Positions 1 through 64,000 of a stretch of DNA of 64,000 bases are shown one piece after another; position 1 is the stretch's first letter; each line of letters starts with the position of its first letter. Position numbers and translations under genes: made by a program. Where the stretch lies: positions 79,610,001 to 79,674,000 of the forward strand of contig NC_086097.1 in assembly GCF_963921235.1 (NCBI RefSeq), given 5' to 3'. Under the pieces are notes generated by a model. It was not told the DNA's origin, did no database searches, and saw only the letters and a program-made list of their open reading frames with translations. This DNA is from Mobula hypostoma (lineage: Eukaryota).

Positions 1-1639
1 GTTACTTAGGTCTTTTTTTTTTGATTATTTTATACTTAACAGAGATACCACAAAATTCTCTGCCTTTGAAGCTTCTGATGCAATGGTTCAAATGTGTAAT
101 TCGGAGTCATAAGGGCAAAATTGTTGGATTAAACTTTATCATTGTTATTTTCTGTGCGTTTAACAATTAATTATCTGCTTGTATTTTACATAACTACCTA
201 TATACATGTAACAGTTTAGTATGTTTCCTAGTGGTCACAGTATGTACATACAATTGTTCTGTGACCCCAAGTGGTTACAGTTCTTTGCAAGTTCTGGAAA
301 GTTCTCTGGTTTCATGTTATTTGAATAGGGGCTATCTAATTGGTTAACTCTTATCTACATATTTGAATGGAATGTTTCTAATCTATTGTATAAAAAGAGT
401 TGATTATATTGCCCATTATCTTTAGTCTTTTATTCACTTTACTCCTCATTTTCCTTCCCCGTTCAAGACTTTGTTACTGTCTGTTTCCAATTCCTTTGTT
501 CTATCAGCACTTACTAAAACGATTGTGAAGCAACAAGCTCCTGTTCCACTTTCTTGACTTCCAAAAGAACCTTGGATCAAAAACTTCAGAATCCAACATG
601 AGTGAACAGTAGATAGCAACAATCAGATTTTAAATTCCTTTTGTTTTGATACTCTTAGCTATCTAAATATACTATTTAGAAATTCTTACCCATTTCACTT
701 GAATGAGGTTTTGTAATAATTCAGGAGAGTCAAGAAGAATTCAGCTAACAGCAAATCGAAAATAATAGTATTGAAGTAAGCTACAATTGCAATGGTCTTA
801 ATGATCTGGGATGCAAAAGTTTCTAACTTGGAACCAGCTCCCAAAAGAAATTTAACAAAAAAAAAAGCTGCTTTGCAACTATTTTACTTAAGAAAGGCTT
901 AATTGTGTCATGCACATAGAAATGAAAATCAGTAGCGTTCAAGCAAGCAGTAGAAACATAAATGTTCCATGTACCATGGGCAATCCAATACACTTACAAT
1001 GATTTGACTTTTTTGTGGTTGGATTAACTAAATGTCAAGCAAATCTGTTACAATGACTAAATTCAGATGATCAATGCAAACTGGAACATTGCAAGGACAA
1101 CCAATTATACCAGCAGTAGAGTCTTGATAAGGTTTCATACTTGTACAACTGCAAAGGAAACTAATTTGTTGCAAAGGCCAATCTTTTGAAACTTGATATT
1201 TTAGAAAACAATTTCGCTACACTTTGAAATTTCTATGTATTATAAATTTTGAGTTATAACTTTGCAGTTATAAAATATGCAAAAAGATAAAACAATGCAT
1301 ACTCAACTATTAAAAGATAGAACACATTGGTTAATCTGGATTACATTAAACATTTAAAAATCTATCAATTACTTTTTTAATCTCTACACTTTTTAAAAAT
1401 TCATCCAGTGTTGATTATAAATTATATTTTATATAGACTGTTGATGAAGGACATTCCAGTGGTGCTTCATCTTGCAAAAGCCAGTTACTAACCAGAAACT
1501 GAAATAAATCATATTTGTGAGTCATCAACAAAAAACATATTTGTGAGTCATGAACCAACTCAAATGAAAGAGATTATAAAATTTCATTGGAAGACTTGTC
1601 TACAAGTTCAGCCACTTCAAAGCCCTCAACAGCAAACTG

Positions 1640-2165
1640 GTGTATTGCTGCAGATGTACAGGGTGTTGCTGAGGCTACACCAAGAATATTGCAGTTTGGT
1701 TCTCTTACCTAGGAAAGGATTTAGTGGCATTGGAGGAAGTCTTAAAGCAGATTTATCAGGCCATCTCCTGGGGTTAGAATGCTGCCCTACAAAGAGATCT
1801 ATGACTAAATTGTTGGATCTCTATTCTTTGGAGTATGGAAAAATGAGATATCACCTTACCGAAATATTTAAGATCCAAAGGGGACTTGACAGGGTAGACA
1901 TTGAATGATTTCATGAGCGGGAGAGTCTCAAAAGGGGCATAGATTGAAGATAAGAGATGAGTCACTTGAAACTGTGGTATGTAGAAACTTCTTTTCTATC
2001 CCAGAGAGCTAGTTGTGGAGGCAGATTGTTAGAAGTATTTAAAATGGAAGTAGATAAATTTTGAGAGATTGTAGGATTAAGGCTGAATTGCGATCTGGGA
2101 TGGCCTATTGAAAGGTGGGGCAGACTCGAGGGGCCTAGTGGCCTATTCCTGCTCATATGTATTTT
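1640..2165 (+). mobile_element. Degraded CR1 LINE 3' fragment
   Basis: LLQMYRVLLRLHQEYC and LDLYSLE..MRYHLTEIFKI resemble the CR1 ORF2 C-terminus; CR1-type 3' end GGCCTATTCCTGCTC. Confidence 0.75.
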
Positions 2166-2628
2166 CTTGGGTTTAATGGTTCACAAGTTACTTACTATTA
2201 GCTAAGATTTTGAGGTTGTTGACATGACCTAAGTTCTGTTTAATAGGACAGTTCTTATTTAAGCAGCAAGCAGAATTCAATTGAAAACATCTAATTCGTC
2301 CGTTCTAATCAACGAGTAGAATGAGGTACATGAGAAAGTACAGAATAAAGCATTTTTTGTTGTCAACTTATTAATTTGAATCATTCAGTGCCCTTCTCAC
2401 TAATCTTTTTTCTGCTTCCTGTTGGAAGGGCATTGATGAGGGTCTTCAGAGTAATATACATGAGCAAAATATTTCCATCCTCATTTCACTGGCTAGTAAA
2501 CTAACTATGCTGCCACATTTTTGACAGAGACTGTTCTAATCAGAAATAAATAGTAGATACTGTACCTTACTATGGAGATATACTTGAAAATGTGAAGTAA
2601 ATTGGAGTAAATTGGCCAAGTAAACTAA

Positions 2629-2632
<4 letters not shown>

Positions 2633-2714
<82 letters not shown>
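2633..2714. repeat. Compound microsatellite (TG)n-AC-(AG)n
   Basis: (TG)n at 2633-2678 and (AG)n at 2681-2714, read directly. Confidence 0.98.
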
Positions 2715-2715
<1 letters not shown>

Positions 2716-3579
2716 AAGGAATATATATGGAGAGAATAGAGAGAGAGTGAGAAAAAAGGGAGAGAAAGAACTAGAAAGAAAAGGAAAGAAAGAATTGGCA
2801 GGAGTTAAGGGGAAAAACACCTCCTTGAAAAGTTAAATGAACATACTGAAAATATATAGGTTACTTAAATTTCTGAAATTGCAGGTAATGCTTTGAATGC
2901 AAACCTTCTGTCAAAACCAACACCACTCAAGGGCTTGACAAAAAGTGAAAAGTAAAGTCTAGAAGATAAAACTACCACCAGTTTAAAAAAAATTCAGTTA
3001 AAGAATGATGTTCAGATTAAAGGTGAGGCTAGAGTTTGGAAAGGATTGGGACTGAAGAGGAATTTTGGAAAAGCATGTTGTGTGGGAGACATGGGAGAGA
3101 CAAAATAATATCAATACACAAGAAGAGTGGTTGAGTCTAAGTAACAGATATACTTGATTTAATCCTCCTGTAGTGAACATGAGCAAGTAATTAAAATACT
3201 GATAAGATGAGTTAAGCATAGATATAAAGTAGCATGTGGCCTGCAATAAGTGGCTTTATCTCAATTAACCATAACAATCAGAACAAATTCCATAACAAAG
3301 TGAATTTTCCCCAAGGGCTTCAGAAGAGTATTATTTTAAGAAAACAAACAGTATTTAGGGCAAAGGCCAAAATGTTTTATTAAAAAGAAAGGTCTCAAGG
3401 AGCACCATCAGCATGCCCAAGATGAAGAGTGACAGTAAGCGAGAAGGATGGAGTATGAGAGGGAGAGCCAGTGTGATGGAAACCTGAAGAAAGATAGCAA
3501 TTGTTAGCAAGACCAAGACCAAGAGTTGTTTAGAAAAAGAATTCCAATTTATGGCAATTGAAAGGTCCAGCCAGATTGA

Positions 3580-4300
3580 AGCTATAGCCAGGAGAGCACA
3601 TTAGCACATCTACTTCCTTAGAAGACTAAGGAAATTTGGCATATCCCCAATGATCTTCACCAATTTTTACAGATACAACATTTAGGAGCAATTTGCATAG
3701 GTAAATGGATAGGAAAGATATGGAGGGCTATGATTTGGCTGAAGGTCAATGGGACTAGGTAGATTAATAATTTGCATAGACTAATTGGGCCAAAGGCCTT
3801 GTTGCTGTGTTGTAGTGTTCTATAACTCTATTAGAAAGTATCCTTTCCAAATGTATCAAAGTTTGGTATACCATCTGCTCTGCCCAAGACTACAGAAAAT
3901 TGAAAATTGTGATTGCAGCCTGGTCTATCACAATAATCAGTCTTCTCCCCATTGACTCTGCCTACACTTTCTGCTGCCCCAAGAAAGCAGCCAGCATAAT
4001 CAAGGTCCCTTCCTACCCCAAGCATTCTCCTCAATTCCACTGGCAGAAGATACAAAAACTTGGGAACCTGTACCACCAGGCTCAAGGACATCTTCTTTCT
4101 CACTGTTATTAGGCTTCTGAATATGATAAAGGTGAACTCTTGTTCCTTACTCTACATTGTCATGGCCCTTGCACTTTATTTGTCTTTGTACAGCACACTT
4201 TCACTGTAACTTGAACTCTATATTCTGCATTCTGTTTCATTTTTCTTTTGTACCAGCTTGATGTACTTATTTATGAAATGATCTGTCTGACAGCATGGAA
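3580..4300 (+). mobile_element. Degraded Rex1/Babar LINE 3' fragment with a nested CR1 3' tail (~3690-3830)
   Basis: YFLRRLRKFG-like sequence and KKAASIIK motif of the Rex1 C-terminus; the CR1 tail GGGCCAAAGGCCTTGTTGCTGTGTTGTAG interrupts it. Confidence 0.65.
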
Positions 4301-4559
4301 ACAAAGGGGCATGATTATAAGTAGCTAAATTGTTAAAAAAAAAAAGCACACAGGAGAACATCTTCTGGAATCACTACACTATCTTGGCACATGTGACAAT
4401 AATGAACCAATTACCAAACACAACCACTGATGGTTAAGCGATTAAATTCAGGAGTCATGAAGATTTCGAGGAAATTGGAGAAGATGGTAGAGATGGCCAA
4501 AGAAGCCATTTGAAAATAAAAAATAAAATATGTGTTTGCTAACTAAGAGCTCATGCTGG

Positions 4560-4833
4560 TCAGCACAGTACCATAGTGGTTAGCATAACACTTTACAGCA
4601 CAGGTGACCTTGCTTCATTTCCCGCTGCTGCCTGTAAGGAGTTTGTACGTTCTTCCCGTGATTATGCGGGTTTCCTCTGGGTGCTCCGGTTTCCTCCGAC
4701 AGTCCAAAGACCTACTGGCTAGTAGATTAATTGTCCCGTAATTAGGATTAAATTGGGGGATTGCTGGGCAATGCGGCTCGAAGGGCCGGAAGGGCCCATT
4801 CCATGCTGTATCTCAATACATAAATAAATAAAT
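4560..4833 (+). mobile_element. tRNA-derived V-SINE (HE1-like)
   Basis: A-box-like TAGTGGTTAG, V-domain-like core GGAGTTTGTACGTTCTTCCCGTG...GGTTTCCTCTGGGTGCTCCGGTTTCCTCC, CR1-like 3' tail ending in (TAAA)n. Confidence 0.8.
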
Positions 4834-5029
4834 ATTGATGGGCGATTGGCACTTCATACAAGTTACTGCTTGAAATTATCCAGTACTCTGCTGCTGAAGT
4901 TATGCAAGAGGGAGACAGTTCTGGAACATGCTGATTAGGTCAAGTCTGGAATAACAAAAGCATGAAAGGTGGATTCAGAAACTTCTGCATTGCAGACTGG
5001 GGGTGGGATGGGGGAGTCAGGCATTATTA

Positions 5030-5590
5030 CAGAGCTATGCAGTTCAGAGTTAAACTGAAGTCATATATTGAAGGGTATTCGACAGGGGGAAAATTACAAT
5101 GATCTAGGTTAGACAATGTGGAAGCAGACATCGCTATGGGTATGTTAATGCAGAGATTAGGAGGGTACCACTGCAAATTAGTGAGCTTAGGAGATGCTAG
5201 GTGCAGTGTTAGAAATACCTCAGCCTTGTCCAGCAGGAACAATATTCTTATTGCCTGTCTGGATAAAGACAAAGAATGTAGAGTGGATTAGCAAATTGAT
5301 CAAGGTTCAGTGGTGCAAAGGGTTATTCAAGAGAATTATTAAAAGGAATTCTCTAGTGCTAGGTGTTATTATAGACAGGAAGATACTGATCTCTGCAGTT
5401 TCAATGCAGATTTCTGTTGGTGTCCTTCACAGCCATTGCCTCACAGCCTGAGAACAACAAGAATTAACTGGGAGGATCCAGTGATATATTCAGAACTAGG
5501 AACAAGGTTCTGGTGAGCAAGTTTGACAGCTAGGGTTAAAATTAAAATACAAAATCTTATAAATAATAATCTCTGGATTGTTATCTTAAT
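5030..5590 (+). mobile_element. Possible highly degraded CR1 ORF1 (esterase) remnant
   Basis: RNSLVLGVIIDRK resembles RRAVVIGDSIVRG of the CR1 ORF1 at 12750-12790; weak. Confidence 0.35.
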
Positions 5591-5874
5591 AATAAATAAA
5601 TTCATATAATTATAAGATTAAGGGAGCTAAATTTTAAAAAAGACACCGGAGAACATTTGTTGGAATCACACTACCACTACCTATTCAACCATGTAGAGAA
5701 TGTGCATGAAAATAGCTTTGTTGCATCATCATTATCATCATCAGTTGCCATGCCCAGTTTGAGCTTCGACTGCCATGGCCCACACGTTTGCATATTACCA
5801 CGATTATAGCGATTGTATAAAAAGTGCTAGAAATACTAGGCATGTCAGGCAGTTTTTTGTGAAGAGTAAACAGT

Positions 5875-6448
5875 TAAAGTCAAAGTGAAAGTAAAATGTA
5901 TTAACTAAGTATGTATATGTCACCGTATGGTACCTTGAGATTTATTTTCTTTCAGACATTTACAGGAAAAACGAGGAAATAACAAAAAACTACACATAAA
6001 CAAAAAACAAGAAGCAACCAATGTACATAAGAAGGTAGGTTGTGTAAGTGAAAAAATCCTGAGAACACAAGTTATAAAGAGTCCTTGAAAGTGAACCAGT
6101 AGGTTGCAGAATTCATTCAGAGATGTGGTGAGTGAAGTTATCCACACTGGTTCAGGAACCTGCTGGTTTTAGGGTAATAACTGTTTCTGAACTTGGTAGT
6201 GTGAGACCAAAGCTTCTGTATCTCTTGCCTGAGGGTAGCAGTGAGAAGAGAGCATGGGCTGGGTAATAGGGGTGTTTGCTGTTTTTTTTGTGCCAATGCT
6301 CCATGTGAATGTATTCAATCATGGGGAGGGCTTTACCTACGATGAAATGGGCTGTATCCACCACTTTCTGCAGACTTTTCTATTCCTGGGAATTGGTGTT
6401 TCCGTACCTGGCCACAATGCAGCCAGTTAGGATATTCTCCACTGTGCA
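5875..6448 (-). mobile_element. Rex1/Babar LINE 3' fragment
   Basis: ORF 6152..6364 has HALFSLLPSGKRYRS; 3' UTR is similar to the copy at 11572-12122. Confidence 0.8.
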
Positions 6449-9239
6449 CAGAACATAGAAATCTACAGCACATTGCGGGCTCTTTGGCCCACAATGTTGT
6501 GCCGACCATGTAACCTACTCTAGTAACTGCCTAGAATTACCCTACTGCATAGCCCTCTATTTTTCTAGGCTCCATGTACCTACCTAAGAGTCTCTTAAAA
6601 CACCCTATTGTATCTGCCTCCACCACTGTCGCTGGCAATGCATTCCACGCACCCATCATTCTCTGTGTGAAAAACATACCCCTGACATTCCCTAGGTACC
6701 TACTTCCAAGCACCTTAAAACTATGGCCCCTCAATGTTAGCCATTTCAGCCCAGGGAAAAAGCCTTGGCAATCCATATGATCAATGCCTCTCATCACCTT
6801 ATACACCTCTATCAGGTCACCTCTCATCCTCTGTCGGGCAAGGAGAAAAGGCCAAGTTCACTCAACCTATTCTCATAAGGCATGCTCTCCAATCCAGGCA
6901 ACATCCTTGTAAATCTCCTCTGAACTCTTTCTATAGTATCCACATCCTTCCTGTAGTGAGGGGACCAGAACTGAACACAGTACTCCAAGTGGAATCTGAC
7001 CAGGGTCTTATATAGCTGTAACATTTCCTCATGGCTCTTGAACTCAATCCCACGATTGATGAATGCCAACACACCATACACCTTCTTAATAACACTGTCA
7101 ACCTGCGCAGTGGCTTTAAATGTCTTATGAACACGTACCCCAAGATCTCTCTGACCCTCCACACTGCCAAGAGTCTTATCATTAATATTATATTCTGTCT
7201 TTAAATTTGACCCACCAAAATGAACCACTTCCATTTATCTGCGTTGAACTCCATCTGCCACTTCTCAGCCCAGTTCTGCTTCTTATCGATGTCCCACTGT
7301 AAACTCTGACAACCCTCCAGACTATCCACAACACCCCAACTTTTGTGTCATCAGCAAACCTACTAACCCACCCTTTTACTTTCTTATCCAGTTCATTTAT
7401 AAAAAATCACAAAAAGGAGGGGTCCCAGAACAGATCCCTGTGGAATACCACTAGTCACCAAACTCCATGCAGAATACAAACCCTCTACAACCACCCTTTG
7501 CCTTCCCTGGGCAAGCTAATTTGGGATCCACAAAACAAGGTCTCCTGGATCCCGTGTCTGCTTACTTTCTGAAAGAACCTTGCAGGGGAACCTTATCAAC
7601 CTTACCTTGTCTTACTGAAATCCATATACACTACACCCACTGCTCTACCTTTGTCAATGTGTTTTGTTACATCCCCAACGAATTCAATCAGGCTCGTAAG
7701 GCACGGCCTGCCCTTGACAAAACCATGCTGACTATCCTTAATCAGATTATGTCTCTCCAAAGACTCATAAATCCTGCTTCTCAGGACTACCCACCACTGA
7801 AGTAAGAGTCACTGGTCTATAATTTCCTGGGTTATCTCTACTCCCCTTCTTGAACAAGGGAGCAACATCTGCAACCCTTCAATCCTCCAGTACTTCTCCC
7901 GTCCCTATTGAGCATGCAAAGATCATCGCTCAGCAATCTCCTCCCTCGCTTCCCACAGTAACCTGGTGTATATCTTGCCCAGTCCCAGCGACATATCTAA
8001 CAATGCCTTTCAAAAGCTCCAGCACATCCTCTTTCTTAATGTGTATATGCTCAAGTGTTTCAGTCCGTTGTAAGACATCCTCACAACTGCCAAAGTCCTT
8101 TTCCCTGGTGAATACTGAAAGAAAATATTCATTAAGTTCCTCTGCTACCTCCTCTGACTCCAAGCACACATTTCCACTATCGTACCTGATAGTCACATTT
8201 CTCACATGGCTCATCCTGTTGCTCTTCATGTACTTGTAGATTGGTTTGGGGTTTTCCTTAATCCTGCTCGCCAAGGCCTTCTCATGGTTCGTTCTAGCTC
8301 TCCTAATTTCCTTCTCAGCTCCTTCCTGGCAACCTTGTAATTTTCTAGAACTCTATCAGTACCTAGTTTCTTGAACCTTTCATACACTTTTCTTTTTTTC
8401 TTAACTAGATTTTCCAAATTCTTTGTATACCATGATTCTTTTACCCTACCATCCTTTCCCTGCATCAATGGAAGATACCTATGTAGAATGCCATACCAAT
8501 GTTCCCGGAACATTTACCACATTTCTGATATGCAATTCCCTGAGAACATCTGCTCCCAATTTATGCTCTCATGTTCCTGCCTAATAGCAGCATATTTCCC
8601 CTACCCCAGTTAAATATTTTCCCAATTTGTCTGCTCCTATCCCTTTCCAGCGCAAAGGTAAAGGAGATAAGAGTTGTGATCACTATCTCCAAAATGCTCT
8701 CCCACCAAGAGATCTGACACCTAACCAGGTTCATTTCCCAATACCAGGTCAAGTACAGCCTCTCCTCTGATTGTCTTACCTATATATTGCATCAGAAAAC
8801 CTTCCTGAACACACCTAATAAACTCCACCCCATCTAAACCCTTTGCTCTAAAGAGATGCCAGTCCATGTTAGGAAAGTAACAACAACCCTACTATTATTG
8901 CACCATTCCAGAATCTGTCCCTGTTACTATGGGGGGGGAGGGGTCTATTAAAAGCACCCAGTAGAGTTATTGCCCCTTTCCTGTTTCTGACTTCCACCCA
9001 CACTGCCTCAGTAGATAATCCCTCCATGACTTCCTCGTTTTCTGCAGCAGTAACAGTATCCCTGATTAGCAATGCCACACCTCCACCTCTTTTGTCTCCC
9101 TTCCTGTCCTGTTTGAAATATTTAAAGCGGCGGTCCCCAACCACCGGGCTGCAAAGCATGTGCTACTGGGCTGCGAGGAAACGGTATGAGTCAGCTGCAC
9201 CTTTCCTCATTCCCTGTCAGACACTGTTGAACTTGAACA

Positions 9240-9837
9240 TAGGGTTGCCAACTGTCCCGTATTTGCTGGGACATCGGGTATTGGTTTGTCCCATACGGGA
9301 CTGCCCTTGTCCCGTATTTCCCCCACTAAGGTAGAGCTTTCCTATGAAACCTTTCATGCAAAAATGGCGTAAAGCGAAGAAGCAATTACCATTAATTTAT
9401 ATGGGAAAAATTTTTGAGCGTTCCCAGACCCAAAAAATAACCTACCAAATCATACCAAATAACACATAAAACCTAAAGTAGCACTAACATATAGTAAAAG
9501 CAGGAATGATATGATAAATACACAGCCTATATAAAGTAGAAATAATGTATGTCCAGCGCAGACAGGAAGATTAAGCCAAAACCGATTTGTGGGAAAAAAA
9601 ATCGGCACGTACGCGCATGCGCACACAGGTGCCCGCGCAAGGCTTCATGGTCATGGTAGTCTTTCTCGGGGTAAACACAAGTGTCCCGTCAACACACACA
9701 AAAAATGCTGGTGAACGCAGCAGGCCAGGCAGCATCTATAGGAAGAGGTACAATTGACATTTCGGGCCGGGACCCTTAGTCAAGATTTGACTGCTACTTT
9801 TGTCCCTTATTTGGGAGTGAGAAAGTTGGCAACCCTA
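9240..9837. mobile_element. Inner TIR element (hAT Blackjack-like) nested in the Charlie-like element
   Basis: 14-bp perfect TIRs TAGGGTTGCCAACT / AGTTGGCAACCCTA with repeated subterminal TGTCCCG motifs; no TSD recognisable. Confidence 0.7.
9689..9785 (-). mobile_element. Penelope terminal (pLTR) fragment with a decayed hammerhead motif
   Basis: Closely similar to 56025-56120, the terminus of the Penelope element. Confidence 0.85.
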
Positions 9838-10798
9838 ACTGTAAAAGACATGTTGAGGTGAGTTTAACCCTACTTGAACAGCAACCACCCCCCCACCCCG
9901 GCCAGTCTGCAAGAATATTGTCAATATTAAACCGGTCCGCGGTGCAAATAAGGTTGGGGACCCCTGATTTAAAGCCTGGCACACTCAGCAGCCATTTCTG
10001 CCCCTGCCCCTGAGACATCTAAGTCTCTGTAACAGCTGCAACGTATTGATCCACGCTCTAAGTTCACCTGCCTTGTTTATGATACTCCTTGCATTAAAAT
10101 AAACACATCTCAAACCATCAGGCTGAGTGCATCTTTGCTCTACCACCTGCCTATCCTTCCTCACAAACTCCCCACAAGCTATCTCTACTTATATGCCAAC
10201 CTCTCCATCCTGTACCTCTTCACTTCAATTCCCACCCCCCTGCAAATCTAGTTTAAACCCTCCTCAATAGCATTAGCAAACCTCCCTGCCAGGATATCAG
10301 TCCCTCCCGGATCCAAGTGCAACCCATCCTTTTTGTACAGGTAATACCTGCCCCAGAAATCCGAATCCATGCCCCCTGCTCCAATCCTTCAGCTAAGCAT
10401 TTATCTACCACCTCATTCTATTCCTATACTCACTATCGTGTGGCACAGGCAGCAATCCTGAGATTACTACCCTTGAAGTTCGCTACATACATCAAAGTTG
10501 CTGGTGAACGTTTTACTGAACTCCCGTCGAAGAGAGTTACTACCCTTGAAGTTCGCTTCTCAGTTTCCTTCCTAACTCCTTGTATTCTGCTTTCAGGACC
10601 TCCTCCCTCTTTCCACCTATGTCGTTGGTACCAAAATGTACTACGACCTCTGGCTGCTCACCGTCTCTTTTCAGGAGATTGTGGACCCATTCAGAAACAT
10701 CACGAACCCTGGCACCTGGGAGGCAAACTACCATCCATGTTTCTTTTTCGCACCACAGAATCGCCTATCTGTCCCCCTAACTACAGAATCCCCTATTA

Positions 10799-11218
10799 AC
10801 CATATAAAAATTACAGCGCAGAAACAGGCCATCTTGGCCCTTCTAGTCTGTGCCAAACTCTTACTCTCACCTAGTACCACCGACCTGCACTCAGCCCATA
10901 ACCCTCCATTCCCTTCCTGTCCATATAGCTATCCAATTTAACTTTAAACAACAACATCGTACCTGCCTCAACCACTTCTGCTGGAAGCTCATTCCACACA
11001 GCTACCACTCTCTGAGTAAAAGTCCCCCTCATGTTATCCCTAAACTTTTGTCTTTTAACTCTCAACTCATGTCCTCTTGTTTGAATCTTCCCCACTCTCA
11101 ATGGAAAAAGCCTATCTGTGTCAACTCTATCAATCCCCCTCATAATTTTAAACACCTCTATCAAGTCCCCCCTCAACCTCAACCTTCTACGCTCCAAAGA
11201 ATAAAGAATAAAAATAAA
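10799..11218 (-). mobile_element. CR1 3' fragment nested in ORF1 of the host CR1
   Basis: LYSLERRRLRLRGDLIEVFKIMRGIDRVD; host ORF1 resumes after 11220; possible TATTA duplication at 10794-10798 and 11219-11223. Confidence 0.85.
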
Positions 11219-11571
11219 TATTACTGCTGCCATTCTCTTCTGCTCCTGACCCTTCTAAGCCACTGGGCCAGACTCAGTGCCACAGGCACAGCTGCTGTTG
11301 CTTGCCCCAGGTAGGTCGTCGCCCCCAACAGTACTCAAAATGGAGTACTTATTGTTAAGAGGGATGGCCACAGGGGTGCTCTCCACCTCATGAAGCTCTC
11401 TCTTCCCTATTCTGACAGTCACCCACTTATCTGTCTCCTGTGACCCCGGTGTGACTACCTGCCTGTAGCTCCTATTGATCACTTCCTCACTTTCCCTAAC
11501 AAGCCGAAGATCATCAAGCTGCAGCTTGATGCACCTGGTGCAGATGTGGTTATCAGGTATCTTTGCATCTC

Positions 11572-12122
11572 AAAGCTCAAAGTAAATTTATTATCAAAGT
11601 ACATATATGCCATCTCTGAGACTTATTTTCTTGTGGGCATATTCAATAAAGCCATAGAATAATACCCATAACAGAATCGATGAAAGACCGCACCAACTTG
11701 AGCATTTAACCAGTGTGCAAAGGACAGCAAACTGTACAAATACAGAAAAAAAGAAACAAATAATGATAATAATAAGAAGAAATAAATAAGAAACAAATAT
11801 CGAGAAGATTCCTTGAAAGTGAGTCCTTCAATGATGGGATAAGTGAAACTAAGCGAAGTTTTCCCCTTTGGCTCAGGAGCCTGATGATTGAGGGGGAATA
11901 ACTGTCTCTGAATCTAGTGGTATGAGTCCTGAGGCTCCTGTGCCTTCTTCCTGCTGGAAGCAGCGAGAAGGGAAAATGTCCTGTTTGGTGGGGGTCCCTG
12001 ATGATAGATGCTGCTTTCCTACAACAACATTTCATGTAGATATGCTCAATAGTGGGGAGGGCTTTATGTATGATGGACTGGGCTGTATCCATTACTTTTT
12101 AGTAAGATTTTCCATTCAAGGG
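11572..12122 (-). mobile_element. Rex1/Babar 3' part, split by the full-length CR1
   Basis: ORF 11706..12092 has KAASIIRDPHQTGHFPFSLLPAGRRHRSLRTHTTRFRDS; continues at 16261. Confidence 0.85.
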
Positions 12123-12325
12123 CTCGGGGAGAAGGGTCTGCACTGCGCAGGCACGTGACGTAGCGCGCCAAGGTTTAAAAAGCAGACCACCATATACAGC
12201 GGCCATCGTCAGAGTGGACTGAGTCAGAGTGGGGTGGCTTTGGCTCAACAGGCTTCGGCGAGAACAGGCAGAGGCCAGGGTAGGTTCTGGTAAGTTTTTT
12301 GTTCAGAATGTCTAGCGTAGAGAGA

Positions 12326-13262
12326 ATGCCAGGCAGGATGTTGGAATGCTCCTCTTGCAGGATGTGGGAAGTCAGGGAGCCCTCTGGTGTCCCTGACAAC
12401 GACACCTGCAGGAAGTGCATCCAGCTGCAGCTCCTGACAAACGGCGTTAGGGAACTGGAGCAGGAGCTGGATGACCTGTGGATCATTCGGGAGAATGAGG
12501 AGATTATAGATAGTAGCTACAGGGAGGTAGTTACGCCAAAGGAGCAGAGGACGGGAAATTGGGTCACTGTCAGGCGAGGGAAGAGGAAAGGGCAGGCAGA
12601 GCAGGGTTCCCCTGTGGCCATTCCCCTCAACAACAAGTATACCGCATTGGATACTGTTGGGGGGGGATGACTTACCTGGGACTAGCTGCAGTAGCCGGAT
12701 CTCTGGCACTGAGTCTGGCTCTGCAGTGCAGAAGGGAGGGGGGGAAAAAGAGGAGAGCGGTAGTGATAGGGGACTCTATAGTTAGAGGTGCAGATAGAAG
12801 GTTCTGTGGTCGTGACAGAGAATCCAGGATGGTTTGTTGCCTCCCAGGTGCCAGGGTCAAGGATGTCTCTGATTGATTGCATGACATTCTGAAGTGGGAG
12901 GGTGACCAGCCAGATGTCGTGGTGCACATCGGTACCAATGACATAGCAAGGAAGAATGAAGAGGTCCTGGACAGTGAGTATAGAGAGCTTGGTAGGAAGT
13001 TGAAAAGCAGGACCTCGAGGGTGGTAACCTCAGGATTGCTACCTGTGCTATATGCAGTGAGGGTAGGAATAGGATGCTCTGGAGGATGAACAAGTGGCTG
13101 AGGAACTGGTGTAGGGGGCAGGGTTTCAGATTTCAGGATCATTGGGACCTCTTCTGGGGCAGGTGGGACCTGTACAAGAGAGACGGGTTACACTTGAACC
13201 ACAGGGGGACCAATATCCTTTCAGGGAAGTTTGTTAGTGCTATTGGGGAGGCTTTAAACTAG
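12326..13262 (+). pseudogene. CR1 ORF1 (CxxC...CxxC zinc finger, coiled coil, SGNH esterase), disrupted
   Basis: CSSC...CRKC, VVIGDSIVRG, VVVHIGTND and DGLHLN spread over several frames; frameshift in the G-run near 12660 and a stop near 12875. Confidence 0.9.
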
Positions 13263-13264
13263 AT

Positions 13265-16170
13265 TTGCAGGGGGATGGGAACCAGAGTGCCAGAGCTGAC
13301 AGTGTGGCTGGGGTGAAAATAAATGTAATTGAAAGTTTAAGCAAATCCGCTGATAGAAAGGTTGTGAGTGGTGGTAAAAATCTTCTGAGGTGTATATATT
13401 TCAATGCTAGGAGTATTGCGGGGAAGGCAGATGAGTTGAGGGTGTGGATTGACACGTGGAATTATGATGTTGTAGCAATTAGTGAAACTTGGCTACAGGA
13501 GGGGCAGGACTGGCAGCTTAATATTCCAGGGTTCCGATGTTTCACATGTGATCGAGGCAGAGGAATGAAAGGTGGGGGAGTAGCAGTGCTTGTTAGGGAA
13601 AATATTACAGCAGTGCTCAGGCAGGACAGATTAGAGGGCTTGTCTACTGAGTCCTTATGGATGGAGCTGCGAAACAGGAAAGGTATGGCCACATTCGTGG
13701 GATTGTATTACAGACCACCCAATAGTCAACGAGACTTGGAAGAGCAAATCTGCAGAGAGATAGCAGGCAACTGCAGGAAACATAAAGTTGTGGTGGTAGG
13801 GGATTTTAATTTTCCATACATTGATTGGGACTCCCATACTGATAGGGGTCCAGATGGTTTAGAGTTTGTAAAATGTGTTCAGGAAAGTTTTCTAAATCAG
13901 TAAATAGAGGGACCAACTGGAGGCAATATTGGATCTCCTGTTAGGAAACGAATTAGGGCAAGTGACAGAAGTCTGTGTAGTGGAGCACTTTGGTTCCAGT
14001 GATCATAACACCATTAGTTTCAATTTGATCATGGACAAGGATAGATCTGGTCCCAGGGTTGAGGTTCTGAACTGGAAGAAGGCCAAATTTGAAGAAGTGA
14101 GAAAGGATCTAAAAAGCGTGGATTGGGACAGGTTGTTCTCTGACAAAGATGTGATTGGTAGGTGGGAAGCCTTCAAAGGGGAAATTTTGAGAGTGCAGAG
14201 TTTGTATGTTCCTGTCAGGATTAAAGGCAAATTGAATAGGAATAAGGAACCTTGGTTCTCAAGGGATATTGCAACTCTGATAAAGAAGAAGAGGGAGTTG
14301 TATGAAATGTATAGGAAACAGGGGGTAAATCAGGTGCTTGAGGAGTATAAGAAGTGCAAGAAAATACTTAAGAAAGAAATCAGGAGGGCAAAAGGAAGAC
14401 ATGAGGTTGCCTTGGCAGTCAAAGTGAAGGATAATCCAAAGAGCTTTTACAAGTATATTAAGAGCAAAAGGATTGTAAGGGATAAAATTCGTCCCCTTGA
14501 AGATCAGAGTGGTCGGCTTTGTGCGGAACCAAAGGAAATGGGGGAGATCTTAAATAGGTTTTTTGCGTTTGTATTTACTAAGGAAGCTGGCATGAAATCT
14601 ATGGAATTGAGGGAATCAAGTAGTGAGACCATGGAAACTGTACAGATTGAAAAGGAGGAGGTGCTTGCTGTCTTGATGAAAATTAAAGTGGATAAATCCC
14701 TGGGACCTGACAGAGTGTTCCCTCGGACCTTGAAGGAGACTAGTGTTGAAATTGCAGGGGCCCTGGCAGAAATATTTAAAATGTCGCTGTCTACGGGTGA
14801 AGTGCCGGAGGATTGGAGAGTGGCTCATGTTGTTCCGCTGTTTAAAAATGGATCAAAAAGTAATCTGGGAAATTATAGGCCGGTGAGTTTAACGTCAGTA
14901 GTAGGTAAGTTATTGGAGGGAGTACTAAGAGACAGAATCTACAAGCATTTGGATAGACAGGGGCTTATTAGGGAGAGTCAACATGGCTTTGTGCGTGGTA
15001 GGTCATGTTTGACCAATCTGTTGGAGTTTTTCGAGGAGGTTACCAGGAAAGTGGATGAAGGGAAGGCAGTGGATATTGTCTACGTGGACTTCAGTAAGGC
15101 CTTTGACAAGGTCCCGCATGGGAGGTTAGTTAGGAAAATTCAGTCGCTAGGTATACATGGAGAGGTGGTAAATTGGATTAGACATTGGCTCGATGGAAGA
15201 AGTCAGAGAGTAGTGGTGGAGAATTGCTTCTCTGAGTGGAGGCCTGTGACTAGTGGTGTGCCACAGGGATCAGTGCTGGGTCCATTGCTATTTGTCATCT
15301 ATGTCAATGATCTGGATGATAATGTGGTAAATTGGATCAGCAAGTTTGCTGATGATACAAAGATTGGAGGTGTAGTAGACAGTGAGGAAGGTTTTTAGAG
15401 CCTGCAGAGGGACTTGGTCCAGCTGGAAAAATGGGCTGAAAAATGGCAGATGGAGTTTAATACTGACATGTGTGAGGTATTGCACGTTGGAAGGACAAAC
15501 CAACGTAGAACATACAGGGTTAATGGTAAGGCACTGAGGAGTGCAGTGGAACAGAGGGATCTGGGAATACAGATACAAAATTCCCTAAAAGTGGCGTCAC
15601 AGGTAGATAGGGTCGTAAAGAGAGCTTTTGGTACATTGGCCTTTATTAATCAAAGTATTGAGTATAAGAGCTGGAATGTTATGATGAGTTTGTATAAGGC
15701 ATTGATGAGGCCGAATCTGGAGTATTGTGTTCAGTTTTGGTCACCAAATTACAGGAAGGATATAAATAAGGTTGAAAGAGTGCAGAGAAGGTTTACAAGG
15801 ATGTTGCTGGGACTTGAGAAACTCAGTTCCAGAGAAAGGTTGAATAGGTTGGGACTTTATTCCCTGGAGTGTAGAAGAATGAGGGGAGATTTGATAGAGG
15901 TATATAAAATTATGATGGGTATAGATAGAGTGAATGCAAGCAGGCTTTTTCCACTGAGGCAAGGGGAGAAAATAACCAGAGGACATGGGTTAAGGGTGAG
16001 GGGGGAAAAGTTTAAAGGGAACATTAAGGGGGGGCTTCTTCACACAGAGAGTGGTGGGAGTATGGAATGCGCTGCCAGACAAGGTGGTAAATGTGGGTTC
16101 TTTTTTAACATTTAAGAATAAATTGGACAGATACATGGATGGGAGGTGTATGGAGGGATATGGTCCGTGT
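13265..16170 (+). pseudogene. CR1 ORF2 (APE endonuclease + reverse transcriptase), disrupted
   Basis: [40 protein letters not shown] and FADD; in-frame stops at ~13901 and ~15396 plus frameshifts. Confidence 0.95.
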
Positions 16171-16260
16171 GCAGGTCAGTGGGACTAGGCAGAAAATGCT
16201 TCGGCACAGCCAAGAAGGGCCAAAGGGCCTGTTTCTGTGCTGTAGTTTCTATGGTTTCTA

Positions 16261-16500
16261 TGGTGTTTCCATACCAGGCTGTAAAGCAGCCTATCAATAT
16301 ACTCTCCACTACACAACAATAGAAGTTTGTCAAAGTTTCAGGTGACGTGCTGAATTTACACAAACTTTAACAAAGTAGATGTGCTGTGATGCCTCTCTGT
16401 GATGGCACTTGCGTGCTGGTCCCAGATATGATATATCCGAGGAATTTAAAATTACTGACCCTCTCCACTTTCAATCCCCTAATGAGGAATGGCTTCTTCC
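16261..16500 (-). mobile_element. Rex1/Babar continuation on the other side of the CR1 insertion
   Basis: TLTNFYCCVVESILIGCFTAWYGN; joins 12122, as judged from the uninterrupted junction at 6375-6410. Confidence 0.8.
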
Positions 16501-17714
16501 TTCTGTCGACCTATCAGATCAGATTTTAATCATGATTTCAAAGCTCAGCCAGCACAAGTGCAAATGGCTGGTTAAAAAATCTTCATCTCTGCAGGCACAG
16601 GCAAAAAATAAAATTAAAATGTCAAATCTTTAAGGTATGATGACCTTGATAAACTTCAGAGCAAACAGGGTACAGTCCTCACATGCTCCTGACCAATTTC
16701 CAGATGGTAGCTAGGAAAGATGTCATGACTGCTCTATCTAACAAATAAGCGTTCTGGAAATGAAATGGAAGTGGTAGTGTGGCTAGGTAAGAAATGGAGA
16801 GAAGTGGAGAATCTAATCAGTGCTTAAAGTAACAGGTGTGGAGATTCCACAGTACATGGTTACCACTCAACAAAGTGAAATCCAAGTTTGTCAAAGTTGA
16901 AGACGTAATTCTTCATTTTACATTAAACTGTGAAATACAGAACTTACACAACTCCCAGAAGAAAAGGGTAGTAACTACCTAAACCTCATGGTTGTACTAG
17001 AGTCTCCAGGATGGGCTGAAAGAAACATCTGCCCTGGTGAATGGAGTTTTTGAGTCATCTGTATTGTAACATGAGATTACAGAGAAGCATTAATGCAATG
17101 CAAGGATAGATGGTCCTGCTGCAGGAAGTATATCTGAAAGTTATTTGTCCTTCACATTCTAGCAAAAGCATTTTGTACATGGTGTACTGCGTAGCTAGTA
17201 GTACAGTTTTTAATGTTGCTTTTGATATAACTCTTCTTGTTGTTTCACTAATGTGTCCCAAATCTCTCTGCATTATCTTAGTTGTTGCTGAGGTATAGTC
17301 AAAGCTCTCTGTCCAAAGAATAGCTGAGAACTACATTAATTTGAGTCTGTGTACAGACAATTGTCTTACGATTGATTAAGTAGTTCCATATTAGAACACA
17401 TACCTTGTACTGGAAAGTGCAGCCAATAACAGTAACAGAAATTCTAGAAATTCTACGGACATATTTTGGCCAATCTTAAATCCATTAAATCAATCAGTTA
17501 TGAACAATCTCCACAAATGGAAAACCTACTACAAAACTCAAATGTGCTCTAAGAGTTATCACATCTTGGTGAGGGAGCAGGAAAGCCATTTCCTTTCCAG
17601 GGCTGACTTAAAGTGGGTGCATTTGAAGACAACATGCATGAAAGTCATGGATGTCTTACCAAAAAAAAAATCTTCTCAATATCAAAACGGTTACTTACTT
17701 TAAAGCAGAGTCTG

Positions 17715-17846
17715 AAAGCATCTACAGATGCTGGAATTCTGAAATGAAACCAATGAAGGATTTTAACCTGGACTTTTAACTATTTCTCTTTCCCTAGATG
17801 TTGCCTGACCTGCTGAGTGTTTTCAACACTTTCTGTTTTTATTTCA
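17715..17846. mobile_element. Old Penelope-terminus-derived fold-back fragment
   Basis: CAGATGCTGGAATTC followed by TAGATGTTGCCTGACCTGCTGAGTG, which are the two opposite orientations of the pLTR. Confidence 0.6.
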
Positions 17847-18756
17847 AAGCATATTTTGCAGCATCCAACCAGAATTTAGCTGCTACACTGTTCAAGTAAA
17901 AGGACCTTGAGTGGAGGTATAAAAAGTGTCACAAGCTTAAACAGAACAATAATATGATTTGGGATATAATTCGTGTTTGGAGGATGAAATTCAGTTGCAA
18001 GCTGGATACTCGTAAGTTAGTTTAGCATGCCTATTAGCACATTTTTAATACAATCATTGCATTAATGTATCACTTCTAGATTGCTGACTAATTGAGTGTC
18101 TGTGATGATTGAGTACATGAACCAAATCACATTCTACTATTTAAAGGGTCATTACAAGCAATGACTTGTCATGGATTCCAGAGCTGGTACGAGATGAAGG
18201 GAAGTGACTATGTACTGCTAAATCAAAATTTTACATAGCTTTGGTGAAAGATTGGTGATGTCATGCTAGAGATGACACAGGCATACAGTATCTAGAGATA
18301 AACTGATAATCTAGTTTCTTATTAAGAGGATACAGCCTGTTGTGGCTGGTGGTTGCCACACAAAGTAGTAGCACTGTACCACTGCATTCAGTACCTGAGG
18401 TGGTGTAATGACCTCAAAAGATCAGGAATAATGAGTAAACACAGATATTCATCTATATGTCGATGTGTGTTTTACCAGAAGGTCCTCAATCTGCCTTCTC
18501 TAGGACATGACATCTCATACCAACTCATTTTGTAGGTATATTTCATCCTTCTCAATACAGTATAAAAATAGACATGCACTTCCATCTGTTCAGTACCAAC
18601 TTTATGAATATAGCTTTCCTTTAGTTATAGCAGCAAATGCTCTTTATCCATTCTTTTGTGTTAAGTATACCCTCATTCATAGGCCTTCTCTTTTTCTGTG
18701 GACATAAAGAGCAGAATACTCCAGCGACAATAATAAAGTCACTCACTAAGAATGTA

Positions 18757-19668
18757 CAGTGGCATGCAAAAGTCCGGGCACCCCGGTCAAAATTTCTGTT
18801 ACTGCAGCCAAAAAGTTCTATTTTAACTTCATCAGTCCACAGGACTTGTTTCAAAAATGCATCAGGCTTGTTTAGATGTTCATTTGAACCTTTTGAATAG
18901 AACTTCTTGGCCGCAATGAACAAAGGTATGCTTGGAGAAAAAAGGGTGCAGAATTTCATGAAAAAAACCCCTCTCTAACTGTTAAGCATGGGGGTGGATT
19001 GATCATGCTTTGGGCTTGTGTTGCAGCCAGTGGTACTGGAAACATTTACTGGCAGAGAGAAGAATGAATTCAATTAAATACCAGCAAATTCTGGAAGCAA
19101 ACATCACATTGTCTGTAAAAAAGCCGAAGATGAAAAGAGTATGGCTTCTACAACAGGATAATGAACCTAAACACATCTCAAAATCCACAATGGACTACCC
19201 CAAGAGGCGCAAGCTGAAGGTTTTGCCATGACCCTCACAGACCCCTGACCTAAACATCATTGAGAATCTGTGGATAGACCTCAAAAGAGCAGTGCATGCA
19301 AGATGGTCCAAGAATCTCACAGAACTAGAAGCCTTTTGCAAGGAAGAATGGGCGAAAATCCCCCAAACAAGAATTGAAAGACTCTTAGCTGGCTACAAAA
19401 AGCATTTACAAGCTGTGATACTTGCCAAGGGGGGTGTTACTAAGTACTGCCATGCAGGGTGCCCAAACTTTTGCTTCAGGCCCTTTTCCTTTTCTGTTAT
19501 TTTGAAACTGTAAAGGATGGAAATAAAAAAGTTTCCTTGCTTAAAATATTAAAGAAATGTGTCATCTTTAACTTTATGCCTTTTGAAAATCAGTTCATCT
19601 TTTACTTGCTTAGCTATTCACAGTAACAGAAGTTTTGACCGGGGTGCCCAAACTTTTGCATGCCACTG
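18757..19668 (+). mobile_element. Internally deleted and partly inverted Tc1 transposon
   Basis: TA-flanked TIRs CAGTGGCATGCAAAAGT...ACTTTTGCATGCCACTG; body matches 40810-41571; 18804-18880 is the reverse complement of ~40750-40829. Confidence 0.92.
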
Positions 19669-20999
19669 TACATTACAGGACTTATGCAAGGCATGAGCTA
19701 GCTCAGATAATTGGTTTCAGTACAACTTGTAAGAAAGCTGGTTGTATTTTCACCTTCTGGCACACATGTCATAAGTGAGCAAAAGCAGATGGTGGAAACA
19801 AGGAAAGCAGTAGCAATCTCATATTTCCGAAAACAAAACCATCCAAATAATGCTCAGATGAATATAGATGTTGCATCCTCAGAGCACTCTTAATGAACAG
19901 GATAATTCTGAAGCAGTTGTAAAAATTGTGATGACCAGTGTCCCAAATGTACTGCATACACATGCGGAGACTTAGGCGAGTCTTGACTGTGAATATTTTG
20001 ATGTCACAATTCCTTACATTGTCATCAATGCAAAGATTGACTAAATGCATGAAATACCACATGCAGCAATCAAAAACTGCTTGCAGAACTTGACTGAGGG
20101 CTTGTAGATTATAAATGTCACTTTAAATAAGTACACAGAAACTTTGCCTTGACTATCACTTCATTAGTGTTGCATGAGAGGGATTTATGGAGAGCAAGTA
20201 TGTGAAATGGATTATTGCTCAGCACGCTTATTTTTCTTATTCAATATAGCTAGATCAGTCAATGTCCCAATGGTTGATGCTGTATCTCACAGGCTCTAAA
20301 CTGCCAGAGAACACAGAGCAGAGCATCTCTGTATTAAGGCAATCATGTAAGTGGTTTGGCTCCAATCTGTGGGATATGTAGAGGTTGTATAACATACAAG
20401 GAAGAGAGGAAATAAATATTGTTAGTTGTATATTTGTACGCACCTAGCTGTTTCAAATATTGTTGTTTAATGTGTAAAGATCTGGTTATATTTTAATCCT
20501 ACATACACCACCATTTCATCTTGCAGTTTTGGCTACCATCTGGCAAATGGCTTTTCATTTGTGTATCAAGATATTAATGTCAGACAGTGAGCAATGGGAG
20601 CTGTGAAAAGTTGTTTACAAGACTGACTTCAGAATGGAAGGGAAAGTTCCAATTTTGCTTTTGGACATCAAAAGGATATATTGTTCAAGTCCAAGTGAAG
20701 CTCACAAAGGTGAGGGGTTCCTGGCCAGAAATGTGTGCTATTATTATTGCAATTGTTTCATCATATTCTTCTTCTTCATTATAGTCACTGTCTATAGTGT
20801 TTATTTATGACACACAAAGTGCTTACTGCAGATTCAACTCACATTGCCACAGTGAGTTAAGGAGGCCAATCTCATTCTGGAGACCATGGCTGGTACATAT
20901 TGAATTGCATATCAGATACCCCAACATCATTTTAAGTATCTGATATGCATTTTCAGCATACCGATGACTTACTCAGTTACACATCTCATTGTGTGCTTT

Positions 21000-21155
21000 C
21001 AACAGGAATTCTGCAGATGCTGGAAATTCAAACAACACACATCAAAGTTGCTGGTGAACGCAGCAGGCCAGGCAGCATCTCTAGGAAGAGGTACAGTCGA
21101 CGTTTTAGGCCGAGACCCTTCGTCCTGCTGCGTTCACCAGCAACTTTGATGTGTG
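21000..21155 (-). mobile_element. Mini Penelope pLTR insertion with a fold-back end
   Basis: Matches 55995-56115; 33-bp perfect inverted repeat; 14-bp TSD TCATTGTGTGCTTT at 20986-20999 and 21156-21169. Confidence 0.9.
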
Positions 21156-21934
21156 TCATTGTGTGCTTTTATTGTTTTGCTTCCCAATGGTCACAAGTTA
21201 AGGTGCATCACTTGTTTCCAGCACTCAGTCAGCAAGTCAACTCTCTGATTAGGGTAGTGAACTGCCACAGGTCGAAGGTGTAATTTTTAAAAAGACAGAT
21301 GTGTCCTTTTCAATGAGAGGGCAGTAAAACCTATTACAGAGCTATGGTTTCAGGATAATCAAGATTGGGAACTCACTATTCCAGGTTATTCAAAATTCCA
21401 AAAGACTGTCAAAAAAGGAAAAGAACTGGGGTAGCTTTGTTAATGCAGCAAAGGGTATTGTGTTTGAATTTTCAGAAGGAATTTAATAAAGTGAAACATA
21501 AAATACTGGTACACAAGATAAAAGCTGATGGCATTGAGGGAAGTGTTTCAGGAAGGACTGTAGATTGATTATGAATGGAATATGTTTTTTATCAGGCTGA
21601 AAAAATAAATCTAGTGGAGCGTCCCAAGGATGTGGATAGAATCAAATACTTTGTGTCAGCACAGAAGATTTAAAATGTTATCCCATTATAACTGCCAACA
21701 ACTTTTAAAAAGGGTTTTGCATTCAGTTTTGTCAATTAGAAATTAATTTACTCACTAAGGTTAATCTCTTGCTTCATACTTTGCATATAGTTTCCTCAGA
21801 GACTTGTCTATCATTTCAGTGAATTATGGACTCAACTTTGATATAACAGTTGATGTAATATGCAATATTTAATAGTTAAACAAGTACCATAATGATCTCT
21901 CATGGATTAGAAATGGGAAATATATACTATCTTT

Positions 21935-22171
21935 GCATCACTATCAGCAGGAAGGAGAAAGACCTACACTCAACATTTTAGAAACAGCTTCTTCCCCTCT
22001 GCCATCAGATTTCTGAACAGTGAATGAATTCATGAACACTACCTTGCTATTCTTCTTTTGCACTATTTTTTTTGTTGTAACCTATAGTAATTTTTTTATG
22101 TCTTGCATTGTACTGGTGCCACAAAATAATAAATGTCATAATAAGTCAATGATAATATATCTGATTCTGAT
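21935..22171 (+). mobile_element. Rex1/Babar 3' tail
   Basis: AACAGCTTCTTCCCCTCTGCCATCAGATTTCTG (NSFFPSAIRFL) and CTGATTCTGA tail; similar to 59480-59720. Confidence 0.75.
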
Positions 22172-25059
22172 AATTTACTGACTTTTGGGTTGTGATCTTG
22201 CATATCAGAACTTTGATATCTTAGTTACATAGCAAAAATTTGAAAACAAATCTATTACATAACAAAATAGTCATTCTACCCATTATAATATGACGGTAAC
22301 CAAATTGTGGTATACCCATGTAGATTCCAAAGCTATTGTACAATTCCAAAACCTGAGAAATAAAGCTGTATTTTCGAGATATAAAACAATTCCATAATGT
22401 GAATTACTGAAACAATTATTTAACACTTCTCCCCTGTATACAGTAGCCAGTTTTCAGTGACTTGTATACAATCACAGGATGCATGTACCTTAAAGAACCA
22501 TCATCTCATTAGTGACCCAACAGCAGAAGTCCTGAGCATTAACTTCACTCAAAGACAATGGATAGGAGTCAAAAGAATCCATATAGAGTATTGTTAGCAC
22601 GGCCATCAAGTGAATAATTGGATTTTCATTATCAGTCTCTTGGACAGGAATGTATTTCATCAGCTTGGTCACTAAACGTATACCACAGATGACACTTCAT
22701 TTTTCTAATTGACATTATATGAGGCTATCAAAGGTGCAGATAAGTTAGACATCCCATCATAAACACTACCAATTCAATGATGGGAGTAGTATTAGATCCA
22801 CAGGAGTCCTAAATTTAAGGTTCTCTTGCAGTGCATCAAAATTGTTATTAGTCATGGGTCACGTTAGGTCTGACCCTAAGGTCTTCCAACCCAACCCCAA
22901 ACTCAGAATTCTCTTGAGAAGTTATGATTGCATTCAGAGTGAAGCTTAATTCCTAGCCATGTCAGATTCTGGATGCCTGCGGACTTGTGCTCAGCAGTTG
23001 CTTCTTTTTGGAAGGAAAGCAATCTAATACAGGTGGAAGGCCAGTCCAAAAGCAGCAGTGGAGAGGCCAGTCCATTGGTGGTACCTGAGGGATGAGTAGG
23101 GAATTGAAATTGGAAGTAACATGATTAGCAATTGTGGCCTTGGATGATGTTGAGACCCACTGCTTTGCAGGGCTTTTAATGTACATAGATTTTTCTATAT
23201 CCATTCTCATCTCTCAAAAAATTCTTTTAAATCATATTAAATCTCACATTTTACTGTCATTTAATTTTTATTTCTTTTTATTTATGGAGTTTTAATTATT
23301 TATGCATATTTAATTAATTATGCATAGTTTCTCTGATAGTATTGTGGGTCACCTGGCAATGCATACTGAGAAGCCACATACTGGTAGTGCTAAAGATATT
23401 AGGAAACCATTTGAAGTCCTACAATGGAAAACTGGCTCATGGCCATTTTTTCCCGTCACTAAGCCACAATTTACCAGATTCAATATTTAATTGATTTTGT
23501 ATTTTGCACCAATAGGATCTGACCTTGAAATTTAAGTTACTAACTCATTAACTACTATACTGTCTGAATATTTTAAAGTAAAATATGTGTAGTAGTGTTG
23601 CTTAAGGCAAATAATTTGTTGGGAGTATGCAGTTTAGTTTGGAGCTTGCCTGTTAAATAATTATTTTCCTTAAAGTACAAGGTATTGAACAATCTCAGCA
23701 TACCATTTCCAAATGTTCTGCATATTTTAATCAAGATGATTACCTCATCTCTATAAGTAAAACATTTTGCTGCACTGGTGTAGATGTGCTACAAAATAAA
23801 AGATTGTTCAATGTAAACTTTGTGATAAATTTGTTGAAGGAAACAGGTTGAATTTGGTAAGCTGTGAAGTTAGTTGTTATTGGTCATGAAAACGTTGACA
23901 CATCTAAAATACTTCAATTTATAGGAGATAATATACCAGATTCTTTCAAAACAAATTTTGCAAAACCTCTGGTTTTGACTAAAATATTTAGATAGCAACT
24001 TACACACAAGTGCAACAAAACTTTCATTGGATTTACTAAACTTTTAAGAGATATCTATTGAATATGAATTAACTGTGTATAACCTCTTTAATATGAACAG
24101 CATGTCAAGATGATTTATTCATTTTGAATGTCACCTTGGATCCAGAACTTCACCATTGCAAGCAGTACAGCAAATGACTGTTAATTAGGAGGCCCAGGTT
24201 TGGATCCTTTCCTTGACTAGGATAAACCCTTTCATTCGCCTTTAATCTTGATATAGGCATTTAAATTTCAACAACAATTTTAAAAGGAACAACATTAAAG
24301 TGAGCAGATACAGGCAAACAATACATGAAAGTGACAAAGAAATTGACTTGAAGATCCAGAGTATAAATCAATGAACTGCATAACAAAACATGGAGGGTTT
24401 TAGCAAAAAGCAGACTATCCATGAAAGGGTATGCTCATATTTTTATTTGCAGCAATTAATTTCAACATGGTGTAATTTGCAGCAGAAAGCAATTGCATCC
24501 AGAAACAATATCAAGCAGCCCTGGAATAATACAAGGCATTGAAATCACAGAAAAAAGTTTTTCTCACCACCTTGACGAGAATAACCTCAAACTAATCTCT
24601 GAAAATCTTCTGTTACAAAGTCTTATTAAATGTGGTTATCGCCTCATAATCATGTTTGTGAATAAATCATGTCACAACTATGTTAATCATTAATCAAACT
24701 CTCAAAGGAAATGAGAAACAAATGGATGGCACAGAAGGTATATTTCAAAGATTAGCTTTATTTGTTACATGTACATCAAAACATACAGTGGAATGTGTTG
24801 TTCTTGTTCACACACTGCCTCTCTTTGACATAGTCCAAAAACACATCGTTGGGTATGATGATGACAGTTAGATGCATCTCACTCAGCACCTTTGACTGTG
24901 TACGATCTGTCATACTTCTCATCAGTTCTGGATTAGCAGATGTTTGTGTTTATTCAGCAACATTAAAAATGTATACCATCATAATATGTAATCTTATGGT
25001 TTGGTATATCTTCACTCGGTCATTACTATCAAACAAAAGGATCAATCCTTTTCAATGAA

Positions 25060-27110
25060 AAGTGCAGAAGGGCAAGCAGGGAGTGACATGAGGTGACAGA
25101 AGGTGTCAAGAAGTATGCTAAACAGCATGGAAAAGACCTCATAGTCCATGGATCAGATCAAAGCATTGCAGTCCTATTACATCTAGTTGTTAATGGGGGC
25201 AAACAATAGCATTCGGGAAGTGGCGCAGGCTCCTGATATCCTGTCCTCAATAACAGTGGGCCCCAGCATGAGTGCTGTAGAAAATTCTGAAATATTCTGA
25301 ATTTGAAAAGATGATCCATAATGCTTCCTCCTGAATCTCCACCTCTGCAAAAACCAGCCTTCAGCCAAAATGATTCACTCCATGTTAGAATTAGAATTTT
25401 TATTTTTTACATCTATCTCACAACATGAGGGAGTAAAGATCACTATGTTGCATCTCTGTCACCATGTACAAGCAATATTGAAGGGAAATATGGGAGGATA
25501 TTGCCCAAACACTAAGATTGTATACATAATTGTTTTGTACACGTTATGTACAGTCAGATATGCAATCCGATCAATGTGTATTGATAAATCTGATGGACCG
25601 GTGAAAGAAGCTGTCCTGTAGCCTGATGGTCTTGGCCTGAAACAGCTGCTTGATTTCTTGTGATACCAGGAAATGGGAAGAGCACTGGATATAGCAAAGA
25701 TTATGGGAAAATATGCTATCTCTCTATAGTATTGCAGATTTGTAGACTTGGACTGGCAGTGCAGTTAGAATGATAGAATCTACCTTACATTGTAGAAAAT
25801 TGCACAAGTGTGCCCTTTTTAAAAAGAGCAAAACAAATCCAATTCTAATAATTGCTTCTCAATCAATCTACCCTCAATTATTAGCAGTGACAGAAGCCAC
25901 CACTGATAATACTATAAAGCAGTACTCACTTACCATCAACCTACTCACTGACAATCAGTTTGTGTTTGGACTGGACTTCCTCATAACTGCAGCCCAAATG
26001 TGAACCAAAGAGCTGAATTCCAGAAGTACAGTGTGGTGACAGTAATGGCTTTGACATCAAGTCAGGATTTGTTTCAGGGTGAAGCTTAGAAGCTTCATAA
26101 AACTGGTCAATGGGAAAGCACAAGAAGGTTGGAGTCATACCTTAAATAAAGAAAGATGAGTGTGATTGATGAAGGTCAAATATCCCAGCCTGAGGGCATC
26201 ACTGCAGGGTTCCCAGGGAAGTGTCTTCGACTCACCTTCAGCTGCTTCATCAGTGAATTTCCTTGACATATTATTAGAAATAGGGATACCTGTCGATGAT
26301 TGCACAAAGTTCGATTCTATTTGCAAGTCCTCATCTAATGAACTAGTCCAAGCTTGCAAATATTTGAGTAGGGGCTAAGAGGCAGATAACATTCATGCCA
26401 TGAGACTGATCATCTGCAACGAGAAAGAATCTTACCATCTACCATTAACACTTAAAGACATCACCACCCAAGTGACTATTCCATGGATTACTATTGACCA
26501 CAAAGCCAACTGAACAGACACATAAAAACTGTGACGATAAGAGCAAACTTGAGGCCATGTATTCTGCCATGAATGACTCACTGATATTCCAGTGCCAACA
26601 AAATCCAAGCCTGAAGCATGATGGAATGTTCTCCACTTGCCTACATGGGTCAACTCTCACAATTCTCAAGAAGCCCTACACCATCCAGGACAAAGCAGCT
26701 TGCTTAACTGGGACCCTATGAACAACACTAAATATGAACTTCCCTCCTGGCATTCAGTGGCTGCATTGTGTATCTGCTACGAAATGCATTACTATTGCTT
26801 AGTCAGGCTAATAAGATGTCGCCCTATTAAATCTCCAACTTTTACAGCAAAGACAAGGGAGTAAGTGCATGAAAAGACTACCATCTACTGGTTCTCCAAG
26901 TTAGCCACCATCCTGAGTTGGAAATATATTCTCACTCCTTTATCATGACAGGGTATAAATCCTGAAAATGCCTGTATAATAAGGTGTACCTTCACCAGAA
27001 TTAAATCAAAGTTCAAAAAGGAAGCTCAGCACCTTTTTTCAAAGCTAGTTAGAGATGGATAATAAATGTAGCAGTCAGTGATTGTCAGATTCCAAAAATG
27101 TATTTAAAAC
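25060..27110 (+). mobile_element. Ancient CR1/L2-group LINE remnant with a younger insertion at ~25385-25650
   Basis: Decayed RT motifs LLTDNQFVF, a QGS-like segment (GGTTCCCAGGGAAGTGTCTT) and VDD; subfamily not assignable. Confidence 0.55.
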
Positions 27111-27289
27111 AATAGGGGAAATAAAAAACCACTATGTTCAGTTCTGATTGCAACTCTGTTCTTAAGTCATCAATGCCATTCCTTCCTCACTGCAAGTCTA
27201 AGACTCTTAGAAACCATTCATAATTTTATCTGCTTCTTTTATTCACCTGACTAGTGCAATCCTTTCCTGCCTAGGGTCTTAATCTTTCC

Positions 27290-27610
27290 ACGTAACAGAG
27301 AATGAAGCCATACAGCCCACTGAGTCTATGTTGGCTCATTCCTAAATCCTATTTCCCTGCTAATACTCTATAACCTATTCCTCTCACATACCCATCAGTT
27401 CCACCATTCATATACACAAAGAACACTTTATAGTCTACTGTGGCTAATTAATGTACCAACTGGCGTGCCTTCGATTTAAAGAAATGTGTACCTGGAAAAA
27501 GCATGCAGTCACATTGGGAATGGGCAGACTCAACAAAGACTACTCCAGAGGCTGGGATCAGAACCAGGTTACTTGAGGTGTGCTGTAGTAGCTCTGCTAG
27601 TGAGTCACTG
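27290..27610 (-). mobile_element. Degraded SINE (V-SINE-like)
   Basis: Reverse-complement CR1-type tail (GCCATACAGCCCACTGAGTCTATG) and V-core-like GAATGGGCAGACTCAAC. Confidence 0.45.
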
Positions 27611-30391
27611 GTCCATTTAGTCAGAACAGCCTGATCCAGTTTTCCACTTAAAATGGTCGCAAATCTAGCATTGCTTCAATTTCTCTCATTCTTGCTTTTA
27701 AATTTCTCTAGAACATCTATATTTACCTCCATAGTCTCCACCATTGCTCCAATATCTCTGCATTACTTGAATTGTGATTTCCATAAACCAGATTTTAATT
27801 ACTCCATCATAGCTGGCTGTAAATTCAGCTCTGGAATTCCCGCTTTAAAACACTCCACACAAGCTCATGACAGATGTTTGGGGTAATTTCACTCCGTTAA
27901 TAAAATTGTTTGCAAATACAACTGTTGTCTTTTTCTCCACATGCAGTGCCTAACCTACTGAGTATTTTCAGCTTTTATCTTTTATCACAATGGAATTTGC
28001 AATGAATACAATGATATAACTATGTGCAGTTAGGAAAGCCAGCCTTAGCTATAAGGTATGCAATGTTTTAACCAGGTAATTTAATCATCCAATAGACATG
28101 CACAAATTAACTAATTATGCAGTAGTGTATTAGTTAACATTTAATTTTTTAATTTAAAAAATTATTTTTAAGCTTCTTTAGGAATCTATTTATTGTTTCA
28201 TCAGACACAATTATACAACTTCCTTGTTTCAAGGTCTTCTTACAGAAAACACCAAAACAGTTTTTAGTTAATCTGCATGGACATGTAAATATTAGAAAAG
28301 AGATTCTCAAATAAGAAGCTGTGCATTAATGTTGATAACAAGGTTAACTTTAAAGAGCAATAATCATTGTTACATTCTACTATTGTCAAAAAAAAATCAA
28401 GAAATGTCTTTCATGGAGTTTTGCGCTGAAATAAAACAATCTTCTACTTTTACTCCATTAACTTCTGAATACATCATATTTTCAGCGAGAATTCACCAGA
28501 GGCCACTTAAGCATTGTATAATTATGACAAAGGAGCAGAAGGAAAACCACTCAAACCGTTATTTAAAAACATACAATAAAAGAGTATTATTCATTGCATG
28601 GAATAAATTATTTTCTTAGTTCTTCTGTGAAAATGGTACAATTCTGTGGTCTCTTAAAATTTCAAACATGCTTAGAGACAAGGGATATACTCATAATGAG
28701 CAATATAGGACAACTTCAAGGACAAAAATACAACAAAAAAAGAAAATCCGGTATTTTTTTGAATGCCATTCAGCAATGAGGAAGAATAGAATGGCTTCAA
28801 TTGTTGGCTAGCACCAGAGGGCAACTGTTTTCCACCATTTATATACCATTTATGTTTATAATTTTGAAATGGAGATGGTTGAACTCGATATAGTTTAATT
28901 CAACAACTACAGGTTAAGTAACTGAGAGATTGAATCTGCTATATCTACATGATTGCTTTAAGGATTATAGAAATACAAATGAGACAATGGGAACTAACAG
29001 TGACTTCATATCCCAGAGAAAGGTTATGAACATTCTTTCTCAGAGAACTTATTTACTCACTGAAAATGTACAATGTTAAATATAAACTTCTGGATAATAA
29101 ATGTATGTTATAGTGCTGAAATAGGGCCTAATTGAATAATTTTGCAACATTATTCGTATAAATAGAGAATTGAAGATAGCTGGTCATTAGCAAAATGTGA
29201 GAAATTAATGGATACTAGCTTCATGCATCTACAGAGGGACAAATATCGTTGTGATATTCTTGCAGACTCTATATTAGCCACCCATTGCCCATATCAAAAT
29301 AGTATTAAATCATATCTATTTTGCACCAAACCAAGTCCAAATTGTGTTCCTCTGTTAACTAGATAATGACAACTCAATCATGTTCATCACATGTATATGG
29401 TAATGAAAACAATGTAGCTAGCAGTACCTTCAAGCTGGCTATGCACATTGTTTGGTAAGTTTTGGCTTGGTAAATTACTAGTTTACTTACTGAAGATTGT
29501 GATAAAACCTTAAATCAAAACATCACCAGGAATTTAATGGATTCTCAGAATACTATTCAACTCTTCTCTCACTGATAACATAGTTTGCTGAGTTCTGCAT
29601 TTCTCTATTCTACCATTAGAAACAAACATCTAGGATAGGACTTAACTCTTTATTTATGCAGAATATTGCAATTACAAGTTTGCAAAAATCATGAGAACCT
29701 GCAGAAAATAACTTGGATTCAGCATTAAGTATATAAGCATTTCTATTTTTAAGTTGATCAGGTGTTGTGAGTGCATTTACTGTATAACAGAATTCACCAA
29801 GATGAACGGTTTTGAATTTCATTTCTACTACTAGTCTTTGAATCCTATACCTTTAGAATTTGGAATGTCATTTTGAAAAAAAACCCCTATAACAATAAGA
29901 AAGTGAGAGGAACTCTTCTACCTATGCTCCTTCCAAGTGCCTTGAATAGATAATGAAATTCTAACATCTGATCTTTACATATATATTTTCCCGGCAATCT
30001 TCCAAAAGTAGAAACAGAAAGTCAATAATGAAGTCAGTGCGAAGTCAGAAATAAATAAAATCCCTCCTTATACTCTATGTACTTACCAAACTTGCATTCA
30101 TTTGGTCTTATTTTGCAGTGTTCATTTGTTCCCTAAATTTTTAATAATTATTGCTGTCATTTAAGAAAAAAATAGTTATGCCCAAACGCATTATATGCTT
30201 GGAGTGAAAAAAGTCCTGCACTTTGTTTCTTCGTTCTATCCCAAAATACCCTCTTACCACATTGCTCATTTTATTTCAGATCAGAATCACACCATCAAAA
30301 GTAACATGCAGAATTGTAAAAACTGTGTTCACAAGAGCAGGGCGCAAAGCAACACAGTAGTGCTAATGATGCAAGAACACGTGCAGTGTAC

Positions 30392-30433
30392 CTCTGTAGC
30401 ACAATAAGAAGGTGTGCATGAAGAGAGCTCAGC
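30392..30433 (-). CDS. gphn: Gephyrin C4c-like cassette exon, 42 nt, phase 0, AELSSCTPSYCATE
   Basis: Acceptor ctgattaac...tgttttcttttcccttgctgcacaaccAG and donor GAG/GTacac. 14 aa, 6/14 identical to the recalled mammalian cassette ARLPSCSSTYSVSE, with the same length and order. Confidence 0.8.
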
Positions 30434-31277
30434 CTGGTTGTGCAGCAAGGGAAAAGAAAACACTGTTAATCAGGAGGGTGTGCCAGAAAAAGGTCTGAAG
30501 AGCTTCTCTGCAAAGGTAGTTCCAGCTCTGGGGTAGAAGGCAGGGGTTTCATTAATATTTTCTTCGTTTGTGGGTGGAATAGATTTGGTAGATTATATAA
30601 AATCTGACCTTTAAACATCATGAGCTGATGCCAACACAAAACAGCCTGTATCTTTTTTGTTGGCATTTATTCCAGATAATTATTTCACCATTTTGACACC
30701 ATTTACAGCATGAAGCTGATTATACATTATTGAAGTTTTGTCAAGATCTTATTTCTGAATTCCTTCAAAATCAATTAAAAATCATTGGCTTGGATTCTAA
30801 TCATTTTAAGATGTTAAAATTATGTTATATTTGACAAAGCTCAAGAGAAACTTAACACTGCCAGGAGTATCAACAATAAAATCTGCATTACAGTTGCTTT
30901 GCTTTACCATGAAAAGAACTAGAGTAATCTTTATAGTCCTGAGAAGGATAACCAATGTAAATACTTGAATATGGATCACTAGAAAAGCGGAATTAAAAAG
31001 TGTTTTACTGAAATTGGCATTTGTTATTAGACATCTAAAAAACAGACTGCTTCATAGGAAGTTCTACAATTTTAGAGTACAAAGCAACAAAATGATACCA
31101 GTGAAGGCAACAATTATTTATAGAGCATTGTAAGGTAATCCTCAATCTCTAGCCTCAATTTAATGAAACCCCTGTTGGGGTGGAAAAGGAGGGGAGAAGA
31201 AGAATGAAAGCAAATAATTGAGCTGCTGTTGTTGGCCAGCAGAATAATAACATCACCAAGTAAAATTAAATATTTAC

Positions 31278-31339
31278 TTTTAGAGAGACCCTTTTCACAT
31301 TTCCATCTGATCTCTGAGCTCCTCCAGTTTTCTATGGAG
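31278..31339 (-). CDS. gphn: Gephyrin C4b-like cassette exon with an apparent 4-nt frameshift (62 nt; 54 nt from an internal AG)
   Basis: After tacatgtAG the frame reads LHRKLEELRDQMEM*, and a shifted frame reads GNVKRVSLK/VN. The recalled mammalian cassette is LHRKLEELRDHLEGNVKGYSLRVN. Donor AAA/GTaaat. Confidence 0.75.
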
Positions 31340-32439
31340 CTACATGTAAACATCAAAAAATAATTTAAACAGTCTGTCCTTTCACTTAATACTACAATCC
31401 TCAACACCACTTAAAGTATAATTTCAAAACTAGTATTACTTGTATTTCAACACGTCTTTCTGGAGTTTTCTGGATCAAAGCTTAAAGCTGCAATGAATTA
31501 TAGTGCACACTTGGTACAGTTTTATTATTTAACTCAGCCAAGAGAGGGTGCTTTAGAAATAGGATATACATTAAGGAAAGGTGCTTTTTTTTGCATTGAT
31601 GATGATAGGGTAGAGGTTTCATTTAAGTTTTCTCAAAGTTGAATTCCTTATGAACTGAAAGGATGGTTAAGGTTCTCTTACAGAAATCATAATTTTAGAG
31701 GTATATACAGAAGTTGTCAAATTTTAGAATTACAATATACCACACATAAAATTATGAAAATTTAATTGGAAAGATATTCTCTCCTGTGGCTAAAATGACC
31801 ACCCAGATCAAGCTATGTTTGATCATACAGAGATCAAACCACAGATCAAGTTAGGTTTAAGCCACACAATCAGACACTGCGATGCCCTTTAATTTGCAGT
31901 TTCTTTCTTCATTTTCTCAACAGCTCATAATGCTTCTTGTCTCTTAAGAGTGAGTATGATTAGTTGCTTAAAAGTCAGTACTGTACAGCTGAGGGTAGTT
32001 AATGTCTGTTTATATAGTACTGAAAATTTTAGTGAGATAATACAACAATTCAAGAGTGCAATGGTAAAATTATTTTCTAGCCCTGACCAAATCTCTCCTG
32101 CTTAGTTCCAAGGTATATGCAGTGACAATTACACTGATATTAATATCCAAACAGATATTAATGTACAAATATGTTTAGGACAATTACACTTGAAATGGTG
32201 CCAGCAGTGAGTTGACAGTTAGACTTTGGCATTTTTAACAAACTAAATACACAGCATCACCTTGCAACATGTTGGGAAGTTGTGATACAATCATCCAAAC
32301 AGTATGTTAAAATATACTAAAAAGAACTAAATTAAGCTGAATTACACTGTAAATTTATGAGCACTAAAATGATAGGTCAGCTGGGGGTTAAGCAAAATTA
32401 ATTTTCAAGTAAATCTTAACAGTCATATGAATAAAATAT

Positions 32440-32870
32440 AAGGGAGCAAGCATCTATGATTGATTGCAAGGCAGTACAGTATCTTAATAGCTGGAACTAA
32501 AATTGGAAGAGAAGATGATGGTTGTATTCTGTAAGAAAATATTGATGGATCAGTTAGGTCAGCAGAAATGTGGCAAGTAAAATTTGATTTAAGGAAGTCT
32601 GAGGTGGAAGGTTAATAAGGCAAGAGAAAGTAAAGTGCAGGATATTAAAAACTGCAGATGAATGAAGGAACACTGAGAGAAATCCTGCAGTACATATTCA
32701 CAGAGCTCTGAAAGTAAAAGTATAGGACCATTAGGCAGTTAAATATAGGTTACTTTGCCTGTCTGCCATTGCATTTTAAGCTAGCAGGTCATGTTGGATT
32801 AGTACGGGCTACACTTGGATTACAATGTAATTGCACGAAGGATGTAATACCAGAAGAAAGGTTACCACAC
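32440..32870 (+). mobile_element. Highly degraded CR1 ORF2 C-terminal fragment
   Basis: Colinear similarity to 15350-15800 (AAAATTGGAAG, AAATGTGGCAAGTAAAATTTGAT, CACTTGGATTAC). Confidence 0.5.
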
Positions 32871-33107
32871 TATTTCCCATTTATGTAATGCCTTTAGCAT
32901 AAAACAATATTCAAAAGTAATTCATTAGAATAGCACTTAACAAAGCTTTTACATAAATAATTTGCAAAGATCTCCAAAAGCTTGATAAATAATAGAGGTT
33001 TTTAAAGATTGCTTAAGAAAAAGAGGCAGCCACACTAAGGATATCCTGGTAGTTGAAAGCATGGCTGACAAAGGTATAGTGATTAAATCAGATAATTCAA
33101 AATTCCT

Positions 33108-33600
33108 GAACATAGAACAGTACAGCACTGGATAGGCCCTCTGGCCACAATGTTGACGTTAATTTATATTGAACATCTTCTTCCTGCGCATCACTCATAA
33201 CCCTCCATTTCTTTCACATTTATGTTTCTATTTAAAAGTCTCTTAAACTCCACCAAGTTGTCTGTATCTGTTACAACCCCTGGTAACTCATTATAGGCAT
33301 CTACTATTCTCTGCCCAAAAAATTCGCCTCTCACATGTCCTTTAAACCTCACCCCTCCAACCTTAAAAGCATGTTCTCTGGTATTTGTTGTTTTTATCCT
33401 GAAGAAATATTCTGATTAACTATCCTATCTAAGCAATAATTTTAAAAAGTATTTATCAGGTGTCCCCTTAGCCTCCGATGCTCTGGGGAGAACAACCCTA
33501 GTTTGTCCAACTTTTCCTTTTAGCTCATACGGTTTAATCCAGACAACATTATGGTAAATCTTTTCTGCATCTTCTCCAGAGTCTCCTCACATCCTACCTA
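33108..33600 (-). mobile_element. CR1 3' fragment
   Basis: GAACATAGAACAGTACAGCAC tail; colinear with 6449-6960. Confidence 0.75.
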
Positions 33601-33754
33601 TGAGTGTAGAGGAGATTAGCAAGTGTATTGTCAGGGCTGGGAATTTTAGCTGCAAGACATGATCGACTAGTGTTTGAAATAGTAGAGACTGAAGGAAGAC
33701 ATACTTAACAGGTATAAAATTATGAGTGATCTAAACAAAGTGAGTAAAAATGAT

Positions 33755-34020
33755 CTATTGCAAAAATTTAAAAAAAAATCTTGAAATACTCAGAAGGTCA
33801 AGTAGTAAATCCGGGAGGGATAGAGAGGGATAGATACATTGAGATAGAGAGAGGGATAGACAGATAGAGATATATAGAGAAAGAGAGAGAGAGAATTGAG
33901 ACTTTCCGTTTGATGAAAATTTGTGATGAATGCACACTGACCTGAAACATTGACACTGACTATTTCTGGCAATTTTTTGCTATTTTTTGGTTTCCAGCAC
34001 TTGCAGCTTTTTGCTTTAAT
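33755..34020. mobile_element. Old Penelope-terminus-derived fold-back fragment
   Basis: TGATGAATGCACACTGACCTGAAACATTGAC (decayed hammerhead-like core) and TTTCCAGCACTTGCAG end, preceded by an opposite-orientation remnant. Confidence 0.5.
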
Positions 34021-34446
34021 GGGAAGCACACTTCCCATCATGGAAAGGTCAATAGTTCAAGGACTATTACTTCTGTACTGTACATTTCAATGAGATGGTG
34101 TCACAAAGTTAATCAAGTGATCACTCGTTTGAATTAATGCCTTCAAATTACTCCCATTTGTCAAAGCTTTATGCATTTTTTATGACACCAACATCGCGGC
34201 CATAACATTCTGCAACTTACTCTGAACAGATAGATGCAGATCCTTTATTTAAATTAGTAAAATAAATCATTTTTCTTTATGATACCTTGTTATTTTTATA
34301 ACGTACTTAGTTTTCAATGTTATCTGAAATGTGAATGGCAGAGTAACAAGCTTATAGCAAGACTTTTCTGATTAGTATCATGCTAAAACTACTACATTAT
34401 ATAAATACAAGAATGGGTACAGTGAAAATGTTGAATTAAACTGTGT

Positions 34447-34535
34447 ACAACCTTATTATAACTTTGTGAAATTTATTAGCATCATAGAACAACCTTATTA
34501 TAACTTTGTGAAATTTATTAGGATCATAGAACAAC
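34447..34535. repeat. 42-bp tandem duplication (2 copies, 1 mismatch)
   Basis: ACAACCTTATTATAACTTTGTGAAATTTATTAG(C/G)ATCATAGA repeated twice. Confidence 0.95.
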
Positions 34536-34567
34536 ATCTAAAGAAACCTGTGCTAGGTTATTGATAG

Positions 34568-35263
34568 GAAGAAGCACAGTCGATATTTCGGGCCAAAACC
34601 CTTCGTCAGGACTAACTGAGAGAAAAGATAGTAAGAGATTTGAAAGTGGGAGGGGGAGGGGGAGATCCACGTCCCATTCTCATTCTGATATGTCTATCCA
34701 TGGCCTCCTCTACTGTCAAGATGAAGCCACATTCGGGTTGGAGGAACAACACCTTAATCCGTCTGGGTAGCCTCCAACCTGATGGCATGAATGTTGACTT
34801 CTCTAACTTCTGTTAATGCCCCTCCTCCCCTTCATACCCCATCCCTCATTTATTTATTTATTTAGTTTTTTTTTCCCTTTTTTTTCCTCTCTCTGTCCTT
34901 CTCACAATAACTCCCTGCCTGCTCTCCATCTTCCTCTGGTGCTCCCCTCCCCCTTTCTTTCTCCCTAGGCCTCCCGTCCCATGATCCTCTCCCTTCTCCA
35001 GCCTTGTATCCCTTTTGCCAATTAACTTTCCAGCTCTTAGCTTCATCCCTCCCCCTCCTGTCTTCTCCTATCATTTCGGATCTCCCCCTCCCCCTCCCAC
35101 TTTCAAATCTCTTACTATCTCTTCTTTCAGTTAGTCCTGACGAAGGGGCTTGGCCTGAAACGTTGACTGTACTTCTCCCTATAGATGCTGCCTGGCCTGC
35201 TGTGTTCCACCAGCATTTTGTGTGTGTTGCTTGAATTTCCAGCATCTACAGATCTCCTCGTGT
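34568..35263 (+). mobile_element. 5'-truncated Penelope copy (GIY-YIG C-terminus + pLTR) with an inverted partial pLTR at its 5' end
   Basis: TSHSHSDMSIHGLLYCQDEAT matches the 56417 ORF; 34568-34670 is the reverse complement of ~35078-35180; 15-bp TSD CTAGGTTATTGATAG at 34553-34567 and 35264-35278. Confidence 0.92.
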
Positions 35264-35754
35264 CTAGGTTATTGATAGAGCTCTCCAATTATTCCAACTT
35301 TCCTGACGTTTGCTGATAGCCACTTTTGAAATGGATAGTTATACATCTTGCAAATAAGCAGCAATGTTTCCTTCAGCTTAAGCTCTGAATAAGACACCCA
35401 TTTTTCAAGCAATTCCGCTGCAATTAACAAGGAATGTAAACTAATAAATTAGCTATGCACCTTGTACTCTCATGCACCACTACCTCACGATTTGTTTTGA
35501 TGCCTCACCTTCAATGTGGGACTAGATTATTTTCATTGATTTCTAATGTTTAAAAAATCATATTCTAGTATTTCAGTATCAAACTACCTATATGTCACAT
35601 AATGCATGCTTGCATGTTATTTCAGCACAATTCATATCCTCGGAAAATTACTGTAGTTAACAGATCCCTAATAACCACTCATATACTGTATTCTGTGGGA
35701 TTCATTATTGAGCGCATTAAACTTGTTTTATAAAGTAACATTTACAACAATAAC

Positions 35755-35881
35755 CAATGAAGGGTCTCGGCCCGAAACGTCGACTGTACCTCTTCCTAGA
35801 GATCTGCCTGGCTTGCTGCGTTCACCAGCAACTTTGATGTGTGTTGCTTGAATTTCCAGCATCTGCAGAATTCCTCGTGTT
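35755..35881 (+). mobile_element. Penelope pLTR fragment starting within the hammerhead motif
   Basis: TGAAGGGTCTCGGCCCGAAACGTCGACT...CAGCATCTGCAGAATTCCTCGTGT. Confidence 0.88.
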
Positions 35882-37190
35882 AACAATTATGCATGATGTT
35901 TTCCCAATCTCCCATGCTTCCGTGTACTTAGGACACATTGAACACCAACACAACTTCCTTTGCTGAGACTAGTGAAACAAACAAGGCCAACAACTGGAAA
36001 CCTCTATATCCGCATGACTCATTTCCATGCAAAGTGGTGCAATGCCTCAATGAGCTATGAACCATGAGGAGCTGAGTGTGGTGAGGTTATCAAAATAACT
36101 TAAATTCAGGATATTTTATAAAGAGTGAAAGAAGCCCACTATTGTGCACTATGGGTAACTTGGACTTACTAGATATGAGAATAATGTAACTGTTGATTTA
36201 GCAAAAGTCACCTCAAAGTGGGGTTGGTAGACTTATACCAATAACTGCCCCCTAGTTGATCCCTACCAGTGAATGACCTGAAATATCCTTGTATTTTTAT
36301 GTGGAAATTTGGGCTCTTTGGTATACAAAGTTTTCTATGCCATATAGCTATACCAACTGCTTGGGACATATGTTGTTAAGTCTTCAACCCAAATTCCTGG
36401 CAAGAGAACTGGAGAAGCACTTGAAAGAATATGTATTAAATTATCCTTCCAGGTTAACAGGATTAGGTGTATTCCATCCAGGTCGATTAAAATAATCAAA
36501 GGCTTCTCCATTCTCATTTTTGACAAATATATATCTGTGGATCAAAACTCACAAAAAATGGATATGGCCATTTGCATTTCAATATAATCATATAGTAAAT
36601 GTAGGGCTAATATGGAAATCATTAATATCAAACCATCAATTTATTTTGTTACCAAAATGGTTTCACAGGAGAAACGTCAATATATCTATAATAGGCTATT
36701 ATAATATTAAAGCTTTGGAATTGAGGAATATTATGTCAGGATGCTGAAACCAGTACTGAAAATAGCCACATAGTAGCTGTCTTTTCTGACATTGAAGAAA
36801 CTCTTACTGACTGTTAGATTTTAAAGATGTACCTTTAAGTAACTAAATTCACGTTTATTTAGTAAAGAAGCTGCAGCATAACACCAGTAAAGGTGAAGGA
36901 AGAGTGTTCTACAAGCCATCAAACAGCAACTACGATGGAAAGATAGAGAAGACATAAAACATAGAAGTAGAAGCATCAACTCTTCTTCAATTTCCAAACA
37001 TTAAAAAAAACTAAACTCAACATGAAAAAATACATTGGGTACAACTGCAAAATATATAAAAGCAAATGGAGCTGAAAACTGCAAGTTTAGGGAAAATGGT
37101 AGGCAGTAGAGAAAGCAAGTACAAAATGCTAAAACATAATGAGAGAGAACCGTGTAAACAAACTTGTAGAAAGTTTGTGAACATATTTAC

Positions 37191-37247
37191 TTTGAGGGAT
37201 CCGCCTCTACTAGCAACTCCTTTCGCTTCATCCGCCCTTCGAAGTTG
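37191..37247 (-). CDS. gphn: Gephyrin C4a-like cassette exon, 57 nt, phase 0, QLRRADEAKGVASRGGSLK
   Basis: Pyrimidine-rich acceptor ending ccattgtAG and donor AAA/GTaaat; 15/19 identical to the recalled mammalian cassette QIRRPDESKGVASRVGSLK. Confidence 0.9.
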
Positions 37248-39702
37248 CTACAATGGGTGGGGGTAAGTGTTAAAGACAGAAGAACGAAGAAATGTGAACT
37301 TAAAAAACAAATTAGGTGACTAATCACAATATGCAAAACATCTCATGCAATATTTCAAAATTACAGCTGTTGCACCAAACATAACCAGAGAAGTTGCCAA
37401 CTGCTCATACTCTTTGTTACAGCAGACAAGGTAATTTTGAATAAGAAACTTATTACATGTTTCTATTTTCCAAGATGGCCATTGGTATATTGTTATTTGT
37501 CAAAATAAGAATTTATCCTGCTGAAATATATTAAGTAAAATTTGTGGTATGATTGCTTTGTGAAAAATCTTGGTGAGAATTGGCAACATTGTGTTTATAA
37601 AGCTCATTAAATATACCAGTAAATTTGAAACTACTTGTTATTAGTGTTAATTATGATTACATCTGAACCAGTTTGACCAAGAGGTTGAAGGTCAGAATTC
37701 CTTTTGCTTCGTAGTAGTTTCAAAAATAAACTTTGCAATACAGAAAGCTAAATACAACTTTCAAACACTTTGTATTTCTTGACAAAACAATTAAAACTAA
37801 CAATTGCATCTATAATCAGAAATTACAGCACCCAAAGCAGAATTTACTAACCATGAAACAAGGCTTGTTGGTCGAGTTCACGGAAAACCCCATCACCAAA
37901 AAGGAAATATGAGATTTTTTTTTTGTGGTCTTCATATTCAAAAATGAGTACATAACCTAATTAGACTAAATTAAGTTGTATGACTTTTAAGCAGTGTATC
38001 TTAGGAAAAATGAATTTATTTTATTTTTAATATGTTAGTTCAGTTAAAGACCTTCTAATAATATATGAGAAAATGGATACATCAGAATCAAACATCAATA
38101 TTTCTGTTCATTAACAGCACTTAATTCTGGGTCTATGGCTGTTACTTTGAGTAATTACTTAGAATTTATTAAGAAAATTTAATTGAAATTATAGAAGTAA
38201 AGAAGATTACAGATTAGCTTTATATGTCACAAGTACATTGAAACATACTGTGAAATGTGTCATTTACACTGATATGCTGGGCCATACTTCCACTGCCAAC
38301 AACATTTGTGAATGAATATGCCCTCACAAAATCATTCAGTCTTCCCTAACCAGAAGCCTCAGATGAACCAAAAGATCCACAACCTGCTGAGGCTAGATTG
38401 GTGGAATTCAGGTCTGGTAACCAAGTAAAATAAGGAGGTCCAGGTATGACCTTTGGAAAGCCATCTCACATGTGAAGTGGCAAGTCTGGACCAAACTTGA
38501 ATCACAGAGGATGTTCGACAGCTGTGGCAGGGCTTGAATGCTATCACCTCCTACCAAGTAAAACAAAAGCGACATATGTGACAAGGTTTCTCTCCCAGGT
38601 GAGCACAATGCCTTTTATGCTCACTTTGACTGACAAAACATGGAGGCACCTTCACAAAATGCCATTGCCCCCAATGGTCCTATGATTTTAGAATCTGAGG
38701 TTGATGTGAGAGCATCCTTCAGGAGGGTGAACCCACAGAAAGCATCTTGTCCAGACTGTGTACCTGGCCAGGTACTGAAGACCTGTGTTAATCAACTGGC
38801 TGGAGTGTCACTGATGTTTTTAACCTCTCACTTTGGCAGTCTGAGATACCCATCTGCTTCAGCAGGGTCAATTATATTGTTGCCCAAGAAGTACACGGTA
38901 ACCTGCCTTAATGACTATCGTCCAGTAGCACTTATATCCACAGTGATGAAATGCTTTGAGAAACTGGAGTCTGAGGAATGACTTGGACCCGCTCCAGTTT
39001 GCCTACTGTCACAACCAGTCAACAGCTAATGCCATTTTATTGGCTTTTCATTTAACACTGGAACATCTGTACAGTGAAAGTGTATACATTAGGATGCTCT
39101 TTATTGACTACAACTCTGCATTCAACCCTATCATGACCTCAAAACCAACTCAATACTCTCTAAGACTTGGGCCTCAATATTTCCTTGTGCAACTGGATCC
39201 TCGATATCCTCATTTGCAGACTGCCAGTCAGTTCAGATTGGCAACAACATCTCCTCCACAATCACCACTAGCACCGATGCACCACAAGGTTGTGTGCTTA
39301 GCCCCCTGCTCTACTCACTTCACACTTATGACTGTGTGACTAAGTACAGCTCCAATGCCAGAGTTAAGTTTGATGATGACACCATTGTTGTTGGCTGGAT
39401 CAAAGGTGGTGACGAACCAGCATATAGGAGGGAGATTGAAAATCTAGCTTAATGGTGCCACAACAACAACCTCTCACTCAATGTCAGGAAAATGAAAGAG
39501 TTGATTATTGTCCATAAGAGGAGGAAACTGGATGACCATGAGCCAGTCCTCACCAGGGGATCAGAGGTGGAGAGAGTCAGCAACTTTAGATTCCTTGGCA
39601 TTATCAATTCAAAGGATCTATCCTGGGTGCAGTATGTAAGTGCCTATACAAAGAAGGCATGGCAACTTTCTGAGAAGTTTTGCGCAGATGTGCCATGTCA
39701 TT

Positions 39703-39918
39703 TAAAAATTGCTGGGGAACGCAGCAGGCCAGGCAGCATCTATAAGAAGAGGTACAGTCGACATTTTGGGCCGAGACCCTTCATCAGGACCTGACAAAGG
39801 GTCTCGGCCCGAAACATCGACTGTACCTCTTCCTATAGATGCTGCCTGGCTTGCTGCATTCCCCAGCAATTTTTACATGTGTTGCTTGAAATTCCAGCAT
39901 CTGCAGATTTCCTCATGT
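39703..39918. mobile_element. Palindromic Penelope pLTR insertion (two head-to-head hammerhead remnants)
   Basis: Arms 39703-39788 and 39790-39875 are near-perfect reverse complements around CAGG-A-CCTG. Confidence 0.92.
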
Positions 39919-39973
39919 TGGCATGTCATATACAAGTTTGACAGACTTCTGTAGATGTGCCATGGAGAGTATA

Positions 39974-41571
39974 CAGTGGTGTGCAAAAGTTTGGGCACCC
40001 CTGTTCAAAATTTCTGTTACTGTGAATAGTTAAGTGAGTAGAAGATGAACTGGTCTCCAAAAAAATTTCTTTTCAATACTTTAAGCAAGATTAGTGTATT
40101 ATTTTTGTTTTGTACAATTTTAGAGTGAAAAAAGGAAAGGAGCACCATGCAAAAGTTTAGGCACCCCAAGAGATCTGAGCTCTCAGATAACATTTACCAA
40201 GGTCTCAGACCTTAATTAGCTTGTGAGGCCTATGGCTTTTTCACAGTCATCGTCAGGAAAGGCCAGATGATGCAAATTTCAAAGCTTTATAAATACCCTG
40301 ACTCCTCAAATCTTGTCCCAACAATCAGCAGTCATGGGCTCCTTTAAGCAGCTGCCTAGCACTCTGAAAATTAAAATACAAAGTGTAAATGATGCCCACA
40401 AAGCAGGAGAAGGCTAAAAGAAGATAGCAAAGCGTTTTCTGGTAGCCGTTTCCTCAGTTCGTAATGTAATTAAGAAATGGCAGTTAACAGGAAGGGTGGA
40501 GGTCAAGTTGAGGTCTGGAAGACCAAGAAAACTTTTCGAGAGAACTGCTCGTAGGATTGCTAGAAAGGCAAATCAAAACCCCCGTTTGACTGCAAAAGAC
40601 CTTCAGGAAGATTGAGCAGACTCTGGAGTGGTGGTGCACTGTTCTACTGTGCAGCGACACCTGCACAAATATGACCTTCATGGAAGAGTCATCAGAAGAA
40701 AACCTTTCCTGCGTCCTCACCACAAAATTCAGCATCAGAAGTTTGCAAAGGAACATCTAAACAAGCCTGCTGCATTTTGGAAACAAGTCCTATGGACTGA
40801 TGAAGTTAAAATAGAACTTTTTGGCCGCAATGAGCAAAAGTATGTTTGGAGAAAAAAGGGTGCAGTATTTCATGAAAAGAACACTTCTCCAACGGTTAAG
40901 CATGGGGGTGGATCGATCATGCTTTGGGCTTGTGTTGCAGCCAGTGACACAGGGAACATTTACTGGTAGAGGGAAGAATGAATTCAATTAAATACCAGCA
41001 AATTCTGGAAGCAAACATCACACTGTCTGTAAAAAAGCTGAAGATGAAAAGAGGATGGCTTCTACAACAGGATAATGATCCTAAACACACCTCAAAATCC
41101 ACAATGGACTACCTCAAGAGGCACAAGCTGAAGGCTTTGTCATGGCCCTCACAGTCCCCCGACCTAAACATCATCGAAAATCTGTGGATAAACCTCAAAA
41201 GAGCAGTGCATGCAAGATGGCCCAGGGATCTCACAGAACGAGAAGCAAGGAATGGGCGAAAATCCCCCAAATAAAGAATTGAAATTAGCTGGCTACAAAA
41301 AGTGTTTACAAGCTGTGATACTTGCCAAAGGGGGCGTTACTAAGTACTGCCATGCAGGGTGCCCAAACTTTTGCTTCAGGCCCTTTTCCTTTTTTGTTAT
41401 TTTGAAACTGTAAAAGATGGAAATAAAAAAAAGTTTCCTTGCTTAAAATATTAAAGAAATGTATCATCTTTAACTTTATGCCTTTTGAAAATCAGTTCAT
41501 CTTCTACTCACTTAACTATTCACAGTAACCAAAATTTTGACCAGGGATTCCCAAACTTTTGCATGCCACTG
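39974..41571 (+). mobile_element. Full-length Tc1 (IR/DR type) DNA transposon
   Basis: TA TSDs at 39972-39973 and 41572-41573; TIRs CAGTGG..TGCAAAAGTTTGGG; inner repeats near 40148-40167 and 41357-41373; ~1.6 kb. Confidence 0.95.
40334..41350 (+). pseudogene. Tc1 DD34E transposase, disrupted
   Basis: WTDE, KHGGGSIMLW, QQDNDPKH and SPDLNIIENLW; 34 residues between the second D and E; several stops and frameshifts. Confidence 0.93.
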
Positions 41572-42120
41572 TACATTGGTTGCATCATGGCCTGGTCTGG
41601 AAACAACAATGCCATGAAATGGAAAAGCCTATAAAAAGTAGTGGATACAGCCTAGTCCGATTACGGGTAAAGCCCTCAGCACCATTTAGCACATCTACAT
41701 GGAGCACTGTCACAGGAAAGCAGTATCCATCACTAAGGACCCCCACACCCAACATCCAGGCTATGCTCTCTTCTTGCTGCTGCTATTAGGAAAAAAGCAC
41801 AGAAGTCTTAGGTTCCACACCACCAGGTTCAGGAACAGTTATTACGACTCAAATATCAGGGTCTTAAACCAGAGTGGATAACTTCACTCACCCCAACATT
41901 GAATTGACTCCACAACCTATGGACTCACCTTCAAGGTCACTACAACTCACATTCACAACAGCATTAATTAATTAATTAACACCCCCCCCCCCCTTTTGTA
42001 TTTGTACAATTTGTTGCCTTCTGTACTTTAGTTGTTTGGCTTTGCTGTGTGCAGATTTTCATTGATTCTATTGTTTCTTTGTATTTACTCTGAATGCCCA
42101 CAAGAAAATGAAGCTTCGAC

Positions 42121-44990
42121 TATAAGACATAGGAGCAGAATTAGGCCATTAAGCTCCGCCACTCCATCATGGCTGATCCCAGATCCCACTCAATGCTATA
42201 CACCTGCCTTCACTCCATAACCTTTGATACCTTTACCAATCAGGAAACTACCAATTTTCACTTTAAATATATCTACAGTCTCGGCCTCCATGGCTCTCTG
42301 TGGTAGAGCATTCTGCTGATTCACTACTCTCTGGCTAAAAAGTTCCTTCTTACTTCTAAAGGGCTGCCCCTCATTTTGAGATTGTGCCCTCCAGTTCTGG
42401 ACACCTCAACCGCAGGAAACATCCTCTCTATATCCACCTTATCAAGTTCTTTCAACATTCAATAGGTTTCAATTAGATTCCCCCGCATTCTTCTAATTTC
42501 CAGTGAGTACAGGCCCAAAGCTGCCAATTGCTCCTCAAATGTTAACACCTTAATTTCCGGAGTCATCCTTGTGAACCTCCTCTGATATCTCTCCAATGAC
42601 AGCACATCATTTCTGAGATATGAGGCCCAAAACTGTTGACAATACTCCAAATGCAGCCTGACTAGTCTCTTATAAAATCTCAGCATTATCTCCTTGCTTT
42701 TATATTCTATTCCCCTTGAAATGAATGCCAACTTTGTATTTGCCTTCTTTACCACAGATTTAACCTGTAAATTAACATTCTGGGAGTCTTGCACGAGGAT
42801 TCCTAAGTCCTTTTCAACCTCTGATGTTTGAATTTTCTCCCCAATAAGATAATAGTTTGCACTTTTGTTCCTTTTACCAAAATGCATTATCATACACTTT
42901 CCTGTATTCCATCTGCCACTTTTTTGCCCATTCTTTCAATATGTTTAAGTCATGCTACAATGCATTGCTTCCTCAGCCCTACCTACCCCTCCATCTGTCT
43001 TCGTAACATCTGCAAACTTTGCCACAAAACCATCAATTCCATTATCTAAATCACTGACAAAACAAATTTGAAAAGTAGCGGTCCCAATACTGAACCCTGA
43101 GGAACACCACTAGTCACTGGCAGCCAACCAGAAAAGACCCCATTTATTCCCACTCACTGCATCCTGCCTGTTAGTTATTCCTCTATCCATCTTTCTTGTA
43201 ATGCCATGGGATTTTATCTTGTTAAACACCCTCATATGTGGCACCTTATCAAATGTCTTCTGAAATTCCAAGTAAATTATGTCCACTGTCTCTCCTTTGT
43301 CCATCCTGCTTGTTACTTCCTTGAAGAACTCTAAAAGATTTGTCAGGCAAGATTTCCCTTGACAGAAACCATGCTGACTTTGGTTTATTTTATCATTAGT
43401 CGTCAAGTACCTTGAAACCTCATCCTTAATAATAGACTCCAACATTTTCCCAACCACTGAGGTTAGTCTAACTGGCCTATAATTTCCTTTCTTTTGTCTT
43501 CCTCCCTTCTTAAAGAGTGGAGTGACACTTGCAATTTTCCAGTCCTCCGGAACCATGCCAGAATCAAGTGATTCTAGAAAGATCATAACCAATGCATCTG
43601 CTACCTCTTCAGCAACCTCTTTCAGAATGCTGGGATGTAGTCCAACTGGTCCAGGTCGCTTATCCACCTTAAGACCTTTCAACTTGCCTACCACCTTTTT
43701 CTTTGTAATAGCAAAGGCACTCACTCCTGGTCCTGACACTCACAGACCTCTGGCACACTGCTAGTATCCTCCATAATGAAGACTGATGCAAAGTACTGAT
43801 TAAGTTCATCTGCCATTTCTTTGTCCCCCATTACTACCTCACCAGCATCATTTTCCAGAGGTCTACTAACAACTCTCACCTCCCTTTTTATATAATTGAA
43901 AAAAACTTTTAGTATCCTGCTTTATATTATTGGCTAATTTGCCCTCATATTTCATCTTTTCCTTTCTTACGGCTTTTTTAGTTGCCTTTCGTTGGATTCT
44001 AAAAACTTACCCCTCACTTTTGCTACCTTATATGTCCTTTCCTTGGCTTTTATGCAGTCCTTAACTTCCCTTGTCAGCTACGGTTGCCTACCCCTGCCAT
44101 TTGAAAACAACTTCTTCTGTGGGACATTTCTATCCTGCGCCTCGTGAACTATTCCCAGAAACTCCAGCCACCTCTGTTCTGGTGTCATCCCCGCCAGTAT
44201 CCCCCTCCAATCCACCTGGGCAAGCTTCTCTTTCATGTTTCTGTAATTCCCTTTATTCCATTGTGATACTGATACATGTGACTTCTGCTTCTCCTTCTCA
44301 AATTGCAGTATGAATTCAATTATATTGTGATCATTGCTTCCTAAGGGTTCACTTTTCTTAAACTCCCTAATAAAATCTGGGTTATTACACAATACCCAAT
44401 CTAAGATAGACTTTCCCTGAGCAGGCTCAAGCACAAACTGCTCTAAAAAGCAATCTCGTAGGCATTCAATAAATTTCCTCTCCTTCAATCTGACGACAAT
44501 CTGATTTTCCCAATCCTCCATTATAAATATGACATTACCTTTATTACATGCTCTTTCCAGCTTGCTTTGCAATCTCAACCTCCCATCTTAGCTACTATTT
44601 GGAGGCCTATATATGATTCCCATAATAGGTTTTTTACCCTTGCAGTTTCTTAACTCCACCCACAAAGATTCAACATTCTCTGACCCAATGTTACCTCTTT
44701 CTAAAGATGTAAATCCATTTCATACCAACAGAGCCACACCATCGCCTATGCCTTCCTGCCTGCCCTTTTGATACAAAGTATATCCTTTGATATTAAGTTC
44801 CCAACTATGACCTTCTTTCAGCCACAACACAGTGATGCCCACAATGTCATACTGACCAATCTCTAATTGTGCCACAAGTTCATTCACCTTATTCCGAACA
44901 CTACAAGCATTTAAATACTGCGCCTTCAGACCTGCATACTTTGTCCTTTTGAAATTTGCATCTGTGGTACAATTTAACTCTTTGCACTGG
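42121..44990 (-). mobile_element. Decayed CR1 LINE (ORF2 + 3' end)
   Basis: NYRPVRLTSVVGK, QHGFCQGKSCLTNLLEFF, LGSNDHN and LVRLHLEYCQQFW. Confidence 0.92.
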
Positions 44991-45096
44991 TGATTTAATA
45001 GCTATGGAGTGGGGGATGATTTTTGTAAATAAAAGCAGGTGTTAAAATGTTAAAGCAGGTGATTTTTCCTCTGTTACCAACAAGAACGTATTCCAA

Positions 45097-45610
45097 TAAA
45101 ACAAAAAGCAGAATGCTGGAAGAACTTAGTGTGTCAATCTGCATCTGAAGAGGGAAAAGATGGAAGTCAATCAGGACTAAGAGGGTAGAAAAAAGATTGC
45201 AAATATATAGTAGTACAAAGTAAGAATATGACATAGGCTGGTAAGTGATAGGAGTAGCTAAATAGTGTGGGTGCAGGGGGTTGAAGATGACTAGATGCAA
45301 CTTAGTGGGGAAGGGGCAGGGGAAGTGAACAAAGTGAGAAGTAACCTAGGTAGACAAGTGACTGTGAGTGGAAAAATCATGGGTTACCTAAAAGTTGACC
45401 ATTCAGCATTCTCATCATTGGTTTGTATGCTACCGAAGTGGAATAGGAGATATCATTCCAATTTGTGTTTGGCCTCACTGTGGCAGAGAAGTCCAAGGAC
45501 AACAGGTTGGTATGGGAATTGAAAGAAGAGTTAAAATGACATACAAATAGAAGTTTAAGATGACCATTGAGGATAGACCCCAGATGGTCTGCAAAACAGT
45601 CTCCCAGTTT
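45097..45610 (-). mobile_element. Old Penelope 3' fragment (GIY-YIG end + pLTR)
   Basis: KLGDCFADHLGSI...CHFNSS aligns with RLGDRFAEHLRSV...THFNST of the 56417 ORF. Confidence 0.7.
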
Positions 45611-45990
45611 CAAAGGGACATTTAATGTCAGAGAAATGTGTACAATATACATCCTGAAATGCTTTTTCTTCGCAACCATCCACAAAAACAGTGCCCCAAA
45701 GAATAAATGACAGTTAAGTGTTAGAACCCCAAAGTCTCCCCCAGCTCCCCTCTCTCCTGTGTATAAGCGGCAGCAAGCAACGATCCCCCCTCTCCCCACT
45801 GGCAAAAAAAAGCATCGGCACCCACCACTGAGCACTCAAGCGTGCAGAAGAAGCAACAATAAAGACACAGACTTGCAGTACTCCAAAGACTACGCGTTCA
45901 CCTGGTATTCGACATACCACAGGCTCTCTCTCTCCCTAATAAGGGAGAAAGAGATGTCTCCGTTTCACAGCATGAAGGGAGACAAACTTG
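45611..45990 (-). repeat. Unclassified interspersed-repeat-like segment abutting the old Penelope
   Basis: Composition shift; begins CAAAGGGACATTTAATGTCAGAG, resembling the reverse-complemented LINE tails at 5875 and 11572. Confidence 0.4.
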
Positions 45991-48319
45991 GTTTCACCAT
46001 TCTGAGGTTTAAAGAAAATAAATTTAGGCAAGTTATGAAAAAAAACTTCGTAAATCTGCCTCCATCTTTATATAACATTAACTGTTCAGTTTAATTTTAC
46101 AAAACATTGTAAATGGAGTATAATGATATTAACTCATTCTGAATTTGACCAAGATGAAAGAGATTTTCAATCTCTTCCATCACCTTAAGAAATGGCTGAT
46201 ATGATATATTTTAGAAATTCATTTTTCATCATTACTGCCAATATTTGAGCGTCTTGGCTACCTGCTGCACTCACCTCCACATATCTGATTCAATAAAAGC
46301 TACAGAGCTGCTCCTGAAGTTTGTAACCAACCTGCACCTGATATTCACAGGTATATTTAGCATTATCATCTAATGATGGATTTTCATTCTGGGACAAGAA
46401 ATTGAACCTAAACAGCTGCTTTTAAAAGAAAGTTAAACACTCTTCATATCAGATTTTAATAGATATTTCTATCATAATTATTGGCTGGCTGAAAAAGTTT
46501 TCTTCACTCTATGCTCTGATTCTTGATTCATCAGAACAATACAGATCTGATTCCTCCACTGTAGGAGCACTTGCCTTTACCCATACAGTGCTGTTTTAAC
46601 TGATCAGCAGGCACACAGTCTGTGATTTATCTTTATCATTTCCAGTACAGTTGCTACTGCTCCTGACAGATTCTTCAACACTTCCAAAAAACTTTTGAAG
46701 TCAACTGGATTATTGGTATGGCAGCATCAAAAACATTACACACTGCACCGGAATACAACTTTACTTCTTCTAATGATCCACAGTATCATTGATGCCCAGC
46801 TGAGTTAATTGGAGCGCTCCTGGAAAGATGCATCTCTGTCAATTACATTGGAGAGAAGACGGTCTGTTATGACTTTGGTTTTCTCACAGAGCCTATGTAG
46901 TTGCTGCTTTTTCCGGTGAGAGCAATGTTGAGGCTTCTGGTTTAAGATGGAGCAGGTGAAACTCAGTGACTTCTGGATGATGGTCAATGAAACAAAGAAA
47001 ACAACCAAAATACTTTGTTACTCACTTTTTTTCTGGTAAATGACCATTGCAAACAATGGCCTAGCTAACCCCAATTTTTCTTTGAAGCGGGTAGCTGCTG
47101 GAGTACAGGGTTCCTGAATCTGAATTGTAAGAACTTACAGACTAGACTGGCTACTTGTATTTCCAAATACTAAAGACAATCCAGGAAATACAATGGAGTA
47201 TAAACTGAAGACTGAAGGAAGATGCAAAGTGATGAAAACATTATGCAGTGATTTTAATTCCCTTTATATACCATTGATACATTTTCTAGGGAAAACTGTC
47301 TCTGGCACAAAAACATCAATAGCCAGACAGTGATAAAATAAGATGTAAATGTACACATGGTCACATTCAAGATATTCCTTAAAGGAAAAATAAAATATCA
47401 TTTATTTGTTTAAGAATAAAATATTAAATCATTTTGTGGTATTGCATACATAATGATTAAGCACGATTACATTAATCTTATTGAGAGAATTTGAGAATAA
47501 GCAGGTGGTGGAGGCTATGTAAGGAAGCCAGCACATGAGCAAAGTCTTAAGGGAGACAAGAAAGGAAAGCAGACAGAAACAAGAGGAGAAAACAGCAAAA
47601 CTGAGGCATGTGGAAGAGGAGTGGTAAGATGTTGGGTAGAAGTTTGAAGTAGATCCCCCTTTAGATCTAGGATTTTTCCATTGAACATGGTGAGGACCAG
47701 TAATTCATTAAGTTTTAATATTCCTGTGGCGTATCTATCAATCAGTTGCCTTTATTGTAGCCACATGATTTGATAACTATTTAGCAACTAACCACCAACA
47801 TTTCCCGATCTCTCCAACCGATGAAAGGCAGAGCAGATTAGAAGGGCCAAATGGCCTATTTTTGTTCCTACTTCTGTTGCTCTTGGTACATTCCTACTGA
47901 GGCAACCTGCTAACTATGTTCAGTTATTTTCCCTTTCTTCAACAAGGCTGACTCCTGATTTACTGCTGCAGATATATCTTTTAGAAACAAATTTCTAAGA
48001 CCAAATGATAAAATTAACCATGAAAGCATTAAAATTTAAGTAAAATTTCCTTGTGCTAATTTGTGGCATTCATGATTTGTGGCCAAGAAAAGGAATACTT
48101 TAGTATTGAGCATCCTTCAAATAAGTCTTTTTATTAATATGTAAATTCACTCAGTCAATACAAGTTTGTATAAAGAAATTTTAGAACTTTTCAACTATTT
48201 ACCAATATATATATCAAAGTTATTGAATCTGCATCCATCTCTCTTTCAAGCAAACTGGTTAGAAAATATTTTTGGATGCTTTTTTTTCAGATTTTTTTCC
48301 AATTAGTACAAATCTGCAC

Positions 48320-49590
48320 TAATCCAGTGGCATTAACATCAATCATAATGAAATGCTTTGAGCGGCTGGTCACAGAGCACATTAAAGCCTTTCTCCTGGC
48401 TTATTGGGAACTTTCCAGTTCGCTTATCATTCAAATCGATCCACTGATGATGCAATATTCTAGAAGCTGGTGAGGAAACTGTCTTCACTGGGTCTCAACA
48501 CCTCCCCCTGCAATTGGATACTGGACTTTTTAACAGTAAGGCCACAGTCAATCTGTGCGGGCAGCGAGTCTCATCCCATTACGCTGAGCACTGGCGCTTC
48601 CCAGGGCTGTGTGCTCAGCTCGCTGCTGTTCACACTGCTGACACATGACTGTGTCGCAGGATCCAGCTCAAACCATGTCATTGAGTTTGCAGATGACACC
48701 ATAATGGTTCACCTTATCAAGAACGATGATGAGACAGAGTATAGAGAGGAGGTAGAGCGGCTGGTGGATTGGTGCCAAAAGAACAACCTAAGCCTGAATA
48801 GAAAAGACAAAGGAAATTATTGTGGACTTCGGGAAGATGCAGATGAACCATCCCCTTCTGCAAATAATGGCTCCTCCGTAGAGAGGGTTAGGTGTACCGT
48901 TTCAAGCTCACATCATGGATGACCTCACCTAGTCCCTTAATATCATCACCCCGAACAAGGCAGCACAGTAGTGCCTCCACTTCCTAAGAAGATTGAGGCA
49001 AGAAAGGCACCCCCCACCCATCTTAACTGTATTTTATAGGAGCACCATTGACAGCATCTCTAAATGGTATGAGAACAGTTGACTATTGGACTAGAAGTCC
49101 CTACAAAGGACAGTAAGAACAACTGAGAGGACAATAGGGCTCTCCCTACCATCCACTGGGGACATTTATCATGAGTGCTGCATACGCAGGGCCCTTAGTA
49201 CTATTAAGGATCCCACCCATCCATCCTCTTTGACTTTCTATCATCAGGCAGGAGACTACAGTGAATGAAAACAAGGACGGTCAGGATGAGAAACAGTTTC
49301 TTTCCACAGGCTATTAGGCTTCTGAACTCCCTGCCCTATTGTAGTCAAATTGTCACTGGTTAGTCTGTTCCCTACCTTATAATATTTAATACTAAAGCAC
49401 TTCAGTTTGTTATTTATGTGCGATTCATCTGTAGATTTTATCCTTATCTTGGTAATTTATCGTGTATTGTGTGTACTACTTTGCTTTACACCCTGGTCCG
49501 AAGAATGTTGTCTCGTTTTGATATACATTATATGGTTATATACGCTACATACATGTATATAACTAAATGACAATAAACTTGACTTCACCT
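48320..49590 (+). mobile_element. Decayed Rex1/Babar LINE (RT C-terminal half + 3' UTR)
   Basis: [39 protein letters not shown] and tail AATAAACTTGACTT. Confidence 0.9.
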
Positions 49591-49923
49591 GATTTCATCT
49601 GTACCTTCTGATTTCCAACATCTGTCACTAGAGTAGTTTCTGTTTATTGTTTAATTTCAAACAATAAACAGAAACTATCATCTAATTTTCACCCTTTTCA
49701 ATTTAAAGAGAACAATCTCAATTCTTTCTCCATTACAACTGATTTTCAGTCAATTTCTGTACTTCCTTCATGACATTAACATTCTTCCAAAAACATGTTG
49801 GCTAAAACTGGACACAATATTTCTGCTGAGCTTGATGCAATGATTAAAAATATTTGGTATAACTTCTTGCTTCAGTATGTGCTTCCTCTATACAAAAAAA
49901 AACTAGATTTTTTAGAACCTTAC

Positions 49924-50159
49924 TGCTGTGTTTTATAATTTCAAAAATTAAAACTAATTGAATGAAAAACATGGAGCCTGGGATAACTTGTGTACTTATT
50001 TTTACTTTAGTGACCCGCACACTTATGGCGTGGTGGCGTAATGATGAAGACCATTCATGACTTTTACATATAACCCACAAAGAATTATGTAAACAATGAA
50101 GAATGCTTAATCAAATATATTTGCAATATCATTCAAATATTACTGAAATATTAAATACA
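49924..50159 (-). repeat. Gypsy 3' LTR
   Basis: TG...CA; aligns with 54456-54694; adjacent purine tract AAGCAGGGAA on the minus strand. Confidence 0.85.
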
Positions 50160-53100
50160 GACGTTTCCCTGCTTAGCTATAAACTCCAACTCAATATAGA
50201 ATGCATCTCAACACACACATATGTGTGTGTGTGTATGTGTATATATATATACACACACACAGTATATACAGTATACTACATAATACAACTACTATATAGA
50301 CATCCACAGTATAGTAAATTTTAATTTGTCTCAGTAAAGCCTAAATATTTAATCACTGTGGAGGGTGTCACTCTGCTTGGCTGGTGATACTTGTGGCTGT
50401 GAAACAATCACAGGTTTTGGGCCTCATCTGTTGTAGTTGGAAGAGTTGACCCTGGAACTGCAGAAAGTGGTTCCAACAGCTTTGAACACCTTTCTTCTCT
50501 AACTAATGATTCTGCCCTCCTCGACTGATCGATGTGTTGTCTCCAGATGACATCCGATGAAATCTCCACTGTGTCAGAGAGTGGTTCAGTTCTGTCCTTA
50601 ATCTTGGCAAATACTCACTTTTGGTCACTCCTGTATTCCCTTGACAGGACTGCTTGTCCTGGAATGAAACATCAAACCTCCTTGCTTGAGGAGCCCTCAG
50701 TTTGTCTCAGCTGTTTGTCCTGTAAACTCCTTCTGAGACTGGGTTTGAGCAGATCCAAGTGTGATTGCAAGGGATGACCCAGGAACAGCATAGCTGATGA
50801 GTTGTTCGTTGTGGACTGTGCTGCATTGTGATATCCAAGGAGGAAATTCGCAAGCTTCTGATTCAATGTCAGTGTAGTGTGTTCTGCTGACATTGCTCGC
50901 AGTGCATTCTTTAGATTCTGGACAAACCTTTCTTTCCATCAAGCCATTTGTACTGTGGTGGTGTGGTGCAGATGTAATATTTCTTATTGCATTCATTTTT
51001 AAGGATGAAACTGTTCCACAACAAACAGTGGTCCACTGTCACTGACTAAGTGTACTTCAGCACCAGGTTTTGAAAAGAAGCTTTTCAACACATCAACAGT
51101 GTGCTCAGTGTGTTAGGTTGTAGTGGAGGCTATTGGGAACACTCTTGGCCACTTTGTAGCTGTATCCACTACTGCCAAAAAATTTGTGTCCATGAATGGC
51201 CTGGCAAAATCCACATGAACGCTTTGCCAGGCAACGCATACCATTCCCCAGGGATGGTGAGGTGCTGCTTTTGGCATCTTCTAGATGTGTTAGCATCCCG
51301 AACAATGCATGGCAAACTGCTCAATCTGTTGATCCATCCCAGGCCACCAGACAAATCTTCGAGCAAACACTTGCATTTTTACCACACCTAGATGACTGGA
51401 ATGTAGCTCTTCCAACACCTTAGATCTCAGCTTGGATGGTACAACAACTCTCAATCCTCATACAAGGCAACCCCTGTCCAGGACAAGATCATTCTAGTGC
51501 TGGTAAAAATAATGGAACTGTAATTTCTGCGCCTATTCCAGTCATTTTGGGTGGGCATGTAAACCTGAGACTGCATGGGGTCTTTTCTGGTTTCCCTTTG
51601 GACCATCTCTGCTGTAATAGGGACCCTTTTGATTTGCATTAGGGAGAATACATCAAGAAGTGTCCCCTTTTGTAAAACTTTCAGGTGTTTTTCTTTCCAA
51701 GAGTAAACAGGCCATTTCATTAGCATTTCCATAATTAGTTGTCCTCTTGAATTCAATCTTGTACTTCTGTCCTCCAAGAAACAAAACCCATCTCTTAAGC
51801 TGTTAGTGGAACATCCTTCTGTGGATTGAAAATGGACACTTGTAGTTGAGGATTAGTAAAGAGGGTAAACTCTCTCCCATACAAGTACTAGCTGAAGCAT
51901 TTTACACCCCAAACCAGACTCAAGGATTCTCTGTCCACGTGTGCATAATTTTTCTCTGCATCAGTAATGGAATGTGATGCAAGGCTATTGAGTGCACACT
52001 TCCATCAGTCATCATATGTGACTTAACTGCACATATATAATAGGGCAAAGCGTCACAGGCAAGCTTCATTGGGAAATGTGGATCATTATAGGTGAGTACA
52101 GTGTCTGACGCCATCATGTTCTTTGTCTTTTTGAAAGCCATCTCACACTGCTTTCTCCATGGTCATTTCTTCCCGATCTGTAGAAATGAGTTCAAGCTGT
52201 GGAGCACAGAAGCCAGGTCTGGCAGGAAACTGTTATAGTAAGTGACAAATCCTAAAAAGAACCACAACTGTGAGACATCCTTTAGCCTTGGGGCATCCAC
52301 CACAGCTTGAATTTTCTCAGCATACTTATGTAATCCTTGTGCGTCAATGGTGTGACCATAGTTAGTAATGCTGGGTTTAAAGAACTCATACTTGTTGCAC
52401 TATGCTCTGAGCCCGTAATCATCTAATCTTTTTAACACCGTTCTGGGATTTTCGAGATGTTCCTTGTCATCCTCACTGGCAACAATTATGTCATTCCGGG
52501 AACAGTAACTGCCTGGGCAGCCTTGCTGCACATGGTCCATAGCATTCTGTCAGAGTGCAGGTGCAATGCCAGAAACAAGCCTATTATAGCAATAAAGCCC
52601 TTTGTGAGTGTTTATGGTGAGAACTCTTTGGATTCTTCTTCCACCTCCAACTCTAGCTAGCCCTTTGTTAGGTCCATTTTGCTGAAATGTTTCCCCTCCA
52701 GAAAGGTCTGCAAGATACCCTTCTTTACTGGGCAGAGGGTATTGATCTACTTTCAGAACTGGGTTGATGGTGACCTTAAAGGCACCACAGTTCCTGACAG
52801 ATCTATTCTTCTTGGCTACTGGGACCACCCAATGGTCTCCACTCAACTTTGGGAAGAATTATTACAGCTTCCATATGATCTAGCTCACTGGCTACTTTAT
52901 CATGGATGGATGGTAAAGACAGAATGGCTTTGTAAAACATACATATGGCATTTTCATTTAAGACTATTTTACCTGTGATATGCTTGAGTTCTCCAATGCC
53001 ATTCTTGAACACAGCTGCAGCATCATCTAGAAAGTTTCTTAATTTGCTTTCAGTTGACTCTATTGCAGAGGATGTGGCATGCAAACAGTGGGTGCAACTC

Positions 53101-54442
53101 CAATCAAGTTGTAGTTTTTCCGCCAATCATAGTCCCATAATTCTGGCCCTCCTGTTTTTACCACATAAAGGCCCAATCTGGCTTGTTAGTTGCTGTGCAG
53201 AAATGCTTACAATGACATTCCCACAGGAATTATCTTTTCTCCAGTCTAAGCTCTTAGTTGGATATCTGCAGCCTTCAGTTCAGTATCTTTGAAATACCGT
53301 CTAAATTCATTTTGTGGAATGACTGAACAGCCAAACCAGTGTTCAATTACATTTTAATTCATTTGCCTTTCACGTTTGGTGTAAGCCATATCACTTGTTT
53401 CATGTTAGTTATTAAATTGTAAATCTCAAGGCCACCCAGTCCTGTGTCAGTCTCATCATTATCAGATTTTTCATCAACAGCATGCAGATTATTGCCTCTT
53501 GAAAATGCAACTTGACTTTTTATCTTTTTCTCTTTCCTGTGCAGTCCAATTATTTTGTCTGTTCAATATGCTCTTTGTATATGTCCTACTTTATTGCATT
53601 TTCTGCAAGTTTCACCTTTAACCTGCATTGGTCTGGTGTATGTGAGCTCCTGCCACAATGGTAACACACTTTATTTGGTCAAGCGGGTTACTATTTAGAA
53701 ATTGTTCAATCTTACTTACATTCCTGACAGCACCTCTAGGTGCTGTTTCCATCCATACAGCAATTAAAACTGCTCTTTTAAGTGTGAGTTGTGCTTCTGT
53801 TAGAAGGCGTTTTTGACAGTTTTCTTCTAAGATTTCACAAACTAAACAATCTCTCAGTGCATCATTAAGCCCATCACTGAACTGGAAATGCTTAGACAAT
53901 TTCTTCAAGTCAGCCATGTAAGCTGACATAGATGTCCCCTCCTTTTGATTTCACTTATGAAACATAAAGTGCTCTGCAATCAACAATGGTTTTGGCTCCA
54001 AATGTTCCTGCATTATTTTCATGATATCAGCAATGTTCACTTTGGCTAGTTTCGTTGGAGCAGTTAAGTTTCTAAGCAAAATGTATGCTTTTACACCGAT
54101 TGCACTTAGCAAAACTGGCACTCGTTTCTCATTGGCTAGCTCTTTTGCTTCAAAATACTGCTCAATTCATTCAGTATACATTATCCAGTTACCTGCGGTG
54201 CAATCAAACGTGTCAATCTTTCTGATGTAGCCAGCCATTTCTGATTTCTGATTCTTATCACCCGGTACTCACTATTTATGAACTCGTGAATTTCATCCAT
54301 TTTCTGCCTTTTTTGAAAAAAAAAACTCAAATGTCTTTCTCCACTTGCGAAGAAAAAAAAATGTCCTGCAGTTTTAAAAAAATCTTGAATGCTTCACTGC
54401 CCTTTAACAGGTAGGCAATCGTCTGAGGTTCGTTTTAAAATT

Positions 54443-54454
54443 TCCTCATCACCA
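54443..54454 (-). promoter_or_regulatory. Gypsy primer-binding site, tRNA-Ser(GCU)-like
   Basis: Minus strand TGGTGATGAGGA next to the 5' LTR; equals TGGCGACGAGGA after two CpG transitions. Confidence 0.65.
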
Positions 54455-54455
54455 C

Positions 54456-54694
54456 TGTTATGCTTTGTAACTTCAAAGCATAAAACTAATTGAAAGAAAA
54501 ACATGGAGCCAGGGATAACTCCACATTTAGTTTTTACTTTAGTGAGGCATGAACTTACGTTGTGGTGGCGTAATGATATATGCCATTCATGTACTTTGAC
54601 ACATAACTTGCGATGAATTATGTAAACAAGAAATGCTTAATCAAGTATACAGTATTTACAATATTAATCACATATTACTGAAATATTAAATACA
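54456..54694 (-). repeat. Gypsy 5' LTR
   Basis: TGTTATG...AATACA; shares blocks AAAACTAATTGAA, GGTGGCGTAATGAT and ATATTACTGAAATATTAAATACA with the other LTR. Confidence 0.85.
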
Positions 54695-55020
54695 CCTTTT
54701 CTGCAACTTATCCTGATATCTTGCAAGATTTGTCAATGTAAATCAAGCAACATTGGCAGCAACATGTAAATCACAGCTGACTTAGGCACCAATTCGATAG
54801 TTTCAAAACATTCCTAGCAAGTTCCACTAAAAGAGACAGAGATATCTGTCTCTGGCATGGGCTCAGAATTAAATGGTATTGAATGAGCAGAGAGGTGCAA
54901 TGGTAAATAAGGAATAGATCTGAGATTTCCATATATGGTGAGGCTTTCAGTGAAGGATACTTTAGTTGAATGCATTTATATTCTTTGGAATCACTGAAAT
55001 GCTATGTGCTGCACATGTGG

Positions 55021-55300
55021 ACAGCACAGGTGCGTAGTAGTTAGAACAATGCTTTACAGTACAGATGATCTGGGTTCAAATTTCCACTTCCGCACACTGT
55101 AAGCAGTTTGTATGTTCTCTCTGTGACTGTGACTGTGTTGGTTTTTTCCAGGTGCTTCCGTTTCCACCCACAGTCCAAAGATGTACTTGTTGGTAGGTTA
55201 ATTGGTCACTGTAAATTGTTCGTGATTAAATAGTGGGTTGCTGGGGGTTGTGGCTTGAAGGGCCGGAAGGGTCTATTCCGCACTGTATCTCCATAAAAGA
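55021..55300 (+). mobile_element. V-SINE (same family as 4560-4833)
   Basis: Colinear with 4560-4833, including CAGTCCAAAGA and GAAGGGCCGGAAGGG. Confidence 0.8.
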
Positions 55301-56086
55301 AACATCCGCAATTGAAATGCAGCTATTCCAACTCATGTACCAAAGCAAGCAACAGCAAAAAAGAATTCAAAATAAATAAATGTTGAGACTGCATGTTAAC
55401 CACATCTACCAGATACTTATATTAAGTGCATATTTGAGCATACTGTGCAGGTAATGCAGCTGTGTTACAACTTTAGCAACCTGGATTTCAATATGACCTT
55501 TGATGCAGACTGTTTGGAGTTTAGATGGTCTGCCTGTTTCTGCATGGATTTCCTCTAGGTGCTGTAGTTTCTCAGAACTCAGTAAAAAGTCTGGTTGCCA
55601 TGGTTTAAGTTTAGAATTTGATCTAAAATATCAATATTTGCCAAGGCAGCTTTTCATGGATTGAAATAATGTTCAAATTCAATAATGGGCATTGTGAATG
55701 AAACTGGTTGCTGGTGAACATCAAATAATCAAGACAATTCAATATTTCAGCTGGATTTGGTGATTTCTGTCCTGCTCAAATATTGTAGAAGGAGGAAAGG
55801 GAAATGAGTGAGTGGGTAAGAAATATTTCACAATGTATTTATGAGAAGTTTATATTTGTAGATACTTATATTAAAAGTGCCCATCAACAGAGATTTCTTT
55901 TGTATTAGCTGTTAATTTGAAGCTGCTCTCAGGTTAAAAAAAGATATTAAAACATTAGTTTGGAGCAAAACGAATTTTTTTTTCCCTCAAACAACAGGAA
56001 TTCTGCAGATGCTGGAAATTCAAGCAACACACATCAAAGTTGCTGGTGAACGCAGCAGGCCAAGCAGCATCTATAGGAAGAGGCGC

Positions 56087-56122
56087 AGTCGACGTTTCAG
56101 GCCGAGACCCTTCGTCAGGACT
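56087..56122 (-). ncRNA. Minimal type I hammerhead ribozyme motif in the Penelope terminus
   Basis: AGUC-CUGACGA-A-GGGU CUCG GCCU-GAAAC-GUC-GACU: intact core, stem I AGUC/GACU, stem II, palindromic ACGU in place of stem III. Confidence 0.8.
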
Positions 56123-56416
56123 AACTGAAGGAAGAGTGAGTAAGGGATTTGAAAGCTGGAGGGGGAGGGGGAGATGCAAAATGATAGGAGAAGACAGGAG
56201 GGGGAGGGATAGAGCCGAGAGCTGGACAGGTGATAGGCAAAAGGGGATACGAGAGGATCATGGGACAGGAGGTCCGGGAAGAAAGACGGGGGGGGGGGTG
56301 ACCCAGAGGATGGGCAAGAGGTATATTCAGAGGGACAGAGGGAGAAAAAGGAGAGTGAGAGAAAGAATGTGTGCATAAAAATGAGTAACAGATGGGGTAC
56401 GAGGGGGAGGTGGGGC

Positions 56417-58213
56417 CTAGCGGAAGTTAGAGAAGTCAATGTTCATGCCATCAGGTTGGAGGCTACCCAGACGGAATATAAGGTGTTGTTCCTCCAACCT
56501 GAGTGTGGCTTCATCTTTACAGTAGAGGAGGCCGTGGATAGACATGTCAGAATGGGAATGGGATGTGGAATTAAAATGTGTGGCCACTGGGAGATCCTGC
56601 TTTCTCTGGCGGACAGAGCGTAGATGTTCAGCAAAGCGGTCTCCCAGTCTGCGTCGGGTCTCACCAATATATAAAAGGCCACATCGGGAGCACCGGACAC
56701 AGTATATCACCCCGGTCGACTCACAGGCGAAGTGATGCCTCACCTGGAAGGACTGTTTGGGGCCCTGAATGGTGGTGAGGGAGGACGTGTAAGGGCATGT
56801 GTAGCACTTGTTCCGCTTACACGGATAAGTGCCAGGAGGGAGATCAGTGGGGAGGGATGGGGGGGACGAATGGACAAGGGAGTTGTGTAGGGAGCGATCC
56901 CTGCAGAATGCAGAGAGAGTGGGGGAGGGAAAGATGTGCTTAGTGGTGGGATCCCGTTGGAGGTGGCGGAAGTTACAGAGAATAATATGTTGGACCCGGA
57001 GGCTGGTGGGGTGGTAGGTGAGGACCAGGGGAACCCTATTCCTAGTGGGGTGGTGGGAGGATGGAGTGAGAGCAGATGTACGTGAAATGGGGGAGATGCA
57101 TTTAAGAGCAGAGTTGATAGTGGAGGAAGGGAAGCCCCTTTCTTTAAAAAATGAAGACATCTCCCTCGTCCTAGAATGAAAAGCCTCATCCTGAGAGCAG
57201 ATGCGGCGGAGACGGAGGAATTGCGAGAAGGGGATGGCGTTTTTGCAAGAGACAGGGTGAGAAGAGGAATAGTCCAGATAGCTGTGAGAGTCAGTAGGCT
57301 TATAGTAGACATCAGTGGATAAGCTGTCTCCAGAGATAGAGACAGAAAGATCTAGAAAGGGGAGGGAGGTGTCGGAAATGGACCATGTAAACTTGAGGGC
57401 AGGGTGAAAGTTGGAGGCAAAGTTAATACAGTCAACGAGTTCTGCATGTGTGCAGGAAGCAGCGCCAATGCAGTCGTCGATGTAGCGAAGGAAAAGTGGG
57501 GGACAGATACCAGAATAGGCACGGAACATAGATTGTTCCACAAACCCAACAAAAAGGCAGGCATAGCTAGGATCCATACGGGTGCCCATAGCTACACCTT
57601 TAGTTTGGAGGAAATGGGAGGAGCAAAAGGAGAAATTATTAAGAGTAAGGACTAATTCCGCTAGACAGAGCAGAGTGGTGGTAGAGGGGAACTGATTAGG
57701 TCTGGAATCCAAAAAGAAGCGTAGAGCTTTGAGACCTTCCTGATGGGGGATGGAAGTATATAAGGACTGGACATCCATGGTGAAAATAAAGCGGTGGGGG
57801 CCAGGGAACTTAAAATCATCGAAAAGTTTAAGAGCGTGAGAAGTGTCACGAACATAGGTCGGAAGGGATTGAACAAGGGGTGATAAAACAGTGTCGAGGT
57901 ATGCAGAAACGAGTTCGGTGGGGCAGGAGCAAGCTGAGACAATAGGTCGGCCAGGACAGGCAGGTTTGTGGATCTTGGGTAGGAGGTAGAAACGGGAAGT
58001 GCGGGGTGTGGGAACTATAAGGTTGGTAGCAGTGGATGGGAGATCCCCTGAGCGGATAAAGTTGTTGATAGTGTGGGAGACAATGGCCTGGTGCTCCTTA
58101 GTGGGGTCACGATCGAGGGGTAAATAAGAGGAGGTATCCGCGAGTTGTCGCTGTGCCTCGGCAAGGTAGAGGTCAGTACGCCAGACTACAACAGCACCCC
58201 CTTTATCAGCGGG
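56417..58213 (-). CDS. Penelope-type reverse transcriptase + GIY-YIG endonuclease (N-terminally truncated, open for ~600 codons)
   Basis: PADKGGAVVV, LPKIHK, GRPIVS, MDVQSLYT, GVAMG, RYIDD, FLDL and VIYCVRC..C..LYIGET. The annotated start at 58237 lies in flanking DNA. Confidence 0.93.
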   Translation of the reverse strand, partial: PADKGGAVVVWRTDLYLAEAQRQLADTSSYLPLDRDPTKEHQAIVSHTINNFIRSGDLPSTATNLIVPTPRTSRFYLLPKIHKPACPGRPIVSACSCPTELVSAYLDTVLSPLVQSLPTYVRDTSHALKLFDDFKFPGPHRFIFTMDVQSLYTSIPHQEGLKALRFFLDSRPNQFPSTTTLLCLAELVLTLNNFSFCSSHFLQTKGVAMGTRMDPSYACLFVGFVEQSMFRAYSGICPPLFLRYIDDCIGAASCTHAELVDCINFASNFHPALKFTWSISDTSLPFLDLSVSISGDSLSTDVYYKPTDSHSYLDYSSSHPVSCKNAIPFSQFLRLRRICSQDEAFHSRTREMSSFFKERGFPSSTINSALKCISPISRTSALTPSSHHPTRNRVPLVLTYHPTSLRVQHIILCNFRHLQRDPTTKHIFPSPTLSAFCRDRSLHNSLVHSSPPSLPTDLPPGTYPCKRNKCYTCPYTSSLTTIQGPKQSFQVRHHFACESTGVIYCVRCSRCGLLYIGETRRRLGDRFAEHLRSVRQRKQDLPVATHFNSTSHSHSDMSIHGLLYCKDEATLRLEEQHLIFRLGSLQPDGMNIDFSNFR

Positions 58214-59249
58214 TTTTTTCCCTGCTGATTTGTGCATTACTTATTTCTCAACCAACTAGCCAACAGCAGATTAATTAACCATCACATTGAAATGTGTGAG
58301 AGCTTGTGATGTGCAGAACTGGCTTTGGCCACATGTAAAATTGATTATCTTAATTTAGATATGTAAATCCTGGTTCAAGTGGTTATTTTAAAATAGATGT
58401 TCCAATATGTGGACTGCTGCACTTTCGGAGGGTGTCATCTGAAATCACGCTCTATCATTTCATATTATATTCCCAAAAAATGGCAAAATAGAATTTCCTC
58501 AGAATTTATTTTTACTATTATATCTACAGACAATAAGTACTTTTTAAATGCTGACACATTTCACTGTAGTGAAAAATAGTTTACACACCACTGTCAGATT
58601 CTCTCCTATTTCCTCTTTTCCAAGAAGGATATCCTCAGCTTTTGCAATCCAGTAAATAATCAAGCAGTCCATCAGCTGCACAGTTTCTTTTCTAATATCA
58701 TATGATTACATTTAAAATACCCACATTTCAAGTGTTTGAAGGTCTGATAAGCACAAAGCTGCATTCTGCTAGGTACTTCTAGGAAAGCCAGAAAGAAGCT
58801 AATTAAGATCTGATTTCAAGTAATGATTGCAGAGCAGTACTTCTCAAATTGGTGACTGGTAATAATGACAATTAATTATAGTGACCACTGAAGCAAACAG
58901 AAATTCCTTTCTTTAGCACAGTTACAGTCTCACAATGCCTGTAGCAAAGATTAAAACGACAATTTGACAGAAACAGCCACTCAGTAATAGATATTTCTCA
59001 TTTATTTTAATTAGGCTTTATTTCCTGCTCTGTTTCTTTTAATTGTCAAAAATATCCTGAATGGAAATGCCAGTACTGATCAATAAAAGATCAGGGGAAG
59101 AAGCTGATTACTGCAGCTTCAGTATTCAGAAACGTATTTGCCATAAAAATGTCAGGTGATAAAGTATTTCCCTTTCATCAGATACTCTGTTCCAAATGTA
59201 TTATGTAAACAAATAACAAGATCATCAAAATGCTTCTTCCTGTTCACTG

Positions 59250-59720
59250 GGTGAATCACCATCTGGTAGGGAGGGGTCACTGCACAGGATCAGTGAAAAC
59301 TGCAGAAAGTTTTAAACTCAGTCAACTCTATGATGGGCACTAGCCTCCACAACATCCAAGTCACCTGCAGAAGGCATTGCCTCAAAAAAAGGTCTATGAA
59401 GGACCCCCAACACCCAGGACATGTCGTCTTCTCATCGCTACCATCAAGGAGAAGGTGCAGGAACCCAAAAACACACACTCAATGTTTCAGGAACAGCTTC
59501 TTCCCCTCCACCATAAGATTTCTGACAATGAACCCATGAACACTACATCACTATGTATTTTCTGTTTTCTTTCTGCACTACGTAATTTAATCTATTTTTA
59601 ATATATACTTGTTATTTATAGTTTTCATTACTACATATTGCAATGTACTGCTTTTGCAAAACAACAAATTTCACAACATATGCTAGTGATATTAAACCTG
59701 ATTCTACAAACAATTCTGAT
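59250..59720 (+). mobile_element. Rex1/Babar 3' fragment
   Basis: KDPQHPGHVVFSSLPSRRR...FRNSFFPSTIRFL and tail AAACCTGATTCT. Confidence 0.85.
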
Positions 59721-59804
59721 AACTATTCTTTCCAGAAACCTGATTGGATGAGGACTAACCAATCTTCATTTCTTTATTTAGGATGGACAACAGGGGTGTA
59801 AGTT
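59588..59804 (+). repeat. Left copy of a ~217-bp direct repeat flanking the HERO-like element
   Basis: Aligns with 63467-63683, including a ~59-bp identical block AATTCTGATAACTATTCTTTCC...ACCAATCTTCATTTC. Confidence 0.9.
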
Positions 59805-62800
59805 TAAAGAGAAGTATACCCGCAGAGTCTGCGAGAACGGGGGCGCAAGAAGACTCTCTGACTGACCTCCCGGTAACGAACCTTGGCATGGACACGACAA
59901 AGAATCAAGAAAGTGGCAATATTCTTGAGAAACCAGCAGCTGGACATGTTCTTCAGACCTGTAGGTGTGGCTGGACTGAAGTAACATCAACTCGTGGCCT
60001 TAAAATTCATCAAGGATGGAAGAAATGCATGTAAATCTCCAACCCAGGGCCCCACATTGACCAGATTCTGTTAAGAGGGAGGTCAAATCAGTTGGATGAA
60101 ACTCAGTGGCAGGAAGAAACCCACAGTCTGCAGAGTACCAGCACCCTATGGGATGTGGAAGAAGTTTCAGGCACAAGCAGTAGTCCAAGACACAGCAGTC
60201 ACATCGTAAGGTGGAGAACATGCAAGGACGTAAGCCAATGGTGAAATGGCCAAAGTCTAACAGCAAGGAGTGGGAAACCATCAATGCAGATGTGGGCCTG
60301 ATTTTAAGTGGCATCAAGGGATCAGCAGAAAAGAAGTTGGAGAAGATGGGGACCTGATTTACAGCTATGGAAAGGAGAAATTTGGAGTGAAGGAACAAGT
60401 CAGCAGGAAAGATATGCCTCCTCCCCCCAAATCCCGTCGTCTCCAGGAAATCCAACAACTTGTTAAGGAAAGAATTGGCCTGAGGAAGTCGTGGAAAAAA
60501 TCAACAGCAGAAGAAAGGGAGAGCATCAACCTCCTTCAAAAGGACCTAAAATAGAGGCTCTCGAAGCTGCGTAGAGCAGAGAATTTAAGGAAATGACTCA
60601 AAAAGAAGGAAAAAGCAAGAACAGACTTCTACAATCTACAAAGATCCCTTTAAATATGTGAAAGGCATTTTCACAAAAGAGAAAAACGGATCCTTGAAAG
60701 TATCAAAAGAAGAGGCTGAAAGACATCTCAGAACCATCCACACTGATGAACTAATAGATGAACCGATACTTGTCCCAGCTGACATCCTACCAACCTCACC
60801 CTCACATCATCAATTTAACATCAGCCCTCCCAAGCTGAGTGAGGTGAAAGAGGCAGTGAAGAAGGCAAGATCGGCATCAGCGCCAGGCCTAATGGTGTTC
60901 CGTATTGTGTCTACAAGAACGCTGCGGATGTTCTGAAATTTCTCCGGAGAAACAGGAGGGGTGCGTGGGAAAAGCAAGTGACCCCCAAAGCCTGGAGAAG
61001 AGCGGGGTGAGTTCTGATCCCAAAAGAAAAGAATTTGTCCACCATCGAACTGTTTTGCCAAATAAACCTTCTGAACATAGAAGGCAAGATCTTTTTCAGT
61101 GTGTTGGCGCAAAGACTTACAAAGTATCTGAAACAAAACCATTTCATTGATACGTCAATTCAAAAGGCTGGCATAGCAGGCTTCTCGGGATGCATTGAAC
61201 ATACCAACATCATATGGCATCAAATCCAGATGGCTAAGAAAGAAGGAAAGGATCTGTATGTCTTGTTCCTTGACCTGGCCAACACCTATGGATCAATTCC
61301 TCATTCCCTAGTGTGGTCTGCTTTTGAATTCTTTCAGGTGCCTGCAACAATAACAAATCTGGTAAAACACTACTTCCAGGATATGCAAGTTTGTCTCACA
61401 ACATCAGACTTCACCACAGCGTGGCAACCACTGGAAGTAGGCATCATGGCGGGGTACACCATTTCCTCATTTTCCTTCACTATGGCAATGGAGCTCATTA
61501 TCAGAGCCTCAAAATGGGTTGCGGGAGGAAAACAGCTACAGTTTGGTCAACGGTTACCACTGACACGAGCCTATATGGATGATATAACAACACTGACGAC
61601 AACTGTCCCCTGCACCAAGAGACTTCTGGAAAAGCTTCATCAAAACATCACATGGGCAAGAATGAAGATCAAGCCCAGCAAGGGCAGAAGCATCTCCATT
61701 GTCAAAGGTCAAGTCACGGATCAAAGTTTTCATATTGACGGAACACCTGTCCCATCTATTTCAGAAATGCCAGTGAAGAGCTTGGGCCGATGGTATGATG
61801 CTAAGCTCAAGGACGCTGAGCAGTTTGAACAACTGAAAAAGGATACCATCATGTACATAGCTCGCATCAACAAGACCTGGTTGCCAGGAAAACTCAAGCT
61901 GTGGTGCTTCCAGTTCGGCATACTCACAAGACTCATGTGGCCTTTAACAGTGTATGAAATCCCCATCAACAAGGTGGAAAAGCTCAAAAGAGTGATCAGC
62001 ACACATGTGAAACAGTGGCTTGGACTTCCACAATGCTCAAGTCCTGTTGGACTATATGGGAACGGCAAATTAGAATTACCAATTGCAAGTCTTGTGGAAG
62101 AATTCAAATGCACCAAAGCAAGGTTGGTCATGCCCCTCACTGAATCTGAAGATACTGTTATTTGAACAGTGGCCCCTGGTGTGGCAATGGGGAGGAAGTG
62201 GACCCCATCTGAAGCCGTTCAGAGTGCTAAGTCTGCTCTTCGCTTCAGGGACGTGGTTGGCCAAGTCCAACTTGGGAGAGCCGGGCTTGGGCTCGTCCCA
62301 AAGGCTCCTCAATGGCACAAGGCAACATAAATGCAGAAGAGATGACTCGTGGTGGAGGAGGTGAGAACACAGGAGGAGGCAGAGCGACACGCCAGGGCCG
62401 TCTCAAAGGCCAAGCAGGGCCAATGAACTATTTGGGAGAGCCTGGAAAAGAGGAAACTCAGCTGGCATGACATCTGGGAGACGGAGGGATCTTGGCTAAG
62501 TTTTGTCATCAGAGGCACTTATGACCTCCTGTCCACACCCCAGAACCTGAACCAGTGGTGGGGAGAAGACCCCGCTTGCTCTCTTTGTCAAGCACCTGGA
62601 TCACTAAGGCACATTTTAACAGGATGCACCACGAGCCTCAGCCATGGGCGGTACACTTGGCAGCATAACCAAGTTCTCAGACAGCTGGCATCAATCTTGG
62701 AACAGAGGCGAATCACCACAAATGCTCTCTCACAAATATCGGCAAGAAATGTTCACATCACACGACTTGTACCAGCAGGCCAACCTCCAGAGCACCACAT

Positions 62801-63466
62801 AACATCAAAAGAGGTAAGCATTCTGCAGGTTGCTCGGGATTGGAAAATGGATGTGGACTTGGGGAAAAAGGCTTGTGTTTCCCCCAGACATTGTGGCTAC
62901 AACACTCCGGCCAGACATGGTCCTGTGGTCCACAACAGCCAAGTTGGCATATGTTGTGGAATTGACAGTACCATGGGAAGATAGTGTTGAAGAAGCTTAT
63001 GAGAAGGAAAAGACCAAGTACTCTGAACTGGCAACTGAAGCTGCTCAGAATGGCTGGAAGACCAAGATTTTCCCTGTAGAAGTGGGCTACACCTATGACC
63101 AGTCTATTGAAAAAGATGGGGGTTGGGGTTACTCACTCCAACAAGCAATCAAGTCCTTGTCAAATGCAGCAGAAGAAAGTCGTAACTGGATTTGGATTAA
63201 AAGGGAAGACAACAACTGGGCTGCAAGATGAAGACAAGAGGGTATGGAACTGAGGGGGGTGTATCTGGGATGCCAGGTAACACCGTTGAGCCCTCTGGAG
63301 ATGTCGTGGGCTTATCAATGAAATGTCAAAGAAGGAGAGTGCCCACCTGACGACCCCGATGAGGTACCTACCCTCCTTGACACCACTCCAAGGCCACTGC
63401 CAACATCAAGAGTGCCCACTTATCATAGGGATTGAAACATCAAGTCCTATTAGCTCTACAATCTAC
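59805..63466 (+). mobile_element. Near full-length decayed HERO-like (R2 group) non-LTR retrotransposon: zinc finger, RT, CCHC, restriction-like endonuclease
   Basis: CRCG...GLKIHQG..KC, LLNIEGKIFFSV, FLDLAN, AYMDD, CSLC....SLRHILTGC, YTWQHNQVL and RPDMVLW...VELTVPWE; stops and frameshifts present. Confidence 0.88.
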
Positions 63467-63683
63467 TAATCTATTTTTAATATATACTTCTTGTTGTTGT
63501 TTATAATTTTTATTACTACGTATTCCAATGTGCCGCTGTTGCAAAACAACAAATTTCACAACATGTGCTGGTGATATTAAACCTGATTCTAATTCTGATA
63601 ACTATTCTTTCCAGAAACCTGATTGGATGAGGACTAACCAATCTTCATTTCCTCATTTGGGATGGATAAGGGGGGCATAAATT
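63467..63683 (+). repeat. Right copy of the ~217-bp direct repeat
   Basis: See 59588-59804. Confidence 0.9.
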
Positions 63684-63822
63684 CCACTGGATGATGCCCA
63701 AGCATCATCCCTAATGAAGATGGCAGAATTTGTCATCAAAATGTTGGTTAAAATTGATACCTGCACTCAGTTGTAAGCCCAAGAATTTATTTCTTATATA
63801 TGCCAGGAAAGCACTAGATCCT
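63600..63822 (+). mobile_element. Terminal fragment of a second Penelope-like family with a decayed hammerhead motif (63707-63749)
   Basis: CTAATGA-A-GATGGCA GAATT TGTCATC-AAAA-TGTT, consistent with a decayed CTGATGA / 7-bp stem II / GAAACGTC. Confidence 0.55.
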
Positions 63823-64000
63823 TTATTGGGAACTGTACATATTTTAACAATACCAGTAAAAGCAACAGCAATCTGCTTTCAACTGCAATACAATCAAAAT
63901 ATCAGAAAACTTGGCATTTAGAAAAACGTTAAGAACCAGATGTTAACTGTCTACATTTAAATACCTACAACAACATGATTAAATTATTTAAATTTTAAGT

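Follow-up and report, generated by a model that had tools for sequence, protein, structure and literature searches.

Introduction

In the standard model of LINE integration how long a target site duplication (TSD) becomes is determined by where the second cut falls (PMC2666801, PMC6895275). Among the described systems, human L1 in HeLa cells leaves TSDs longer than 100 bp in up to 10% of recovered insertions, and in NER-deficient cells the long TSDs reach 57–91%, are ascribed to a distant unrelated nick and include one listed at 217 bp (PMC5223499). For ZfL2-2 a long TSD, of 1228 bp, was reported in 1 of 25 insertions (PMC2666801), and heterogeneous target duplications of ~1 kb arose with avian R2 when its nicking of the second strand was impaired or diluted (PMC13486585). 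Long duplications are also described for R9 of Adineta vaga, with a 126-bp TSD (as cited in PMC6895275 and PMC13486585), and for Dualen-4b_cRei of Chlamydomonas, where the TSD is long in more than half of insertions and has a median of 900 bp (bioRxiv 10.1101/2022.05.23.493040).

The HERO clade belongs to the R2-group LINEs, which carry a single ORF with reverse transcriptase (RT) followed by a PD-type endonuclease, and its members are mostly not site-specific (PMC3636483, PMC4640811, PMC9004415). The TSD length of HERO was not found in the literature searched, which lay mainly outside subscription papers and Repbase; the original HERO description and the Repbase entries may state it. The available parts of PMC7650587 and PMC10294476 contained nothing on HERO TSDs.

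The present work concerns one locus in a 64,000-nucleotide stretch of Mobula hypostoma DNA, analysed as a whole and referred to below as the window. According to the original prediction, a HERO-like retrotransposon with a restriction-like endonuclease (RLE) is flanked here by a ~217-bp direct repeat that could be a giant TSD. The surprise implied by such a length was overstated, since TSDs above 100 bp are known in L1, ZfL2-2, R2, and Dualen. The data presented below make it rather likely that the repeat is a long TSD left by one insertion of an RLE LINE, as a sporadic outcome and without a habit of the family.

Anatomy and Kinship of the Element

The element and its parts are located in the window as follows:

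59800..63466, + strand: HERO-like non-LTR retrotransposon of the RLE type, decayed and ~3.66 kb long, without the ~185-nt 5' leader that full-length relatives have
59963..60028, + strand: N-terminal zinc-finger-like motif, C-x-C ... H ... C, from the window translation
61062..61694, + strand: reverse transcriptase core (Pfam RVT_1, E 1.2e-14; YMDD at 61572-61583)
62577..62979, + strand: CCHC knuckle (62577-62627) and, beyond a frame break, the PD motif of the restriction-like endonuclease (62908-62979)
63232..63466, + strand: the element's 3' UTR with its short tail/linker, from matches to relatives

The frame of the element is interrupted by 5 stops in 652 codons. With the read-through frame as query, 103 long relatives were retrieved, of which protein P0003 is the closest at 77% identity; its residues 3–1149 align by tblastn over 59801-63228 in several frames, with the last residue at 63228. 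In the zinc-finger-like motif C56, C58, H72, and C78 are invariant in 22 of 22 aligned relatives. The CCHC knuckle was present in 27/27 and the PD..ELTVPWE pattern in 23/27 of the close relatives tested, and the APE motif GDFN was absent in 27 of 27 relatives. The 3' UTR matches relatives at 75–77% over ~63246-63368 and L012 at 93% over 63427-63455. By these motifs the element is assigned to the R2 group (RLE) of non-LTR retrotransposons, with one ORF predicted to encode RT and then CCHC and a PD-type endonuclease, and with no APE.

The best PDB matches of the element are R2 structures (E 2e-36). The named relatives come from lamprey, bony fish, and lancelet, and none of the 103 bears the name HERO; no relative was found in viral contigs and one distant relative was found in genome contigs. 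The insertion is into the tail of an old LINE, and flanks differ among the relatives' loci. The element appears HERO-like in that it fits the R2 group (PMC3636483) and the host range of Hero (PMC9004415) as given in the available text, HERO being meant as a likeness. The names HERO, Rex1, and Penelope are tentative, based on anatomy and on leads.

Several further observations concern the same group. Among the 103 long relatives a Ulp1-type protease domain (PF02902) was seen in 52 (P0041-P0105), each ~39–42% identical, and the close relatives are without it. A HERO-like RT was also met on a 4.6-kb contig (L028) of a bacterial gill-symbiont genome record, which is probably host DNA in the assembly. 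In the runs X4 and X7 contig depth rises from ~140–600 at the 5' part of the element to 20,000–43,000 at its 3' end (62900-63467), which points either to short 3' copies in their thousands or to a SINE with the same tail.

The Direct Repeat and Its Junctions with the Element

The two copies of the repeat are as follows:

59588..59804, + strand: left repeat copy, made up of LINE tail as far as ~59711 and of the opening ~90 bp of a second repeat; the last 5 nt of the copy overlap the element start
63467..63683, + strand: right repeat copy; begins in the middle of the LINE tail (self-BLASTN, alignment)

When the window was compared with itself by BLASTN, 59588-59804 matched 63467-63683 at 86% over 223 columns (E 9e-71), and no further long match to either copy was detected within the 64 kb. 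In global alignment the copies differ by 19 substitutions in 211 ungapped columns (16 of them transitions) and by two 6-bp indels. Both comparisons confirm that the copies are colinear and bracket the element. The length of ~217 bp holds for the repeat as such; the target itself is shorter, since 59800-59804 already align with relatives of the element, leaving ~212 bp of duplicated target plus a 5-nt overlap with the element start.

The 5' junction is defined by relatives, the DNA of L002, L007, and L023 matching from 59800 and protein P0003 from 59801, with no match upstream of 59800 in the DNA of the three. The first 5 nt of the element (59800-59804) match the target at 4 of 5 positions. An ATG at 59783, inside the left block, was considered as the ORF start and rejected because the relatives have no match upstream of 59800. 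The leader of L002 begins ~185 nt before the start point of the window copy, and as full-length relatives possess this leader the element is slightly 5'-truncated. At the 3' junction L012 matches to 63455, after which an 11-nt linker precedes the right copy, and a short AATCTA motif is common to this linker and the start of the block. The repeat thus adjoins both ends of the element within 0–11 nt, as a TSD should.

The mismatches are spread unevenly along the repeat: 10 lie within the opening ~100 columns, the following 81 are identical, and the final 32 contain 9. Several of them look like CpG decay. The clustering is significant by permutation with all 19 mismatches (p 0.0012) and also when fewer are counted to allow for CpG decay (p 0.008 with 15 and 0.021 with 13), so that decay has not been uniform along the two copies. 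Such a pattern is unexpected under a simple TSD with uniform decay, and later gene conversion or the placement of CpG sites has to be added; the simplest addition is a putative gene conversion between the repeats, which lie 3.9 kb apart.

Flanking Repeats and the Origin of the Duplicated Block

Outside the repeat copies the locus is bounded by two older repeats:

59245..59587 (start approximate), + strand: Rex1-like 3' end, body of an older high-copy LINE fragment, before the left copy only
63684..63826 (end approximate), + strand: rest of the second high-copy repeat, after the right copy only

The LINE fragment, presumably Rex1-like, contains an 80-codon frame (59297-59539) with no Pfam match at E 0.1, and the nearest named Atlas cluster, PF09004 in 22% of members with a score of 0.84, serves as a lead only. 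Its contig depth is 17,000–280,000 versus ~7 for single-copy DNA. The second repeat has a depth of 8,700–12,400 in the bin 63652-63835 and of 6–10 beyond it in three runs, so that both halves of the block are high-copy repeats by contig depth. No other copy of its remainder (63684..63826) was present in the window, Rfam returned nothing meaningful on it, with three chance-level matches, and we presume it to be a Penelope-like terminal piece.

The original prediction had also stated that the LINE body stands before the left copy only and that the second repeat runs on past the right copy only; both statements were upheld, the right copy being preceded by the 3' UTR of the element.

The window contains other elements as well. 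An open 607-codon frame with RT and GIY-YIG domains at 56417-58240 (-) represents a young Penelope-like element, short terminal pieces of which are repeated at six other places in the window. A nearly intact APE-RT LINE with few stops, presumably CR1-like, occupies 13238-16115 (+).

The origin of the block was examined with contigs of four public runs (X4 from organism A, X7 from organism B, X11 from organism C, and X15 with another organism label) aligned to 58500-64000, the material listed comprising 15 of 1377 joints and 32 of 142,288 contig pieces. Copies of the LINE-tail family stop at 59705 and continue into mixed flanks, with loose-end support of 1330, 1570, 1665, and 248 and flank agreement of 0.40–0.42 in the four runs. 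It follows that the junction of tail and second repeat inside the block is no feature of the LINE family, whose tail normally gives way to unrelated DNA, and the claim that the block crosses a junction between two unrelated repeats is borne out.

In three of the 32 contig pieces listed, a further copy of the element runs at one end into long unlike sequence:

X4 record 23: other element copy, 824 nt of unlike flank after 63448
X15 record 16: other element copy, 302 nt of unlike flank after 63459
X4 record 18: other element copy, 97 nt of unlike flank before 59811

The block was attached to none of the other element copies among these pieces, so that the same block, sought on other family members, was absent at the ends of three. 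In organism C an orthologous contig (58503-59682) passes from unique DNA through the LINE body and 95 bp into the left copy. The unlike flanks of the other copies, the ending of the LINE-tail family, and this contig together speak against the block being a terminus of the element or a flank transduced by it, and against two separate insertions; in the few copies examined, the repeat is host DNA rather than a part of the element.

Age of the Repeat Copies and of the Insertion

The two blocks differ at 19/211 positions, i.e. 9.0% (95% CI 5.5–13.7), corresponding to 4.5% per copy (~2.8–6.9). The element was compared with two consensus-like contigs, chosen for their high depth from the 8 listed for X15, whose organism label is a different one, and differs from them at 31/685 positions, i.e. 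4.5% (3.1–6.4). The comparison of repeat and element divergence that had been proposed as a check thus gave 4.5% on each side, with wide intervals and from two contigs, and within these intervals the repeat copies appear as old as the insertion. Most contigs of single-copy depth differ from the element by ~10–13%, as expected of two separately decayed copies.

The flanks of the locus provide an outer time scale. In X4 (organism A) they show no difference from the window over 58500-59493 and 63796-64000, in X7 (organism B) they diverge by 2.2% (22/998), and in X11 (organism C) by 7.7% (90/1163), the contig stopping at 59682. The values for B and C would place the insertion about the split from organism C or earlier.

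Search for the Empty Site

Among the contigs listed for the four runs none bridges either junction, which cuts neither way on the empty site. A joint in X11 from 59764 to 63694 with 18 other letters was considered as an empty site and rejected; seen in one contig, it most likely stems from a different copy of the second repeat with a fit to both blocks. In organism A only 0.52 of the sampled words were present despite flanks identical to the window, and at many positions among the rows listed, in a table sorted for such rows, no contig carries the letter of the window. Likewise, the private letters of the element (59805-63466) occur in no contig among those listed for organism A. Organism A may be without the element, e.g. 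if the two repeats recombined with each other; alternatively, rare variants may have been lost from the contigs.

Alternative Explanations

A family trait is the first alternative, under which the ray HERO-like lineage would routinely complete its insertion far from the first nick and leave TSDs of hundreds of bp, either fixed in length as in R9 or variable as in Dualen. The only copy examined with both flanks has a long duplication, but it was selected for this very feature. Such behaviour is described for two elements with an RLE, R9 (126 bp) and Dualen (median 900 bp, in over half of its insertions), and the searchable literature, giving no TSD length for HERO, leaves room for it. Against the trait stand the distant relatives, for which 28 loci at ~65% DNA identity were collected; 23 were set aside because a flank or the complete 3' end was missing or because they were tandem, circular, or fragments, and five were informative (L001, L002, L006, L007, and L012), with a 5' junction, a complete 3' end, and both flanks. 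In 0/5 was there a flank-to-flank repeat of at least 20 bp. A convincing short TSD was found in none of the five either, and they may be mosaics, so that this comparison is a weak one, the loci belonging to other families in other hosts, coming from short-read metagenome contigs, and having no clear short TSD. Taken together, a family trait seems unlikely.

The same collection contained an unusual arrangement. In 9 of the 28 loci (L003, L004, L010, L013, L014, L015, L016, L017, and L023), some of them the same element twice, the units stand head to tail, the 3' end adjoining the next 5' leader, or are circular. The layout suggests template jumping, tandem insertion, or circles, similar to the pseudo-LTR of Penelope, and assembly artefacts are possible; no description of head-to-tail HERO-like units was found in the literature search.

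Tandem duplications are common in old repeats. An independent duplication of the 217 bp by slippage or break repair, before or after the insertion, the element marking the seam accidentally or because its end caused the break, would agree with this and with the uneven divergence, which indicates that the history was not simple. Both ends of the duplication lie, however, within ~10 nt of the element ends, and the ages match, which makes this explanation very improbable.

Still less probable are two insertions with recombination, in which copies landed 217 bp apart on different alleles, e.g. a long one at 59804 with a short 3' fragment at 59588, and then underwent crossing-over with each other. 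The product would look identical, allelic divergence could contribute to the unevenness, and the depth of the element 3' end, 20,000–30,000 versus ~7, implies thousands of copies; yet two events on the same strand within 217 bp are needed, which would be rare at about one 3' piece per megabase, a density that assumes a presumed genome size, and no hint that the element is chimeric was noticed.

The weakest explanation, that the block belongs to the element as a terminus or transduced flank or that two copies of a composite repeat landed on either side, has in its favour the high copy number of both block parts and the fact that a relative can carry its own 3' end before its 5' end (31 bp in L002, at L002:64-94), and is hardly credible in view of the three other copies without the block, the LINE tail normally running into unrelated DNA, the continuity of the left copy with the LINE body, also in organism C, and the second repeat, which continues once, after the right copy, and leaves no leftover piece.

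Proposed Mechanism

A sporadic long TSD is therefore preferred here; for a single insertion it is supported, short of proof, by the exact bracketing, the composite block, the three copies without the block, and the age match. The steps that could join the observed anatomy, junctions, composite block, and age match are drawn from the standard TPRT-type model. The endonuclease would nick the bottom strand at ~59588, inside the old LINE tail, and the 3' end of the RNA would prime reverse transcription there, the shared AATCTA being what annealing or slippage would give. Reverse transcription would stop ~185 nt short of the RNA 5' end. No second nick would be made near the first, and the cDNA end would be joined ~212 bp downstream via the 5-nt microhomology, either at an unrelated break of the top strand or by switching templates to the top strand, combined with strand displacement as far back as the first nick. 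Both routes yield the same product, and the sequence cannot tell them apart. Fill-in would then leave one copy of 212–217 bp on each side, after which the copies and the element would decay for an equally long time.

Significance and Comparison with Known Systems

The finding is probably a genuine long TSD and a further instance of a known phenomenon, which would be notable only if usual for the family genome-wide. As a single event it offers a clean natural case of an RLE LINE outside rDNA leaving a ~215-bp duplication, of a kind that TSD finders limited to ~30 bp would miss.

It is doubtful that a non-site-specific, RLE-only ray LINE lineage habitually lacks a coupled second nick and finishes hundreds of bases downstream. 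If it did, thousands of copies would each have duplicated host DNA, with later loss by recombination between the repeats possible, and this would be the first vertebrate LINE family found with long TSDs as the rule and a natural counterpart of nick-deficient R2. A family trait would also provide thousands of natural events to measure, make the family a source of small segmental duplications, and bear on the way in which LINEs other than R2 cut the second strand, a question named as open in PMC13486585.

Among the known systems the HERO clade has the same ORF layout as the present element, which is placed there by likeness. Avian R2 shares the RLE-type protein, but its ~1-kb duplications were obtained with engineered variants at a fixed rDNA site, whereas the present element is natural, gives no sign of having a fixed target, and is known from its sequence alone. 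R9 is likewise an RLE LINE with a TSD above 100 bp; it is rDNA-specific and of constant length, whereas the present case is one copy in decayed repeats with ~212–217 bp. Dualen resembles the locus in the long and variable duplications that flank its insertions in vivo, but it combines RLE with APE and makes them habitually, in contrast to the RLE-only element and the one event described here. Finally, human L1 and zebrafish ZfL2-2 show, as here, single insertions with more than 100 bp of duplicated target; these are APE-endonuclease LINEs studied in cultured cells, whereas the insertion described here is an old one, made in the germ line by an RLE element.
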